Below, piece by piece: positions 1-64,000 of a DNA stretch of 64,000 nt (position 1 is its first letter; each line of letters starts with the position of its first letter). A program made the translations under genes and the position numbers. The notes beneath the pieces are model-generated. The model searched no databases and was not told the DNA's origin. It saw nothing but the letters and a program-made list of their open reading frames with translations. This DNA is from an uncultured Gemmatimonadales bacterium (lineage in GTDB: Bacteria > Gemmatimonadota > Gemmatimonadetes > Gemmatimonadales > GWC2-71-9), in the NCBI GenBank assembly GCA_963771275.1, contig CAVYSW010000011.1:32001-96000 (forward strand), in the 5' to 3' direction.

Positions 1-443
1 ACGCTGACCGGCGTCTCGCCAACGCTTGCTTCGCCGCCGGCGCGCACGGATTCCTGCCGAAGGACGCCGGCCGTGCGGAACTCCTCACGGCCATCTCGGA
101 CGTGTTGGCGGGCCGGCGGTACCTCTCGCCCCGCATCCCGAAGACGAGCCATCGGGTCGGCCTCGCCGCTCAGCATCTTGGGTTCGAACGGCTGACGCCT
201 CGCGAAGAGGAGGTCGTGCTCCTGCTGGGTGCCGGACGCAAGCCCATCGAGATCGCTCATACCCTCGGCGTCAGTCCCAGCACGGTGACGTTCCACCTGC
301 AGCATGCCGTGCGGGTGCTGGGTGTCACGACCGAAGGCAACCTGGTCCGCCTGGCCGTGCTGCTCGCCGCCGACAATGATCCACCCGTGGAAGCGGCCTC
401 CGACCCTACCCACGCCTTGCCAACGTCGCCGCTCCCTGCGTAG
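1..443 (+). CDS. NarL/FixJ-family response regulator (end of receiver domain + LuxR HTH), 5'-truncated by window edge
   Basis: Frame open from base 3: ...AGAHGFLPKDAGRAELLTAISDVLAGRRYLSP then LTPREEEVVLLLGAGRKPIEIAHTLGVSPSTVTFHL (LuxR HTH pattern). Confidence 0.85.
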   Translation, partial: ADRRLANACFAAGAHGFLPKDAGRAELLTAISDVLAGRRYLSPRIPKTSHRVGLAAQHLGFERLTPREEEVVLLLGAGRKPIEIAHTLGVSPSTVTFHLQHAVRVLGVTTEGNLVRLAVLLAADNDPPVEAASDPTHALPTSPLPA

Positions 444-458
444 CATTGCTCGTGTAGT

Positions 459-484
459 CCGACCGAAACTGCACGAACTGCACG
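459..484 (+). repeat. Left copy of an inverted-repeat pair containing tandem (AACTGCACR)x2
   Basis: CCGACCGAAACTGCACGAACTGCACG; near reverse complement of 962-986. Confidence 0.75.
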
Positions 485-542
485 CCGGCGGGTCGGGCCG
501 TGACCCGCGCCCGGCGCCACCAAGTCTCCCGGGACGGTTGCC

Positions 543-926
543 CTGCCCGTCCCGGTTCTGCGTGGCACCATCGAGCGCGAGCTGACGACCCTCTCGCTGC
601 GCCAGGCGGCCCGGGAGATCGGCGTGAGCCCCAACGCGCTGCGCAACTTCGTGCGCGGCGCCCAGCCCCGTGCCACGACGCGCGCCCGACTCGAACGCTG
701 GCTCGCGGGACGTGCAGGCGCCCCCTCCCCGGCGAGCGTGTCCACCATCGTGCGGCTCTTGGGCGAGGTGTCGCCCGACCTCTCCCCGCGCGAGACGGCA
801 GTCATCGGTCGCGATCTCACCGAATCCATCCTCGCCGCCTACCACCGGCGCCGGCTTCCGCCACCCCGCTGGGTCCGCGAGCTGGCCCGCCACTACCGCA
901 CCGACGACCCCTCCCCGTCCTCTTGA
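543..926 (+). CDS. Small XRE/Cro-like helix-turn-helix protein (start uncertain)
   Basis: The frame of ORF 624-926 extends upstream: LRGTIERELTTLSLRQAAREIGVSPNALRNFVRGAQPRATTRARLERW (HTH pattern). No ATG/GTG between the stop at 501 and 624, so a CTG start or an indel after GTG 500. Confidence 0.6.
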   Translation: MPVPVLRGTIERELTTLSLRQAAREIGVSPNALRNFVRGAQPRATTRARLERWLAGRAGAPSPASVSTIVRLLGEVSPDLSPRETAVIGRDLTESILAAYHRRRLPPPRWVRELARHYRTDDPSPSS

Positions 927-961
927 CTCGGCGCCCGCGCCGAGCGTATGCTCGGCGGGAT

Positions 962-986
962 CGTGCAGTTTGTGCAGTTCAGTCGG
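962..986 (-). repeat. Right copy of the inverted-repeat pair
   Basis: CGTGCAGTTTGTGCAGTTCAGTCGG; reverse complement CCGACTGAACTGCACAAACTGCACG. Confidence 0.75.
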
Positions 987-1009
987 GTCGGCGGGAGGGG
1001 ACCGAGCTC

Positions 1010-1392
1010 ATGAGCGATGGGCGCCAGCTTCACATCCTCCTCGCCGAGGATGATCGCGGGGTCCGTCAGGTCCTCGAGCGGTTCCTCCGGCTCAAGGACT
1101 GCCACGTGGTCGCCGTGCCCGACGGGGTCGCGGCGCTCGCGGCCCTGGACGGCGACCGACTTCGACGTCGTGATCAGCGACGTCGCCATGCCGATCGTGA
1201 ACGGGATCCAGCTGTGGCGCGAGGCCTGCAAGCGCGCGCCCGCATCTCCGAGCGCGGTGGATCTTCTTGAGCGCCTGGCACGAGTCCGAAGTGCCGGAGG
1301 GCGCCCAGGCCCGGTTCCTCCAGAAGCCGGTGGAGCTCGGCGCCGTGTGGTCGGTGGTGAGCGAGATCGCCGGCGACCGCGGCGCGCCGTAG
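1010..1392 (+). CDS. Single-domain response regulator receiver (CheY-like), two apparent frameshifts
   Basis: MSDGRQLHILLAEDDRGVR... / FDVVISDVAMPIVNG... / WIFLSAW...FLQKPVEL spread over three frames; acidic pocket, phospho-Asp and KP motifs all present. Confidence 0.8.
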
Positions 1393-1560
1393 GAGAACTC
1401 CGCACAAGTCTCGCGGGGGGGGGCCCTCCGCCCGCTGAAGTTCGCAAGTGGGGCAGGCTGGTTGCCCGGGCACCGCTCACTTGCGCGTTCTCTGGGACCC
1501 CCGCTGGCGACTGGCGCAGAGCATCGTCAAGTCGGCGAAGCGCCACGACGCCTCAAGGTC

Positions 1561-1588
1561 CATCGGCCATCGGCCGTCGGCTGTCGGC
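1561..1588. repeat. Heptamer tandem array (YRTCGGC)x4
   Basis: CATCGGC CATCGGC CGTCGGC TGTCGGC directly after the M1 peptidase stop. Confidence 0.7.
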
Positions 1589-3668
1589 TAGCTCCGACAG
1601 GCCACTCCACCGAACACCGCGGCCATCGGGTTCGCCGCTTGCGCCGCCGCGGCCGTGGTGTCCCTCGGCCACACGTTGTCGGTCACATCCCGATCGGGAA
1701 ACCGGCAGCCGGGATCGAGCGTGATCTTCTCGATCTTCCGCGCCCCGAAGTCGAGCACCGCCTGGAACGTGCGCCTCCCGCCGAACCACACGTCCACCGG
1801 GTAGGTCACGATCGCCGAAAGGCTGTCCACCATCGACGCTGTTCGGCATCGGCCGGATGGCCGGGCCCTGCGCCGCGAACCGCACCTTGAGCACCACCGG
1901 TGAGGGCATCTGGCCGTCCTGCCGGACGGTGACCGTCGTACGGTTCCCCGCGGTCGCCACCTGCTGGATCGAGCCGTCCACCGACTCCGTGGTGAACAGC
2001 CAGTAGTACCAGAACCAGCCGAGGTCGCGCTGCAGCGCGTTGCTCATGAAGAACGCGTAGTCCCACGGCGACGGGTGCTTGAACCGCCACGCCTTGGCGT
2101 ACTCGCTCATCGCGCGCCACACCGCCGTGTCGCCCACGATCGCCGCCCGAGCATCGAGAGCATCATCGGCGCCTTGCCGTACGCCTGGAACGAGTACATC
2201 GGCCCGCCGTAGTTGGCGTCCCACATCAGCGGCGCCTCGCGCTCGTCGCCGCTGATCCGGCCGTACGCCTGGCCCGGCCCGTCGAGGTTGGCCGGCTGGC
2301 CCCGCCGGTCCTGGCCCGACAGGATGTTCATGTACTGGTTGAAGCCCTCATCCATGAAGCCGTACCAGGTCTCGTTCGTGCCCGACCATCATCGGCCACC
2401 ACTCGTGGCCGGTCTCGTGGTCCGCCGCGCCGACCCCCGACATGATGAACATCGGGTATTCCATGCCGCCGTCCGGACCGTCCACGATGGTGAGCTGCGG
2501 GAAGGCGTACGGCATCCAGAGGCGCGAGTAGAACTCGAGCGCGTGGCGCACGATCGGCCCCGCCTGGGCGTACGCCTGGGCGTGACCCGGGAGGTACAGG
2601 ACGTTGACCGGGACCAGCCCGCCACCGGGGATGGTGGCACGGGTGGCGTCCCACACGTACTGGTTGGACGTCGCCCACGCGAAGTCGCCCGCCGTGTCGG
2701 CGACGAAGTGCCACTGCAGTCGGTCGCCCGGCGGCCGTGGACCGTCCGGGCCCGCGCTCGCCGGCGCTGACGATCGAACGGACCGAGTCCGACTCGAGCA
2801 CGTGGGACAGGCGCTCACGCGTCGTCGGGGTGAGGACGTCCTCGGGGTTCTGCAGCACGCCGGTGGCGCCCACGATCCAGCCGGCCGGCACGTCGAGCGT
2901 GACGTCGAACCGGCCGAAGTTGTTGTAGAACTCCGACGCCCCCAGATACGGATCGGTGTCCCACCCGCCGTCCCGCAGGTCGTCGAACACCGCGACCCGC
3001 GGGTACCACTGGGCCACCTGGTAGAGGCTGTCCGCCCAGCGGCCCATGCGCATGCCGCGCTCACCCTCGGCGGCGGGCACCCGGAAGCTCCAGTCGACCT
3101 CGAGTCTGGCGCTGTCGTGCGCCGCAACCGGCGTCGGCAGCGTGATGCGGGCCGCGGTCTGCGTGATGCCATACGCGGCGAGCCGGACCTGCGGCGCAGG
3201 GCCTCCACGAAAGCCCCGCACGCGGGGCGGGTTCAGGTCCACGGAATCGCCGTTGACGGTGAGGCGGCTCACCAGCATCCCGTCGGTGATCTCGGGAACC
3301 ATCTCCGCGCGCGGCTCGTTGGCCGCGAAGATGTTCTGGTCGAGCCGGAGCTGGATGCTCGTCATCGCCGAGTCGCTGGTGTTGTGCACCATGGCGGTCT
3401 CGTGGCCCGTGAGCATACCCGTGGCCGGATCGAGCCGGGCCCGGATCGTGTAGTCCATCCAGAGCTGCCAGTAATTCCGACCGGGGCGGCCCGTCGAGTC
3501 GCGCGTGCCCGCCGCGAAGGCGCGGCGGATCATGTTGGTGAGCGGGATGTCGCGGCGGATCGCTCGCGGAGGGGCTCCGGGTCTCGTGGCCGTCTGCGCC
3601 ACGCCGCGCGCGGCAGGGGCCACTGCGCCGCAGACGGCGGCGAGCACAACGAACAGGCGAGCGTGCAT
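1588..3668 (-). CDS. Exported M1-family zinc metallopeptidase, split by ~4 frameshifts
   Basis: Signal peptide MHARLFVVLAAV..., AQWYPR, GMEYP, HETGHEWWPMMVG (HExxH), WMDEGFN, AYGK across ORFs 2328-3791, 2348-3208, 2107-2355, 1553-2224, 1588-1833. Confidence 0.85.
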
Positions 3669-3897
3669 CGGGACTCCGAGGAGATGAATGGGTGAGGCGC
3701 GCGCCGGCGTCGCCTCGATCGACGGATACCCCGTTCGCCACCCGGCGATCCAGCGGGACCGAATCGTGCATGGGGGCCGTGAGACCGTCAACCGTTCAGG
3801 CGCTGGACCGGATGACGCCCGCTTGCGCTACCGGCGAGCCGCTCTCACCTTCTCCGGTTCACGACCCCGGTGGTCCCAGCCCCGAGGGAGGCGCTCG

Positions 3898-4557
3898 ATG
3901 TTCATCGGTCATACCGCCGTGGCGCTCGCCGCCAAGGCAACGGCGCGCGACCGATCGCTCGGCCTGCTCCTGGCCGCGGCGTTCGGCCTGGATCTGCTGT
4001 GGCCCCTGCTGCTGCTCGCGGGCGTCGAGCGGGTGAGGATCGCGCCCGGCGACACCGCGTTCAACCCGCTCGCGTTCGAATCCTACCCGTGGTCTCACAG
4101 CCTGCTCATGGTGCTGGTGTGGGGTGCGCTGGCCGCGGCGCTGGTCGCGCGGACCCGGGCGGGCTGGGGCTTCGCGCTGCTGATCGGCGCGCTGGTGGTG
4201 AGCCACTGGGTGCTCGATTTCATCTCCCATCGCCCTGATCTGCCGCTGTGGCCCGGTGGCCCGGTCCGTGTCGGGCTCGGCCTGTGGAACTCCATTCCGG
4301 CAACGTACGTCGTGGAGGGCGGCCTGTTCCTCGCCGGCCTGGCGGTGTATCTCCGGACCTGCCGGCCGCGTGACTGGGTGGGCCGGCTGGCGTTCGGAGG
4401 CCTCCTGGGGCTCTCGGTGCTGATGTGGGCGGGCATCCCGTGGTCGCCACCACCACCGGGCGTGCGAGCGCTCGCGTGGTTCGGGATGGCGAGCTGGCTC
4501 CTGATTGCGTGGGGCTGGTGGGCGGATCGGCACTGGGAGCCGCGCACCGCGGCCTGA
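3898..4557 (+). CDS. Membrane-bound metal-dependent hydrolase-like protein (YdjM-like)
   Basis: MFIGH..., YPWSHSL, VVSHWVLDFISHRPDLPL motifs; several TM helices. Confidence 0.75.
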   Translation: MFIGHTAVALAAKATARDRSLGLLLAAAFGLDLLWPLLLLAGVERVRIAPGDTAFNPLAFESYPWSHSLLMVLVWGALAAALVARTRAGWGFALLIGALVVSHWVLDFISHRPDLPLWPGGPVRVGLGLWNSIPATYVVEGGLFLAGLAVYLRTCRPRDWVGRLAFGGLLGLSVLMWAGIPWSPPPPGVRALAWFGMASWLLIAWGWWADRHWEPRTAA

Positions 4558-4559
4558 GC

Positions 4560-4980
4560 GTGACCGCCCTGCGGGAGCGCCTGGCCGCGGTCCTCGGGGA
4601 CCGCTACCGCATCGAGTCCGAGCTCGGGCGCGGCGGGATGGCGTTCGTGTTTCGCGCGCACGACATGAAGCACGATCGCCCGGTCGCGGTCAAGGTGCTC
4701 CGCCCCGATCTCGCCTCGGCCGAGACCGGCGCCGAGCGCTTCCTGCAGGAGATTCGGATGGTGGCGCGCCTCACGCATCCGCACATCCTGCCGCTGCACG
4801 ACTCCGGTCACCGCGATGGCCTGCTGTACTACGTCATGCCGCTCGTGGGCGAGTCGCTGCGCGACCGGCTGAAGCGCGAGGGCCGACTCCCGGCGGAGGC
4901 GGCCGTGCGCATCGCCTGCGCCGTGGCCGAGGCGCTCGGCCACGCGCACGCGCAAGGCGTGCTCCACCGGGACGTCAACG
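4560..4980 (+). pseudogene. Truncated Hanks-type Ser/Thr protein kinase (N-lobe to HRD only)
   Basis: YRIESELGRGGMAFVF, VAVKVL, HPHILPLHD, GVLHRDV, then similarity stops; no KPxN, DFG or APE; frame reads on antisense to the next gene. Confidence 0.8.
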
Positions 4981-4985
4981 CCGCC

Positions 4986-5261
4986 CTAAGCGCCCGCGGC
5001 CCGGTTGCCGCCGGCGAGCGTGTTGTACAGCCAGCCGAGTACCAGCCCGGCGATCGCGCCGTCCAGCACGGCGTACAGGGTCACCACAAGCACCGACCCG
5101 AAGCCGGCGGGGCCGTGGTACCCGGGGTAGATCGATGCGCCGAGCTGGAGCCATGCATCCCCGTAGGGCGGGAATACCAGATTGGCCAGTCCGACCAGCA
5201 GGAAGCAGCCACCCCAGAGGATGGCCGCCGTCAGCGTGAGAGCTTTGGTGTTCAGGGCCAT
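4986..5261 (-). CDS. Small two-TM membrane protein (resembles a family often labelled bacteriophage holin-like)
   Basis: MALNTKALTLTAAILWGG...SIYPGY...DGAIAGLVLGWLYN; 91 aa, hydrophobic. Confidence 0.65.
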   Translation of the reverse strand: MALNTKALTLTAAILWGGCFLLVGLANLVFPPYGDAWLQLGASIYPGYHGPAGFGSVLVVTLYAVLDGAIAGLVLGWLYNTLAGGNRAAGA

Positions 5262-5407
5262 GGGACACGCTCCGGATTGGGACTGGCGGAGAATGTACCG
5301 CCGGCGCCAATTGGCCGCGAACAGCTGGCGTCGCTCCTCAGCGGCCCGGCGCCCCCGTGCGTATGCAGTCGAAGGCGCCACAGACCCTTCCTGACTTCGA
5401 GGCACGC

Positions 5408-8143
5408 ATGACCCGATCCCGCTTCTTCGGCAGACCAGCAATCGGTCTCCTCGTGCTGGTGCTCCTCTCGGTGGGCCGCCCGCTCGGGGCGCAGCAACCC
5501 GACTCCACCCGGCTCGTCGCCGACCGCGAGGTGCTGGCTGCCGAGCGGTACGTGCAGCCGCCGGCGGAGATCGTCAATCTGGTGACCGCCCCGCGCTACA
5601 AGAACGTCGCGCTCACACAGCCGAGTCCCGACCGGCGGCATTTCCTCACGGAGGAGAGCGAGGGCCTGCCGAGCCTCGCCCGGTTCGGCAAGCCGCACTA
5701 CTACTTCGGCGGCCTGCAGGTGGACTTCCGGGCCAATCGGGCGCGTGCGCTCACGACGCGAGGGGCGGCGGGTTTGCAGTTGATCGACGCCGCGACGGGG
5801 CGGTCCACGGCGATCGAGACCCCGGCCGGCGCCAGCGTGACCGCCCCGACGTGGTCCCCCGACGGGCAGCTCGCCTACATCGCGAACTTCGACGCCGCCT
5901 CGCACGTCTATGTCGCCGATATCGCGACGGGCAAGTCGCGGCAGGTGACGCGGACACCGCTCCTGGCCACGCTCGTGACGTCGATTGACTGGACGGCTGA
6001 CGGACGAAGCCTCGTCGCGGTGCTGCTGCCCGACCCGCGCGGACCGCCCCCCGCGCGCCCCGCGGTCGCCGATGGCCCGCTCGTGCGGACTTGGATGGAC
6101 AGCCTCAAGTCGCCGCAGCGGAACTATGCGAGTCTGCTCGACGATCCGTTCGATCAGGCGCTGATGACGTACTACGTCACGGGCCAGCTCGCCCTGATCG
6201 ACGTCCGCACGCGTGCCGTGCGCAAGATCGGCGCGCCCGCCATGATCACCAGCGTCGACGCCTCACCCGACGGGCAGTACCTCCGCGTCACCACGATGCA
6301 GCAGCCGTTCTCGTACGTCGTGCAGTACAACAGCTTCGGCACGACTGAAGAGCTGTGGGACGCGAGCGGGAAGGTGCTGGCCGAGATCACCAAGCGGCCG
6401 CTGCGCCTGGCGCGCGATACCAGCGACACGCCGGGGCCGGGCGGCGCCGGCCCGAGCGAGGGCGCCAAGCGTGGGCTCGCCTGGATGCCCCAGGGTCCCG
6501 GACTCTACTATCTCGAGGCGGTACCCTCCGCGCGACGCGGTGGAGATTCCGCGGGCGCCGGGGCGGGAGGAGCGGCGGGGGCGGCAGGGGCGGCAGGAGG
6601 CCGGCGTGGAACCGGGGGACCGGGCGGCGCCGCGCGTCCCGACCGCATCATGCAGTGGCTGCCCCCGTTCGGCCCGGGCGACACGACGGTGCTCTACAAG
6701 AGCGACGGCCCGATCAGCCAGGTCGCCTTCACGGACGACGGCAAGACCGTGTTCGTCGCCACCAGCGCCAGCGGCACGGGCGAGATCTTCGGCGTGAGCC
6801 TCGCCGAGCCGGGCACCAAGCACGTGGTCGTGCGGCAGCGCGGCTACACGCCCTCGTTCACCGGCGACGGCGGGCGCGGCTTCGGCGGGGGATTCGGACG
6901 CCGAGGCGGCGCGGACGACTCGCTGTCGTTCTACGACAACCCGGGGGCGATGCTGACGCGTCGCGGGAGCCTGGGTGGTAGGGTCGCGATAGTTTCGTCG
7001 GACGGCGCGGTCTATCTCCAGGGCATCCAGTACTTCAGGGACTGGGAGCAGCACGCGCCGCGGCCGTTCGTGGACAAGGTCGAGCTCGCGACCGGCACCA
7101 AGACGCGCCTGCTGGATGGTGCGGAGGACGTGTCGGAGACGATCGGCACGGTGCTCGACGACGACTTCACGCAGGTGATCGTGACGCGCGAGTCACCGAC
7201 CCAGGTGCCCGACGCGTATCTCAAGGACGTGAAGAGCGGATCGCTCACCAAGCTCACCAGCAACACCGACTACACGCCGAACTTCACGCGCGCCATCCGC
7301 AGGCGGATCACGGTGACGCGGGCCGACGGCACTCACTTCCTCGTGAACCTCACGCTGCCGCCGGACTATCAGGCCGGCACGCGGCTCCCGGCGATGTTCT
7401 GGTTCTACCCGTACGAGTACACCGACCAGGGCGGCTACGACCGCACGCTGCGCACCGAGAACATCAACCGGTTCCCCACAGCGGGCGCGCGCACGATCGA
7501 GTACCTCGTCACGCAGGGCTACGCGGTGGCCAATTTCAATCCGCCGATCGTGGGTGAGACCGGCCGGATGAACGACAACTACGTGTCCGACCTGCAGATG
7601 AACCTGATCGCCGTGATCGACGAGCTTGACCGCCAGGGCTACATCGACCGCACGCGGCTGGGGATCGGCGGGCACAGCTACGGAGCGTTCAGCACCGCCA
7701 ACGCGATGGTCCACACGCCGTACTTCAAGGCGGGCATCGCGGGCGACGGCATGTACAATCGGACGCTCACCCCCACGGGCTTCCAGAACGAGCGCCGCGA
7801 CCTGTGGAGCGGCCAGAAGACCTACTTCGATATGTCGCCGTTCCTCTCGGCCGACAAGCTGCAGGGCGCGCTGCTGATGTACCACTCGCTCGAGGACCAG
7901 AATGTCGGCACCGACCCGATCAGCTCGATCCGGATGATGCAGGCGCTCCGGGCCTACGGGAAGACGGCGGCGCTGTTCATGTACCCGTATGAAGACCATG
8001 GGCCGGCGGCACGGGAGACGATCCTCGATCAGTGGGCCCGCTGGGTGGCCTGGCTCGACATCTACGTCAAGCACGCGGGCGAGGGGATCCCAAAACCCGC
8101 AGAGGGCGTGGCCGATGTGCCCTCGGGGTCGACGCGGCGGTAG
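5408..8143 (+). CDS. Exported S9 prolyl-oligopeptidase-family serine peptidase (beta-propeller + alpha/beta hydrolase)
   Basis: Signal peptide, WSPDG repeats, GIGGHSYGAF nucleophile, DQNV and EDHG triad residues. Confidence 0.9.
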   Translation: MTRSRFFGRPAIGLLVLVLLSVGRPLGAQQPDSTRLVADREVLAAERYVQPPAEIVNLVTAPRYKNVALTQPSPDRRHFLTEESEGLPSLARFGKPHYYFGGLQVDFRANRARALTTRGAAGLQLIDAATGRSTAIETPAGASVTAPTWSPDGQLAYIANFDAASHVYVADIATGKSRQVTRTPLLATLVTSIDWTADGRSLVAVLLPDPRGPPPARPAVADGPLVRTWMDSLKSPQRNYASLLDDPFDQALMTYYVTGQLALIDVRTRAVRKIGAPAMITSVDASPDGQYLRVTTMQQPFSYVVQYNSFGTTEELWDASGKVLAEITKRPLRLARDTSDTPGPGGAGPSEGAKRGLAWMPQGPGLYYLEAVPSARRGGDSAGAGAGGAAGAAGAAGGRRGTGGPGGAARPDRIMQWLPPFGPGDTTVLYKSDGPISQVAFTDDGKTVFVATSASGTGEIFGVSLAEPGTKHVVVRQRGYTPSFTGDGGRGFGGGFGRRGGADDSLSFYDNPGAMLTRRGSLGGRVAIVSSDGAVYLQGIQYFRDWEQHAPRPFVDKVELATGTKTRLLDGAEDVSETIGTVLDDDFTQVIVTRESPTQVPDAYLKDVKSGSLTKLTSNTDYTPNFTRAIRRRITVTRADGTHFLVNLTLPPDYQAGTRLPAMFWFYPYEYTDQGGYDRTLRTENINRFPTAGARTIEYLVTQGYAVANFNPPIVGETGRMNDNYVSDLQMNLIAVIDELDRQGYIDRTRLGIGGHSYGAFSTANAMVHTPYFKAGIAGDGMYNRTLTPTGFQNERRDLWSGQKTYFDMSPFLSADKLQGALLMYHSLEDQNVGTDPISSIRMMQALRAYGKTAALFMYPYEDHGPAARETILDQWARWVAWLDIYVKHAGEGIPKPAEGVADVPSGSTRR

Positions 8144-8151
8144 CGGGGAGA

Positions 8152-8189
8152 GTGGGGGAGGAGACGCAGACTGAAGCGCCTCCTCCCCC
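8152..8189. terminator. Hairpin between convergent genes
   Basis: GGGGGAGGAG...CTCCTCCCCC inverted repeat. Confidence 0.5.
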
Positions 8190-8195
8190 GCGTCC

Positions 8196-8822
8196 TTACT
8201 TCACCTCCACGTCCACCGAGTCCACGCCAAAGTGCAGGAAGCCGTCCGTGTCCACCTCGGCGAACCGAATCCGAACGGTCTGCCCGGCGAACGCCGAGAG
8301 ATCCGCCGTGAGGTGGATGTAGCTCGTCACGACCGGGTCGGCGGGCTGCGACCGGTAGACGTTCAGCAGCACACCGGCCCCCACATCGGTCACCGACGCC
8401 GCGGGGTTCATCACGTCGACCCGAACCTGCTGGTTGCTCTCGCCCCCGTCGTGCGCCAGCCCGGCCGTCGCCGCGTTCACGAAGGTCACGTCACTCTGGA
8501 TGTAGATGATGGCCGTGAGCGTGACCGTCTTGTTGGGCGGCAGGATCACGTCCTGATAGAGCACGTGCGTGCCTGGGCCTCCCTGGTCAGTGATCGCGGC
8601 GTAGGAGCCCTCGGGCGGCGCCAGCACGGTGTCCGTGCTCACGGGCATCACGGTGTCGGCCGTGACGAGGAACCCCAAGGTGTCGCCGGCGTCAACCACG
8701 GTCCAGCTGATGAGGGTGCCCGACTCGAAACCCGCGTTCTGGATGAGGTGTAGCGGGGCGTCCGACCCGCATGCCGCGGCGACCAGCGCGGCGAGCGGCA
8801 GGACCGACAATTTACGGAGCAT
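8196..8822 (-). CDS. Lipoprotein with probable beta-sandwich / carbohydrate-binding-like domain
   Basis: Lipobox VAAAC; NAGFESG start and DLSAFAGQTVRIRF...GVDSV end typical of jelly-roll domains. Confidence 0.6.
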   Translation of the reverse strand: MLRKLSVLPLAALVAAACGSDAPLHLIQNAGFESGTLISWTVVDAGDTLGFLVTADTVMPVSTDTVLAPPEGSYAAITDQGGPGTHVLYQDVILPPNKTVTLTAIIYIQSDVTFVNAATAGLAHDGGESNQQVRVDVMNPAASVTDVGAGVLLNVYRSQPADPVVTSYIHLTADLSAFAGQTVRIRFAEVDTDGFLHFGVDSVDVEVK

Positions 8823-8978
8823 TGATTCCTCGGATGATCGGGATGGCATCAAACATGTGCTCCAGTACCCGGCGGCGCCAGAAAGCGACTCTGTCGGTTA
8901 TCGCCCCTTGGACGTGACTCAAACGCCTCGTGCCGGGATGAGCCCGCACGAGGCGTCGCGGTTCGAGGAATCGGGCCG

Positions 8979-9674
8979 CTATCGGCCGCTGTTGGCGTTC
9001 GCCACCGGTTGCGTCCGGTTGACGTAGCTCGCGATCGCGGCAATCTCCCCGGCGCCGAGCTTGAGATCCGGCATGCCCCACGCGTCGGGCTTGGCACGGT
9101 AGCGTGCCGGATCAGCCAGCTTGCCGGCGAGCCATTCAGCCGGGAACTGGCGCCCCGTGAGCGGCGGCCCAATGTCCAGGTCATGACGCGCGAGCATCTC
9201 GCGATCATCGCCCTTGGCGTGACAGGTGACGCACCCCTTCGACACGAAGAGCTGGCGTCCCCGGTCCTGCTCGGCTAACGGCGCGGGTGCGCGGCCCGCC
9301 GCAACGACGGGAATCGGCAGCAAGACAGACTCCGCCGCATGCCAGTTCGCATCGATCGTGAGGCGCGCCGCGCCCGTGTCCGGCGCGGTGACGGTCGCCT
9401 GGTACCGCCCCGGCGCGCCGGCCGCGATGGCTTTCACGCTGCTCCGCCCGAAGGCGAAGTGGGCGCCCCGCGGCTGGAGCGACACCGTAGGCGACAGGTC
9501 CGCCATCGGCGTCTGGCCGTGTTGGCGGACCATGAAGGTCAGGGTGGTCGGCTTGCCGGCCTCGAGGTACTCCGGCAGGCTCTCGATGGTGATGACGGCC
9601 CAGCCGCCGAACGCGGCCGGTGTGGCGGCGACCAGCAGGACGCCGATCGCCAGGATACCGATGATGCGTCGCAT
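8979..9674 (-). CDS. Exported protein: Ig-like (YtkA/FixH-like) domain + monoheme cytochrome c
   Basis: Signal peptide; GRQLFVSKGCVTCH...IGPPLT...WGMPDL (CxxCH plus distal Met). Confidence 0.75.
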   Translation of the reverse strand: MRRIIGILAIGVLLVAATPAAFGGWAVITIESLPEYLEAGKPTTLTFMVRQHGQTPMADLSPTVSLQPRGAHFAFGRSSVKAIAAGAPGRYQATVTAPDTGAARLTIDANWHAAESVLLPIPVVAAGRAPAPLAEQDRGRQLFVSKGCVTCHAKGDDREMLARHDLDIGPPLTGRQFPAEWLAGKLADPARYRAKPDAWGMPDLKLGAGEIAAIASYVNRTQPVANANSGR

Positions 9675-9689
9675 GGACCCCTCCCGTGG

Positions 9690-10750
9690 TCAGCGGATCA
9701 CGAACTCCCAGAGCCGCCGGCCGAGACGGGTCCACCACCCCTGGGCCTCCTCGGACCACATCGGGTTCAAGTCCCGCCGCCAGCGCTCGAGCATGGGACG
9801 GTCGAGCGCGAGGATTCCTTCCCTGGTCACGCCGTCGGGCGGCGGCGACAGCTGCGCGAGCCGGCTGTACACCCGTGCGCGCGGTGCCGGACCGACCCGC
9901 TGCAGCAAATGCCACAACGTTATGCCGCTCGTCTTGCGCAGCGTGACAGCGCCGAGTGGCACGGTCAGCGCGTCGAACACGACCTGGAGATCAGCCTGGG
10001 TGGCCGTTCCGTCGTCGAGCCGATGCAGCGCGTCGCGCGCGGCGGGCGGGAAACCCTGGGAATAGGGGGTGCCGGGCCGGCCGCCGACCTCGACCTCGGC
10101 CACGAGTCCCGCGGGCACCAGGGACACGACTCCCCCCCCTTCAACTCCACCCAGCCGGCCGTGACGCTCAGCCGGCTCGATCCCGTGGTGTCGACGTCGA
10201 GGACGTAGGCGCAGCCGAGGTCGGTGGCGCGCGCCGACGGCGTCTCGACGACGAACAGCCGGGGTGGCGCCGCGACCACCGCGTGGAGCGAGCCCTGCTG
10301 AACGGTGAGCCGGTGTTCCGTGAAGCCGCGATCGAGCCGCACGCGGCTGTTGGGGCCCACTTCCACCGTGCCGATCCGGCCTACCGTGAGCCGGGCGCGC
10401 GAGGTCGAGTCGGTGACGAGCCACTCGCCGGCGGCGAGGTCCCCCGTCCGGGCCAGGGCCGTTCCGTTTACCGCGGGGCTGCCCGCCAGCGCCTGCACCA
10501 CCCAGCGGGACGGTGCCCGGAAGGAACGCAGCGTGCCCACCAGGGAGCCGCCCACGACGGCGAGCAGCAGGACGGCCGCCGCGAGCCAGGAGGGCACCGT
10601 GCGTCGGATCAACGGGACCGCGGCCGGCGCTCGCGGCGCGTCCAACTCAGCCCGGATCGCGGTCCACATCGCCTCCGGCGCGGGCGCGTGCCACAGTGGG
10701 AGATGGCGGAGCATCCGCTCCGCCTCCCATCGGTCAGGCGTCGGTGACAT
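9690..10750 (-). CDS. FecR-domain transmembrane anti-sigma factor, frameshift at a C-run near 10135
   Basis: One TM (WLAAAVLLLAVVGG), GEWLVTDSTSRARL, FVVETPSARATDLGC, VTAGWVEL; overlaps the ECF gene end. Confidence 0.75.
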
Positions 10751-11336
10751 CGGTGGACTCCGCGGGCGGGCGGCCCGGCGCCAGGTAGGCCAGCGTCCGC
10801 GCGAGGACCGCGTGGGCGCGATTGAGCCGCGAGGCGACGGTTCCCGCCGAGCAGCCCAGCGCGCGCGCGATCTCGTCGTACGACAGATCGTCGAAGTACC
10901 GCAGCAGCACCACCATGCGCAGCTTGGGCGACAGCCGTTCGACCGCCGTCGACACGTCGCTCCCGAGATCTGACGGGCCGGCGGGATCGAGGTGCCCAGC
11001 GCGCCAGGAGCGACGGCGACATATCGCCGAACAGCACGACCCGGCGCCGCCGTCGGAGCTCGTCGATGCACGCGTTGGCCGACGATGCGGTAGAGCCAGG
11101 TGGACAGCCGCGCGTCGGCGCGAAACGACGGGGCGGCCCGGAAGACCTTCACGAAGACCTCCTGGGTCACGTCCTTGGCCGCGGCGTCATCGCCCTGCAG
11201 GTAAGTGCCAGGCGATGGAAAAGACGCGGTCCCGATACCGCTCGAAGACGTGACGCTGTGCGACGGGGTCGCCCCGGCGGCAGCCATCGAGGATATCGGG
11301 GCCGAGCTCCGGCTCCGCCACTAGGCGCGTCCCCAT
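10734..11336 (-). CDS. ECF sigma-70 factor, split by frameshifts
   Basis: AKDVTQEVFVKVFR...FRADARLSTWLYRI (region 2); LSPKLRMVVLLRYFDDLSYDEIARALGCSAGTVASRLNRA (region 4). Confidence 0.85.
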
Positions 11337-11382
11337 GCTTGCCTTGTTGGACGGCCCGGCGCGCCGGATTCTTCCGTCCCGA

Positions 11383-11922
11383 TCAGATCGCCAACCTCAC
11401 CCCCACGCCGAGGCGCCCGTCGGGGCCAGCAGGCGACCCCGGGCCGATGCCGTCGAGCGGCACGGTCTGCCAGCGCTCGGTCCTCACCAAGAGACCGACG
11501 ACCGGGCCGGTGCCCGCGCCGATCGGGGCGAGCAGGACCGCACCCAGGAACGCGCTGGCACCGGAACCGATCAGCCAGTCGGTGTCGTTGTGTCCCGCCA
11601 CACCGACAATCACGCCGGTCACGGCGCCGACCGCGAACCCAATCGCCGCTCCGGTCATCCAGTGCGAGTGCCGACCGCGGCTCACCTGCAGGCGGTCGAC
11701 CGTCGCGAGCGGGACCGCCGTTGCCACGCTGCGGTCATCGTCGCGTACCATCAGCGTGTCCGCTCGGACGCCCTCGAACACACCGACCAACTCCGCCGTG
11801 TGCGCGACGGTAGACCGCACGCGCATGCGCTGACCAGGCTGGAGGGGCCCTCCCGCCTGCGCGACCGCGGCGGACCGGGCAGCACCCGCGAGCAACAGAA
11901 TGAGTAGCACAGCACACCGCAT
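11383..11922 (-). CDS. Hypothetical exported/membrane protein with Gly-zipper-like helices
   Basis: Signal peptide MRCAVLLILLLAG, GAAIGFAVGAVTG helices, RBS GGAGG upstream. Confidence 0.6.
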   Translation of the reverse strand: MRCAVLLILLLAGAARSAAVAQAGGPLQPGQRMRVRSTVAHTAELVGVFEGVRADTLMVRDDDRSVATAVPLATVDRLQVSRGRHSHWMTGAAIGFAVGAVTGVIVGVAGHNDTDWLIGSGASAFLGAVLLAPIGAGTGPVVGLLVRTERWQTVPLDGIGPGSPAGPDGRLGVGVRLAI

Positions 11923-11989
11923 GGGGACCTCCGGTGCTCGGGAATAGGATCCTCGGCCCAGCGGGATACCGCCGGCCCACCCAACAGCC

Positions 11990-13417
11990 CTACTGCACCC
12001 GCACCAGCCGGAACCCGTCGTCCCGGTAGATCCCGGACGGGTCCTGCGCGAATCGCTGCGCGACCCGGCATTGGCCCGCGGAGTCCTCCCAGGACCCGCT
12101 GCGCAGTACCCGGCCCGAGCCGATGGCCGGCCCCGTGGGGTCCGTCCCCGGGCTGGTGGAGTAGTAAGACGGGTCATACCAGTCCTGCACCCACTCCCGC
12201 ACGTTGCCGCTCATGTCGTACAGCCCGAGTCCGTTGGGCGCCTTCTGCCCCACCGGGTGCGTGGCGGTGTTGCTGTTATCCAAGAACCACGCCACGTCCC
12301 CCACGGTGTTGGAGCCCGCCCACTCCGTGCCGTCGCCCGGCGCCGGTCCACCCTTGGCCGCATACTCCCACTCGGCCTCGGTCGGCAATCGGTAGCACCC
12401 CGACTCCGTGGTGCAGCCCGCGTGGCCGTTCGCCGTGTTGAGCGCGGCGATGAACTGCTGCGCCATCTCCCAGGAGACCTGCTCCACCGGGCAGTTGTCG
12501 CAGCCCGCGTGGTTTGCCGGGCTGGTCCCCATGACCGCCCGCCACTCGGCCTGGGTCACTTCGTACTTGCCGAGGTAGAACGCCTGGGTGAGCGCGACGG
12601 TGTGCACGGGGAGCTCCTCGGGCATCCCGTCGCCGACCTGGTCCCCCATCTCGAACGTTCCCGCGGGCACGAGCACGAACTCCATGTCGAACGCGGCCGC
12701 GGTGAACGACCAGGTGACGTCGGCACCCACGGGATTCCCCGCGAGGTCGGTGATCGTCCCCGCGATCTTGGCCGTGTACTGCGCGCCGAACCCGAGCGGT
12801 TCGGCGGGCACGAACGTCCATGTCGCCCAGGTCTCTCCAATGCCCACGTCGCCAGCCACGGGACCGCCGGGCCCGGTGAGCGAGAAGCTGGAAGCGGTGA
12901 TGTTCCGCCCGTCGATCAGTTCGCTGAAGGTGACCACGACCGCGGCCAGCTTCGTTGGCACGGCCGTTGCCCCGGGCGCGGGGCTGCGGCTCACCACCGT
13001 GGGCGGCGTGTTGTCGGTCGCGGTCTTCTGGAACACCATTTCCAATTGCGCGCCGTACCAGCTGAGCGTGAGCCGCGTGCCGCTAAGCTCGGCCGTTTCG
13101 GTGCGGACGCCATGCTCCTCGGTGAACGTCAGGACGGTGCCACTGCGCGCCCACGTCCCCGATTCCGACTCCATGTCGGTCTCGCCGTCGATCGTCTGGC
13201 CGATGGTGACGAGGGAGAGATACGAGTCGTCCCCGTTGAGTCGGAGGACCCCGGCGGTGAGCAGGGTCGTGTCGAGACCGGACACATCGAGGATGTAGGG
13301 GAGCGGCTGTCCCTCAACGGTCGTGAGGGCATACGTGCCAACCACGTCCTCCGGGCTCGTCGATTCGCCGCAGGCGAACAGGACGAGCACGGTCGCAAGC
13401 ACCGCTCCGATACGCAT
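11990..13417 (-). CDS. Lipoprotein: lipocalin-like + Ig-like (SbsA/Big_5) + FGE/SUMF1-family domain
   Basis: Lipobox LFAC; DNTPPTVVSRSP...ITDLAGN; RLPTEAEWEYAA, NGLGLYDMSGNVREW, GFRLVR. Confidence 0.85.
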   Translation of the reverse strand: MRIGAVLATVLVLFACGESTSPEDVVGTYALTTVEGQPLPYILDVSGLDTTLLTAGVLRLNGDDSYLSLVTIGQTIDGETDMESESGTWARSGTVLTFTEEHGVRTETAELSGTRLTLSWYGAQLEMVFQKTATDNTPPTVVSRSPAPGATAVPTKLAAVVVTFSELIDGRNITASSFSLTGPGGPVAGDVGIGETWATWTFVPAEPLGFGAQYTAKIAGTITDLAGNPVGADVTWSFTAAAFDMEFVLVPAGTFEMGDQVGDGMPEELPVHTVALTQAFYLGKYEVTQAEWRAVMGTSPANHAGCDNCPVEQVSWEMAQQFIAALNTANGHAGCTTESGCYRLPTEAEWEYAAKGGPAPGDGTEWAGSNTVGDVAWFLDNSNTATHPVGQKAPNGLGLYDMSGNVREWVQDWYDPSYYSTSPGTDPTGPAIGSGRVLRSGSWEDSAGQCRVAQRFAQDPSGIYRDDGFRLVRVQ

Positions 13418-13564
13418 AAGGGCCCCCGCCGCATTGGGATCGAGGCCCCGTCCACCTGCGCCGGCCGCCGTAGGCGACGACCGCGATCGTAAGCGACCGT
13501 TAACATGCGCCCCGCACCCTGGTCGCGCTACAAAGTGGATTTGTCGGAATTCGTGGTGCCGCTG

Positions 13565-13610
13565 CCACACGAACGCCCCGTGCGGGGATACCCTGCACGA
13601 GGCGTCGTGG
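13565..13610 (-). terminator. Long hairpin downstream of the tricorn gene
   Basis: CACGAACGCCCCGTGCGGGG-ATA-CCCTGCACGAGGCGTCGTG. Confidence 0.5.
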
Positions 13611-13633
13611 CCTACTCGGCTACTCGCTTTGCG

Positions 13634-16600
13634 TCAGCCGCGACGCTTCCCCCAGATCGGCGGCGGCGGTTCCGTCGTCGCCCGGTCCACCGGGTGCTCG
13701 TTCAGTATCCGGAGCGCCTCTTGTACCGCGCGCTCGAGCTGTGGGTCGTGGCCCGCGATCACGTCCTTGGGCCAGTTCTCGACGTCGATGTCCGGGCCCA
13801 CTCCCTCGTTTTCGACCGCCCACTTGCCGTCGCGCGAGAAGAACCCGCCGCGCGGCGCGATCATCGAGCCGCCGTCGATGAACGGCGGCGTGTCGGCCGT
13901 ATGCACCAGCCCGCCCCAGGTGCGCTTCCCCACCAGCAGGCCGATCTTGCGGTAGTGGAACATGTACGGCATCAGGTCGCCGCCCGAGCCGGCCATTTCG
14001 TTGATGATCATGACCTTCGGGCCCCAGATGCCGGCGGCGGGGCTGGTGAACGGGTAGCGCTCGTCCGCCACATTGTTGAAGTAGCCGTCGAAGTGCCGTC
14101 TCCAGCACGTCGATGATGTAGTCGGCCGCCGAGCCGCCGCCGTTGAACCGCTCGTCGATGATCGCGCCCTGCTTGTCCTGCTGCGCGAAATAGTAGCGGT
14201 TGAAGCTGGTGTAGCCCGGCTGCCCCGTGTTGGGGAGATGGACGTAGGCGAGCTTCCCGCCCGAGAGCGAGTCCACCAGCCGACGATTGGACTCCACCCA
14301 CGCGCGCGTGCGCAGGCCCTGCTCGTTCGCGACCGGCACGACCGTCACCGTCCGCGCTCCCTCGGCAACCGGGCGCGCGTTCACCATGAGCACGGTCTGC
14401 TTGTCGGCCGTGCCGTCCAGCAGGCGATGAATGTTGTCGGGCGCCCTGAGATCGACGCCGTTGATGGCGAGCACGTAGTCACCCACCCGCACGTCCACGC
14501 CCGGGGCCGCGAGCGGCGCCCGCAACTCGGGGTTCCAGCTCTCCGCATCGTAGATCCGCGCGATCTTGTAGCGACCGCCGTCGATCGTGAAGTCGGCACC
14601 GAGCACCCCCCCGGTCGTCTGCGGCACCTCCGGCATGTCGCCGCCGCGCACGTACGAGTGCCCGATCGCGATCTCGGCGCCCATGTTGTCGAGCAGGTAG
14701 TTGAGATCGGCGCGGTGCATCGCATAGGGCAGGAACTGGCCGTACATCTCCTTGTCTTTCACCCAGTCGGTGCCGTGCAGGTTCGGCACGTAGAGATAGT
14801 CGCGCTGGTTACGCCATCCCTCGTGGAAGATCTGCCTGAACTCGGCCACCGGATCGAGGTACATCGTGAGCGTGACGGGGAGCCGTCCCTGCCCCGCCTG
14901 CGGCGGGGTGCGGTCGGCGTCCACCAGGAACAGACTCGGTCCACTGCTGCCCCTGCCGCCCCGGCCACCAACCACCACCACCGCCGCCGGCCGTGCGATA
15001 GAGCAGCTTGCGGCCGTCGGCGCTCACCGCGAAGTCGGCGACGCCGGCCGCGAACTGCTGGGCCCGACGGTCGCTCAGCCGGTACCGCTGCAACGTGGAG
15101 CCGCCACCGCCGAAGCCCCCGCCCCCGCCCCCGCCCCCGCCGGCCGCCAGCTCGCGATAGAACACCGTCCCCGCCGCACCCGCCGCGAGCTGCGCGTACT
15201 GGCGCACCGGCACGCCCGGCACCGAGAGGATCCGCTGCGACAGGCCGGCGAAATCGATCTGCACCGTGACCGGCCCGGATGCGCCGCGACCCGCCGACGG
15301 CGGGCCGGCGGCGCTGTCACCCACAGCCCCCGGACCCCGACCGCGGCCGCCCGCCCCGCGCGGCAGCGCCACCACGCCGCTGTCCTCGTCACTCTCGGGC
15401 AGCAGTGGCGAGGCCTCGCCCGTCTTCAGCACGGCGAAGTACAGCCCGAAGGTCTCCTCGTGATCGTAGGACGTCATGTCGAGCCACTGTGACCGCAGAC
15501 CGAAGTCGGTGGACGCGAGGAACCAGAGGTACTTCCCGCTGGCGTCCCACGCCGGCCACACCGCGTCGGCGAGCCCGTCGGTGACCTGGTGCGTCTCGCC
15601 CGTCTCCGCGTCGCTTACGAAGATCGCGTGGTACAGCGACCGCAGCCGGCTGGAGTAGGCGACCCACTTCGAGTCCGGGCTCCACACCGGGTTCAAGGTC
15701 CGCTGCGGCACCATCCACGGATCGTGGCCCACGATCTTCGCCTTGCCCGTCGCCACGTCCAGCACCCACACGTTGAGCTTGGTGTCGGTGAACAGGAGCT
15801 TCTTCGAGTCGGGAGACCAGGATGGTGTGTAGTAGTGCGTGGGGTTCTGCAGCGGGATCACCCGGGGCGGCGTGATCCCATCCTGGCCCTCGATCACGAG
15901 CTGATACTCGCCCGACTTGTCGCTGAAGTACGACACCCACTTCCCGTCGGGCGACCAGGCCGGGTCGCGCTCGGCGGATCCGGCCGCATTGCTGAGGTTT
16001 CGCACGTCGCCCTTCTCGGCCGGGATCGTGAAGATCTCGCCGCGCGCCTCCACCACGGCGCGCTTCCCGGTGGGGGAGAGCGCCATGCTCGTCATCCGGG
16101 TGGTGGCGTCCTCCCAGCGCGGCATCATCCAGGGGAAGTCTCCGGCGGCCGTGATCGGCACCACGCGCTCGCGGCCCGTCTGCGGATCCAGCTCGTGGAC
16201 CTGGAACGCCTGCTCGAACACCACCGCGCCGGCGCCCGCGTCCAGCGCCTTGACGTCGAAGTCCCGGAAGTGCGTCACCTCGGTGAGCCGCTTGGTCTTC
16301 GTGTCGTACGACCAGATGTTCGCGACGCCGTCGCGGTCCGAGATGAAGTACACGACGTCGCCGACCCACACCGGGTCGACGTCCTTGGAGTCAATCCACG
16401 GCGGCGACTCGAGATCGTAGCTCGCGAGATTCACGATCCAGACGGGCCGATTCTGGCCGCCGCGATAATTGCGACGCTCCTCGTCCCACGAGGTGTTCAT
16501 GCGGTACGCGATGCGCGTGCCGTCGGGCGAGAGCTTGCCCTGATAGGCGCGCGGGATCGGCAGCGCGTCGGGCACCCCGCCCTCCGCCGGGATGGTCCAG

Positions 16601-17022
16601 AAGCGCGGCGCGCCGGACGGCGCCCACGTCGCCCGCGTCGAGCTGAACAGCACGGCCTTGCCGTCCGGCGTCCAGCCCTGCACCAAGTCGGGCGACGGGT
16701 GCCACGTCAGGCGCCTGGGCTCGCCTCCCTGGGCGGGCACCACGTACACGTCCAGATTGCCGCCGTACTCGGCGCTGAACGCGATCGCCTTGCCGTCGGG
16801 CGAGAAGCGCGGGTTCGACGTCTGACCCTGGAAGCTCGTGATCCGCCGGGCGGCGCCACCGGCACGGTCCACCACCCAGATGTTGCTGGCATACGCGAAC
16901 GCGATCTGCGTGGCGCTCACCGTGGGCTGCCGCAGCAGCCTGGTCTGCGCGGAGAGCGGCAGGCCGGCACCAAGGGCGACGACCAGGAATACCAGAGCAC
17001 GTGAGCAGCGGGGGACGGGCAT
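13634..17022 (-). CDS. tri: Tricorn protease homolog (S41; PD40 propellers, PDZ), frameshifts near 14975 and 14095
   Basis: TRLLRQPTVSATQIAFAY, WSPDG/WSPDS repeats, IGHSYV, DERFNGGG, INEMAGSGGD, GKRTWGG, ENEGVGPDI. Confidence 0.92.
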
Positions 17023-17194
17023 CTCTGCCTCCGAGTGACTGCAACCGGGACGAAGCGGGGGGACAGCGCGGGAAACATGGCCGAGGGGCTGTTCCGCGGG
17101 AAGGGCCGCGTGGCGCCCGTTGCGGACTGCCGCCTGACTTGGCGGGCGTCCCGGCCCTAGCTTACTCCTTGACCCCTCTTCCGGACCGCGCTCC

Positions 17195-20100
17195 ATGCTC
17201 TCCCCGCGACTCCTCGCGCTGTCCCTCGCCGCCGCCGCATTCCAGGGCAACGGCTCCGACGACCTGCAGGTGCTGCGGCACCTGCCGCAAGACGACGCGG
17301 CACCAACCGCCGTCATCCTGATCACGTTCGATCGGCCGGTGGCGGAGGATCTCGATCGCAGCGTGCCGGCCGCGAGCGTCCTGTCGATCGAGCCGGCGGT
17401 CTCCGGCAAGGCGGACTGGCGGGATCCCGTGACCCTGCGGTTCACGCCGAGCGAGCTGCTCCCGATCGGGACGCGGTACACGGTGTCCGTCTCGAACGCG
17501 TTCACCGCATCCGACGGCAGTCGCCTCGCGGAGCCGTACCGCTTTGTGTTCCGCGTGCGCGGGCCGAGCGTCCTGGCCAACTCGATCGCGACGCTGGGCG
17601 ACGCGGCGCAATACGTCGACACCCGCCCGCGCATCGCCCTGGTCATGTCCGGGCCGGGTGACTTCCAGCTGCTGACGCGCACCGCCTGGATCGAGCTCGC
17701 GCCGCAGTGCGGGGGGGAGCGCGTGGTGCGCCTGACGCTGGTCGGCGACCGCGCGATCGACGACCGCGACCCCTGGCAGTATCGCCGCTGGACCCGCGAC
17801 GACGACACCGGCGATCGCGGAGACCGGGTGCGCCTGGTCGAGCTCGCGCCGGTGCGGGCGCTGCCGCGCGACTGCGCCGCCGTACTCAACCTCCCGCAAC
17901 GCGCCGACACGGAGCTGCCCGGCGAGCCGCGGCGCTGGGCGTTCCATACGTACGGCCCCTTGCGGCTGCTCGAGGCCCGCTGCGGCACCGAGCGCTGGTG
18001 CGCCACTGGGCCGCTCCGCCTGCGCTTCTCGACACCGGTCAGGGGTGCGGCGCTGGCGGCCGCCCTCCGGCTCACGCCACCCGCCGCCATTCTCTGGAAC
18101 GACACGGCCGCCGAGCGGTCGGAATGGTGGCTCAGCGGCGAGCTCAAGCCGCGGACGACGTACATCGTGGTGCTCGACAGCGCCCTCCGCGACGTGTTCG
18201 GCCAGCGGCTGGGGCCGGTGGAGGGGCAGGTCGCCCGCACGACGGGGTACACCCCCTACGTGCAGTACCCCTTGGGCCGGCTGCTCGTCGAGCGCGCCGC
18301 GTCGCGCACCCTCGCGCTCACCTACATGAACGTGGGCACGGTCGTGGCGGCGACCACGCCGATCCCCGACTCGCTGTTGCCGGAGCTGCTCGGCCGTCCG
18401 TGGGGACATGCCGAGCTGCTGGCCCAGCTCGGGGGCTCCCGCATCGACACCCTCGCCGTGCAGCACCAGAATGACCGGGCCGGCATCGCCGTGCTCCAGC
18501 TTCCCGCGTGGAACGCGCAGCGCCCCGCGAGCCCCGGCCTCGTGGCCGTCCAGGCGGACACGTCGCTCAAGGACCTGCGGCGCGCGCCGGTGGCGCTCGT
18601 GCAGGTCACCGATCTCGCCGTGCACGCGCGGCTCGGGCTCGCGGATGGGGCGGTCTGGGTCGTCGGCGCCGGCGACGGCAGGCCGCGGCAGGGGGCGGAC
18701 GTGACCCTGTACGACGGCCACGGCCGCGTCCGACTGCGCGGCACGACCGACGCCCAGGGCCTGGTGCGGTTCCCCGCCCTGCCCCCCCAGCCTCCCGATA
18801 CGGCCGACGCCGAAGCGGATTGGTACCGCCGCAGCTTCGACGGCTACGTGACGGCGGTGCTGGGCAACGACCGGGCGATCGCGACGCTCTCCCAGAGCGA
18901 CTGGGAGCTCAATCCGTGGCGGTTCAACGTGCGCGGCGCGTGGGGCGGCGAGCGCGCACCGGTCGCCGCCGCCGTGTTCACCGAGCGCGGTATCTACCGC
19001 CCCGGCGAGATCGTCCACGCCAAGCTGATCGTGCGGCGCGGGCTGCTCGGCACACTGGCCCCGCCGGCTGCCGGCGACTCGGCGCGCGTCAAGTTCACTG
19101 ACCGCGAAGGCGAGACCGTGCGTGACACCGTGGTGCGGCTCTCCGAGTTCGGCACCGCCGACGAGGCACTCACCGTGCCGGACGGCGCCGCGCTCGGGAG
19201 CTACCAGGTGGAGGTGGCGGCGGTCGCCGACGGCCAATGGAGCTGGATCGGCAACGCCGGGTACCGCGTGGCCGAATACCGCCCGCCCGAGTTCCTCGCC
19301 GACGCGCGCGCCGCCGACACGGTGCGCCTGGCGGGCGACTCGCTCACCGTGACGATCGATGGGCGCTATCTGTTCGGCGCGCCGATGGCCGGGGCGGCGC
19401 TTCAGTGGGCCCTTACGCGGACGAGCGTCACCCCCTGGGAGCTGCGCATTCCCGGGACCGAGCGGTTCTCGCTCACCGAGGCCCGCTGGTGGTGGGAGGA
19501 GACCTCGTCGTTCCCGGCGGTGGTCGCCCAGGGCGCCGACTCGCTCGACGCGGACGGCGCGCTCAGCCTCACGCAGGCGCTGCCGCCGGCGGAAGCCGGG
19601 CAGCCGTACCGCGCGACCGTGACCGCCACGATCATGGACGTGAACCGCCAGACCGCGTCGGCGTCGGCCGGCGCGCTGGTGCATCCCGCCGCGTTCTACC
19701 TCGGCGCGCGCGCCGCGGGTGACGAGTACTTCTGGCGGGCGGGCCGGCCGCACGAGGCCGAGGTGATCGCGGTGCGCCCGAACGGCGCGCGCGTGCCCGG
19801 GGTCGCCGTCACCGGTGTGCTCGTGCGGCGCGAGTGGCACCGCGTCCGCCGCGAGCGGGGCGGCTACAGCGAGATCGTGGGCGAGTGGGTGGCGGACACG
19901 GTCGGCACGTGCGCCGTCACCACGACCGCGGACGGGCCGGCTCGCTGCCGCGTGAGCCCCACGGCCGCCGGCCAGTACACGCTCCGCTTCACTGCGGTCG
20001 ACCCGGCCGGCCACGCGGTCGCCGCCGGCCTGTACCGCTGGGTGACCGGCGCGGACTGGGTGCCCTGGTTCGACGAGACGCAGCTCAAGATGGACGTCGT

Positions 20101-22876
20101 GCCCGATCGCGAGCGCTACGCCGTGGGCGACACCGCCACCGTGCTGCTCGCCTCCCCCTTTACCGACGTCGAGGCCTGGGTCACGGTGGAGCGCGAGGGC
20201 ATCATCGAGCAGCGCCGGCTCCGCATCACCGCCGGCACCACCACGCTCACGTTCCCGATCACCGAGGCCTACGCGCCCAACGTCTTCGTGTCGGTGCTCG
20301 TCTCCAAGGGACGCACGGCGGCGCCTGCTGGCCTCGACGATCCGGGCCGGCCGGCGATCCGCGTGGGGTACGCCGAGCTGCGGGTGACGCCGGAGGTAAA
20401 GCGGCTCGCCGTAGCCGTGACGCCGCTCGCCGCGGAGTACCGTCCGGGCGACACCGCGCGGGTCCGCCTGGCCGTGACCGACGCGGCGGGCCGGGGGCAC
20501 CGCAGCGAGGTGACGCTCTGGGCGGTGGACGAGGGCGTCTTGGCCCTCACCGGCTATGAGACGCCGGATCCGATCGATCTGTTGTACCGCCCGCGCGGTG
20601 TCGGCCTGCGACTCGGCAGCAACCTCGTGGCCGTGGCGCCGCAGCTCGCACTGCAGCCGGGAACCGTCATGCTCGAGAAGGGTGCCGCACCGGGCGGCGG
20701 CGGCGGGCTGGACGTCGCCGGCATTCTCCGCTCGCGCTTCGCGTCCACCGCGTTCTTCCTCGGCTCGGTCGTCACGAACGACCGGGGCGAGGCGGTCGCC
20801 GCGGCGAAGCTCCCCGACAACCTCACGACGTTCCGCGTGATGGCGGTGGCGCTCACGACGCGTGACCGCTATGGGCATGGGAAATCACCGCTCCTGGTGA
20901 CGCGCCCACTGCTCGCGCGGCCCGCCCTGCCGCGGTTCGTGCGGGAGGGTGACCGGTTCGAGGCAGGCGCCGTGATCAACCACCGGCTGGGCCGCTCGGC
21001 GGACGTTACCGTCGAGGCGGAAGCGCGCGGCATCGCGCTCGACGGGAGCAGGCGCACGCGGGTGCAGCTCGCAGGCGGCCGCGCGCAGGAGGTCCGCTTC
21101 CCGTTCACCGGGCAGGACGGCGACACGGCCGTGTTCCGGTTCAAGGTGTCGAGCGGCGCCGAGGCTGACGCCGTCGAGGCGCGCGTCCCGATCCGGCCGG
21201 CGTTCCATGTCCGGAGTCATACGATCGCCGGCGTGCTGCACGACCGGGATTCGGTGACGTTCGCGCTCCCATCCGACATCGATCCCGCCCGCTCCCGGCT
21301 CGCCGTCCGGCTTGGCGTATCGCCGCTGTCCGTGATCCGGGCGATGTACGCGCGCATGCGGGTCTACCCGTACTACTGCAGCGAGCAGATCACCAGCGTC
21401 GCCCTGCCGCTGATCGCGCTGCTCGACGCCGCCCGCACGCTGGGCGACAGCACCGTGGCGCCGCGCACCGCCCGGGCGGACCTCGAGCAGGCGGTCCGTG
21501 TTCTCACGCGCCGGCAGCGCGCCGACGGCGGCATCGGCTACTGGGGCGCCGACGAGTGGACCAGCCCGTGGCTCACCGCGTACGCGGGGATCGCCTTGCT
21601 CGGCGCGCGCGACCTCGGTGTCGCCGTGTCCGACTCGGTGCTCCCCGCCATCGCCGCCTACCTCACGCGCGCGCTGCGCCGCCCGGAGGTGCAGTTCGCC
21701 TGGCTCGGCCCGTCCTTCCGACGCGAGCCGATCGCGCTCGGCGAGCAGCTGGCCGCGCTCGACTTCCTGGCCCGCTACGGCGCGTTCGACGCCGCGGCCG
21801 CCAACCGCCTGCGCGAGATCGCCCCCCGGCTGAGCCTGGCCGACCGCGCTCGGCTCGCCGACGTGCTCACCCGCGCCGGCCGCGTCGCCGACGCGCGGCA
21901 GATTCTCGAGCGCATCTGGAGCGCCACCACGGTGGAAGGACGCCGCGCCGTGCTCCCGCGTGACACCGCGTGGACGTTCTACTTCTGGTCACGCACGCGC
22001 GCGCCGGCCGCCGTGCTCGCCGCCACCGCCCGGCTGCAGCCGGACCACCCGTTGGTGGGTCCGCTGGTGGAAACGCTGCTCGGCGCCGTACGGGCGCAGC
22101 CGTGGTGGAGCACCCAGGACGTCGGCGCGGCCGTGCCCGCGCTCGCGCAGCTGGAGCGGGCCTGGCGCGCCGCGGGCGACCGCGGGCTCCGCGTCCGCGT
22201 CGGCGGCCGCATGCTGGCGCTCCCGGGTGATTCCGCCATCGCGCTCGGCGGCCTGCTCAGCGGTCGGGGTGACGAGCCCCGCGGACTCACCGTGCGGCTC
22301 GAAGCGCAACGCGAAGGGCCGGCCGTGTTCTACGACGTCACGGTCGAGGAAGTCCCGTCACGGCAGCCCGTGCGGCCCGACGACGCCGGGATTCGCGTCG
22401 AGCGGTGGTACGAGTCGCTCCGGGGCGGCGACCCCGTGACGAGCGTCGCGGCGGGGGAGATCGTGCGGGTGAAGCTCCGCGTCACGGTCCCGACCGAGCG
22501 GCAGTTCGTCGTGCTCGACGATCCGCTGCCCGGCGGGCTCGAGGCGGTGGACGTGAGTCTCAGGACACAGGGCGAGCTGCCCGGCGTCGAGGCCGACCGC
22601 GCGGGACGCGAGCGGACCGAGCCCCGGAGCCACGACTTCGGCATGTGGTGGGGCGAGTGGTGGTCGCCGTTCGATCACCGCGAGATCCGAGACGACCGCG
22701 TCGTGTTCGCCGCGACCCGGCTCCCGCCCGGCACGTACTACGCGACCTACGTCGCGCGCGCGACGACGCCGGGTACGTTCGTTCGACCGCCGGCGTTTGC
22801 CGAAGAGATGTACAACCCGGCGGTGCAAGGCCGCACCGACGGCGGGACGTTCACGGTGGCGGCCCCGGCGCGATGA
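17195..22876 (+). CDS. yfhM: Bacterial alpha-2-macroglobulin family protein
   Basis: 1893 aa; FTERGIYRPGE, EYRPPEF, LWAVDEGVL, LPDNLTTFRVMAVA, thioester YPYYCSEQ, DPLPGGLE, AEEMYNP. Confidence 0.93.
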   Translation: MLSPRLLALSLAAAAFQGNGSDDLQVLRHLPQDDAAPTAVILITFDRPVAEDLDRSVPAASVLSIEPAVSGKADWRDPVTLRFTPSELLPIGTRYTVSVSNAFTASDGSRLAEPYRFVFRVRGPSVLANSIATLGDAAQYVDTRPRIALVMSGPGDFQLLTRTAWIELAPQCGGERVVRLTLVGDRAIDDRDPWQYRRWTRDDDTGDRGDRVRLVELAPVRALPRDCAAVLNLPQRADTELPGEPRRWAFHTYGPLRLLEARCGTERWCATGPLRLRFSTPVRGAALAAALRLTPPAAILWNDTAAERSEWWLSGELKPRTTYIVVLDSALRDVFGQRLGPVEGQVARTTGYTPYVQYPLGRLLVERAASRTLALTYMNVGTVVAATTPIPDSLLPELLGRPWGHAELLAQLGGSRIDTLAVQHQNDRAGIAVLQLPAWNAQRPASPGLVAVQADTSLKDLRRAPVALVQVTDLAVHARLGLADGAVWVVGAGDGRPRQGADVTLYDGHGRVRLRGTTDAQGLVRFPALPPQPPDTADAEADWYRRSFDGYVTAVLGNDRAIATLSQSDWELNPWRFNVRGAWGGERAPVAAAVFTERGIYRPGEIVHAKLIVRRGLLGTLAPPAAGDSARVKFTDREGETVRDTVVRLSEFGTADEALTVPDGAALGSYQVEVAAVADGQWSWIGNAGYRVAEYRPPEFLADARAADTVRLAGDSLTVTIDGRYLFGAPMAGAALQWALTRTSVTPWELRIPGTERFSLTEARWWWEETSSFPAVVAQGADSLDADGALSLTQALPPAEAGQPYRATVTATIMDVNRQTASASAGALVHPAAFYLGARAAGDEYFWRAGRPHEAEVIAVRPNGARVPGVAVTGVLVRREWHRVRRERGGYSEIVGEWVADTVGTCAVTTTADGPARCRVSPTAAGQYTLRFTAVDPAGHAVAAGLYRWVTGADWVPWFDETQLKMDVVPDRERYAVGDTATVLLASPFTDVEAWVTVEREGIIEQRRLRITAGTTTLTFPITEAYAPNVFVSVLVSKGRTAAPAGLDDPGRPAIRVGYAELRVTPEVKRLAVAVTPLAAEYRPGDTARVRLAVTDAAGRGHRSEVTLWAVDEGVLALTGYETPDPIDLLYRPRGVGLRLGSNLVAVAPQLALQPGTVMLEKGAAPGGGGGLDVAGILRSRFASTAFFLGSVVTNDRGEAVAAAKLPDNLTTFRVMAVALTTRDRYGHGKSPLLVTRPLLARPALPRFVREGDRFEAGAVINHRLGRSADVTVEAEARGIALDGSRRTRVQLAGGRAQEVRFPFTGQDGDTAVFRFKVSSGAEADAVEARVPIRPAFHVRSHTIAGVLHDRDSVTFALPSDIDPARSRLAVRLGVSPLSVIRAMYARMRVYPYYCSEQITSVALPLIALLDAARTLGDSTVAPRTARADLEQAVRVLTRRQRADGGIGYWGADEWTSPWLTAYAGIALLGARDLGVAVSDSVLPAIAAYLTRALRRPEVQFAWLGPSFRREPIALGEQLAALDFLARYGAFDAAAANRLREIAPRLSLADRARLADVLTRAGRVADARQILERIWSATTVEGRRAVLPRDTAWTFYFWSRTRAPAAVLAATARLQPDHPLVGPLVETLLGAVRAQPWWSTQDVGAAVPALAQLERAWRAAGDRGLRVRVGGRMLALPGDSAIALGGLLSGRGDEPRGLTVRLEAQREGPAVFYDVTVEEVPSRQPVRPDDAGIRVERWYESLRGGDPVTSVAAGEIVRVKLRVTVPTERQFVVLDDPLPGGLEAVDVSLRTQGELPGVEADRAGRERTEPRSHDFGMWWGEWWSPFDHREIRDDRVVFAATRLPPGTYYATYVARATTPGTFVRPPAFAEEMYNPAVQGRTDGGTFTVAAPAR

Positions 22877-25143
22877 CGGCGATCCGGCGGGTGCTGCTCG
22901 GCGCCGCCGCCGCCGCGGCGGTGGGCGGAGCCGCGGTCATCGCATGGGTCGCGTGGCCACTCCCCGCGGGCCCGCTCGCCCCGCCGGCGACGACCAGCCT
23001 CACCGTGCTCGACCGGTTCGGGCAGCCGCTCCGCATCGGTCGCGCCGGCGACGAGGCCGACCGGCGCTGGATCCCGCTCGACGAGGTGGACCCCGACCTG
23101 CTCCGCGCATTCATCGCGCTCGAGGACCACCGCTTCACCGCGCATTCCGGGGTCGATCCCCGGGCCGTCCTGCGTGCCGCGCGCGCGAACTGGCGCGCCG
23201 GCCGCGTGGTCTCCGGCGCGTCGACCATCACCATGCAGCTCGCACGGCTGGTCCGGCCCCTTCCCAGGAACTGGGCGGGCAAGGCGCGTCAGGCGCTCTG
23301 GGCCCTGCGGCTCGACGCGCACCTCACGAAGCAGCAGATCCTCGAGCAGTACCTCAATCGCGTACCGCTGGGACAGGGCACGATCGGGATCGCGGCGGCG
23401 GCGGACCTCTACTTCGACGCGAGCGCGCGCCAGCTGAGCCTGGGCCAGGCGGTGCTGCTCGCGGGCCTCGCCACCGCCCCCTCGCGCGACAACCCGATGG
23501 TGGATCGCGCCCGCGCCACCCGACTCCGCGCCGCGGCGCTCGGACGGATGCGGGCCAGGAGCATGGTAACCGAGGCGGACAGCGCGCGTGCCGCCGCCGA
23601 GCCGGTCGTCACCGCGCGGCCGCCGACGTTCGACGCGCCGCACTTCACGACGCGGGTGCTGGGCGAAGCGGCGGGAACGGCAGGAGCGGCCGAGATACGG
23701 ACCACGCTGGATCGCGCGCTGCAGACCGAGATCGAGTCGGAAGTCCGGCACACTGTGGCGACGCTGGCGGAGCGCGGCGGGCATGACGCCGCGGCCGTCG
23801 TGCTCGACAACCGGTCGGGCGAGGTGCTCGCCTGGGTGGGCTCACCCGACTTCTGGAGCGACGCGGCCGGTCAGGTGGACATGGTGACGTCCCCCCGGCA
23901 GCCGGGCTCGGCGCTGAAGCCATTCCTCTACGGGCTGGCCTTCGACCACGGCGAGACACCCGCCTCCGTGCTGCCGGACGTGGCTCGCAGCTACGTCACC
24001 CCGGCCGGCGTGTACGCCCCCCGCAACTACGATCGCCGGTTTCACGGACCGGTGCGCGCGCGCGAAGCGTTGGCAAGCTCGCACAATGTGCCGGCGGTGG
24101 AGCTGACGCATCGGCTGGGCATCGGGGCCCTGCTCGAGACACTCCACCGCGCGGGCTTCGCGTCGCTCGCCGGCTCGGCCGATCACTACGGGCTGGGGCT
24201 CGCGCTGGGGAATGGCGACGTCACGCTCATCGAGCTGGCCAACGGCTACCGCACATTGGCGAACGGCGGCGTGTGGTCACCGTGGACGTGGCACCCCGCG
24301 GGCTCCGCGCCGCCCGGTCCCGAGTCGCGCGTCATGTCGCCCGTGGCCGCCGCCCTGGTGCTCGACATCCTCGCCGATCCGGTGGCGCGGATGCCGGGGT
24401 TCGGGCCGGAGACGCCGTTCGCCTTCCCGTTCTCGGCCGCGGTGAAGACCGGCACGAGCCGGAACTTCACCGACAACTGGGCGGTCGCGGTCACCGGTCG
24501 CTTCACCGTGGCCGTCTGGGTGGGCGACGCTGCCGGCCGCCCGATGGAGCGGGTGAGCGGCGTGAGCGGCGCCGGCCCGCTGCTGCAGCGCGCGGTGCTG
24601 CGCACGGCGCAGCGTTACGCACCCGGCGTGCTCCCCACCCCGGCGGAGTCGGGCGCGCGGCGGGTCCGGATCTGCGCGCTGTCCGGCGGCCTGGCCACCG
24701 ATCGCTGCCCGGGCATCCCCGAGTGGGTTCCAGCGGCCGCCCAGCTTACGCCGTGCACGTGGCACCGGCCGGAGGGGACCGTGCTGCCAGAGGCCTACGC
24801 CGAGTGGGCGGCGGGGCTGGATCGGGGGCGTTCAGGCGACGCGGGGGCCGCGCTGGCGGGTGGACACCCCACTCCGCCGCCCACTGCGGTCGACGCTGCG
24901 CGCGCCATCCGCATTCTCTCGCCGCTCGACGGCGACCGCTACAGCGTCCCCGCCGGCACCGATCCGCAGTACGCCACGGTGGCGCTCCGCGCCGTGACGC
25001 GTGAGCCGGCGGGGCCCGTCCGCTGGTTCGTGGACGGACGGCTGATTCGGACGGAACGCTGGCGTCTCGTCGTGGGGGAGCACACCGTGCGCGCGGTCGC
25101 GGCGGACGGGGCCAGCGACCAGGTGCGGATTGTGGTCGAGTGA
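22873..25143 (+). CDS. pbpC: Penicillin-binding protein 1C
   Basis: ATGA overlap with A2M; EDHRF and GASTITMQLAR (transglycosylase); SALK, SHN, KTGTS (transpeptidase); C-terminal Ig-like domain. Confidence 0.92.
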   Translation: MTAIRRVLLGAAAAAAVGGAAVIAWVAWPLPAGPLAPPATTSLTVLDRFGQPLRIGRAGDEADRRWIPLDEVDPDLLRAFIALEDHRFTAHSGVDPRAVLRAARANWRAGRVVSGASTITMQLARLVRPLPRNWAGKARQALWALRLDAHLTKQQILEQYLNRVPLGQGTIGIAAAADLYFDASARQLSLGQAVLLAGLATAPSRDNPMVDRARATRLRAAALGRMRARSMVTEADSARAAAEPVVTARPPTFDAPHFTTRVLGEAAGTAGAAEIRTTLDRALQTEIESEVRHTVATLAERGGHDAAAVVLDNRSGEVLAWVGSPDFWSDAAGQVDMVTSPRQPGSALKPFLYGLAFDHGETPASVLPDVARSYVTPAGVYAPRNYDRRFHGPVRAREALASSHNVPAVELTHRLGIGALLETLHRAGFASLAGSADHYGLGLALGNGDVTLIELANGYRTLANGGVWSPWTWHPAGSAPPGPESRVMSPVAAALVLDILADPVARMPGFGPETPFAFPFSAAVKTGTSRNFTDNWAVAVTGRFTVAVWVGDAAGRPMERVSGVSGAGPLLQRAVLRTAQRYAPGVLPTPAESGARRVRICALSGGLATDRCPGIPEWVPAAAQLTPCTWHRPEGTVLPEAYAEWAAGLDRGRSGDAGAALAGGHPTPPPTAVDAARAIRILSPLDGDRYSVPAGTDPQYATVALRAVTREPAGPVRWFVDGRLIRTERWRLVVGEHTVRAVAADGASDQVRIVVE

Positions 25144-25191
25144 CTGCAGATTGCAGACTGTAAAACACAATCTGCAATCTTCAATCTGCCA
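25144..25191. repeat. Inverted heptamer arrays between convergent genes (probable terminator hairpin)
   Basis: CTGCAGA TTGCAGA CTGTAAA ... CAATCTG CAATCTT CAATCTG. Confidence 0.7.
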
Positions 25192-28100
25192 TCAGAACCG
25201 TATCTCCACTCCCAGCCGCATGTGCCGCGGCGCACCCAGGAAGGCCCACGGGCCGTAGAACAGGTCGTACAGCGCGCCGAATGCCGCCCGCCACTCGGCT
25301 TCGTCATACAGCCCGTCGCCGTCGCCCCAGCGCGCTTCCGCTTTGCGCAGCAGCACGCAGTTCACGGGGCCGCCGGGCCACGTATCGCAACCGCTGCGCA
25401 GATCCGCCGCCATCAGCGTCTCGCCGTTCTTCGTGACCGTAGTCAGGTAGCCACCCGCCTCCTGTTGGAGCCGCGCGATCTCACCTGCCTCGAATCGCTC
25501 CCGATGCAGATCGTTCGTCGTGGTGCCGGTCTCCGCGAAGACTCGCAGCGTGTTGGTGAAGCCGAACAGGTTCCGGAAATCGCCGAATACGCTCCAGCTG
25601 AGCCCGCTGATGCGCATCCGCTTGCTCACACGGAGGTCCAGCTCCTTGATCGCAGGCGTCCGGGAGGATCCGACCGGCTCGGCCTGCGTGCCCGATACAT
25701 AGGGGCTGATCGTGCCGAGGCCCTCGTTGTGGAGACGGGTGTACGAGGTTCCCGACGCGATGCGGAACTGCGCTGACAGTTCCCCACCACTCGCCAGACT
25801 CGCCAGCCAGCCGCCGCCGGCCCCGGGGGCCCGCAACCAGACGCGCCCCGCCACGCTGTGCTCGCGATCCGGGTTCGCATCGAACGTTCGGTTGGCGTCC
25901 TGGAGACTGTACCCGATGCGGGCGTCGAGCCACTCGCCCGCCCGACCAATGATCCCAACGTCGAGACCCTTGATGGTCGCGGCAGTCACGTTCGCGGCGA
26001 CGAGGACGTTCATGGTCTTGTCGGTTGCCGGATCGTAGTACTCGCGGATCCGGTACTCGACCTCATCGTCTCTCGTCTTGAGATAGCCCGCCACGTCGAG
26101 CAGCAGGTAGCGCCCCACCGCGCCGCGAGCCCCCACCTCCATCACCCACGACCGCGGGCTCGCCAGGTCCCTGCTGAACCCGTCCAGCGTCGACGAGAAG
26201 GCGAGATCCTGGTTCTTCGCCCCGTACAGGACGCTCGTCCCGGGAGGCTGCACCTGGCGCGCGATCGCGAGCCGCAGCCCCACCCCAGGGATGCCCGCGT
26301 ACGCGAGCCGCAGGCGCGGCGAGACCACGCTGCGCGCCGCGGCGGGCGCAAAGACCGAGTCCGCCGGGTCTGTTGGATCGCTGGGGTCGAAGCGCGGGTG
26401 CGTGAAGATCCGACCCGGCACCACTGGATAGCTGGTGTTGGGATCGAACCGATCCCACCGGAGTCCGGCCTCCAGCACGACCGCTCCAGGGGTGAACCGA
26501 TAGTCCGCGAACAGACCCGCCTGGCGCGGCGCCTCCGCATAGAGGCTCATGTCGATCTGACTGACGAGGCGCCCGTTGAAGAAGCTCACCCGCGAGGTCT
26601 CGAGCTCGGCGCCGCCGCGCACGCGATGCCGCGCCGACGGCTGCCAATCGGCGTACCCGCGCGCGATCCAGTGCCGGAAGTCGGCCAAAGTCGTCAGCGG
26701 GTACCCCGTCTCCAGCCCGCTCGTGGGGAGACCGGTGGCGACCGCCCACGGGTTCATCCGGTAGGCCTGCCCGGCGGTCAGGTCGGTGCGATTCCAATAC
26801 GGCACCCGTGTCCCGGCATTGGTCCAGGTGTTGGCCACGAGCCGGTCCCAATCGGCGTCGCTCGTGAGCCGGGCGACCGCCCCGGCTCCCGTGTCGGCCG
26901 AGAAGTGATCGAAGTCGACCAGGAACTGTATCGGGTCCAGCACGATCCCGCTCGACGGCCTCTCGTGCGCCGCCGACCACCCGACATCCAGCACGCCGCT
27001 CACCAGCCGGTCCACCTGGCGGGAGAGCGCGACGTGCACCGTCACCGCGCTCGGCAGCCGCTGCTCCCAGTTCAGCACGAAAGCGGTGCCCGTCCGCCGG
27101 GTCCCGGTGTACGCCTCCCGGTCGAACGCGAGCGAGCCCCGGGCCACGTCTGTCCCTGCGAGAGGTCGTGGAACACGGTGAGCCCGACGCGCGAGCCGGC
27201 ACCGTAGCGCCAGTCGGCCCGTCCGCTCAGGGTGAGCGCCGTGCTCCAGTCGTCCGGGAACCGCCGTCCGTGGCAGGCGGTGTCGAAGTTGTCGGTGGAC
27301 GCGCAATCTCCGCTGTACTGGATGAACTTGGGGATCGTGACTTGCTGTGTCCCGTCGGGCGTCACCTCCGTGACGGTGGTGTCGACGCCGCCCGGAACAT
27401 AGGCCCGCACGTCCGCCGTGCCGGCCCCTTGGGGCACGGCGCTCTCGCCCTGGAGCGTCGCCGAGGCGAACACGCGCAGCCGGCCGAACGGTGAGCCCCC
27501 GCCGAACGCCTCAAATCGGTTGAACCCGATGCTGGTGCCGCTCCCGAACATCGCGTCGGTCGCGCCCGTGAAGCCGGCGTGCCACCGTGAGCCTCCCGAG
27601 CGCGACACCAAATTGATGACGCCCGACTGCGCGTTCCCGAACGGGGCCGACAGCGGCCCGTTGAACAGGATGACTTCCTCGAGGGCGTTGGTGCCCGGCC
27701 CGAAGCCGAACGCGCGGCCCGGCGCGATCCTGAAGGGGACGCCGTCGAGGTAGACCGGCGCCTCGCCGCTTCTCCCGGCCCGCACGATGGGGCCGTCGCC
27801 GTCGTCGGTCTCGACCACGCCGACCGCGGTACGCAACGCGCCGCGAATGTCGTCCACCGGAAGGGCGCGCAGCGCCTCACCGGTCAGCGTCACGCGTGAG
27901 GTCGGGTCGAGCAGCTCGCTCCGCCCGGGAACGGCGACGATGCGCGACCCGCCAGCCTCGATCCGGAAGTCGAGTCGAGTCGCCAGATCCGCGTGGACCC
28001 GCACCTCGGCAACGTCGAGGGCGAGACCGCCGGGAGCCTCGACCCGCACGTCGTGCGTCCCCACTGGGAGATCCGGCAGAACGTAGGAGCCCCGCGCGTC

Positions 28101-28289
28101 GGACCGGACCGAGAAGCCCAAGGCCGGCACCGCGATCGCGACACCGGCCACCGGGCGCCCGCCTTCGTCCGTGACGCGGCCCGCCAGCGCGCCGACGATG
28201 CCCTGGCCCTCGAGCGTGATCGGGAACATCAGGAACGCCGCAACCACCGCACCCCGCATCACCACGAACCGCGCACGCGCTGGACGCAT
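25192..28289 (-). CDS. TonB-dependent receptor with N-terminal carboxypeptidase-regulatory-like domain, frameshift near 27140
   Basis: LAGRVTDEGG, plug motifs VYLDGVP and FGNAQSGVINLV, barrel motifs GLRWDRFD and SPRLRLAY, C-terminal PRHMRLGVEIRF. Confidence 0.85.
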
Positions 28290-28384
28290 GAGGGACTCCT
28301 CCGTGCGGCAAAGGAACGGCCGTCAGGAACGCCCTTGCTATATGCGCGGCGGTCCGGCCCGCCACAAGACTATCTTCCACCCCC

Positions 28385-29026
28385 ATGACAACCGGCCGGG
28401 TCTCGACCTACCTGTTCGACCTCGACGGGACCCTGATCGACTCGATCGATCTCATCCTCGCCTCGTACCGCCACACGATGGTGGCCCACGGGCAGGACCC
28501 GCGCGACGACCGCTTCTGGCTCACGGGTCTCGGTACCCCGTTGTCGGCCCAGTTCCGCCGCGTGAGCGACGATGCCGACGGGGTCGAGGCGATGGTCGAG
28601 ACGTATCGGGAGTACAACCTCGCCAACCACGACCGTCTGGTGCGGCCGTACGACGGCATCGCGGCGGCGGTGGCCACGCTCGCGCGGCGCGGCACGCTCG
28701 GCCTCGTCACGAGCAAGGCCCACACCGGCGCGGAGCGCGGCCTTCGGCTGGTCGGGCTGGATCGCTTCTTCCCGGTGATCGTCGGCGTCGAAGACGTCGC
28801 CCGCCACAAGCCCGACCCCGAGCCGGTCCGCCGGGCGATCGAGCTGCTCGCCGCCAATCCGGCAACCACCGTGTTCGTCGGCGATTCCCCGCACGACATG
28901 GCGGCGGGCCGGGCCGCGGGCGTCCGCACCGCGGCAGCGCTGTGGGGTCCGTTCAGCCGGGCCGAGCTCGAGCCCCACGCGCCGGATTCCTGGCTGGCGA
29001 GTCCGGCGGATCTCCTGGCGCTGTGA
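28385..29026 (+). CDS. HAD-superfamily hydrolase, PpaX/phosphoglycolate-phosphatase-like
   Basis: LFDLDGTLIDS, VTSK, KPDPEP, VGDSPHD. Confidence 0.88.
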   Translation: MTTGRVSTYLFDLDGTLIDSIDLILASYRHTMVAHGQDPRDDRFWLTGLGTPLSAQFRRVSDDADGVEAMVETYREYNLANHDRLVRPYDGIAAAVATLARRGTLGLVTSKAHTGAERGLRLVGLDRFFPVIVGVEDVARHKPDPEPVRRAIELLAANPATTVFVGDSPHDMAAGRAAGVRTAAALWGPFSRAELEPHAPDSWLASPADLLAL

Positions 29027-29083
29027 CGACCGCGCTCCTGTCCGGACCCGCCTGACGTTCAAACCCCGCGGACGCTCTGCGTG

Positions 29084-29110
29084 TCAAACCCGGAGCCGCA
29101 GGAAGCGTCA
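29084..29110 (+). promoter_or_regulatory. Candidate ECF-sigma promoter
   Basis: TCAAAC-N16-CGTCA upstream of the DUF4097 gene. Confidence 0.4.
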
Positions 29111-29166
29111 GGGGTAGAGGGGAAGTGGGGCAAGTGCGAGGAAAACAGGTACCGGGAGGACGGACC

Positions 29167-30246
29167 ATGTGGTTCTCAACGAGACAACTCCGGGCATTGC
29201 TGCTGCCGGCTGCAACCGGCCTGGCCGTCGCCGCGATCGCGGCCGCGCCGGCCTCGGCGCAGGGCGTCGAGCGGTTTCAGGTGGCCGGTGACAGGGTCGC
29301 GATCTATAACCTGGCCGGCATCGCCACGCTCGAGCCGGGCACGGGTTCCGCGGTGGTGGTCGAGGTCAGGCGTGGCGGCAAGGATGGCGCCCGCCTCACG
29401 ATCGAGCAGGGGCCGATCGAGGGCGTCGCCACGCTGCGGGTCGTGTACCCGGACGATCAGATCGTCTACGCTCCGGCGAGCGGGACCTGGCACGGCTCGT
29501 CGAACACCAGCGTCCAGGACGACGGGACGTTCGGCGATGGCGGCCGCAGGGGCCGCGAGGTCCGGATCCGTTCCTCGGGGAGCGGCATGGAGGCGTGGGG
29601 CGATCTCCACGTCGCCGTGCCGCGGGGGCAGCGGCTCGATCTCCATCTCGTCGTAGGTGAGATGAAGGTGACCAACGTCAACGGCACGCTGTTCCTCGAT
29701 GGCGGTGCCACGAACGCAACGACCACCGGTACGACGGGCAGTCTCTCCGTCGACGTCGGCTCCGGCAACGTGCGCGTGACCGGCGCCACGGGCGACCTCA
29801 AGGTGGACACCGGATCGGGCGACGTCTGGATCGACGGAGCCGGGGGCGGCGACGTCTGGGTGGACACGGGCTCCGGCAACATCTCGCTTGGCCAGGTGGA
29901 GGCGGGGACCGTTCGCCTCGATACGGGCTCGGGAACCGTGGACGGCGTCCAGGTCAGCGCGGACAATCTGACCGTCGATACCGGGAGCGGTGACGTGACC
30001 CTCTCGTTCGACGGCACGCCGAAAGACGTCGCGGTCGATGCCGGATCCGCCACGGTGGCGCTGACGTTCCCCTCCAACTACGCCGCCGCGGTGGACCTCG
30101 AGACGAGCTCGGGCAATCTGACGGTGGACTTCCCGCTCCGGGTCAATCTGCGCGAGCGGGGCCGCGTGACCGGCGCGATCGGCAGCGGCGTCGCCCGCCT
30201 CCATGTCGACACCGGCTCCGGGGACATCCAGATCAAGCAGCGCTGA
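29167..30246 (+). CDS. DUF4097 / putative adhesin beta-strand repeat protein
   Basis: RBS GGAGGA; signal peptide; many VDTGSGDV repeats. Confidence 0.85.
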   Translation: MWFSTRQLRALLLPAATGLAVAAIAAAPASAQGVERFQVAGDRVAIYNLAGIATLEPGTGSAVVVEVRRGGKDGARLTIEQGPIEGVATLRVVYPDDQIVYAPASGTWHGSSNTSVQDDGTFGDGGRRGREVRIRSSGSGMEAWGDLHVAVPRGQRLDLHLVVGEMKVTNVNGTLFLDGGATNATTTGTTGSLSVDVGSGNVRVTGATGDLKVDTGSGDVWIDGAGGGDVWVDTGSGNISLGQVEAGTVRLDTGSGTVDGVQVSADNLTVDTGSGDVTLSFDGTPKDVAVDAGSATVALTFPSNYAAAVDLETSSGNLTVDFPLRVNLRERGRVTGAIGSGVARLHVDTGSGDIQIKQR

Positions 30247-30247
30247 G

Positions 30248-30344
30248 GATGGCCGATCGCCGATAGGCCGATAGCCGATCGCAGCGGTTCGCAGTCGCGG
30301 ATCGCGTACTTCCGTCGGCCATCGGCTATCGGCCATCGGCTATC
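30248..30344. repeat. Inverted heptamer arrays (GATVGCC)n ... (YRTCGGC)n
   Basis: GATGGCC GATCGCC GATAGGCC GATAGCC ... CGTCGGC CATCGGC TATCGGC CATCGGC. Confidence 0.75.
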
Positions 30345-30353
30345 TTTCCCCCC

Positions 30354-31469
30354 ATGGCGTTCGTCCCCTTCGCCCTTGAGCGGTGGCAGAGCACCTGGGA
30401 ACACCAGGTGCGCATCAACCTGTCGGAGAGCGGCGTGCACGCGCTCTCGGTGGGTGAGCTCCTGGCGCTGGCCGGTGAGACGCCCGCCGTGCTGGCGGAC
30501 AAGCGGCTGGTCTACAGCCAGTCGGACGGCAGCCCCGAGCTGCGCCGCGCCGTCGCCGACCTGTACCCCGGCGCCGCTCCCGAGGACGTCACCATCACCA
30601 CCGGCAGCGCCGAGGCCAACTTCATCGCCTGCTGGGCGCTGCTCGAGCCCGGCGATCGCGTGGCGATCCAGGCACCGACCTACATGCAGATCTGGGGACT
30701 CGGCCAGAACGCCGGCGTGCGCGTGACGCCGTTCTGGCTCAAGCCCGATCGCGGCTGGGAACCCGACCCCGACGAGGTCACGCGCGCGATCGCGCCGGGC
30801 ACGAAGCTCGTGGTCGTCACCGACCCCAACAACCCCACCGGACACGTGCTGTCCCGCGCGGCCCGCGAGTTGATCGTCGCCCGGACCCGCGCAGTCGGGG
30901 CCTGGCTGCTGGTGGACGAGGTGTATCGGGGCGCCGAGCTGGATGGCGCGACGACCCCGAGCTGGTGGGGCGGCTATGAGCGGCTGATCATCGTGAACGG
31001 CCTGTCAAAGGCCTTCGGCCTGCCGGGGCTCCGCATCGGCTGGATCCTCGGTCCCCCCCAGCTGAAGCGCCCGCTGTTCGAGCGCCACGACTACACCGTG
31101 ATTGGGCCAAGCCCCGTCTCCGACTACCTCGCCAGCCGCGCGCTCGCGGTGCGCGAGCGCATCTTCGAGCGGACGCGCGGGATTCTCCACACCAACTACC
31201 CCGTGCTGGCCGACTGGCTGGCGAGCTTCGACGGGCTGTTCGACTGGCGGCAGCCGGACTGCGGCGCGATCTGCTTCGTGCGGTATCGCAGTCCCCTCTC
31301 CGCGCTGGCGCTGGTGGAGCGGGTCCGCGCCGAGCTCGGCATCCTGCTCGTCCCGGGCGACCACTTTGCGATGCCGGGGCACCTCCGGTTGGGCTACGGC
31401 AACCCCACGGGCGAGCTCCGCACCGCGCTCAACGACCTCCGCCCCTGGTTCGCGACGCTGCAGCGATAG
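30354..31469 (+). CDS. PLP-dependent aminotransferase class I/II
   Basis: DPNNPTG, DEVY, GLSKAFGLPGLRIGW (PLP lysine). Confidence 0.9.
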   Translation: MAFVPFALERWQSTWEHQVRINLSESGVHALSVGELLALAGETPAVLADKRLVYSQSDGSPELRRAVADLYPGAAPEDVTITTGSAEANFIACWALLEPGDRVAIQAPTYMQIWGLGQNAGVRVTPFWLKPDRGWEPDPDEVTRAIAPGTKLVVVTDPNNPTGHVLSRAARELIVARTRAVGAWLLVDEVYRGAELDGATTPSWWGGYERLIIVNGLSKAFGLPGLRIGWILGPPQLKRPLFERHDYTVIGPSPVSDYLASRALAVRERIFERTRGILHTNYPVLADWLASFDGLFDWRQPDCGAICFVRYRSPLSALALVERVRAELGILLVPGDHFAMPGHLRLGYGNPTGELRTALNDLRPWFATLQR

Positions 31470-31535
31470 CCGATAGCCGATGGCCGTTAGCCGACTGAGT
31501 CACGCTGCACGCTGCACGCTATACGCTGCGCGTGC
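31465..31535. repeat. Composite heptamer arrays (GWTRGCC)x4 + (YACGCTR)x4
   Basis: GATAGCC GATAGCC GATGGCC GTTAGCC ... CACGCTG CACGCTG CACGCTA TACGCTG. Confidence 0.75.
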
Positions 31536-31539
31536 AGTC

Positions 31540-31977
31540 CTAGGCCGGCTGCCCGCAGTACGTCGCGAACGCTGCCACCAGGTCTCCGGCGATCGCCGGG
31601 GCGTCGCGACCCTCGATGTCCTTGCGCTCGAGCATGTGGAGCAGCCGCCCGTTCTTGAGCAGGGCAATCTGCGGCGAGGAGGGTGGGTACCCCTCGAAGT
31701 ACTCGCGCGCCCGGGCGGTCGCGTCGAGGTCCATCCCGGCGAACACCGTCGTGAGATGGTCCGGCTTGATCGCGCCACGCAGCGCGAGCGTCACACCCGG
31801 CCGGGCCTTGCCGGCGGCGCAGCCGCACACGGAGTTCACGACCAGCAGCACCGTCGCGTTCTTCACCGCCAGGGCCCGATCCACGTCCTCGGGCGTGCGC
31901 AACTCGTTGAAGCCGATCCGGGTGAGATCGTCCCGCATCGGCTGGACTACGGTGGGATCGTATCGCACAGCGTGCAC
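31540..31977 (-). CDS. BrxA/BrxB-family bacilliredoxin (YphP/YqiW-like)
   Basis: VQPMRDDLT, VVNSVCGCAAGKARPG, TVFAG, PPSSPQIAL, IEGR. Confidence 0.9.
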   Translation of the reverse strand: MHAVRYDPTVVQPMRDDLTRIGFNELRTPEDVDRALAVKNATVLLVVNSVCGCAAGKARPGVTLALRGAIKPDHLTTVFAGMDLDATARAREYFEGYPPSSPQIALLKNGRLLHMLERKDIEGRDAPAIAGDLVAAFATYCGQPA

Positions 31978-32022
31978 CTCCCGCGCAGCGCTAATCCGAG
32001 TGAAGTACTCCTCTTTCCAAAG

Positions 32023-32955
32023 CTAACCGGTCCGGCCTGGTGCCGGCAGCCACGGCTCCGCTCGGGCTGTGAGGTCGGTGCCCGGAAACCGCGTCGGGTG
32101 CAGCAGCCGGCCGAGGATCTCGACGCCGTCCACGACCCGGGGGCCCGACCGGTTGAAGTAGGCCGAGGCGTCCGCGATCCAGGCGCGGCCGCGCGCGATG
32201 GCGCGCGCCGCAACCACACCCAGTTCGGCGGCGTGGGCATCCGCTTCGGCGCGGGACCGGTCGAGCCCGTACCCGCAGGGAATGACGAGCAGCACGTCCG
32301 GGTCCAGCGCCGCGAGGCGGCGCCACTCGACCACGCACGAGGGGCCGCCTGCCGTTCCCACCAGGCACTCCCCACCGGCCGTCTCAATCATCTCGGGTAC
32401 CCAATGGCCGGGGGCAAACACCGGATCGAGCCATTCGAGGGCGAGCACACGCACGCGGGGTCGACCGGCGACCGCACGGCGGACCGCCTCGAGCCGTTCC
32501 TGCAGGGATCCCACCACCTGCTCCGCGCGGGCCTGCACTCCGGCCGCCGCTCCGATGCGCACCAGCGACGTGAGAATGTCCGCGATCGTGTGCGCATCGA
32601 GCGAGAGAATCGTGGGGCGGTGCTCCAGCGCGCTCGCGGCCTGCCGCGCCAGGGACGTGGGGACCGCGCACACTTCGCACAGATCCTGCGCCAGAATCAG
32701 GTCGGGCGCCGCAGTCCTCAACGCCACCTCGTCCAGCTGGTACATGCCGCCGAACCGCTCCATCGCGTCGCGCACGGCGGCGTCGATGGCGCCGCTGCTC
32801 AACCCCGCCGGATCGATGCGGGCCCGGCTCACGCGCGGGCGGTCGAGCACCCGCGCGGGGTAGTCGCACTCGTGGGATATGGCCACGAGGTCCGGCTCGA
32901 GCCCGAGGGCGCAGACCATTTCCGTGGCGCTCGCGAGCAGGGACGCAATGCGCAT
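32023..32955 (-). CDS. Cobalamin/iron-siderophore-type substrate-binding-fold protein without signal peptide
   Basis: MRIASLLASATEMVCALG, SHECDYP, QDLCEVCA, EWLDP...GHWVPEMI, YFNRSGPR. Confidence 0.8.
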   Translation of the reverse strand: MRIASLLASATEMVCALGLEPDLVAISHECDYPARVLDRPRVSRARIDPAGLSSGAIDAAVRDAMERFGGMYQLDEVALRTAAPDLILAQDLCEVCAVPTSLARQAASALEHRPTILSLDAHTIADILTSLVRIGAAAGVQARAEQVVGSLQERLEAVRRAVAGRPRVRVLALEWLDPVFAPGHWVPEMIETAGGECLVGTAGGPSCVVEWRRLAALDPDVLLVIPCGYGLDRSRAEADAHAAELGVVAARAIARGRAWIADASAYFNRSGPRVVDGVEILGRLLHPTRFPGTDLTARAEPWLPAPGRTG

Positions 32956-33070
32956 GATCGGGAATGATCGCCACCCCCGAAATGGGCGGCAACCGCTCAC
33001 TTGACAGTCGTGCAGTCCCCCGGCGACATTCGACGAACCTCACCCGACGACCCACGGCGGAAGCACGAAT

Positions 33071-33346
33071 ATGCCATACATCATCTGCGAGCCCTGCGTC
33101 GGCACGATGGACCGCGGCTGTGTCGACGTGTGCCCCGTAGACTGCATCTACGAAGGCGAAGATCAGCTGTACATCCATCCCGACGAATGCATCGATTGCG
33201 GGGCCTGCGAGCCGGAGTGCCCCGTTTCGGCGATCTTCCCGGAGGAAGACGTCCCGCCGGAGTGGAAGAGCTACGTCGAGAAGAACAAGGCGTATTTCGA
33301 CGGCGGGGTGGAGCGCAAGGTCGCCCACGGGCGCGTCGCCAGCTGA
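33071..33346 (+). CDS. fdxA: Ferredoxin (FdxA-like dicluster)
   Basis: [31 protein letters not shown]. Confidence 0.92.
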
Positions 33347-33372
33347 CCCTCTCGGTTCGGCAGATTGCGGGT

Positions 33373-33403
33373 GCGGCGGGCTCCTGAAGATGCCCGCCGC
33401 TTT
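33373..33403 (+). terminator. Rho-independent terminator
   Basis: GCGGCGGGC-N10-GCCCGCCGC-TTT. Confidence 0.65.
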
Positions 33404-33473
33404 GCTTGCGGGCCGTCGCCGCCCCCCGCGTGCGACGCCCGAACACGACAGGCCCGGCTAGATTCCGTCCCAC

Positions 33474-34097
33474 ATGTCCCGCCCCATCGTGATCGGCGTG
33501 GCCGGCGGATCCGCGTCGGGCAAGACGACCGTGGTGACCGAGATCGTTGGCGCCCTCGGCACCGATCGGGTCACGGTGATCGAGCACGACGCGTACTACC
33601 GCGACCGGAGTGCCGTCCCGGCAGACCGGCGGGGCGACATCAACTACGACCATCCCGACGCGCTCGAAACGGACCTCCTGATCCGGCATCTGCACGAGCT
33701 GCGGGCGGGACGGCCGGCCGCGGTGCCGGTGTACGACTTCGCAACCCACACCCGCTCCCCCCGTTCGGTGACGGCCCTGCCCCGCGGGGTGATCATCCTC
33801 GAGGGGATCCTCATCCTCGCCGAGGCGGCCCTCCGCGAGCTGATGGACATCCGGGTGTACGTGGACGCCGACGCCGATATCCGCCTGATCCGCCGGCTCG
33901 AGCGCGACCTGCACCAGCGGGGGCGCTCCCTCGAGTCGGTGGTGCACCAGTACCTCGCAACAGTGCGGCCGATGCATCTGGAGTTCGTCGAGCCGAGCAG
34001 GCGCCACGCCCATGTCATCATTCCGGAGGGGGGACGCAACCGGGTGGCGGTGGACCTGCTGCTCGCCAAAGTCCGGTCCATTCTTCGGGAGGGGTGA
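33474..34097 (+). CDS. udk: Uridine kinase
   Basis: IGVAGGSASGKTT, DAYY, NYDHPDA, EGIL, RRLERD, VRPMHLEFVEPS. Confidence 0.93.
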   Translation: MSRPIVIGVAGGSASGKTTVVTEIVGALGTDRVTVIEHDAYYRDRSAVPADRRGDINYDHPDALETDLLIRHLHELRAGRPAAVPVYDFATHTRSPRSVTALPRGVIILEGILILAEAALRELMDIRVYVDADADIRLIRRLERDLHQRGRSLESVVHQYLATVRPMHLEFVEPSRRHAHVIIPEGGRNRVAVDLLLAKVRSILREG

Positions 34098-34128
34098 TCC
34101 CGCCCGCCGGCACCGGGGGGGGGCGGAA

Positions 34129-34154
34129 TGAACAAACGGGAGGTGTCGCGCGTA
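34129..34154 (+). promoter_or_regulatory. Candidate ECF-sigma promoter
   Basis: TGAACA-N16-CGTA upstream of the Spy-like gene. Confidence 0.4.
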
Positions 34155-34203
34155 CTAGGATCAACCTCAGCACCCCACCAACCCCAACGAGGTCGACACA
34201 CCC

Positions 34204-34629
34204 ATGCGCACCACGTTTCTCGCAGTCCTGCTGTCAGCGGCGGTGAGTACGTCCGTATACGCCCAAGGCCCGGCACAGGGCCGACGGGCTCCCGCCGACC
34301 ACTGGATGACGATCGACTCCCTCGTGGCGGCCGTCGGGGTCACCGACGCCCAGAAGGCCGACGTCACGAAGCACTACGACGAGCTCAATGCGGTCATGAA
34401 GAAGGCCGCGGCCGAGCGGCAGAAGGTGATGGGCGGGATGGGCGCCGGGGAGCGCCCGTCGCAGGAGCAGATGCAGGCGTTCCGGACCACGCTCGAATCG
34501 CTGCAAACCGAGCTCGACGGCCACTACAAGGCCATTCGCGGGCTGCTCAACGCGGATCAGCAGGCCAAGTTCGACGCCCTGCCGGCCCCACGCGTCGCGA
34601 TGCGGCGCCCGCCGGGCGGCGGTAACTAG
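34204..34629 (+). CDS. Periplasmic helical Spy/CpxP-like protein
   Basis: Signal peptide; VTDAQK and LNADQQAKF (LTxxQ-like) motifs. Confidence 0.6.
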   Translation: MRTTFLAVLLSAAVSTSVYAQGPAQGRRAPADHWMTIDSLVAAVGVTDAQKADVTKHYDELNAVMKKAAAERQKVMGGMGAGERPSQEQMQAFRTTLESLQTELDGHYKAIRGLLNADQQAKFDALPAPRVAMRRPPGGGN

Positions 34630-34633
34630 GACC

Positions 34634-35584
34634 TTGCCCAGATTGTCGCGCGGGGGTGACGCCGGATTGCGGCGCCACCCCCGTTTCTCACGCCTCGCAT
34701 CGATCGGCGGCCCGGCGGTCCGACTCGGTCTGGCCACCATGCTGCTGGGGTTCGGGACACCGGTCTTCGCGCAGGCGCCGGCAACGGATATCTATCTCGC
34801 TCCGCTCTCGACGGTGGCGGGGAAGCCCGTTCTCGGCATCCCCGTCAACGTCACGCACCGCCCAGGGTATGACAACCAGCCGGCGTTTCTGCCCGACGGT
34901 TCGGGAATGCTGTACACCTCCGTGCGGGAGGACGGGCAGGCGGACATCTGGCGCTACGATCCCGCCACGGGAACCAGCAGCCGCGTCACGACGACTCCCG
35001 AGAGTGAGTACTCGCCGACGCCGCTGCCGTCCAGCCCCGGCTTCTCGGTCGTCCGGGTCGAGGCCGACTCCACGCAGCGGCTCTGGGCGTTCGCGCCGGA
35101 CGGCTCAACCCCGCGCCTGCTGCTCCCCGGCGTGAAGCCGGTCGGCTACCACGCCTGGAGCGACCGCGGCGACGTCGCGCTGTTCGTGCTCGGCTCGCCC
35201 CCCACCCTGCAGCTTGTGCCCGCCGGCGACACCGCTCCGATCGAGGTGGCGCGCGACATTGGGCGCGGGCTCCAGCGCGTCCCGGGCGAGCGGCGCATCC
35301 TGTTCGCGCAGCGCGACTCGGCGGGTTTCGTCATCACCAGCCTCAATCTCGATGACCGCGCCGTGACGGCGGTGGTGCGCGCACCGCTCAACGACTTCTT
35401 CGCGTACACGGGCGGCGCCCTGGTCGCCGCCGACAGTACCCGTCTCCTGAGGTTTCGCCCGGGCGTCGATTCTGCGTGGATCCCGGGTGACGATCTCGCC
35501 GCGCTGGGCATCCGGCGCGTGACGCGGATCGCCGTGAGCCCGCGGGGAGACTACGTGGCGTTTGTAGCGGACGACAGCCGGTAG
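34634..35584 (+). CDS. Exported TolB-like/PD40 beta-propeller protein (start may be 34739)
   Basis: PGYDNQPAFLPDG, ESEYSPTP, VGYHAW, RIAVSPRG. Confidence 0.75.
   Translation: MPRLSRGGDAGLRRHPRFSRLASIGGPAVRLGLATMLLGFGTPVFAQAPATDIYLAPLSTVAGKPVLGIPVNVTHRPGYDNQPAFLPDGSGMLYTSVREDGQADIWRYDPATGTSSRVTTTPESEYSPTPLPSSPGFSVVRVEADSTQRLWAFAPDGSTPRLLLPGVKPVGYHAWSDRGDVALFVLGSPPTLQLVPAGDTAPIEVARDIGRGLQRVPGERRILFAQRDSAGFVITSLNLDDRAVTAVVRAPLNDFFAYTGGALVAADSTRLLRFRPGVDSAWIPGDDLAALGIRRVTRIAVSPRGDYVAFVADDSR
34651..34688 (+). terminator. Rho-independent terminator-like hairpin
   Basis: CGGGGGTGACGCCG-GATTG-CGGCGCCACCCCCG-TTTCT. Confidence 0.55.
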
Positions 35585-35600
35585 CACAGTCTCGAGTAGG

Positions 35601-35662
35601 TTGTTAAGGCGCGTGGGGTTTGTTAAGCTTTCCGGCGCCCTGGCCCTCATTGTGAGCAATGA
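35601..35662. promoter_or_regulatory. Candidate operators upstream of the Ehr operon
   Basis: Direct repeat TTGTTAAG (35601, 35620) and palindrome TCATTG-TGAG-CAATGA (35647-35662). Confidence 0.45.
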
Positions 35663-35685
35663 CCCCTTCGAGCCGTCCCGCCTGA

Positions 35686-36381
35686 ATGCAGCTTACCGTC
35701 CGTCAAGCTGCGGCGTATCTCCAAGTCGACGAGTCGACCGTCCGCAGCTGGATCAGGAAGCGCGGGCTTCCCGCGCATAGCGCGAACGAACGGCTGTACC
35801 TCAACGCGGTCGAGCTGTGGCAATGGGCGACCGAAAACGGGATCACCGTCTCCAGGGGTCTGCTGGACGACGCGCGCCGCGTGCCCGAGGAGGTGCCGCC
35901 GCTTTCGACCCTGCTGCGCGCCGGGGGAGTTCACGCCGCCGTGGGTGGCGAGGACAAGGCCGGTGCGTTGCGCGAGGTCGTGATGCGATTGCCCCTGCCG
36001 CCGGACTTGGACCGGGATTTTCTCATCGGGGTATTGGAAGCCCGCGAAGCGATGGGGTCGACGGGAGTCGGTGACGGCATCGCCATCCCGCACGCCCGGA
36101 ACCCGATCGTGCTCCACGTCGCCGAGCCACTCGTGGCACTCTGCCTGTTGCGCCACCCGGTGGACTTCGACGCCGTGGACGGCGTACCGGTGCACGCGCT
36201 CTTCGTCGTCATCAGCCCAAGCGTCCCCGCCCACCTCAAGATCCTCAGCCGCCTCGGCCTGGTCCTGCGCGACGCGACGCTCCGGCAGTTGCTGCGTGAG
36301 CGTGCCGACGCCCAAGCCGTGATCGGACGAGTCCAGGAGATGGAGGTGCGTTCCACGGAGTTCTTCCGGGCGCAGCGATGA
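35686..36381 (+). CDS. Excisionase-like HTH (HTH_17) - PTS EIIA(Ntr/Fru-type) fusion protein, copy 1
   Basis: LTVRQAAAYLQVDESTVRSWIRKRGLPA; REAMGSTGVGDGIAIPH (phospho-His); ATGA overlap with the next gene. Confidence 0.88.
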   Translation: MQLTVRQAAAYLQVDESTVRSWIRKRGLPAHSANERLYLNAVELWQWATENGITVSRGLLDDARRVPEEVPPLSTLLRAGGVHAAVGGEDKAGALREVVMRLPLPPDLDRDFLIGVLEAREAMGSTGVGDGIAIPHARNPIVLHVAEPLVALCLLRHPVDFDAVDGVPVHALFVVISPSVPAHLKILSRLGLVLRDATLRQLLRERADAQAVIGRVQEMEVRSTEFFRAQR

Positions 36382-38351
36382 TCGCCGTCCTCGCCGGTCT
36401 CGCTCTGGTGCTGCTGGGCGGCGTCGCGGCCGTCGTGCTGCGGAGCCGGCCCCGCGCCGCTGCGGGGACCTACCGCGCCCTGGTCGTCGGCGGCTCCGCG
36501 GTGGCGCTCCTGCCGGCGCTGGCGGTCCTCCGAGGCACCGCCGTCCCATCGATCAACCTGCCGGCGCAGCTGCCCGGCGGGAGCTGGGTGATGGGGCTCG
36601 ATGCCCTGTCCGCCTGGTTCCTGGTGTGCATCCTCGGAGTGGGCGCCGTTGCCGCCGCGTTCGGGACGTGGTATCTGGCCGGCGAGCGCGACCACGGCGG
36701 CGTGCCCCAGGCGCAGGTCGGGTTCGCCGTGCTGCTCGTGGCGCTGTCCCTCGTCGTCACCGCCCGGGCCGCCCTGTTCTTCCTCGCCGCGTGGGAGCTG
36801 ATGGCGCTGGCGGGCTACTTCCTCGTGGTGTTCGACGATCGGCGCGCGGAGGTGCGTCGCGCAGGGCTCGTCTATCTAGTCGCCACGCACACGGGCACCC
36901 TGCTGCTGTTCGTGGTATTCGGCCTCTGGAGCCTGCACGCCCCCGACTTCACCTTCGCGTCCCTGGCCGCGACCGCACGGCCACTCGGCTCCATGCGCCC
37001 GCTGCTGCTGGGCATTGGGCTGGTCGCGTTCGGCTTGAAGGCCGGGTTCGTCCCGCTGCATTTCTGGCTGCCGGAAGCCCACGCGGGGGCCCCGTCGCAC
37101 GTGTCGGCGATCATGTCCGGCGTGGTCATCAAGATGGGCATCTACGGCGTGCTGCGCATGGTGACCATGCTGGGTACGCCGCCGGCGTGGTGGGGCTGGT
37201 CGGTGTTGGCGCTCGGTACCGTGTCCGGGATATTGGGCGTGCTCTGGGCCCTGGCGCAGCACGACCTGAAGCGCCTGCTCGCGTATCACAGCGTCGAGAA
37301 CATCGGGATCATCCTGATGGGGATCGGGGCGGGGGCCCTCGGCCTGGCATATCGCGTCCCGCTGCTTGCGGCCCTCGGGTTCCTCGGCGCGATGCTGCAC
37401 ACGCTCAACCACGCGCTGTTCAAGAGCCTGTTGTTCCTCGGGGCCGGATCCATTCTCCGGGCAACGGGCACCCGCGACCTCGAGCGGCTCGGCGGCCTCG
37501 CGCGGCGCATGCCATTCACCTGGATCGCGTTTCTCGTGGGCGCCGTCGCGATCGTCGGTCTGCCGCCACTCAATGGCTTCGTGAGTGAATGGGTCGTCTT
37601 CCAGGCGCTGTTCGGCGCCGGCCACAGCGGCACCCCGGCGGCGCTGGCCGCATTCGGCTCCGCCGCACTCGGTCTGATTGGTGGCCTCGCGCTGGCGTGC
37701 TTCGCGAAAGTGTGCGGCACCGTCTTCCTCGGGCAGCCACGCTCGGCGGCCGCGGCCGGCGCGGCGGAGTGTTCGTCGGGATCCTGGGTGCCCATGCTGG
37801 CTTTGGCGCTGGCCTGCGTCGTGATCGGTGTGCTCCCGTGGATGGTGCTGCCACCCGCCGTGCGCGTCGCGGGCCTGGTCGCCGGGATGCCGCCCGGCGA
37901 CGCCGCCACGCTGACGGCGGGGACGCTGGACGGCGCGCGCCGCATCACCACCATCGCAGCGGTGCTGGCGGGCCTCGTCGGCGCCGCGGCTCTGGTGCGG
38001 GCGGTCGCCCTGCGACGGACGGGGACGGCGGTGAGCGAGACCTGGGCCTGCGGCTACGCGGCGCCCACCGCCCGCATGCAGTACTCCGCTTCCTCCTTCG
38101 CGGCGCCGCTGGTGGGCCTGTTCGGGTCGCTCGGTGGCGTCGCAGTCCACCACACGGCAAGCCACTTCTCCACCCACCCGGCCAACGTCATGCTCGACCG
38201 CGTGCTGGCCCCGGTGTGGCGCGGCCTGCGCCAAGCGGGCGGACGGCTGCGGCCGATACAGCAGGGCCGCCTGCAGCTCTACCTGCTGTACATCGTCGCC
38301 ACCGTCAGTGCGCTGCTGGTCTACCTGGTCGCCTCCGGAGGTGGCCCGTGA
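36378..38351 (+). CDS. hyfB: Ehr/Hyf antiporter-like membrane subunit (HyfB-like)
   Basis: AWELM, KAGFVPLHFWLPEAH, KMGIYG, KRLLAYHSVENIG, NHALFK, PPLNGFVSEW, TWACGY. Confidence 0.9.
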   Translation: MIAVLAGLALVLLGGVAAVVLRSRPRAAAGTYRALVVGGSAVALLPALAVLRGTAVPSINLPAQLPGGSWVMGLDALSAWFLVCILGVGAVAAAFGTWYLAGERDHGGVPQAQVGFAVLLVALSLVVTARAALFFLAAWELMALAGYFLVVFDDRRAEVRRAGLVYLVATHTGTLLLFVVFGLWSLHAPDFTFASLAATARPLGSMRPLLLGIGLVAFGLKAGFVPLHFWLPEAHAGAPSHVSAIMSGVVIKMGIYGVLRMVTMLGTPPAWWGWSVLALGTVSGILGVLWALAQHDLKRLLAYHSVENIGIILMGIGAGALGLAYRVPLLAALGFLGAMLHTLNHALFKSLLFLGAGSILRATGTRDLERLGGLARRMPFTWIAFLVGAVAIVGLPPLNGFVSEWVVFQALFGAGHSGTPAALAAFGSAALGLIGGLALACFAKVCGTVFLGQPRSAAAAGAAECSSGSWVPMLALALACVVIGVLPWMVLPPAVRVAGLVAGMPPGDAATLTAGTLDGARRITTIAAVLAGLVGAAALVRAVALRRTGTAVSETWACGYAAPTARMQYSASSFAAPLVGLFGSLGGVAVHHTASHFSTHPANVMLDRVLAPVWRGLRQAGGRLRPIQQGRLQLYLLYIVATVSALLVYLVASGGGP

Positions 38352-39268
38352 CCGCCAGCGCCTGGCTGACGCTCGGCTGCGCGCTCGTCCTGGCGCCGGC
38401 GCTCCCGGGCGTCGCCACTCGGACCAGGAACCTGCTCACGGCGCGCCGGGGGGCCCCCGTGCTGCAGCTCTACCGCGACCTGGTGAAGCTCTGGCGCAAG
38501 GGCGCGGTGTACAGCCCCATCACGACGTGGGCCTTCCGCGCCGGCCCCATGATCCTGTTCGCCACGACCGTGCTGGCGGTCGGCCTGCTGCCGCTCGACG
38601 GGCGCTCGGCCCCGCTCACGTTCGCCGGCGATTTCGTCGCGCTCGCCGCCCTTCTGGCGCTCGGCCGGTTTGCCCTCGTGCTCGCCGCCCTCGACACGGG
38701 GTCGAGCTTCGAGGGAATGGGAGCGAGCCGCGAGGGGACATTCGGCAGTCTCACCGAGCCCGCGCTCTTCCTGTGCTTCGCCGCGCTGGCGATCGGCACC
38801 CGCCAGGACTCGCTGGCCGGAATGCTCGGTGCCGCGCTTGGGCCCGTCTGGAGCATCGCGGGACCGGGACTCGCGATGGTCGCCGGCAGTCTGTTCCTGC
38901 TCACGCTCGCCGAGGCCGGTCGCGTACCGCTGGACGATCCGGCCACCCATCTCGAGCTCACCATGATCCACGAGGTCATGGTGCTCGATCACAGCGGGCC
39001 CGACCTTGCCCTCGTGCAGTATGCGGGGGCACTCAAGCTGACGCTGTTCGGCAGCATGCTCACGGCGGTGCTGATCCCCAGGGCGACGCTTCCCCCCGCG
39101 CTGGCCATCGCGGCGTGGGTCGCGGGGCTCCTCGTCGTCGCCGCCGCCGTGGGCGTGGTCGAGGCCACGATGGCGCGCCTGCGGCTCACGCGCGTGCCCC
39201 AGCTGTTGGTGGCCGCCGCGGTCCTGCCCGCGCTCGCCATGCTCCTGCTCTTCGGCACCGCGCGATGA
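38348..39268 (+). CDS. hyfC: Ehr/Hyf membrane subunit (HyfC/NuoH-like)
   Basis: GAPVLQLYRDLVKL, SSFEGMGASRE, EAGRVPLDDPATHLELTMIHEVMVLDHSG. Confidence 0.9.
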   Translation: MTASAWLTLGCALVLAPALPGVATRTRNLLTARRGAPVLQLYRDLVKLWRKGAVYSPITTWAFRAGPMILFATTVLAVGLLPLDGRSAPLTFAGDFVALAALLALGRFALVLAALDTGSSFEGMGASREGTFGSLTEPALFLCFAALAIGTRQDSLAGMLGAALGPVWSIAGPGLAMVAGSLFLLTLAEAGRVPLDDPATHLELTMIHEVMVLDHSGPDLALVQYAGALKLTLFGSMLTAVLIPRATLPPALAIAAWVAGLLVVAAAVGVVEATMARLRLTRVPQLLVAAAVLPALAMLLLFGTAR

Positions 39269-39906
39269 CCGCGCTCGCCTCGCTGCTGCTGATCACCGTG
39301 GTGCTCACGGATTTCGCCATCCTGGCGACCAGCCGGCTCAGCACCTGCATCCGGGCCATCGGCGTCCAGGGACTGCTCCTGGCCGCGCTGCCGCTCGCGC
39401 TGCACTCGGCGTGGTCCGTCCACGTGGCCGCCCTGGCACTCGGCACCGCCGTCGTGAAAGCGGTGGTGCTGCCCTGGTTCCTCACCTGGGCGATTCGCGA
39501 AGCCAACGTCCGGCGGGAGGTCGAACCGCTCATCGGCTTCGCCACCTCGGTGCTGCTGGGCACCGTGACCGTGGCGGCCGCGTTCCTGGTCGCCCCCAGG
39601 CTCCCGCTCCCGGATCGCGACGGCACCCTCCTGGTCGCCGTCGCCCTGTCGAACGTGCTGACCGGGCTCATCGTGCTCACCTCGCGCCTCAAGGCCATCA
39701 CCCAGGTCGTGGGCTATCTCATGCTCGAGAACGGCATCTTCGTGTTCGGCCTCACGCAGACCGAGCGCGTGCCGTTCCTGCTGGAGCTGGGCGTGCTGCT
39801 GGACGTCTTCGTGGGCGTCTTCATCATGGGCATCGTCGTGTTTCACATCAATCGCGAGTTCGACTCGCTCAGCTCCACCGAGCTCGAGGAGCTGAAGGAC
39901 GCATGA
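39265..39906 (+). CDS. hyfE: Ehr/Hyf membrane subunit (HyfE-like)
   Basis: QVVGYLMLENGIF, ELGVLLDVFV; ATGA overlaps on both sides. Confidence 0.88.
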   Translation: MTALASLLLITVVLTDFAILATSRLSTCIRAIGVQGLLLAALPLALHSAWSVHVAALALGTAVVKAVVLPWFLTWAIREANVRREVEPLIGFATSVLLGTVTVAAAFLVAPRLPLPDRDGTLLVAVALSNVLTGLIVLTSRLKAITQVVGYLMLENGIFVFGLTQTERVPFLLELGVLLDVFVGVFIMGIVVFHINREFDSLSSTELEELKDA

Positions 39907-41339
39907 TACTCCCCGCCCTCGTCGTCGTGCCCGCCTTGGGAGCCGTGGGTGCCTACGTCCATCGGGCGACGGTGTTTCGCACGGGGTGGCTCGTGGGGAC
40001 CGCCGTCGTGCACGCGGGGCTCGTGGCCGCCGCGTGGGCCACGCGCCCCGGCCCGGTCCTGGCTGGCTGGTTCGCGCTCGATGACCTGGGCCTCCTGGTC
40101 CTGACGGTCGTCAGCGCGCTGTTCCTCGCGACGGCCCTGTACGCGGTGGGATACCTCCGCCACGAGAACGTCCGGGGTGGCCCGGCGTTCGTCAGTTGCC
40201 TCCTCGCCTTCCTCGCTGCGGCCTCCCTGGTGACCATCAGCCACCATCTGGGCATTCTGTGGGTCGGGATGGAGGCCACCACGCTGGCCGTGGCCCCGCT
40301 GATCTACCATCGCCACGACCGCCGCTCGCTCGAAGCCGTCTGGAAGTACCTCGTGCTGTCGTCGGTCGGCATCGCGCTGGCCCTGCTCGGGACGTTCTTC
40401 CTGGCGACGGCTCAGGTCGCCACCGCCACGTCGGGTCGACCGCTGCTGGTGGCAGACCTCGTGCGCGGTGCCCGGCAGCTGCATCCCGCGTGGCTCAAGG
40501 CGGCCTTCGTCTTCCTGCTCGCGGGCTACGGCACCAAGATGGGCCTGGCGCCGTTGCACACCTGGAAGCCCGACACGTACGGCGAAGCCCCCAGTCTGGT
40601 CGGCGCGCTCATGGCCGGTGGCCTCACCAGTCTCGCCTTCCTGGGCATTGCCCGCGTCATGCAAGTGGTGGCGGCGGCCGGACTGACGTCGTTCGCGCAA
40701 CCCGTGCTCATCGCGTTCGGCCTGTTGTCGCTGGTGGTCGCCGCCGCGTTCGTCCTCAGCCAAACCGACCTCAAGCGTCTGCTGGCCTACTCCAGCGTCG
40801 AGCACATGGGGTTGCTCGTGCTGGGCCTGGGGATCGGGGGCGCCGGCGTCTACGGCAGTGCGCTGCACCTGATGAACAACGCTTTGGCCAAGGGGCTGCT
40901 CTTCCTCGCCGTCGGCAACGTGGTGCTCGTCACGGGCACGTCGTCGGGCGGCGCGATCCGGGGGCTGGGCCGTACGCTGCCGATCTCGGCGTCCCTGCTG
41001 CTCGTCGGGCTGTTCGCCGCCACCGGCTCGCCACCGTTCGGGCCGTTTCTCAGCGAGTTCATCATCCTGCGGGCGGCGATGGCGGGCGGGCACCCGATCC
41101 TGGCGCTCGTCGTGGTGGCCCTGCTGGTGGTGATCTTCGCCGGCATGGCCCTGAGCACGCTGCGGGTCGTGCACGGAGAGCCGGCGCCGGCAACGCGCCG
41201 CGGGCCCGAGAGCGCCTGGCTGGTGACCGGACCGGTCGCCCTCGCGGTGGGCCTGCTGCTCCTGGGGTTCTATCTCCCCACGCCATTGGGCCGCGTGCTG
41301 CAGCACGCCGCGGCGGCGCTGGGTGGCGGGGCGCCGTGA
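39903..41339 (+). CDS. hyfF: Ehr/Hyf antiporter-like membrane subunit (HyfF-like)
   Basis: WVGMEATTL, SLEAVWKY, GYGTKMGLAPLHTWKPD, KRLLAYSSVEHMG, PPFGPFLSEF. Confidence 0.9.
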   Translation: MILPALVVVPALGAVGAYVHRATVFRTGWLVGTAVVHAGLVAAAWATRPGPVLAGWFALDDLGLLVLTVVSALFLATALYAVGYLRHENVRGGPAFVSCLLAFLAAASLVTISHHLGILWVGMEATTLAVAPLIYHRHDRRSLEAVWKYLVLSSVGIALALLGTFFLATAQVATATSGRPLLVADLVRGARQLHPAWLKAAFVFLLAGYGTKMGLAPLHTWKPDTYGEAPSLVGALMAGGLTSLAFLGIARVMQVVAAAGLTSFAQPVLIAFGLLSLVVAAAFVLSQTDLKRLLAYSSVEHMGLLVLGLGIGGAGVYGSALHLMNNALAKGLLFLAVGNVVLVTGTSSGGAIRGLGRTLPISASLLLVGLFAATGSPPFGPFLSEFIILRAAMAGGHPILALVVVALLVVIFAGMALSTLRVVHGEPAPATRRGPESAWLVTGPVALAVGLLLLGFYLPTPLGRVLQHAAAALGGGAP

Positions 41340-42847
41340 CGGATCTCTACGGGGCCGGTCTGCGCAACCGCCGCGCGATCCCGTTCGGCGCCGTGCCGAT
41401 CGAGCCAGCCGAGCGCTTTCAGGTCACCGTCGGCGAGGCGCAGGCCGAAGGCGGACGCCTCGTGTCGCTGTTTGGCCTTCCGCACGACGCCGACCAGGTC
41501 CGGCTGGTGGCCATCGTGGCCGACGACGCCGCCGGCCGGTTGGGCGTCACGTCGGCGATCGTGGGTCGGGCCTACCCCGCCCTGACCCCGCTCTGCCCGC
41601 AGGCCGAGCGGTTCGAGCGGGAGATCTGGGAACAATGCGGGGTGGTGCCGGAACGGCATCCCGCTCTCAAGCCGGTTCGGCGCCACCCGCCGGATCATGC
41701 CCCGGCAGCCTGGGCCCTGAGCCCACCCGACCGGGAGGCCTATCCGTTCGACCGCCTCGACGGCGAGGAGGTGCACGAGGTCGCCGTCGGCCCGGTACAC
41801 GCCGGGATTATCGAGCCGGGACATTTCCGGTTCCAGGCACACGGCGAGCGGGTCCTCCAGCTGGAGATCGTGCTGGGTTACCAGCACCGGGGCGTGGAGC
41901 GCCTGCTCGAGACGGCGGAGCGGGCGCGGGCCGTCCTCGTGGCGGAGTCCGTCGCCGGCGACACGGTGGTGGGACACGCGGATGCCCACTGCGGGGCGTT
42001 GGAAGCGTTGGCCCGGTGTCGCAAGACCCCGCGCGCCCAGACCATCCGGGGGATCGCGCTGGAGCTCGAGCGCCTCGCAAACCATCTCGGGGACCTCGGC
42101 GCACTGGCCGGCGACATCGCCTATCAGCCGGGCGCCGCCTATTTCGGCCGGCTGCGCGGCGAATGCCTCAACCTCTTGATGGCGCTGTCGGGGAATCGCT
42201 ACGGCCGCGGCCTGCTCCGCCCGGGCGGCGTGACGTTCGACCTCACACCGGGCCTGGTGGACGAGCTGCGCGACCGGCTGATCCAGCTATCGGAGCGGGC
42301 GCGACCGGTCGCGCGGATGATGCTCTCCGACGCCTCCGTGCAGGCGCGGCTCGAGGGCGTGGGGGTGGTGGACCGATTGCTGGCGGAGCGGCAGGGCCTC
42401 GTGGGACCGGTCGCGCGCGCGTGCGAGGTCCCGCGCGACGTACGACACGACCACCCATGGGGCGTGTTTCGCTTCGCGCACATCCCCGTGTCCACCTCCT
42501 GGGCCGGCGACGTGTTCGCGCGGGCCTACGTCCGATGGCTCGAAGTCCAACGCTCACTGGAGTTCCTCGGGGACCAGCTCGGCAGCATTCCCAAGAGCGC
42601 CCCGCGCGTCCCGGTGGCCGGCCTGCGGCCGGACGAGATCGCGGTCGCGTTGGTGGAGGGCTGGCGGGGGGAGATCGCGCACGTGGTCATCACGGATGAC
42701 CGGGGCGGCATTCGCCGCTACAAGGTGACGGATCCGTCGTTCCGCAATTGGCCCGCGCTCGCCGCCGCCATGGCGGGCAACGAGATGTCCGACTTTCCGC
42801 TGTGCAACAAGAGCTTCAATCTGTCCTACGCGGGGCACGACCTGTGA
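41336..42847 (+). CDS. hyfG: Ehr large subunit (NuoC-NuoD/HyfG-like) lacking NiFe-ligating CxxC motifs
   Basis: EREIWE, VGPVHAGIIEPGHFRF, GYQHRGVE, AESVAGDT (in place of RxCGxC), EGWRGE, DFPLCNKSFNLSYAGHDL (in place of DPCxxC). Confidence 0.9.
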   Translation: MTDLYGAGLRNRRAIPFGAVPIEPAERFQVTVGEAQAEGGRLVSLFGLPHDADQVRLVAIVADDAAGRLGVTSAIVGRAYPALTPLCPQAERFEREIWEQCGVVPERHPALKPVRRHPPDHAPAAWALSPPDREAYPFDRLDGEEVHEVAVGPVHAGIIEPGHFRFQAHGERVLQLEIVLGYQHRGVERLLETAERARAVLVAESVAGDTVVGHADAHCGALEALARCRKTPRAQTIRGIALELERLANHLGDLGALAGDIAYQPGAAYFGRLRGECLNLLMALSGNRYGRGLLRPGGVTFDLTPGLVDELRDRLIQLSERARPVARMMLSDASVQARLEGVGVVDRLLAERQGLVGPVARACEVPRDVRHDHPWGVFRFAHIPVSTSWAGDVFARAYVRWLEVQRSLEFLGDQLGSIPKSAPRVPVAGLRPDEIAVALVEGWRGEIAHVVITDDRGGIRRYKVTDPSFRNWPALAAAMAGNEMSDFPLCNKSFNLSYAGHDL

Positions 42848-42856
42848 GGCCGACGG

Positions 42857-43630
42857 ATGCTTGAGCTGCTGCGAACCCGCCTGGCCCAGGGCACCGCCAC
42901 CTCGCCGTTCCCGAACGGCCCGACGGTATTCCCGGAGCGATTTCGGGGACGGCCGACGCTCGATGTCGCCCGCTGCCCAAGCGGCTGCCGCGACTGTGCG
43001 GCGCGCGCCCCCTCGGGCCTGATCACCGTTGGCCCCGACGGCGCCGCACGACTCGATGTCGGCGCCTGCCTGTTCGCTCCGGAAGAGGCCGAGGCGTGTC
43101 CGCATGGCGCCATACGGTTCACCGGGGACTTCGCCATGGGAGCGCGCTCGCGGGACGATCTGGTCACGGAGACCGGCGCGCTTCGTCTGGCGCGGCAGCT
43201 CGACGGGGCGGCGCGCCGGCTGTTCGGCCGCTCGCTGCGGCTGCGCTCGGTGGCGGCCGGCAGCTGCAACGGCTGCGAGGCGGAGCTCGTGGCCCTCGGG
43301 AACGTGGTGTTCGACATGGCCCGGTTCGGCGTCCAGTTCGTGGCCTCACCGCGGCACGCCGACGGCATCGTGCTGACCGGCGCGGTGAGCCGCAACATGC
43401 ATGAGGCGCTGCGCAAGACGTACGAGGCGACGCCCGCGCCCAAGCTGGTGATCGCCGTCGGCGCGTGCGCCATCAACGGCGGCCCGTTCCGGGGAAGCGC
43501 GGAAGTGCTGAATGGGGCCCCCCCCGAGCTCCCGGTGGATCTCTGGATTCCGGGCTGCCCGCCCCATCCGCTCACTACGCTGGATGCGCTGCTGCGACTG
43601 CTCGGCCGCCTGGACGGCGGCCAACGCTAG
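42857..43630 (+). CDS. hyfI: Ehr small subunit: degenerate ferredoxin-like N-terminus fused to NuoB/HyfI-like Fe-S domain
   Basis: GSCNGCEAE, ASPRHADG, GACAINGG, PGCPPHP; N-terminal CPSGCRDCAARAP and CLFAPEEAEACP. Confidence 0.88.
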   Translation: MLELLRTRLAQGTATSPFPNGPTVFPERFRGRPTLDVARCPSGCRDCAARAPSGLITVGPDGAARLDVGACLFAPEEAEACPHGAIRFTGDFAMGARSRDDLVTETGALRLARQLDGAARRLFGRSLRLRSVAAGSCNGCEAELVALGNVVFDMARFGVQFVASPRHADGIVLTGAVSRNMHEALRKTYEATPAPKLVIAVGACAINGGPFRGSAEVLNGAPPELPVDLWIPGCPPHPLTTLDALLRLLGRLDGGQR

Positions 43631-43636
43631 GGGCTG

Positions 43637-44122
43637 CTACACGCCGGCCAGCCGCGCCAGCTCCTCCTGCAGCGCCTCCAGAACCGTGTCCTTCTCCCGC
43701 AGGGCTTTCCGCTGCTCGGCCAGGCTGTGCTCCGCGGCCGCAACGGCCCGACGCAGGACGTGCACCGCATCCACCTCATGCGCCACCTGGCGACGCAGGC
43801 GTCGCGCACGATCCTCGGTACTTTGAAGCCAGCGCCGCGCGGCTGCGACGCGAAGGGCAGCCTCATCAGCTGCGCGTTGCGCCCCGTGCTTCCGCTCCGT
43901 CCACGCCGCCCGCTCGTCACGTAGCCGATCGAGCGTCCGCTGGAGGGCCGACGATGGAGCGCGGCCCTGGGACTCCTCCCATGCGCGTCGCAGTTCGGCT
44001 TCCACGTTCCGAGCGGCACGCGCGGCCGTGGCCGCTTGGTCGAATGCCGTTCGCAGCACGGCTTCGGCTGCGTCGAGTTCCGCGTGATACTGCCCGAGCA
44101 ACGACGTCGCATGCCCAGGCAT
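43637..44122 (-). CDS. Hypothetical coiled-coil protein
   Basis: A/E/R/L-rich helical sequence downstream of EIIA copy 2 on the same strand; start uncertain (44122 or 44182). Confidence 0.5.
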   Translation of the reverse strand: MPGHATSLLGQYHAELDAAEAVLRTAFDQAATAARAARNVEAELRRAWEESQGRAPSSALQRTLDRLRDERAAWTERKHGAQRAADEAALRVAAARRWLQSTEDRARRLRRQVAHEVDAVHVLRRAVAAAEHSLAEQRKALREKDTVLEALQEELARLAGV

Positions 44123-44206
44123 GGAGACCGGGATTGCCGGCGCGTCGCCCTCGCACCGACTCCTCGCGATGCCGCTTGACACAGTCGTACCGCAGTCCTG
44201 GGGAGT

Positions 44207-44923
44207 CTAGGCGCTGGCAGCCGGCCGCGCTTCGCTGAGTCTGCGCTCGGCCGCCACCAGGACGTCGTACATCGCCTCCGGGCTGGGTGCCGTGAGTAGA
44301 TCCGCCGCGGCTTCGGGGCTTGCGAGCATGCGCGCGAGCTTGGTCAGCCAGGGGAGGTGTAGCTCCTGATAGCGCAGGCCGAGCACGAAGAACAGGTGGG
44401 TAGGCATCCCATCCAGCGCGTGAAAGTCCACCCCAGCGCGCGATCGACCGAGCACCATGAACGGGCGCAGCACCTGATCGGGGTGCCGATACAGAGTGTG
44501 CAGGAAGGCAATCCCGTTGCCGATCGCCGTCGGCATGATGTTCTCACGCTCTACGAGCGCCCCGACGAACCAACGTTTGTCCCGAATCAGCCCGAGCTTG
44601 GCGGCATGGTCCGCCAGTTCTTCGATGACCGCCGTCTTCGTCGTGCCCGCGAGCTCCGGCGCGACGTGCTTCGGCTCGAAGCAGCTTTCCAACCCGAGGA
44701 GCATCGGGACCGCATCAGGCGCGCGAGGCACCTCCACGTAGCGTCGGCTGATCCCGAGCATCTGGTCGTCCAGCCACGCATCAATCATGGCCTTCCGGAA
44801 CCGCCATTGGTTACCCACCCGCACGGCTGGCAGCGGCCCCTGCGCGGCGAGCTTCAGCACGGTTCGCTCGTTCAGCTTGAGGTACGCCGCGAGTTCTCGG
44901 ACCGTCATCAGGCGATCATCCAT
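44207..44923 (-). CDS. Excisionase-like HTH (HTH_17) - PTS EIIA fusion protein, copy 2
   Basis: RBS GGAGG; MTVRELAAYLKLNERTVLKLAAQGPLPAVRVGNQWRF; RENIMPTAIGNGIAFLH; GVDFHALDG. Confidence 0.88.
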   Translation of the reverse strand: MDDRLMTVRELAAYLKLNERTVLKLAAQGPLPAVRVGNQWRFRKAMIDAWLDDQMLGISRRYVEVPRAPDAVPMLLGLESCFEPKHVAPELAGTTKTAVIEELADHAAKLGLIRDKRWFVGALVERENIMPTAIGNGIAFLHTLYRHPDQVLRPFMVLGRSRAGVDFHALDGMPTHLFFVLGLRYQELHLPWLTKLARMLASPEAAADLLTAPSPEAMYDVLVAAERRLSEARPAASA

Positions 44924-44987
44924 TGTCCTCCCCGAGACCTCCCGCTGGTGGCGCCGAGCCCGGCGAATGACCGACCGGGGCTGATTC

Positions 44988-45015
44988 TTGACACGCAGAC
45001 ACACCAATATATACT
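44988..45015 (+). promoter_or_regulatory. Near-consensus sigma70 promoter
   Basis: TTGACA (44988)-N16-TATACT (45010) at the edge of a 32%-GC tract (45001-45100, hand count). Confidence 0.65.
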
Positions 45016-45042
45016 TCAAAATATCCAAAAGTACATAGTAAT

Positions 45043-45072
45043 ACTGTAATTGACTGTGATATTCTGTAGTAG
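45043..45072. promoter_or_regulatory. Three helically phased direct repeats (CTGT core, 10-bp period)
   Basis: ACTGTAATTG ACTGTGATAT TCTGTAGTAG. Confidence 0.5.
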
Positions 45073-45110
45073 TACTAGGCACTTCCATATATTACGCCAC
45101 TGGAGGTAAC

Positions 45111-45288
45111 ATGTCATCCCAGAACCAGCAACCGCTCCTCGAAGACCCCACAGCCGCCCCCAAAGCCGGGGCAGCCCCCCAAGCCAGGTCAGCCTCCGAA
45201 GCCGAGTCAGCCTCCGAAGCCGGGAGCTCCGGGTACCGGTCCGACTGGACCCAAGCCGGGGCCGGCCCAGTCCCCCGCCAAGCCGTAG
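45111..45288 (+). CDS. Proline-rich micro-protein (~58 aa) with QPPKPG repeats; needs a +1 shift near 45135
   Basis: RBS GGAGGT then ATG 45111; 18-nt repeats vary mostly at synonymous positions only in the +1 frame (QPPPKPG QPPKPG QPPKPS QPPKPG), stop TAG 45286-45288. Confidence 0.55.
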
Positions 45289-45373
45289 GAGTCGTTGACT
45301 TTGGTCCCTCACGGACGCCTCCAGCCACCACACGTCGCGTCGATCGCGCGAGATCTCGGCCCAGGGGGCGCGT

Positions 45374-46051
45374 GTGAGTAGGCCACAGGCAGCGCGTTGC
45401 GACGAACCGCGCAGAACCGCGGCTGGCGCTCCAGGCCATGCGACCCTCAGCCAGGCCGATCTCTGGGACCGGCTGGGGGCCGCATACGTCGAGCTCTGGC
45501 GGCAGCGTGAGACGACCGCAGCTGACCCCATGGCGATGGCCGTGGCTGGGCATGTTCGCCTCGCGATGACGCAAGGCGAACCGACTCCTGGCGGCCCTGG
45601 GGACGAAATCGACGACTCCCGGCCGGTGGACCCGAGGGTTCAGGAGTGGGCCGTTCGGGCAGGCTGCCTGCTCGCGAGCGACGGGGCGCCGGCGAAGCCC
45701 GTGCGGTTTGACCGGCTTCGCGCCCGGCTCGTGGCGCACGGGTTCAATCGGGCGGAGGCCTGGGATCTGTGTGTCGCCCTTCGTCGGGCCGGCGTGATCC
45801 ACAGCGAGCCCGACCGCCCCTATCTCAATGGCCCGGGCCAGCGTCTTGCGGACCGGCTACTGTCCACCACCGGGCTGCGAGCGCGATCGGCCGAGGATCT
45901 CGAGGCTGGGCTGATGATCGCCGGCGAGACGCGTCTCGCCTCCATTGCGCCCGGCCGGCGCCTCGATGCCGAGGTGCTCACAGAGGCGTGCCGGCAGCTG
46001 GGAAGAGCCATCGCACTCGGTCACCGGGCATCAGCGCGGCCGGGGGACTGA
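45374..46051 (+). CDS. Hypothetical protein
   Basis: 225-aa ORF filling the gap; no recognised motif; overlaps the end of the convergent gene by 31 bp. Confidence 0.45.
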   Translation: MSRPQAARCDEPRRTAAGAPGHATLSQADLWDRLGAAYVELWRQRETTAADPMAMAVAGHVRLAMTQGEPTPGGPGDEIDDSRPVDPRVQEWAVRAGCLLASDGAPAKPVRFDRLRARLVAHGFNRAEAWDLCVALRRAGVIHSEPDRPYLNGPGQRLADRLLSTTGLRARSAEDLEAGLMIAGETRLASIAPGRRLDAEVLTEACRQLGRAIALGHRASARPGD

Positions 46052-47199
46052 TCTCCCCGTTTCTCCCTGTCCGTCCCCGGCCCCAACACCTCCCCCAGCG
46101 CCTCCAGCAGCCTATCGACCACCAGCGGCGTCGCGTTGGTGCCCATCAGCCCAACGCGCCAGACCTTACCCTTGAGCGCGCCGAAGCCCCCGCCGATCTC
46201 GATGCCGCGCTCGAGCAGCGCTTTGCGCACGGCGAGGTCGTCCACCCCGTTGGGGACGCGGACCACGTTGAGCATCGGCAGCCGGTGAGCGGCGGGGGTG
46301 AACAGCGAGATGCCGAGCCGCTCGAGACCGCGCACCAGTCGCTCGTGCGCCGCCCGGTGGCGGGCGAAGCGCGCCGCGAGCCCCTCCGCCAAGATCAGCC
46401 GCAGCGCCTCGTGGAAGCCGTAGATGTTGGCGACCGGCGCCGTGTGATGGAACGCCCGCGCGCGCGGCCCCCCCTGGTCACCCCAGTACTGGAACAGCAG
46501 CTGGAGATCGAAGTACCACGTCGCGGCCGGCGTCTTGCGCCGCGCGATCGCGGCCATGGCGCGCGGCCCAAGTGTCACGGGGCCCAGTCCCGGCGGCGCG
46601 CCGAGGCATTTCTGGGAGCAGGAGCCGGCGGCATCGATCAGCCAGGCATCGGTCTCGACCGGCATGCCCCCCAGCGAGGTGACGCAGTCCACCATGAAGA
46701 GCGCGTCGTGCGCCCGCACCATCCGGCCGATGGCCTCGAGTGGCTGCGCGGCACCGGTGGAGGTTTCCGCATGCACCAGCGCCACCAGCTTCGGGCGCCC
46801 GCGCGTGAGCTCGTCCGCGATCCGCTCGGGCGCGATCACCTCGCCGTACGGCGCGTCGATCCGGCGCACCCGGGCGCCCGCGCGTTCGGCCAGCTCCACC
46901 AGGCGCTGGCCGAAATAGCCGATCACGCCGACGATCACCTCGTCTCCCGGCTCGACGAGGTTGAACATGATCGCTTCGAGCCCGGCGGTGCCGGTGCCGG
47001 ACATCGGGATGGTGTGATGATTGGTCGTCCCGAACACGGTCCGGAGATCGGCCATGGTTTCGTCCATGACCGTGAGGAAGTACGGATCGAGGTGGCCGAC
47101 CAGCGGTGCCGCCATCGCGGCGCTCACCACGGGATCGGGGTTCGACGGTCCGGGACCGAGCAGGAGGCGGTCCGGGGGACTGAGTACATTACGGGACAT
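46021..47199 (-). CDS. Alanine-glyoxylate / serine-pyruvate aminotransferase (class V)
   Basis: LLLGPGPS, SGTGTAGLEA, HAETSTG, DCVTSLGG, SQKCLGAPPG, WRVGLMG. Confidence 0.92.
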   Translation of the reverse strand: MSRNVLSPPDRLLLGPGPSNPDPVVSAAMAAPLVGHLDPYFLTVMDETMADLRTVFGTTNHHTIPMSGTGTAGLEAIMFNLVEPGDEVIVGVIGYFGQRLVELAERAGARVRRIDAPYGEVIAPERIADELTRGRPKLVALVHAETSTGAAQPLEAIGRMVRAHDALFMVDCVTSLGGMPVETDAWLIDAAGSCSQKCLGAPPGLGPVTLGPRAMAAIARRKTPAATWYFDLQLLFQYWGDQGGPRARAFHHTAPVANIYGFHEALRLILAEGLAARFARHRAAHERLVRGLERLGISLFTPAAHRLPMLNVVRVPNGVDDLAVRKALLERGIEIGGGFGALKGKVWRVGLMGTNATPLVVDRLLEALGEVLGPGTDREKRGDQSPGRADAR

Positions 47200-47290
47200 G
47201 GCGCGGTTCCCTGTTTTCGGTACGCGAGTACCAAAGGTACCGGGTTACCGCGCCGCTGAGCGACCCCAGCTATCGCAACCGGAGCGAGCC

Positions 47291-47800
47291 ATGCCGATGG
47301 TCTCCCTCACGGCGCTGCCCGACACGGCGCGCCTGTGGATCTTCGCCGCCGAGCGTGCGCTGTCGCTGGCCGAGCGGCAAGCCCTGCTCGCCGACGTCGA
47401 CGGCTTCCTCATGGCGTGGACGGCGCACGGCGTGCCGCTCACCTGCGGTCGCGACTGGCGGCACGAGCGGTTCCTCCTCGTCGCCGTCGACGAGGCCGCG
47501 GCCGGGGTCTCCGGCTGCTCGATCGACGCGCTCACGCGGAAGCTCCGCGAGCACGAGAAGACCCTCGGGCTCGCGCTGCTCGACAACGGGCCGGTGCTCT
47601 ACCGCGAGGGGAACGGGATCGCCCGCGTGCCACGCGGCCGGTTCCGCGCGCTGGCTGAAGTGGGCGCGGTCTCACCCGACACCGTGGTGTTCGACAACAC
47701 GGTGCAGTCGCTCGGCGCCCTGCGTGCCGGCCGGTGGGAGACCGTCGCCCGCGGCAGCTGGCACGGCCGGGCCTTCTTCGGCGAGGCGAGCGGGCGCTAG
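47291..47800 (+). CDS. Conserved hypothetical protein (WxAHG / SGCSID motifs)
   Basis: LPDTARLWIFAA, WTAHG, VDE...SGCSID, VFDNTV, SWH. Confidence 0.7.
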   Translation: MPMVSLTALPDTARLWIFAAERALSLAERQALLADVDGFLMAWTAHGVPLTCGRDWRHERFLLVAVDEAAAGVSGCSIDALTRKLREHEKTLGLALLDNGPVLYREGNGIARVPRGRFRALAEVGAVSPDTVVFDNTVQSLGALRAGRWETVARGSWHGRAFFGEASGR

Positions 47801-47871
47801 CCCCCGGGGATGCTGGCGCCGGGCATTTCCGGTGGCTAGTTTGGCGTTCGGTTCCCTCCTGGACTTGAGCC

Positions 47872-48993
47872 ATGCGTCGCCTCGCCCTCGTCGCCCTGGC
47901 CGCCTCGCTTTTCCCCTCCGCGCTGGCCGCGCAAGCCACACCGCGTCGCCCCAAGCTCCCGGCCGATGCGGACACCAACGACGCCCGTGCGTATTACGAC
48001 TGGTCGCGCGGCACGGTCACGGACTGGAAGAAGGTGCACGACGCCATCTGGTGGGCGCGGCGGCTCGACCCGGGCGACACGCGCTATCTGCTCGCCATGC
48101 AGGAGGCCCTGCTGGGCCGCCAGGGATACGAGTGGCAGATGGAGCGCCTTCAAGGCGCGACCTATGTGCTCAAGTCGCCGGAATCGCGCGCCATCGATTC
48201 GGTGGCGGCGGAGGTCGTGATCCACGACCCGTTCATTCGCTACGACGCGCCCTGCATGCTCGGGGAGGGCCTCGACCGGCTGCGCGACCGCCTGGAAGCG
48301 GGCATGACCCACTACAGCAACCTGTGTTGGCGTCAGGCCAACCAGGCGTTCGCCGAGGCCCTGGCGAAGAAACCCGGCCTGCTCGACGTGCATGTCTCGC
48401 GCGCGCGCGCGTTCTTTTTCCAGCAGCTGTACGACAGCACCATCGCCGAGCTCAACGTGGTCCTCGACTCGCTCCGCCAGCGGGACATCACGTACCTCAA
48501 CTTCTGGTACTACTCGAAGGCCGCGCTCGAGTACATGATCGGCATGACCGAGGAGCACCGGCAGCGTTGGGAGGCGGCCCGCGAGGCGTACGGACGGGCG
48601 CTGACGGAGGATCTCTCCTTCTACATGGCGCACGCGCACCTCGGCTGGGTGGCGCTCGAGCAGCACGACGTCAAGACCGCGCTGGCGGAGCTCGACCTGG
48701 CGGCCGGCCTCAAACCGGACGACGGGCTGCTCAGCCACGAGTATGGATACGCCCTGCTCGAGAACGACCGGGACGCGGATGCCGAGACGCAGCTCCGCGA
48801 GGCCATCCGCCTGGAGCCCTATTGGGCGCTCCCCCACTTCAACCTCGCGGTCGCGCTGGCCAAGCAGGGGAAGCGTGAGTTGGCGGTGGCCGAGTATGAG
48901 GCGTTCATCGCCCGCTGTCCCAAACGCATGGAATCTCAGGTCGCGGAGGCCCGCAGCCGGATTGCGACGCTCCGCGCCGGGCCCCCGCACTGA
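47872..48993 (+). CDS. Exported TPR protein, paralog 1
   Basis: Signal peptide; C-terminal TPR pattern (AETQLREAIRLEPYWALPHFNLA). Confidence 0.8.
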   Translation: MRRLALVALAASLFPSALAAQATPRRPKLPADADTNDARAYYDWSRGTVTDWKKVHDAIWWARRLDPGDTRYLLAMQEALLGRQGYEWQMERLQGATYVLKSPESRAIDSVAAEVVIHDPFIRYDAPCMLGEGLDRLRDRLEAGMTHYSNLCWRQANQAFAEALAKKPGLLDVHVSRARAFFFQQLYDSTIAELNVVLDSLRQRDITYLNFWYYSKAALEYMIGMTEEHRQRWEAAREAYGRALTEDLSFYMAHAHLGWVALEQHDVKTALAELDLAAGLKPDDGLLSHEYGYALLENDRDADAETQLREAIRLEPYWALPHFNLAVALAKQGKRELAVAEYEAFIARCPKRMESQVAEARSRIATLRAGPPH

Positions 48994-49061
48994 TGGGCGC
49001 TCGCTGGCGCCAGCCGGGACCGATCTGTAGGTTCGCCTCGCGTTCCTTCCGGGAGCCTGCC

Positions 49062-50175
49062 ATGCGCCGCCTCGCCCTCGTCGCTCTGGCCACCTCGCTT
49101 GCCGCCCCTGCCCTGTGGGCGCAATCAACGCCCCCCCGTCCGAAGCTCGCCGCCGACGCCGACACCAACGACGCCCGCGCGTACTATCGATGGGGCAACC
49201 AGCCCGACGTCGACTGGAAAAACACATACAACGCCTATTACTGGGCCCAGCGGCTTGCGCCCGGTGACATCACGTACCTTCGTGCGTTGTATGTCGCCTT
49301 CCTGAACCGTCACTCCTACTCGTGGCGGCGAGACTACGACAGGGGAGTCGCCAAAGTCGCCAAGTCGGACGATGCCCGCCTGCTCGACTCCCTGATCCTC
49401 GAGGTCGTCATGCGCGATCCGTACGGCGACCGGCGATCCACCTGCCTCTTTCTTGAGGAAGGCGAGCAACAGCGGGACCAGTACATGGTCGGCTACGTCC
49501 ACTACTCGAACGGCTGTTACCCCCAGGCCAATGCCGCCTTCGCGGAAGCCCTGCGCAAGGACGGCAGTCTCCTGCTGGCCCACCGCTATCGCGCGCGGAG
49601 CTTCTACTATCAGCAACAATACGACAGCACGGTCGCCGAGCTCAACGTCCTCATCGACTCGCTGCGCGCGCGCGATGAGAAGTACCTGATGCAGGTGTAC
49701 AACTCGAAGGCCATGTTCGAGTACATGATCGGGTTCGCGGAGGCGCACCGCCATCACTGGGCCCCAGCGCGCCAGGCGTACGAGCGGGCCCTTACGGAAG
49801 ACCTCTCGTTCTACATCGCGCACCAGCGGATGGCCGAGGCCGCGCTCGAGCAGACCGACGTCAAGACCGCCCTTTTGGAGTACGATCTCGCCGTCGGGCT
49901 CAAGCCGGACAACGGCGTGCTGCGGAACGACTACGGTCGTGCCCTGTACCTGGCCGGGCACGACGCGGAGGCCGAGGTCCAGCTCCGGGAAGCCATACGG
50001 CTCGAGCCGCATTGGGCGCTGCCCTACTACAACCTCGCGGCGGCGCTCGCGTCGCTCAAGCAAGACCGACGAGGCGATCGCCCAGTACGAAGCGTTCATC
50101 GCCCGCTGCCCCAAACGTCTCGAGTCCGAAGCCGCGGAGGCCCGCGGCCGGATCGCGAAACTGCGGGGACCCTGA
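49062..50175 (+). CDS. Exported TPR protein, paralog 2 (frameshift near 50060)
   Basis: Collinear with paralog 1; C-terminus AIAQYEAFIARCPKR continues in ORF 49939-50175. Confidence 0.8.
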
Positions 50176-50198
50176 CCTCGCCGTGACGGCCGGAGACG

Positions 50199-50231
50199 CA
50201 ACGGGCCCGCGGCGCGCCGCGGGCCCCGTTG
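50199..50231. terminator. GC-rich hairpin between convergent genes
   Basis: CAACGGGCCCGCGGC-GC-GCCGCGGGCCCCGTTG. Confidence 0.55.
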
Positions 50232-50249
50232 CCACCGCGGTGCGGTGAA

Positions 50250-51104
50250 TCAGCGCACGGTGATCTGCCGCAGCATCCCGTGCATCAGGTGCGGAGCACC
50301 GTCCTTGGCGTCCGCGACGAAGCAGGCCAGGGCGTACTCGCCCGGTGGAAGGTCCAGCGGCACCAGGTTCTCCTCCCCCGTGCTCAGCGCCACGGTTCCG
50401 CCCATCGGTCGTGCCGGCGGGGGGCCCTGCATGCTCGCCACGAACCACGCCTTCAGGTCGTCGGCGGTCTTGCCGGGCGCCAGCTGCCAGATGACGACCT
50501 CATGGGGCTGCTGCGCGCGATCGGTGACCCGCAGCGTATGGCGACCGGCCGTGAGCGGCTGCGACAGCTGGAACCCGTAGTCCACCAGGTCCAGCGAGAC
50601 GTCCGCCTTGACCTCGGACTCCAGGCTCGCTGCCCGCGCAACCGCCGGTCCCGTCACGCGGAGGGCCGCGACCATGCCCTTCGCCATGTGCGGCACCATG
50701 TCGGACCCGGGGATCACGCAGAGCAGCGCGTAGTTCCCGGGCTTGAGGTCCACGATGGCCTCCGAGCTGTCGCCTGGGATCACGGCATTGGGTCCCCCGA
50801 GCAGCACGACTCCCGCCGGCGGCGGGCCTTCCGCTTGCAGGGCTCCCATCATGTCCTGGAGGGTCTTCCCCGCGGGCAGCTGGACGATCTGGATGTGATG
50901 GATGCTCGGCCCGTGGTTCACCAGGCGGATCATCGTGAGCCCTCCCGGAGTCTCCGCCGGCGCCTCGAACGCAAAGTCCTTGGTCACGATCCGCACGACG
51001 CGAGGCTTCGCAGGCTCGCTGCGGGTGGGGCCACCCGCGTGGCCGGATGGCGGCAGGGCGCCAGTAAGCGCCAGTGCCGCCGTGAGCAGCATCGTCGAAC
51101 TCAT
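50250..51104 (-). CDS. Exported tandem two-domain cupredoxin-like protein
   Basis: Two repeats with type-1 Cu ligand pattern: H...CVIPGSDMVPHMAKGM and H...CFVADAKDGAPHLMHGM. Confidence 0.75.
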   Translation of the reverse strand: MSSTMLLTAALALTGALPPSGHAGGPTRSEPAKPRVVRIVTKDFAFEAPAETPGGLTMIRLVNHGPSIHHIQIVQLPAGKTLQDMMGALQAEGPPPAGVVLLGGPNAVIPGDSSEAIVDLKPGNYALLCVIPGSDMVPHMAKGMVAALRVTGPAVARAASLESEVKADVSLDLVDYGFQLSQPLTAGRHTLRVTDRAQQPHEVVIWQLAPGKTADDLKAWFVASMQGPPPARPMGGTVALSTGEENLVPLDLPPGEYALACFVADAKDGAPHLMHGMLRQITVR

Positions 51105-51344
51105 GGATCCTCCTCCCTGAGGATGGTGACTGGCCTAGGACGGCTGGAGGCCGGGGTGGCCCGTCCGAAAGCCGACAAAGCTTATCTGGGTTCCACGGTA
51201 CCCGCAACGGCGCGGGCTCCTGGGTGGGATCGGGGACCGGCGGAGCGGGTCCCGCGCCATGCCAATATGCGGACCGTGCGGTATGTTCAACCTCGGCCGG
51301 CTTTGCTCCGCCGCCGCCTACTTCAGCCTTTCTCGGAGTGTCCT

Positions 51345-52982
51345 GTGAAACCGAAGGGTCCGATTCCGACTGGCGCGCAGCTTCTCCATCAACCCGCCCT
51401 GAACAAGGGCACGGCCTTCACCGAGGCCGAGCGCGATACGTTGAAGCTGCGGGGCCTGCTGCCCCCGCGGGTGTTTACGATGCACGACCAAGAAGCCCGC
51501 ATCCTCGAGAATTTTCACCTGAAGACCACCCCCCTGGAGAAGTTCGTCTTCATGACTTCCCTCCAGGACCGCAACGAGACGCTGTTCTATCGCACCATCC
51601 TCGACAACACGGCCGAGATGATGCCTATCATCTACACGCCCACGGTGGGTGAGGCGTGCCAGCAGTGGGGCCACATCTTCCGCCGGGCCCGCGGGCTCTA
51701 CATCTCCCGCTACGACAAGGGCCGCGTGCGCGACATCCTCCGCAACTGGCCTCAGCCCGAAGTGGACGTGATCGTCGTGACCGACGGCGAGCGCATCCTG
51801 GGGTTGGGCGACCAGGGCGCCCAGGGCATGGGGATCCCGATCGGCAAGCTGGCGTTGTACACCGCCCTCGCCGGAATCCACCCGCAGCGCTGCCTGCCCG
51901 TCACGCTGGACGTCGGCACCAACAACGCGCAGTTGCTGAGCGACCCGTTCTACCCGGGTATTCTGGAGAGGCGCGTCCGCGGTGCTGAGTACGAGGCGCT
52001 CGTCGATGAGTTCGTGACCGCCGCACGGGAGACGTTCCCCGGCCTGCTCATCCAGTTCGAGGACTTCGCCACGGAGAATGCGATCCACCTGCTCGCGAAG
52101 TACCGCAACACGATCTGCATGTTCAACGACGACATTCAGGGCACGGCCGGCGTCATGCTTGCGGGCCTGATCGCCGCCAACCGGCTCACCAGGCGGCCGC
52201 TCAAGGACGAGCGCATCCTGTTCTACGGCGCGGGGGAGGCGGCGAGCGGAATCGGCAACCTGATCGTGTCGGCGCTGGTCAAGCAGGGCGTCACGCTCGA
52301 CGAGGCCCGGCGCCATATCTGGTTCGTGGACTCGAAGGGACTGGTCGTGAAGTCGCGGACGGATCTCGCCCCGCACAAGCAACCCTACGCGCACGAGTAC
52401 GAGTCCATCAAGCACCTGGAGGCCATTGTCGATTCGCTGAAACCCACGTGCCTCGTTGGCGTTTCCGGGCAGCCGCAGACGTTCACCGAGCACATCCTGA
52501 AGCGGATGGGCGAGTTCAACGAGCGGCCGATGATCTTCAGCCTCTCCAACCCGACGGCCAAGTCCGAGTGCACGGCGGAGCAGGCGTACCGCCATACCGA
52601 TGGCCGCGCGATCTTCGCGAGCGGCAGCCCGTTCCCGCCGGTCCAGTACCAGGGCCGCACGATCCTCCCCGGACAGGGCAACAACGCCTACGTGTTCCCC
52701 GGGCTCGGGCTCGGCGTCATTGCCTCGCGCGCCAAGCACGTGACCGACGAGATGTTCTACGTCGCGGCGGACACGCTGGCCCATCTGGTGACTCAGGAGT
52801 ATCTGGACCAGGGCACGATCTTCCCACCCCTCAACCGGATCCGCGAGGTGTCGGGCGCGATCGCGACCGCGGTGGCCAAGGAGGCGTACGACAGCGGGCT
52901 GGCGACCGCTCCGAAGCCGAAGGACCTCGGCACGTACGTCCGGTCGCTGATGTACCAGCCCGACTACCACTCCTACGTGTAG
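51345..52982 (+). CDS. maeA: NAD(P)-dependent malic enzyme (large-subunit type)
   Basis: NKGTAF, LRGLLPP, PIIYTPTVG, VTDGERILGLGDQG, QFEDF, FNDDIQGT, GAGEA, LSNPT, GQGNNAYVFPG. Confidence 0.95.
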   Translation: MKPKGPIPTGAQLLHQPALNKGTAFTEAERDTLKLRGLLPPRVFTMHDQEARILENFHLKTTPLEKFVFMTSLQDRNETLFYRTILDNTAEMMPIIYTPTVGEACQQWGHIFRRARGLYISRYDKGRVRDILRNWPQPEVDVIVVTDGERILGLGDQGAQGMGIPIGKLALYTALAGIHPQRCLPVTLDVGTNNAQLLSDPFYPGILERRVRGAEYEALVDEFVTAARETFPGLLIQFEDFATENAIHLLAKYRNTICMFNDDIQGTAGVMLAGLIAANRLTRRPLKDERILFYGAGEAASGIGNLIVSALVKQGVTLDEARRHIWFVDSKGLVVKSRTDLAPHKQPYAHEYESIKHLEAIVDSLKPTCLVGVSGQPQTFTEHILKRMGEFNERPMIFSLSNPTAKSECTAEQAYRHTDGRAIFASGSPFPPVQYQGRTILPGQGNNAYVFPGLGLGVIASRAKHVTDEMFYVAADTLAHLVTQEYLDQGTIFPPLNRIREVSGAIATAVAKEAYDSGLATAPKPKDLGTYVRSLMYQPDYHSYV

Positions 52983-53006
52983 CGCTCATCGCGTGGCTGA
53001 AACGCA

Positions 53007-53035
53007 AGCGCCCAGGGCCGTCTGCCCTGGGCGCT
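53007..53035. terminator. Hairpin terminator between convergent genes
   Basis: AGCGCCCAGGGC-CGTCT-GCCCTGGGCGCT. Confidence 0.65.
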
Positions 53036-53066
53036 GTGCATGGCGGGATGGCGGGGCGCCGCGCCG

Positions 53067-55322
53067 CTAGCGGGCGCCTGTCGCGCCTCCGAGGGCCGCG
53101 GCCGCCCCATCGAGCTCTCCGGCGACCGCCTCGAGCGCGCGCGCCACGATCCCGATCCGCGCCTCCACCTCCGGCCAGCTGCGCTGCTCGATCGCCTCGC
53201 GCACGCCCGGCAGCGTCTTCACCCCGTAGCCCGTGTAGAAGCCGGGCGCGTAGATCTCGTGCCGGAACCACGGACGTCGCGGCAAGCCCTGGTCGGTGAT
53301 CATCGCGCGCTCCGCCCCCACCAGCGCCGCGTTCACCCGGGCCGCCACGGCGGGATCGGCGGGCGCACCGGAATGCGCGAGGCTCGAATCGTAGCGCGCG
53401 GCGCTCCGCTGGAGCGCGGCGAGGGCGTTCTTCAGCGGCGCGAAATTGAGAAACGGCACGGCCGCCTGCGAGTCGGGTGGGACGTAGCGCTCCTTGGGGT
53501 CGGCGGCGAGCTGATAGGCCCGGACGGCGAGCAGTGCATCGCGCCGCGCGGTGGTCGCGCGCAGGTCATCGGTGAGCGTGCCCAGCTCCTCCACGTACCG
53601 CCCGACGTCGGTGGCGAGATTGCCGAATCGGAGCGGCAGCACGTCGGCGTCGGCCAGCCGCAGCGTGAGCCGGCCCGCCGTCTGGGCGAGGGCCACGCCG
53701 TAGGCGAACCCGGGATCACCGAACCGCACGTAGTGATCGTATGAGTCGTAGATCGAGTGGTAGTCGCCGCCGTCGCTCTCGCCGCCGAACCCGAGGTTGA
53801 GCGCGGCGATGCCGAGGTGCTGCAGGAACGGCGTGTAGTCCGACCCCGACCCCAGCGGCGCAATCGGCAGGTCGCCCGGCGCGTCCGCCGCTGCGCCGCC
53901 CGAGACGCGCCGCCGCGCCCGTGCCCGCTCGCCGACCGAGACCCCGGTCTGCGGATCGCGCACGTCCGCCGCGACCTCGTTGACCAGGCGCTCGAGCTCG
54001 CCCGAGCCCCCGACGCCGAGGAACCCCCGGCCGCTGCCGTCGGTGTTGATGTACGCCACCGCCTTGCGGGACAGCTCGTCCGCATGCGCCTCGACCCACT
54101 CGGTGGAGCCGAGCAGGCCCGGCTCCTCGCCGTCCCAGGCAGCGTAGATGATCGTACGCTGCGGGCGCCACCCGGTCTTGGCGAGCTGCGCCACCGCGCG
54201 CGCCTCCTCGAGCAGGGCCACCTGCCCGCTCAACGGGTCGGCCGCGCCGAACACCCAGCCGTCGTGGTGGTTGCCGCGGATCACCCACTCGTCGGGGAAC
54301 CGGCTCCCCGGCAGCCGCGCGATCACGTCGTAGGCGGGGACCAGCTGCCAGGTGAACGCGACCGCGAGCCGGACTCTGGCCGGGCCGGCGCCCAGGTGAT
54401 AGGTGATCGGGAGGGCGCCGCGCCACACTTCCGGCGCCACCGGCCCCGCGAGCGCCTTGAGCAGCGGCAGCGCGTCGCCCCACGCGATCGGCAGCACGGG
54501 GATCTTGGTGAGCGTCTGCGCGTCTTCCCGTCGCAGCCGCTTGGCCTCCGGTGTGGCGCCGACCCCCGGCGTCAACGGGTCGCCCGGGTAGAGGGGCATG
54601 TCGGCCACCGAGCCCCGCTGCGCGCCGAACTCGGGCCGGAACGGCCCCTGCGGGTAGACGTCCCCCTGGGCGTAGCCATCGTCCCCGGGGTCCGAGTAGA
54701 TAATGCAGCCGATCGCGCCGTGCTCGCCGGCCACCTTGGGCTTGATCCCGCGCCACGAGCCGCCGTACCGGGCGATCACGATCTTCCCCGTCACGTCGAT
54801 GCCGTGCCGGGCCAGCTCGTCGTAGTCCGCCGGAACCCCGTAGTTCACGTACACCAGCTCGCCGGTGACGTCGCCGTCCACCGAGTAGGCATTGTACGGG
54901 GGGAGCCGGTCCTGCATCACCCCGGACGTCGCGTCCTCCTTGAGCGCCGGCTCGGCGAGCCTCGCCTGATAGCGCGTCGGGGCAACCAGCTCCACGACCC
55001 GGAGCGTCGGCGTCGGGAACAGCACGTCAAACCGCTCGATCGCCGTCTCATAGCCCCATGACCGGAACAGCGACGCGATGAACTCGGCGTTTTCCTTGCC
55101 GTACGGCGATCCCACGTGGTGCGGCTTCGCACTCATCCGTTTCATCCAGATCGGCAGGCTGTCGGGCGAGACCAGGCTGTCGAGCCGGGCTTCGAGCTCC
55201 CGTTGGCGCGCGGCGTGCTCGGCGGTGAACCCGAGCAGCGGGGCGTTCGTGGGTGACGGGGATGCCGCAAGAAGCAGAATGGGAAGGACGGCGCGAGGCA
55301 GCGCGCGGGCGAGCGGTTTCAT
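53067..55322 (-). CDS. M28 glutamate carboxypeptidase II-like peptidase (PA + TfR dimerisation domain)
   Basis: GNHHDGW, GAADPLSG, WDGEEPGLLGSTEW, GSGSDY, YHSIYD, YAPGFYTGY. Confidence 0.92.
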   Translation of the reverse strand: MKPLARALPRAVLPILLLAASPSPTNAPLLGFTAEHAARQRELEARLDSLVSPDSLPIWMKRMSAKPHHVGSPYGKENAEFIASLFRSWGYETAIERFDVLFPTPTLRVVELVAPTRYQARLAEPALKEDATSGVMQDRLPPYNAYSVDGDVTGELVYVNYGVPADYDELARHGIDVTGKIVIARYGGSWRGIKPKVAGEHGAIGCIIYSDPGDDGYAQGDVYPQGPFRPEFGAQRGSVADMPLYPGDPLTPGVGATPEAKRLRREDAQTLTKIPVLPIAWGDALPLLKALAGPVAPEVWRGALPITYHLGAGPARVRLAVAFTWQLVPAYDVIARLPGSRFPDEWVIRGNHHDGWVFGAADPLSGQVALLEEARAVAQLAKTGWRPQRTIIYAAWDGEEPGLLGSTEWVEAHADELSRKAVAYINTDGSGRGFLGVGGSGELERLVNEVAADVRDPQTGVSVGERARARRRVSGGAAADAPGDLPIAPLGSGSDYTPFLQHLGIAALNLGFGGESDGGDYHSIYDSYDHYVRFGDPGFAYGVALAQTAGRLTLRLADADVLPLRFGNLATDVGRYVEELGTLTDDLRATTARRDALLAVRAYQLAADPKERYVPPDSQAAVPFLNFAPLKNALAALQRSAARYDSSLAHSGAPADPAVAARVNAALVGAERAMITDQGLPRRPWFRHEIYAPGFYTGYGVKTLPGVREAIEQRSWPEVEARIGIVARALEAVAGELDGAAAALGGATGAR

Positions 55323-55355
55323 GGACGGCGTGACCTCCGACGGCTGCCGGGTAGA

Positions 55356-55486
55356 CAACGTGCAACGTGCAGCGTATAGCGTGTAGTGTTGGCCGACAGC
55401 CGATGGCCGGCTCCCTTCCTCACTATTCACCTTCCACGTTTCACTTCCTTCGACATTCTACATTGGACATTGGGCATTGGGCATTC
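55356..55486. repeat. Composite heptamer arrays (three to four families)
   Basis: CAACGTG CAACGTG CAGCGTA TAGCGTG; GGCCGAC AGCCGAT GGCCG; GACATTC TACATTG GACATTG GGCATTG GGCATTC. Confidence 0.75.
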
Positions 55487-55487
55487 C

Positions 55488-57326
55488 CTACCACGCGATC
55501 CCGTAGTCCTCGCCGTAGTTGCTCGAGCCACCCCAGAACGAGCCGTGCGCCCAGTCGAAGAAGATCGCGTTGATCGGGCCGGACGTCAGCCGCTGCACGT
55601 TCAGGCGGTACCCCATGCGCGTCAGCTGCTGCCGGACACTGTCCGGCACGCTCGCGTTCACCGTGAGCCGGCCCGGCACCGACGTGTGCTCAAAGGAGTC
55701 CCACATCTGGTAGCTCGTGATGTTCGGCGCCTCGACCGCCTGCTGCACATTCATGCCCCACTCGACGACGTCGAGGAAGAACTGCAGCAGATTCTGGTCC
55801 TGGGTATCGCCGCCTTGCACCGCGAACGACAGGTACGGCTTCCCGTCCTTGAGCGCGAGACCCGGGGTGAGGGTCGCCCGCGGGCGCTTCCCCGGCTCGA
55901 TCACGTTGAACGGGTCCTCTGCGGGATCCAGAATGAAGCTCTGGGCGCGCTGGCTCATCCCGACCCCGGTCCGCCCCGCGATCACGGCCGGAATCCAGCC
56001 GCCGCTCGGCGTGACCGACACCACCCAGCCTTGCTCGTCGGTCGCCTCGATCGAGGTGGTCCCGAGGTAGAACGTCTCCCCGGCGTCCCGGGCGCCGGTC
56101 CGCGCGCGCTGCGGCGGCCAGCGATCGAGGTACTGCTTGAACGGATTGGTCTTCCCCATGAACGGGTACGGGTCGCCCGGCTTGACGTCGGGGTCGTTCC
56201 GCTCCCAGTCGATCTGCTGCGCCCGCTGCTTCGCGTACTCCTTGGACAGCAGGCCCTGCAGCGGCTCCTCGGGCGGGAAGGTGGGGTCACCGTAGTAGAA
56301 ATCCCGATCGGCGAACGCGAGGTTCATCGTCTGGTACAGCGCGTGGATGTAGCGCGCGCTGTTGAAGCCCATGCCCTTCAGGTCCAAGTTCTCGAGGATG
56401 TTGAGCGCCTGAAGCATCACCGGGCCCTGGACCCAGGTGTTCAGCTTGTAGACCTCGATCCCCTTGTAGGTGGTCATCACCGGCTGCTCGATGTGCACCT
56501 GCCAGCGGTCGAGATCCTGCAGCGTGATGAGGCCGCCCTCCTCCTGGGCGCCACGCACGAACTCCTGGGCGATGTCGCCGCGATAGAACCGGTCGTAAGC
56601 GGCGTAGATCGCCTCCTTGCGCGACTTGCCCGCCTTGAGGGCCTGCTGCTCGGCCTCCACCAGCTTGCGCAGCGTCGCCGCGAGATCCGCCTGCCGGAAG
56701 ATCTCCCCCGCGTGCGGGGCCTCGCGCGCCTCACCCGGGTGCGTCAGATACACGGCCCGCGAGTACCTCCACTGCCTGATCCACGCCGTGTCCCGCTGAA
56801 TCGCGTCGGCGGTCTGCGCCTCGATCGGGTAGCCGTCGGCCATCTCGATGGCAGGCGCGAGCACCTCGGCGAGGCTCATGGTGCCCCATTCCGCGAGCAT
56901 CGTCATCAGACCGCCCGGCGTCCCCGGGGTCACCGCCGCCAGCGCACCGTAGCGCGGGGGATACTGCATCCCCTTGTTCTTGAAGAACTCGGGCGTGGCG
57001 CCCGTCGGAGCGACACCGAGGGCGTTGAGCGCCACAACCTTCTTCTCGTTGGGATTGTAGATCAGCGCCTGGGTCTCGCCACCCCAACTCAGCACGTCCC
57101 ACATCGTGGTGACGGCGCCCAGCATGGCGCATGCCGCGTCCACCGCGTTGCCGCCCTTGCTGAAGATCATGGCGCCCGCCGCGGCGCCGAGCGGCTTGCC
57201 GGTGATGGCGACCCAGTGGCGGCCGTGCAGCACCGGCTTCGCCGTCCGCTGGGCGTCCAGCTGTTCGGGCATGAGGGATCCGAGCATGACCAGACCGAGC
57301 AGTACGTGAGAGAATCGTCCAGACAT
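55488..57326 (-). CDS. ggt: Gamma-glutamyltransferase family protein
   Basis: GGNAVDAA, AFADRDFYYGDP, GTTSI nucleophile, PGKRPRATLTP, GGDTQDQ. Confidence 0.9.
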   Translation of the reverse strand: MSGRFSHVLLGLVMLGSLMPEQLDAQRTAKPVLHGRHWVAITGKPLGAAAGAMIFSKGGNAVDAACAMLGAVTTMWDVLSWGGETQALIYNPNEKKVVALNALGVAPTGATPEFFKNKGMQYPPRYGALAAVTPGTPGGLMTMLAEWGTMSLAEVLAPAIEMADGYPIEAQTADAIQRDTAWIRQWRYSRAVYLTHPGEAREAPHAGEIFRQADLAATLRKLVEAEQQALKAGKSRKEAIYAAYDRFYRGDIAQEFVRGAQEEGGLITLQDLDRWQVHIEQPVMTTYKGIEVYKLNTWVQGPVMLQALNILENLDLKGMGFNSARYIHALYQTMNLAFADRDFYYGDPTFPPEEPLQGLLSKEYAKQRAQQIDWERNDPDVKPGDPYPFMGKTNPFKQYLDRWPPQRARTGARDAGETFYLGTTSIEATDEQGWVVSVTPSGGWIPAVIAGRTGVGMSQRAQSFILDPAEDPFNVIEPGKRPRATLTPGLALKDGKPYLSFAVQGGDTQDQNLLQFFLDVVEWGMNVQQAVEAPNITSYQMWDSFEHTSVPGRLTVNASVPDSVRQQLTRMGYRLNVQRLTSGPINAIFFDWAHGSFWGGSSNYGEDYGIAW

Positions 57327-57441
57327 CGTTCGCGCTCCGCGATTGCCGCACCAAGGTACACCGTCGCCAAGGGTCCTCAAAGCGTGCTGCGCGGCTCGGG
57401 GGCGGGCCCCAGCCGCGCAGCACGTCTCACCCTATCCCTGA

Positions 57442-60400
57442 CTACTGCCGCGACTCATCCTCCTCAAACGGGAACCCGCTCTCCCCACCACCCCGGACGC
57501 GCTCGACGCGCAGCGTCTGCCGCATCGTCTCGCCACCGATCGTGAGCGTCACGAGGTAGTCACCAGTTTCGACGAGCGATCCCCCACCCCGGCGGCCCGG
57601 ATTGTACAGCCCGAACGACAGGCCCCCGAAACCGCCCCCGCCACCGCGCGCGCCCGGCGGCCGCAGCGCCCGCAAGATGTCCTGCATCTGAGCTTGGCCA
57701 GGCAGGGCCTCGGCCCCTTGCTCGCCGCCGGCCTGCGCGCCTTCACCTTGGGCCGCCGCGCGGCCAGCCGCGCCCGCCGAGCTCTCCCCGGGCCGCTCGA
57801 CGAAGCCCTGCGCCGCCCCGAACCTTCCGGCACCGCCCCCACCGCCCCCACCACCTCCGCCACCGAATCGGGCGGCCAGGGCCTGCATGTTGCCTGACTT
57901 GATGGACTCCCGCAGGCGATCGAGCATCGCCTGGTTCATCCCCGCCTTGACCAGCGAGTCGAACACCTGATCCACGCGGGCGATGAACTTGAGGCTGTCG
58001 CGCCGCTCAGCCGGGGACAGCGGCTTGGACGGCGCCGGCGCGCCGCGGAAGTCCCAGACCACCTGGTGGAGCCCGGTGCTGCCCGGCCCGTCGATCGTCC
58101 GCACCGTGTCACCCCGCGCGCCGGTCACCACGAGCTGCACGCGCGCGCGCGCCTCTCCCTTGGCCACGCGGTAGGCGATCTCCGCGCCGTACTGCGGGCT
58201 CGGCTCCGAGAACCACTTGTGGCCGTTCGACCCACCGCCCACCGGCACGTCCCCGTACTGGTAGGCCGTCCTGGGGGCGAACAGATACGCGGACTTGGCG
58301 AGCACCGCGTCCGTGAGCTGCTCCAGCGGCGCGATCCCGACGATCCAGATCGACCGGCCGTGCGTCGCCGCGATCAGCTCGTGGTCACGCGGGTGGATCT
58401 CGAGGTCGTGGACCGGAACCGTCGGCAGTCCCTCCATGAACCGCTGCCACGAGGCCCCGCGGTCGGTGGAGACGTAGGCCGCGACGTCGGTGCCGAGGAA
58501 CAGCAGATCCCGGTTGTACGGATCCTCGCGGATCACGTGCACGAAATCCACGCCGTCACTCGGCAGGTTGTTGGCGATCGAGCGGAACGTCTTGCCGAAG
58601 TCGTTGGTCACGTAGGCGTACGGCCGGAAGTCGTTCTCCCGGTGATTGTCGAACGTCACGTAGAAGGTCGCCGAGTCGAAGTGTGACGGCTCGACCCGGG
58701 TGACCCACGTCTTCGCGGGCACGCCGGGGAACCGTCCCGTGAGGCTCTCCCAGCTGCCGCCGTCGTCGCGCGTGAGCCACACGTTGCCGTCGTCGGTCCC
58801 CGCGAACAGCAGCCCGAACCGCAAGGGCGATTCCGCCAACGCCGTGATCGTGCTGTGCGTCTCCGCCCCGGTGGCATCGGGGGTAATGCCCCCCGTCGTC
58901 CTGGTGCTCACCCGGATGCGCATGGTGTCGCGCGTGGTCAGATCCGGCGAGATCGGCAGCAGGTTGTCGCCCCGCTTGGTGGACTTGAGCACGCGGTTGG
59001 CGCCGGCATAGAACACGTTGGGATCGTGCTGCGAGATGAGGAACGGCGTGTTCCAGTTCCAGCGCATGTCCAGCGTCGCCGAGTCGGCCCGCTGGCGTCG
59101 GCGCAGGTCGTCGAGCCGCCGCTGCAGCTCGCGCGACGGCCTCACCGCCGTGTCCGGCCAGTCGACCACGACCGAGTCCTCGTACTCGGTGTAGCGCGGC
59201 CGCCAGTCGGGCTTCTGCAGGCTGGTCCGCGCGCCGGTCGTGAGATCGACCCGCGCCATGCTGCCGCCCTGCGACTCGGCGTAGACGATGTTCGGATCGT
59301 TCGGGTCTTGCGCCGTGTAGAAGCCGTCTCCGCCATTCACGAAGAACCACATCAAGTTGTCGATCCCACCCCGTGCCCGGCGGCTTGGCCCGCACCACGA
59401 GCCGTTGTCCTGCAGGCCGCCGCACACCCGGTACGGGACGTCCATGTTGTAGCTCACGTGGTAGAACTGCCCGATCGCGATCGCGTTGAGGAAGTCGTAG
59501 TTCCCGCCGCGGTCCCACGTCTGCGCCACGCCGCCGTCGTTGCCGACGATGAAGTGCTGCGGATCGTTCGGGTCGATCCACATGGCGTGATGGTCCACGT
59601 GAATCCCGACCGTGGCATTGCGCGCCGTCTTGCCGCCGTCGTCGGAGAAGTTCACCGGGGTGGACGACCAGTACACCCGGTTCGCGTCCCTCGGGTCCAC
59701 CCGCACCTGCGAGTAGTAGAACGGCCGGACGTCGTTGCTGTTCATCTTGGTCCAGGTCGCCCCGCCGTCGGCGGACCGGTACAACCCCGAGAGCCGCTCC
59801 TTGCTGCCCTTGCCGCTGTCCGCCTCGGTCAGTGCATACACGACCTTGGGGTCACTCGGCGCGATCGCGATGCCGATCCGCCCCTTCATGGTCTCGGGGA
59901 ACCCGCCGCCCTTCACCTCGGACCACGTCGTCCCGCCGTCGGTGGTCTTCCACAGGCCACTGCCTGGACCGCCGCTGTTGAGGAAGTACGGGCCGCGCAC
60001 GCGCTCCCAGCTCGAGGCGAACAGCACGTTCGGGTTCGTGGGGTCCATCGCCAGGTCCACGAAGCCGGCCTTGTTGCTGATGAACTTGTTCAGCTGCCAG
60101 GTCTTGCCGCCGTCGGTCGTCTTGTAGAGCCCGCGCTCCGGATTCGGTCCCCACGCGTGCCCCAGCGCCGCCACGTAGACGATGTCGGGGTTCGTCGGAT
60201 GGACGATGATCCGCCCGATCTGCTGGGTCTCCCGCAGCCCCATGAACGTCCAGGTGAGGCCGCCATCGGTGGACTTGTAGATCCCGCCGCCCGGCGAAAT
60301 CGAGTTCCGCGAATCCTCTTCGCCGGTCCCGGCCCACACGATCATCGTGTCGCTCGGCGCGATCGCGATATCACCCATTGAGACGACGCGCTCGCGGTCG

Positions 60401-60660
60401 AACACGGGACGGAACGTCGTGCCCGCGTTGGTGGTCTTCCAGATCCCGCCGGCCACGGTCGCGACGAAGAACGTCTTGGACGGGCTGGGAATACCCTCGA
60501 TATCCGTGATCCGGCCGCCCATGTTCGCCGGGCCGACCGAGCGCCAGCGCAACGCGGACAAGGTGGCGGAATCGAGCGGAGTGGAGACTTGGGCCTGAAG
60601 CGACGAGACGCCAGCGACCAGAACGAGCGCTGGCACGAGCCATGGGGCGCGATGACGCAT
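57442..60660 (-). CDS. Exported BNR/VPS10 (sortilin-like) beta-propeller protein, putative glycosyl hydrolase
   Basis: WRSVGPANMGGRI, repeated KTTDGGxTW Asp-boxes, GGLQDNGSW, ATHGRS. Confidence 0.88.
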   Translation of the reverse strand: MRHRAPWLVPALVLVAGVSSLQAQVSTPLDSATLSALRWRSVGPANMGGRITDIEGIPSPSKTFFVATVAGGIWKTTNAGTTFRPVFDRERVVSMGDIAIAPSDTMIVWAGTGEEDSRNSISPGGGIYKSTDGGLTWTFMGLRETQQIGRIIVHPTNPDIVYVAALGHAWGPNPERGLYKTTDGGKTWQLNKFISNKAGFVDLAMDPTNPNVLFASSWERVRGPYFLNSGGPGSGLWKTTDGGTTWSEVKGGGFPETMKGRIGIAIAPSDPKVVYALTEADSGKGSKERLSGLYRSADGGATWTKMNSNDVRPFYYSQVRVDPRDANRVYWSSTPVNFSDDGGKTARNATVGIHVDHHAMWIDPNDPQHFIVGNDGGVAQTWDRGGNYDFLNAIAIGQFYHVSYNMDVPYRVCGGLQDNGSWCGPSRRARGGIDNLMWFFVNGGDGFYTAQDPNDPNIVYAESQGGSMARVDLTTGARTSLQKPDWRPRYTEYEDSVVVDWPDTAVRPSRELQRRLDDLRRRQRADSATLDMRWNWNTPFLISQHDPNVFYAGANRVLKSTKRGDNLLPISPDLTTRDTMRIRVSTRTTGGITPDATGAETHSTITALAESPLRFGLLFAGTDDGNVWLTRDDGGSWESLTGRFPGVPAKTWVTRVEPSHFDSATFYVTFDNHRENDFRPYAYVTNDFGKTFRSIANNLPSDGVDFVHVIREDPYNRDLLFLGTDVAAYVSTDRGASWQRFMEGLPTVPVHDLEIHPRDHELIAATHGRSIWIVGIAPLEQLTDAVLAKSAYLFAPRTAYQYGDVPVGGGSNGHKWFSEPSPQYGAEIAYRVAKGEARARVQLVVTGARGDTVRTIDGPGSTGLHQVVWDFRGAPAPSKPLSPAERRDSLKFIARVDQVFDSLVKAGMNQAMLDRLRESIKSGNMQALAARFGGGGGGGGGGGAGRFGAAQGFVERPGESSAGAAGRAAAQGEGAQAGGEQGAEALPGQAQMQDILRALRPPGARGGGGGFGGLSFGLYNPGRRGGGSLVETGDYLVTLTIGGETMRQTLRVERVRGGGESGFPFEEDESRQ

Positions 60661-61098
60661 CACGACCTCGCGTGAGTGTGGAGTGTGGACCGCGAACGGC
60701 AGACCTGCACGAGCCGTTTACGCACGCGCGCGCAGCGGCGTTGAGCCGCGGCGACCCAATCTGCCCTGCCGGGCACCCGGTCGCCACCCGGGATCGCGGG
60801 CCCCAGCCGCCCGCCCCCCTCACGATGACGCCGGATCCCACGACTTTCTGGTCGCCAACCTACCTGAGTCATCCCGTCGCAGCTGCCACGTTTCGCTCCA
60901 GGTGGCTCGAATCAGGCCACTTGCCGTGCTGACCAGTGCATCGCTAATGCGAACTACCACAAGCACTTACGACATCACCCCAAGGGGAATGGATCGTGCG
61001 GAGTTCGGTGCGGCGCCCGCTGGGAACGAGACGAAGCCGACTCGGCGCGCCGGCGGATTGGGCTCCGGCTCACAGAACGGATCCGTGAATTCCGTACC

Positions 61099-62100
61099 TT
61101 GGCGTCCCCTATGCAACTGCCTCATGCCGCCACCGCGAGCGCGCTGCCGCGGCCGCCACGGCCCGCGCTTCGCGCCGTGAGCACGTCGGGCCGCGCAGCG
61201 TCGGTCCCGGCCACCACCGCCTCGGCGACCCCTTCGCAGATCGCCCGTCGCGCGGTCACCGTCGGCGCGGTGCTGGTCTGGCTGGCCGTGGCCGGCACGC
61301 TGCTCGTCTGGGGCTTCCCGTACTACATCACGCCGCTCCAGGCCCGCGCCTACTCGACCTACCACGAGCTGCTCAAGCCCTCCGGCCTGGTGGGCCAGGG
61401 GTACGGCGTGATCGGCACGCTGATGATGGTGGTCGGCGTGACCGGCTACTCGTTGCGCCGGCGCGTCCGGTGGCTCAACCGGGCCGGCAAGCTGAAGACC
61501 TGGCTCAGCGTGCACATCTTCCTCTGCACCCTCGGCCCGTTCCTCATCGTGCTCCATACGACGCTCAAGTTCGGCGGCATCGTGTCGATCGCGTTCTGGA
61601 GCATGATCGCCGTCGTGACGAGCGGCGTGTTCGGCCGGTACGTGTACGTCCGGATCCCCAAGACGCTGAACGGCCAGTTTCTCTCGCTCCAGAGCATCGA
61701 GGAGCAGCGCGGCACCATGCTCCGCACCATCCAGGAGCGGTCCGGGCTTTCCACGGCGGAGATCGACGGGATCCTCAGGGTCGCCAAGCGGCCTGCGCCC
61801 CGCGGCTTCGCCGGCGCGCTGTTCCAGTCCCTCTGGTACGACCTGACGGCGGGCGCGCACGGCCGGAAGATCCACCGGGCACTCGCGGCCAAGGGCGTCC
61901 CACCCAAGGCGCGGGCCGTGGCGGCGACGCTGTTCCTCGACGAGGCCAACCTCGAGCATCAGGTCGCGCTGCTGACGCCGTTCCAGCGCCTGTTCAAGTA
62001 CTGGCACCTGTTCCACATGCCACTCGCCCTCGTGATGCTCGTGATCGTGCTGATCCACGTGTCCGTCGCCGTCCTGCTCGGCTACACGTGGCTGTTCTGA
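61099..62100 (+). CDS. Polytopic membrane protein with paired His (probable heme-b, ferric-reductase-like), first gene of multiheme operon; start uncertain
   Basis: WLSVHIFLC...IVLH and WHLFHMPL...LIHV in TM helices. Confidence 0.7.
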   Translation: MASPMQLPHAATASALPRPPRPALRAVSTSGRAASVPATTASATPSQIARRAVTVGAVLVWLAVAGTLLVWGFPYYITPLQARAYSTYHELLKPSGLVGQGYGVIGTLMMVVGVTGYSLRRRVRWLNRAGKLKTWLSVHIFLCTLGPFLIVLHTTLKFGGIVSIAFWSMIAVVTSGVFGRYVYVRIPKTLNGQFLSLQSIEEQRGTMLRTIQERSGLSTAEIDGILRVAKRPAPRGFAGALFQSLWYDLTAGAHGRKIHRALAAKGVPPKARAVAATLFLDEANLEHQVALLTPFQRLFKYWHLFHMPLALVMLVIVLIHVSVAVLLGYTWLF

Positions 62101-62108
62101 CCGGCTCG

Positions 62109-63824
62109 GTGCATCGCCCTCCGGCGACCCGACTCGCCCTCCTCATGCTGCTCGCCTTCGCGCCCACGGCACGCGCCCAGCTGCTCTCCCCCGGGAAGCT
62201 CATCGCCTCGCACGGCGACCTCGACGGCGTGCGCCACTGCACGAAGTGCCACCAGCTGGGGGAGCGCGGCGTCGCCGACGCGAAGTGCCTCGACTGCCAT
62301 AAGCCGATCGCGCAGCGCATCGCCCAGAAGCAGGGCTTTCACGCCACGATCGGCAGCCGCACCTGCGGCGAGTGCCACAAGGACCACTTCGGCACCGACT
62401 TCGACGCGGTCCATTTCGACACGGCGGGCTTCGACCACCGCGCCAAGACCGGGTTCGACCTGGCTGGGGGGCACGCGAGCACCGCCTGCCGGGACTGCCA
62501 CCGGCCGGAGTACGTGGTGGAGACCGCGGTGCGGCAGGAGGCCGGCGAGCATGGTCGCCTGGCAACGACATATCTCGGACTCGCCACGACGTGCGTCGGC
62601 TGTCACCGGAACGACGATCCCCACGCCGGCCAGTTCCCCAATCAGGGCTGCGAGGACTGCCATGCCGAGGTGGACTGGAAGAAGCCGGACCGGTTCGACC
62701 ATGCCAAGACGCGCTACCCGCTGCACGGCAAGCACGTGGACGTGGCCTGCCGCGACTGCCACACCCCGATCCCAGGCCAGAAAGGGGCGCTCAAGCTCAC
62801 GGGCCTCGCGTTCGGCACCTGTGCGGCCTGTCACCAGAAGGACGATCCGCACGCAGGCCAGTTCGCCGCACGGCGGTGCGACGAGTGCCACGCCGAGACG
62901 GGCTGGAAGAGCCTCGGTCGCTTCGACCACTCGGCCACCAAGTACCCGCTCACGGGGCGTCACCTGGATGTCGAGTGCCAGAAGTGCCACACCCCACTGC
63001 CGGGACGCAGAGGAGCCATGCGGCTCACCGGCCTCGAGTTCGCGACCTGCCTGGCCTGCCACAAGAACGACGACCCGCACGGGGGGCGTCTCGGCACCGG
63101 GTGCAACGACTGCCACACGACCGCCGGCTGGCGCGCCACGGGCGGGGCCAGCTTCGAGCGCAAGTTCGATCACGCCCGCACGCGGTTCGCGCTGCACGGC
63201 AAGCACGCCACGGTCGAGTGCGCCGCGTGCCACGATCCGGCACGGCCGCGCGCCAACGACATTGCGCTGGCGTTCGTTGCGGCGACCCGCACACGCGCCT
63301 ACCCGGTACCGGTGGCGGACCAGTGCACCTCGTGCCACACGGACTACCACGCCGGCGCGTTCGCCAAGAGCCCCGGCGGCCTCGCATGCACGAACTGCCA
63401 CGGCGAGGACGCCTGGCTCCCCACGGACTACGACATCGCGCGCCACAACCGCGACGCCCGTTACGAGCTGACGGGCGCGCACCGCGCCGCGCCCTGCGTC
63501 GCCTGCCACAAGAGCGCGGCCCTCGGGCAGCAGGCGCTCGTGTTCCGCATCGCCCAGCAGGACTGCCTCGCGTGCCACCGGTCCAACGACCCCCACGGCG
63601 ACCAGTTCACGGGCCGGACGTGCGACTCGTGCCACGACACCCGCGCGTTCCGCATCGCCGCGTTCGACCACGCCAAGACGCGGTACCCGCTGGACGGGGC
63701 GCACCGCAACGTCGCGTGCGCCTCGTGCCACCCGTCGGTTCCGGGGCCGGATGGCAAACCCATGCGACGCTATCGGCCCCTCGGCATGACCTGCCGGGAC
63801 TGCCACGAGGGAGATCGCTCATGA
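62109..63824 (+). CDS. Exported multiheme cytochrome c with 20 CxxCH motifs (c3/c7-like repeats)
   Basis: Signal peptide ending ARA-Q; 20 CxxCH counted; repeat FDHxxTxYPLxGxH..CxxCH..CxxCH..DDPH..CxxCH. Confidence 0.92.
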   Translation: MHRPPATRLALLMLLAFAPTARAQLLSPGKLIASHGDLDGVRHCTKCHQLGERGVADAKCLDCHKPIAQRIAQKQGFHATIGSRTCGECHKDHFGTDFDAVHFDTAGFDHRAKTGFDLAGGHASTACRDCHRPEYVVETAVRQEAGEHGRLATTYLGLATTCVGCHRNDDPHAGQFPNQGCEDCHAEVDWKKPDRFDHAKTRYPLHGKHVDVACRDCHTPIPGQKGALKLTGLAFGTCAACHQKDDPHAGQFAARRCDECHAETGWKSLGRFDHSATKYPLTGRHLDVECQKCHTPLPGRRGAMRLTGLEFATCLACHKNDDPHGGRLGTGCNDCHTTAGWRATGGASFERKFDHARTRFALHGKHATVECAACHDPARPRANDIALAFVAATRTRAYPVPVADQCTSCHTDYHAGAFAKSPGGLACTNCHGEDAWLPTDYDIARHNRDARYELTGAHRAAPCVACHKSAALGQQALVFRIAQQDCLACHRSNDPHGDQFTGRTCDSCHDTRAFRIAAFDHAKTRYPLDGAHRNVACASCHPSVPGPDGKPMRRYRPLGMTCRDCHEGDRS

Positions 63825-64000
63825 TCCGCCTCCGCAGCGCTTTCCTGCTGGCCCTCGCGGCCGGCCTCGCGCATCCCGCGGCGGCGCAGCAGAACCCGCA
63901 CGGCACGCTCCCCGCCGGGCTGGACTGCAGCGACTGCCACACGTCGAAGAGCTGGAAGCCCGACCCCGCGACCGTGAAGTTCGACCACAACCGGCAGACC
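63821..64000 (+). CDS. Second (probably multiheme) cytochrome c, 3'-truncated by window edge
   Basis: ATGA overlap; MIRLRSAFLLALAAGLAHPAAAQQNPHG...CSDCHTSKSW...FDHNRQT. Confidence 0.85.
   Translation, partial: MIRLRSAFLLALAAGLAHPAAAQQNPHGTLPAGLDCSDCHTSKSWKPDPATVKFDHNRQT

Follow-up and report, generated by a model that had tools for sequence, protein, structure and literature searches.

Gene organization of the locus

The 64-kb stretch of DNA analysed here (the window) carries a seven-gene operon on the forward strand, in which EIIA-1, the first gene (35686-36381, 231 aa; HTH_17 and PTS_EIIA_2 domains), is followed by six structural genes that span positions 36378-43630. The first of these encodes a NuoL/HyfB-like, antiporter-type membrane subunit (EhrA-like; 36378-38351, 657 aa), which matches Proton_antipo_M in Pfam with an E-value of 1.2e-52 and has hydrogenase 4 subunit B as its top NCBIfam model, at 549 bits against a cut-off of 667. 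It is followed by a NuoH/HyfC-like membrane subunit (EhrB-like; 38348-39268, 306 aa; Pfam NADHdh, E 1e-24), a HyfE-like membrane subunit (EhrC-like; 39265-39906, 213 aa), matched under cut-off by the NCBIfam hydrogenase 4 membrane subunit (E 8.5e-23), and a NuoN/M/HyfF-like, antiporter-type subunit (EhrD-like; 39903-41339, 478 aa; Proton_antipo_M in Pfam, E 1.9e-46), matched by the NCBIfam hydrogenase 4 subunit F models, also under cut-off. The last two genes encode the large subunit (EhrL-like, NuoC-NuoD/HycE-like; 41336-42847, 503 aa) and the small subunit (EhrS-like; 42857-43630, 257 aa), the latter being a fusion of a HyfH/NuoI-like ferredoxin part, with residues 1-109 matched by NuoI/HyfH models of NCBIfam, and a NuoB/HyfI-like part (Oxidored_q6, E 1e-28). 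The stop of EIIA-1 and the ATG of the EhrA-like gene share four bases (ATGA, 36378-36381), which bears out the translational coupling of one HTH_17-EIIA gene to a six-gene operon proposed in the initial annotation. Further four-base overlaps are found at 38348 (GTGA, the EhrA-like/EhrB-like junction), 39265, 39903 and 41336, and a 9-base gap precedes the last gene at 42857.

Two genes on the reverse strand converge on the 3' end of this operon, as had also been noted earlier: EIIA-2 (44207-44923, 238 aa; HTH_17 and PTS_EIIA_2 in Pfam), a paralog of EIIA-1, and, 24 bases past its stop, a coiled-coil ORF (43637-44182; 181 aa, or 161 aa from Met21). Beyond an AT-rich spacer (44985-45110), two ORFs run on the forward strand, namely an 88-aa ORF preceded by GGAGGT (45111-45377) and a 225-aa ORF (45374-46051) that overlaps it by GTGA.

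An Ehr complex devoid of the Ni-Fe site

The Pfam families found in the complex comprise Proton_antipo_M (twice), NADHdh, Complex1_49kDa/30kDa and Oxidored_q6, and the models for Hyf B, E, F and H rank first in NCBIfam for four of the membrane and peripheral subunits, all under their cut-offs. Passages in two publications define Ehr by a homologue of the group 4 [NiFe]-hydrogenase large subunit that is devoid of the two CxxC Ni-Fe ligand motifs (PMC6349859, PMC10284858). The large subunit encoded here corresponds to this description, since it aligns to E. coli HycE (7z0s_E, E 1.3e-47) and to MbhL of Pyrococcus MBH (6cfw_L, E 1.2e-37), and the CGIC motif of HycE is replaced by AGDT and its C-terminal DPCYSC by NLSYAG, leaving none of the four Ni-Fe cysteines; the consensus of the large-subunit family reads AGDS and FPLCNKSFNLSYCGxDL. 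The operon also encodes the Mrp/NuoL-type antiporter-like, NuoH-like and NuoB-like small subunits expected of Ehr, and its membership in the G. sulfurreducens Ehr family is established through Geobacterales relatives rather than through the sequences of G. sulfurreducens itself. The Ehr identity given in the initial annotation thus stands, with the Ni-Fe ligands lost and a Hyf/Ech-like subunit set.

A function as hydrogenase is ruled out by the replacement of all four Ni-Fe cysteines. In addition, no Pfam match to Hyp, formate dehydrogenase, PTS EI, HPr, EIIB or EIIC families was obtained among 61 window ORFs, a non-exhaustive set picked by composition, in agreement with the earlier remark that hyp maturation, formate dehydrogenase and sugar permease genes are missing nearby. 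Among solved structures, E. coli Hyc/Hyf (7z0s) and Pyrococcus MBH (6cfw) come closest to the large subunit, but unlike in these systems the Ni-Fe cysteines are replaced, and hyp, formate dehydrogenase and HyfA/R-type genes are unseen in the window. The small subunit keeps all four NuoB-type cysteines and five of eight ferredoxin-type ones, and is predicted to retain Fe-S cluster binding. The combination of two antiporter-type subunits, NuoH-like and HyfE-like subunits, a large subunit without the Ni-Fe site and a Fe-S small subunit indicates that the complex is most likely a redox-driven ion translocator of the complex-I/hydrogenase-4 type.

The Ehr cluster of G. sulfurreducens, whose original description is reportedly that of Coppi in 2005, comprises ehrA-2 (GSU0734), GSU0735, and ehrA-1 to ehrS (GSU0739-45). 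Both systems combine NuoL-like, HyfC-like, HyfE-like, HyfF-like, large and small subunits, the large one lacking a Ni-Fe site, and GSU0735 is annotated as a protein with a MerR-family HTH and a PTSIIA domain, as is the case for EIIA-1. Unlike Geobacter, where two ehrA genes exist and the EIIA/ehrA-2 pair lies apart, the window has one NuoL-like gene within one uninterrupted operon, and its small subunit is without three of the eight ferredoxin-type cysteines that are kept by the family. Six Geobacterales loci (L019, L027, L028, L042, L053 and L056, from the best 80 of at least 597) display 46-50% large-subunit identity and a common gene order, and in L019, L027, L042 and L053, where this identity is about 50%, an HTH-EIIA gene is located 5' of the NuoL-like gene, as in the window.

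Domains and conservation of EIIA-1

EIIA-1 consists of an N-terminal HTH_17 domain (residues 3-51; Pfam, 37.5 bits) and an EIIA(Ntr)-like domain (about residues 75-215; PTS_EIIA_2, PF00359, 74.3 bits; curated cut-off 27 in each case), in which both conserved histidines are present. The first of these, His136, lies in GIAIPH, an instance of the G-[IV]-A-x-P-H motif that we take to be the EIIA phosphorylation site. The AlphaFold model (pLDDT 92.8) has PtsN/EIIA-Ntr structures as its nearest PDB folds (3urr, 4gqx, 1a6j and 2a0j; TM 0.76-0.82 on target, 29-31% identity). EIIA-1 therefore has in common with PtsN the fold of the EIIA domain, the phospho-His motif and the second histidine, but it differs in carrying HTH_17 and in being part of an ehr operon, PtsN being encoded beside rpoN. 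The PtsN equivalogs TIGR01419 and NF008145 are reached neither by EIIA-1 (65.2 against 138.7 bits and 53.7 against 221 bits, respectively) nor by EIIA-2 (53.2 and 35.2 bits). Both proteins carry the HTH_17/excisionase-type domain, for which DNA binding is predicted. The phospho-acceptor histidine, which the initial annotation had recognized in both (GIAIPH in EIIA-1, GIAFLH in EIIA-2), is present in 49 of 49 HTH-EIIA sequences. Among the EIIA-1 orthologues, His136 and His183 are invariant (43 of 43 type-1 sequences), and HTH_17 and PTS_EIIA_2 are matched in 42 and 41 of 43, respectively.

The genomic context of this gene was followed in the best 80 of at least 597 relatives of the large subunit. 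In 24 of these the 5' side is lost at a contig end; among the 56 readable loci, an EIIA-1-type gene is found at the operon in 45, and the other 11 are without one despite at least 700 bases of upstream sequence, with no extra copies detected by a profile search of all their ORFs. The 45 loci belong to 11 named phyla and are scattered across the whole large-subunit tree, confirming the earlier surmise that a single EIIA gene beside ehr may be common, and every other flanking gene family is limited to 14 or fewer of the best 80 loci. The presence of an orthologue at 45 of 56 readable loci from so many phyla supports a tie between the HTH-EIIA gene and the Ehr complex beyond mere position; no paper linking the two was found in the literature. 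A SulP-type anion transporter also recurs beside the ehr operon.

The EIIA-1-type gene lies immediately 5' of a NuoL-like gene in 42 of the 45 loci, and its stop overlaps the next start by four bases in 22 and by four or one in 27. It is not first in eight loci: it is found 3' of the NuoL-like gene in six (L044, L049, L052, L068, L072 and L078), is flanked by NuoL-like and NuoH-like genes in L066, and comes after another EIIA gene in L001. Two NuoL-like genes flank it in six Verrucomicrobiota-type loci; the EIIA and NuoL-like genes form a separate divergent unit in L019 and L053; and in L031 and L057 it is located 5' of the large subunit and has no NuoL-like neighbour.

A putative PTS-responsive regulator of the operon

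TTGTTAAG occurs in two identical copies (35601-35608 and 35620-35627, forward strand), 58-85 bases 5' of the EIIA-1 start and with 19 bases from start to start, which represent a candidate operator and/or promoter element. Neither strand of the window contains a further match, and shuffled sequences lead one to expect 0.05. TGTTAAG occurs once in L005 and once in L019, 12 and 21 bases 5' of the EIIA-1 start, respectively. Pairs of TGTC spaced by 10-11 bases are found upstream of the gene in other loci, in 10 of the 36 regions compared, between -70 and -19 relative to the start codon; 1000 sets of random windows, which were not matched to intergenic DNA, gave 0.105 per 36 on average and never more than 2. 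Several of the 10 are close relatives (L013/L024/L021 and L009/L023). Such phased repeats are absent upstream in all eight loci where the EIIA-1-type gene is not first. The TTGTTAAG pair could instead correspond to -35 and -10 promoter elements.

These observations are consistent with a reading to which we assign about an even chance, namely that EIIA-1 is the operon's own PTS-responsive, one-component regulator. We infer DNA binding and phosphorylation, as well as the sign of the regulation. EIIA-1 would be a small cytoplasmic protein in which an excisionase/MerR-type HTH, joined to a PtsN-like EIIA domain, binds short direct repeats in the promoter, these being TTGTTAAG twice in the window and, in other phyla, TGTCCA-like sequences phased by 10-11 bases. 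His136 would receive its phosphate from HPr/NPr of a regulatory PTS, such that Ehr expression would track the cell's PEP-dependent phosphorylation state; since the gene is first in the operon, EIIA-1 would also be autoregulated. The idea resembles that of regulators of the MtlR, LicR and ManR type, DNA-binding proteins whose activity depends on the phosphorylation of an EIIA-like domain of the mannitol/fructose class; however, the PRD, Mga and EIIB-like domains were not detected in the EIIA-1 type, which consists of HTH_17 and EIIA alone, and the target would be a respiratory-type complex rather than a sugar operon.

The tight coupling of the EIIA gene to the next gene, with four-base overlaps in 22 of 45 loci, would also suit a subunit. 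EIIA-Ntr binds components of Trk and Kdp, and EIIA-Glc binds permeases, and EIIA-1 could by analogy act mainly after translation, through phosphorylation-dependent docking as a subunit or gate on Ehr, most plausibly on the NuoL-like protein encoded by the next gene, while perhaps also binding DNA. The NuoL-like gene lies directly 3' of the EIIA-1-type gene in most loci, frequently with overlap, and the two stay together where the EIIA gene is found between two NuoL-like genes or in a unit of its own, as well as in G. sulfurreducens, where GSU0735 sits with ehrA-2, away from GSU0739-45. On the other hand, this adjacency would be trivial if the EIIA gene simply leads the operon, L031 and L057 indicate that it is not strict, and HTH_17, kept in 42 of 43 sequences, is hard to square with a pure subunit. 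Proteomics of G. sulfurreducens detects GSU0735 together with PtsI and HprK, and an iBAQ-headed column lists 6.68 for GSU0735, 7.28 for EhrL and 6.31 for EhrS (PMC7894505). The value for GSU0735 is thus comparable in magnitude to those of the two subunits, whereas a typical repressor would be expected at a low level; nevertheless, GSU0735 does not change significantly in three listed comparisons, while Ehr subunits are, according to the text, higher on formate (PMC7894505). Weighing both sides, we regard a mainly post-translational role as unlikely. A more elaborate version, in which EIIA-1 is, besides a transcription factor, a phospho-switchable regulatory subunit on the NuoL-like EhrA, different lineages take up a second HTH-EIIA paralogue into the operon to tune the control, and the SulP-type transporter beside the operon points to the process energised by Ehr, appears improbable. 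If docking on EhrA did occur, an ion pump of the complex-I type would be throttled directly by a regulatory PTS, which would make it the first known machine of the complex-I family under PTS control.

The regulator reading could also hold without a PTS link, the EIIA domain serving as a phosphorylation-independent sensor or interaction domain of an ordinary operon regulator that has a metabolite or a partner protein as its signal. The score of 65 bits against the PtsN equivalog cut-off of 138.7, a Pfam match that spans profile positions 43-138 only, and the fact that PTS genes are unseen in the window (ptsI, ptsH and hprK included) are in line with this proposal, and EIIA-like folds without phosphotransfer do exist, such as the cytoplasmic domains of anion exchangers that appear among the fold matches. 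It is nonetheless difficult to reconcile with a phospho-acceptor histidine kept in all 49 sequences and a second active-site histidine in all 43, over 11 phyla, with nearest folds that are genuine PtsN proteins, and with the expression of PtsI and HprK in G. sulfurreducens, a bearer of the gene pair; we therefore hold it to be quite doubtful.

EIIA-2 and the downstream neighbours

EIIA-2 matches HTH_17 and PTS_EIIA_2 at 57.7 and 91.7 bits (cut-off 27), carries a Leu in place of the motif Pro in GIAFLH, and displays 30% identity to EIIA-1 over 200 residues. Its start is most likely at 44923 rather than at 45088, since the first 55 codons of the longer ORF lie in the AT-rich spacer, its HTH begins only at residue 60, and homologues measure 236-239 aa. 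The spacer holds sigma-70-like sites on both strands (TTGACA-16-TATACT at 44988-45015, forward; ATGACA-17-TAATAT at 45117-45089, reverse). EIIA-2 has a conserved family of its own (978 homologues, the best 120 of which are 63-94% identical and include records from Planctomycetota and Krumholzibacteria), and the possibility that it is a decayed copy of EIIA-1 was rejected on these grounds.

The initial annotation had placed EIIA-2 and the orphan genes in the module as accessory parts, and had regarded a lack of co-conservation with ehr as evidence against this idea. No orthologue of EIIA-2 and no match to the coiled-coil, 88-aa or 225-aa ORFs occurs in the best 80 of at least 597 ehr loci. Among these 80 loci without an EIIA-2 orthologue are 13 labelled Planctomycetota, in which EIIA-1 is either present or missing despite a readable 5' side, and five from Gemmatimonadota with 2.5-9.2 kb of downstream sequence. 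For the coiled-coil ORF, just four homologues were found (77-98% identity) and no Pfam family matched. The two-paralog layout, previously singled out as unusual, is so with respect to EIIA-2 itself, which is absent from the best 80 loci; however, two EIIA genes per ehr operon do recur, as evidenced by second HTH-EIIA genes inside or directly against the operon in four loci (L001, L004, L051 and L052), none of them orthologous to EIIA-2.

A single PTS-controlled energy module built on an EIIA-1/EIIA-2 pair, with the coiled-coil, 88-aa and 225-aa ORFs as accessory parts, would accommodate the six bases between the convergent stops at 43630 and 43637, the second copies elsewhere, including one 7 kb off in L023, and shared figures for the longest contig (15,372 bases for P0096, an EIIA-1 relative, and P0314, an EIIA-2 relative; 225,371 bases for both P0062 and P0279), which hint at both types lying on common contigs in some Gemmatimonadota. 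It is rendered highly improbable by the absence of EIIA-2 and the orphans from the 80 loci, by the few, close homologues of the coiled-coil ORF, by the AT-rich promoter region of EIIA-2's own, and by the identity of the five second copies elsewhere to EIIA-2, which is 28-35% against 63-94% within the EIIA-2 family across phyla. EIIA-2 with its coiled-coil partner, and the 88-aa and 225-aa ORFs, look like neighbours with their own promoters, outside the module. The latter two ORFs match no Pfam or NCBIfam family, and a weak Atlas lead connects them to phage-type DNA-modification families.

Organization of the ehr operon and the predicted Ehr complex

Ehr complexes are widespread kin of complex I and of the group 4 hydrogenases. 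In the window, third-codon-position composition and inspection of start codons delimit seven plus-strand genes, whose families were assigned with Pfam and NCBIfam. EIIA-1, which carries HTH_17 and PTS_EIIA_2 domains (35686-36381, 231 aa), heads the operon, and is followed by genes for a NuoL/HyfB-like (36378-38351, 657 aa), a NuoH/HyfC-like (38348-39268, 306 aa), a HyfE-like (39265-39906, 213 aa) and a NuoN/HyfF-like protein (39903-41339, 478 aa), a NuoCD/HycE-like large subunit (41336-42847, 503 aa), and a HyfH-HyfI-like fusion that constitutes the small subunit (42857-43630, 257 aa). Consecutive genes are joined by 4-base stop/start overlaps throughout, the last junction being a 9-base gap. 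Rfam gave no matches in 33000-48000 at E <= 1, and a terminator scan of 35000-46500 found none, versus 3.8 expected in shuffles. The DNA is ~70% G+C, and close protein relatives are labeled Gemmatimonadales or Gemmatimonadota.

Among 1.84 billion representative proteins, 813 relatives of the large subunit were found at E <= 1e-30. The subunit aligns best to E. coli HycE (7z0s_E) and Pyrococcus MbhL (6cfw_L), and both of its Ni-Fe ligand motifs are altered, with AGDT for CGIC and NLSYAG for DPCYSC. An alignment of the window's protein with 50 full-length relatives from the top of the list has the consensus AGDS and FPLCNKSFNLSYCGxDL at these sites, and ligand loss is therefore a trait of the family. 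It is by this very loss that PMC6349859 and PMC10284858 define Ehr, and the function of the complex is called unknown in both papers and in PMC7894505; the name is also used in the Geobacter papers PMC7894505 and PMC13194489.

Among 65 aligned small subunits, each of the four NuoB-type cysteines is kept in 59-61 and the eight ferredoxin-type cysteines in 56-64; the complex has probably kept a redox function. The small subunit of the window keeps the four NuoB-type cysteines and has Ala51, Ala74 and Glu77 at three ferredoxin-type positions, substitutions common to 2, 2 and 6 others of the 65, respectively. With three residues replaced, one of the two ferredoxin-type [4Fe-4S] clusters has probably been lost in this Gemmatimonadota lineage. 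The NuoL-like subunit retains the invariant Glu, Lys and His positions that, in complex I, are typical of antiporter-like proton channels, which points to a complex that would act as a redox-driven ion translocator.

Many ehr operons harbor two NuoL-like genes (L010, L014, L027, L034, L042, L050, L071, L076, L077 and Verrucomicrobiota-type loci), as does Geobacter with ehrA-1 and ehrA-2, whereas the window has a single one; some of the seeming duplicates (e.g., L014, L034) are halves of one gene with a frame break between them. Directly next to the ehr operon, two loci (L053:13383-20554 and L059:2355-9956) have another Hyf-like set of six genes that is more distantly related; its large subunit matches at E ~1e-81.

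Conservation of the upstream EIIA gene

Related loci were fetched with the large-subunit alignment, keeping one genome per species and at most 10 kb on each side, and the proteins of the window were mapped with phmmer on all ORFs of the best 80 of at least 597 stretches. In these best 80, an EIIA-1-type gene is present at the operon in 45 loci, and in 41 of them it is part of the gene chain on the same strand; the remaining four comprise a fragment (L012), two divergent EIIA/NuoL-like pairs (L019, L053), and a pair followed by a 0.8-kb gap (L027). No such gene was found in 11 of the 80 loci despite at least 700 bases 5' of the first structural gene (L028, L038, L040, L045, L056, L058, L064, L065, L071, L073, L077), while in 24 of the 80 the contig end cuts the 5' side. 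A profile built from all HTH-EIIA sequences revealed no additional copy in the 80 loci (50 matches, 46 loci). Upstream ORFs picked from 10 of the 11 negative loci encode unrelated proteins by Pfam, those of L040, L071 and L077 having no family match at all. Two Geobacterales absences may be false, since the EIIA/NuoL-like pair can sit away from the main operon in that group; others fall in one Riflebacteria-type and one Holophagaceae clade. In L012, L038 and L065 the structural genes lie in several fragments and different frames, as pseudogenes or through assembly frameshifts, and the latter two loci are both counted as lacking the gene.

Loci with the gene carry labels from 11 phyla (Gemmatimonadota, Planctomycetota, Verrucomicrobiota, Spirochaetota, Acidobacteriota, Omnitrophota, Thermodesulfobacteriota, Bacteroidota, Ignavibacteriota, Actinomycetota and Fibrobacterota) and are spread across the entire large-subunit tree, on which presence and absence need at least 8 changes (78 rows, quick method; L021, L030 and L051 omitted for a split match). 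EIIA-1 is followed by a NuoL-like gene in 42 of the 45, by the large-subunit gene in L031 and L057, and by a NuoH-like gene in L066. The distance from the EIIA stop to the next start is a 4-base overlap in 22/45 and a 1-base overlap in 5/45, and falls between -11 and +7 in 41/45, values that are biased toward the short side by use of the in-frame start codon nearest the EIIA stop. In six loci, five labeled Verrucomicrobiota and one Opitutia, the gene is flanked by two NuoL-like genes (L044, L049, L052, L068, L072, L078). The upstream EIIA gene is thus a conserved part of the ehr operon.

EIIA-1 as a candidate regulator of ehr

HTH_17 is matched by 42 and PTS_EIIA_2 by 41 of 43 aligned type-1 proteins, in which His136 (in GIAIPH) and His183 are invariant and HTH residues including Trp22, Pro29 and Trp47 nearly so. 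The phospho-acceptor His is present in 49/49 HTH-EIIA sequences, a count that includes second-type copies and omits the fragments or mis-called ORFs of L012, L057 and L067. The AlphaFold model of EIIA-1 is confident (pLDDT 92.8, pTM 0.72), and its closest PDB folds are those of PtsN/EIIA-Ntr (3urr, 4gqx, 1a6j, 2a0j; TM 0.76-0.82 on target, 29-31% identity); by the NCBI curated cut-off the protein is not a PtsN orthologue, scoring 65 bits versus 138.7.

The region preceding the gene contains candidate cis-elements. Exactly two copies of TTGTTAAG exist in the window, at 35601 and 35620, both just 5' of EIIA-1 (0.05 expected); allowing one mismatch adds two distant sites, not above chance. These repeats could be promoter hexamers. 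Sole copies of TGTTAAG lie 12 bases (L005) and 21 bases (L019) before the respective EIIA-1 starts. Loci from other phyla carry two to four direct repeats of (A/T)TGTC(C/T)A with 10-11-base spacing, located between -70 and -19, and several of these sets lie after a TTGACA-like hexamer. TGTC pairs 10 or 11 bases apart were found in the 150 bases upstream in 10/36 regions, some of them from close relatives, versus a mean of 0.105/36 and a maximum of 2 in 1000 sets of random 150-base windows drawn from the same sources, a control that is not matched to intergenic DNA. Such phased pairs occur in 0/8 regions where the EIIA gene is internal or behind another EIIA gene.

The most likely reading of these data, carrying about half of our confidence, is that EIIA-1 would be the operon's autoregulated, PTS-responsive one-component regulator. 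Two rivals concern the same protein. EIIA-1 could serve chiefly as a phosphorylation-dependent subunit docked on the NuoL-like protein, the product of the gene that follows it in most positive loci; the near-invariant HTH is what a regulator would keep, and prediction of the complex between the two proteins gave a score of 0.00 in both runs, which weighs neither for nor against binding. This role is considered unlikely. A slightly less probable option is that the EIIA domain, which falls short of the PtsN cut-off and retains the phospho-acceptor His, senses something other than the PTS. What probability remains after these and the fuller module discussed below belongs to readings that have not been thought of.

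The reading of EIIA-1 as a PTS-responsive regulator can be considered in Geobacter sulfurreducens, where GSU0735 lies beside ehrA-2, the same pair as EIIA-1 and the NuoL-like gene of the window. Supplements of PMC7894505 identify GSU0734 as ehrA-2 and GSU0739 as ehrA-1, and record GSU0735 with three peptides, its level not differing significantly in any of the Ac/Hy, Fo/Ac and Fo/Hy tables; a column headed iBAQ gives 6.68 for GSU0735, 7.28 for EhrL and 6.31 for EhrS. Passages of the same paper describe Ehr subunits GSU0739-45 as more abundant on formate. PtsI and HprK were also detected (PMC7894505 supplements), so that a PTS phosphorylation chain is present in a species sharing this gene pair. 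This genetically tractable species both has and expresses the GSU0735/ehrA-2 pair.

The GSU0735 gene itself is already known from database annotation; what may be new here is that a PTS-type regulator would be devoted to a member of the complex I family. No literature on an Ehr-EIIA link, GSU0735, GSU0738 or the HTH_17-EIIA architecture was found among the accessible papers searched, and an earlier mention is possible. Ehr was reportedly first described by Coppi in 2005, and a survey is said to date from 2013.

The second EIIA gene and the downstream ORFs

The initial annotation described two EIIA regulators bracketing an Ehr pump, and proposed the downstream ORFs as accessory parts. Its layout is accurate in general, and needed revision in where EIIA-2 starts and in what exactly the "orphans" are. 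EIIA-2, on the minus strand and convergent on the operon, most likely starts at 44923 and encodes 238 aa, a length matching its homologues, and the start that would give 293 aa was dropped in its favor. The coil ORF, which encodes a coiled-coil protein (43637-44182, minus strand), is also convergent, its stop lying 6 bases from that of the operon. An alternative ORF at 43627-44112 (minus strand) was rejected as the true gene separating the operon from EIIA-2, since its product is Arg-rich out-of-frame text and database homologues match the coil frame. Beyond EIIA-2 comes an AT-rich spacer (44985-45110), both strands of which have sigma-70-like sites; it precedes a low-complexity 88-aa ORF (45111-45377) with a GGAGGT ribosome-binding site, which shares a GTGA overlap with a 225-aa ORF (45374-46051). 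The Atlas clusters closest to the latter belong to phage-type DNA-hypermodification families (amino-acid:DNA transferase / thymine pyrophosphorylase), a weak lead with a score of 0.92. G+C content is 66.8% in the 44001-46000 bin versus 70% for the genome, and 44985-46051 may be a small foreign insert.

EIIA-2 shares 30% identity with EIIA-1 over 200 residues, and belongs to a large, well-conserved family (978 matches, the best 120 at 63-94% identity), whose sources are named as Gemmatimonadota, Planctomycetota, Krumholzibacteria and Poribacteria. Its orthologues occur in 0/80 ehr loci. A second HTH-EIIA gene does recur at ehr, in five of the 80 loci: directly 5' of EIIA-1 (L001), directly 3' of the small subunit (L004, L051), between the HyfF-like gene and the large subunit (L052), or 7 kb off (L023). 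These copies are just 28-35% identical to EIIA-2 and form at least two further groups (L001/L004/L051, 51-59% mutual identity; L023/L052, 38-40%), indicating that a second HTH-EIIA gene joined ehr operons repeatedly; the EIIA-2 of the window is not the partner that recurs there. Within the 80 loci the two-regulator layout has counterparts, none with an EIIA-2 orthologue; the bracketing seen in the window is mostly coincidence. Only four homologues of the coil ORF turned up in the database (77-98% identity), neither it nor the 88-aa and 225-aa ORFs have a match in any of the 80 loci, and the genes 3' of the second EIIA in L004 and L051 are unrelated to it; a full module of two EIIA proteins plus orphans is accordingly very improbable. 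Assignment of the coil ORF to the coiled-coil and zinc-ribbon family of other loci was also discarded (no Pfam match, no Cys pairs). In L004 (7464-8282), two short genes directly 3' of the second HTH-EIIA gene look, by sequence reading, like a CrcB and DUF190-type fluoride-resistance pair.

Other neighbors of ehr

All-against-all clustering of flanking ORFs from the 80 loci disclosed no further family in more than 14/80; the largest cluster (14/80) is heterogeneous, one scanned member being a sigma-54 response regulator, and no electron-donor module is conserved among these ORFs. Across the 80 loci, the sole gene beyond the six structural ones that accompanies this Ehr family across phyla is that of the PtsN-like HTH protein, which for this reason offers a concrete handle on the role of Ehr: knowing which signal leads to its phosphorylation or activation would tell when cells need the complex. 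In the window, a 91-aa 4Fe-4S ferredoxin gene (33071-33346) lies on the same strand 2.3 kb 5' of the operon, and no homologue of it adjoins ehr in the other loci of the set.

Smaller clusters comprise a SulP transporter (7/80) and a Zn_ribbon_9 protein (6/80). The SulP-family anion transporter, assigned by Pfam Sulfate_transp and STAS as checked on the L043 member only, directly adjoins the ehr operon in 6 loci with four phylum labels, and lies 7 kb off in a seventh (L041:2567-4366, L043:2330-4237, L044:36-1766, L072:12107-14020, L076:9991-11952, L006:2242-3915 on the minus strand, L031:10383-12371); it may be a clue to what Ehr energizes. The small Zn_ribbon_9 protein, checked on the L021 member only, is encoded just 5' of the first NuoL-like gene in four Verrucomicrobiota loci (L052:562-1385, L068:1161-1655, L072:2022-2417, L078:1886-2290), just 3' of the small subunit in L021 (12391-12855), and also in L059 (12348-12848). 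Elsewhere in the window, 17195-25143 encodes a bacterial alpha-2-macroglobulin of 1893 aa and then a PBP1C-type penicillin-binding protein, a classic gene pair, and 61470-63824 encodes a large multihaem cytochrome c with MtrC/MtrF-like domains.
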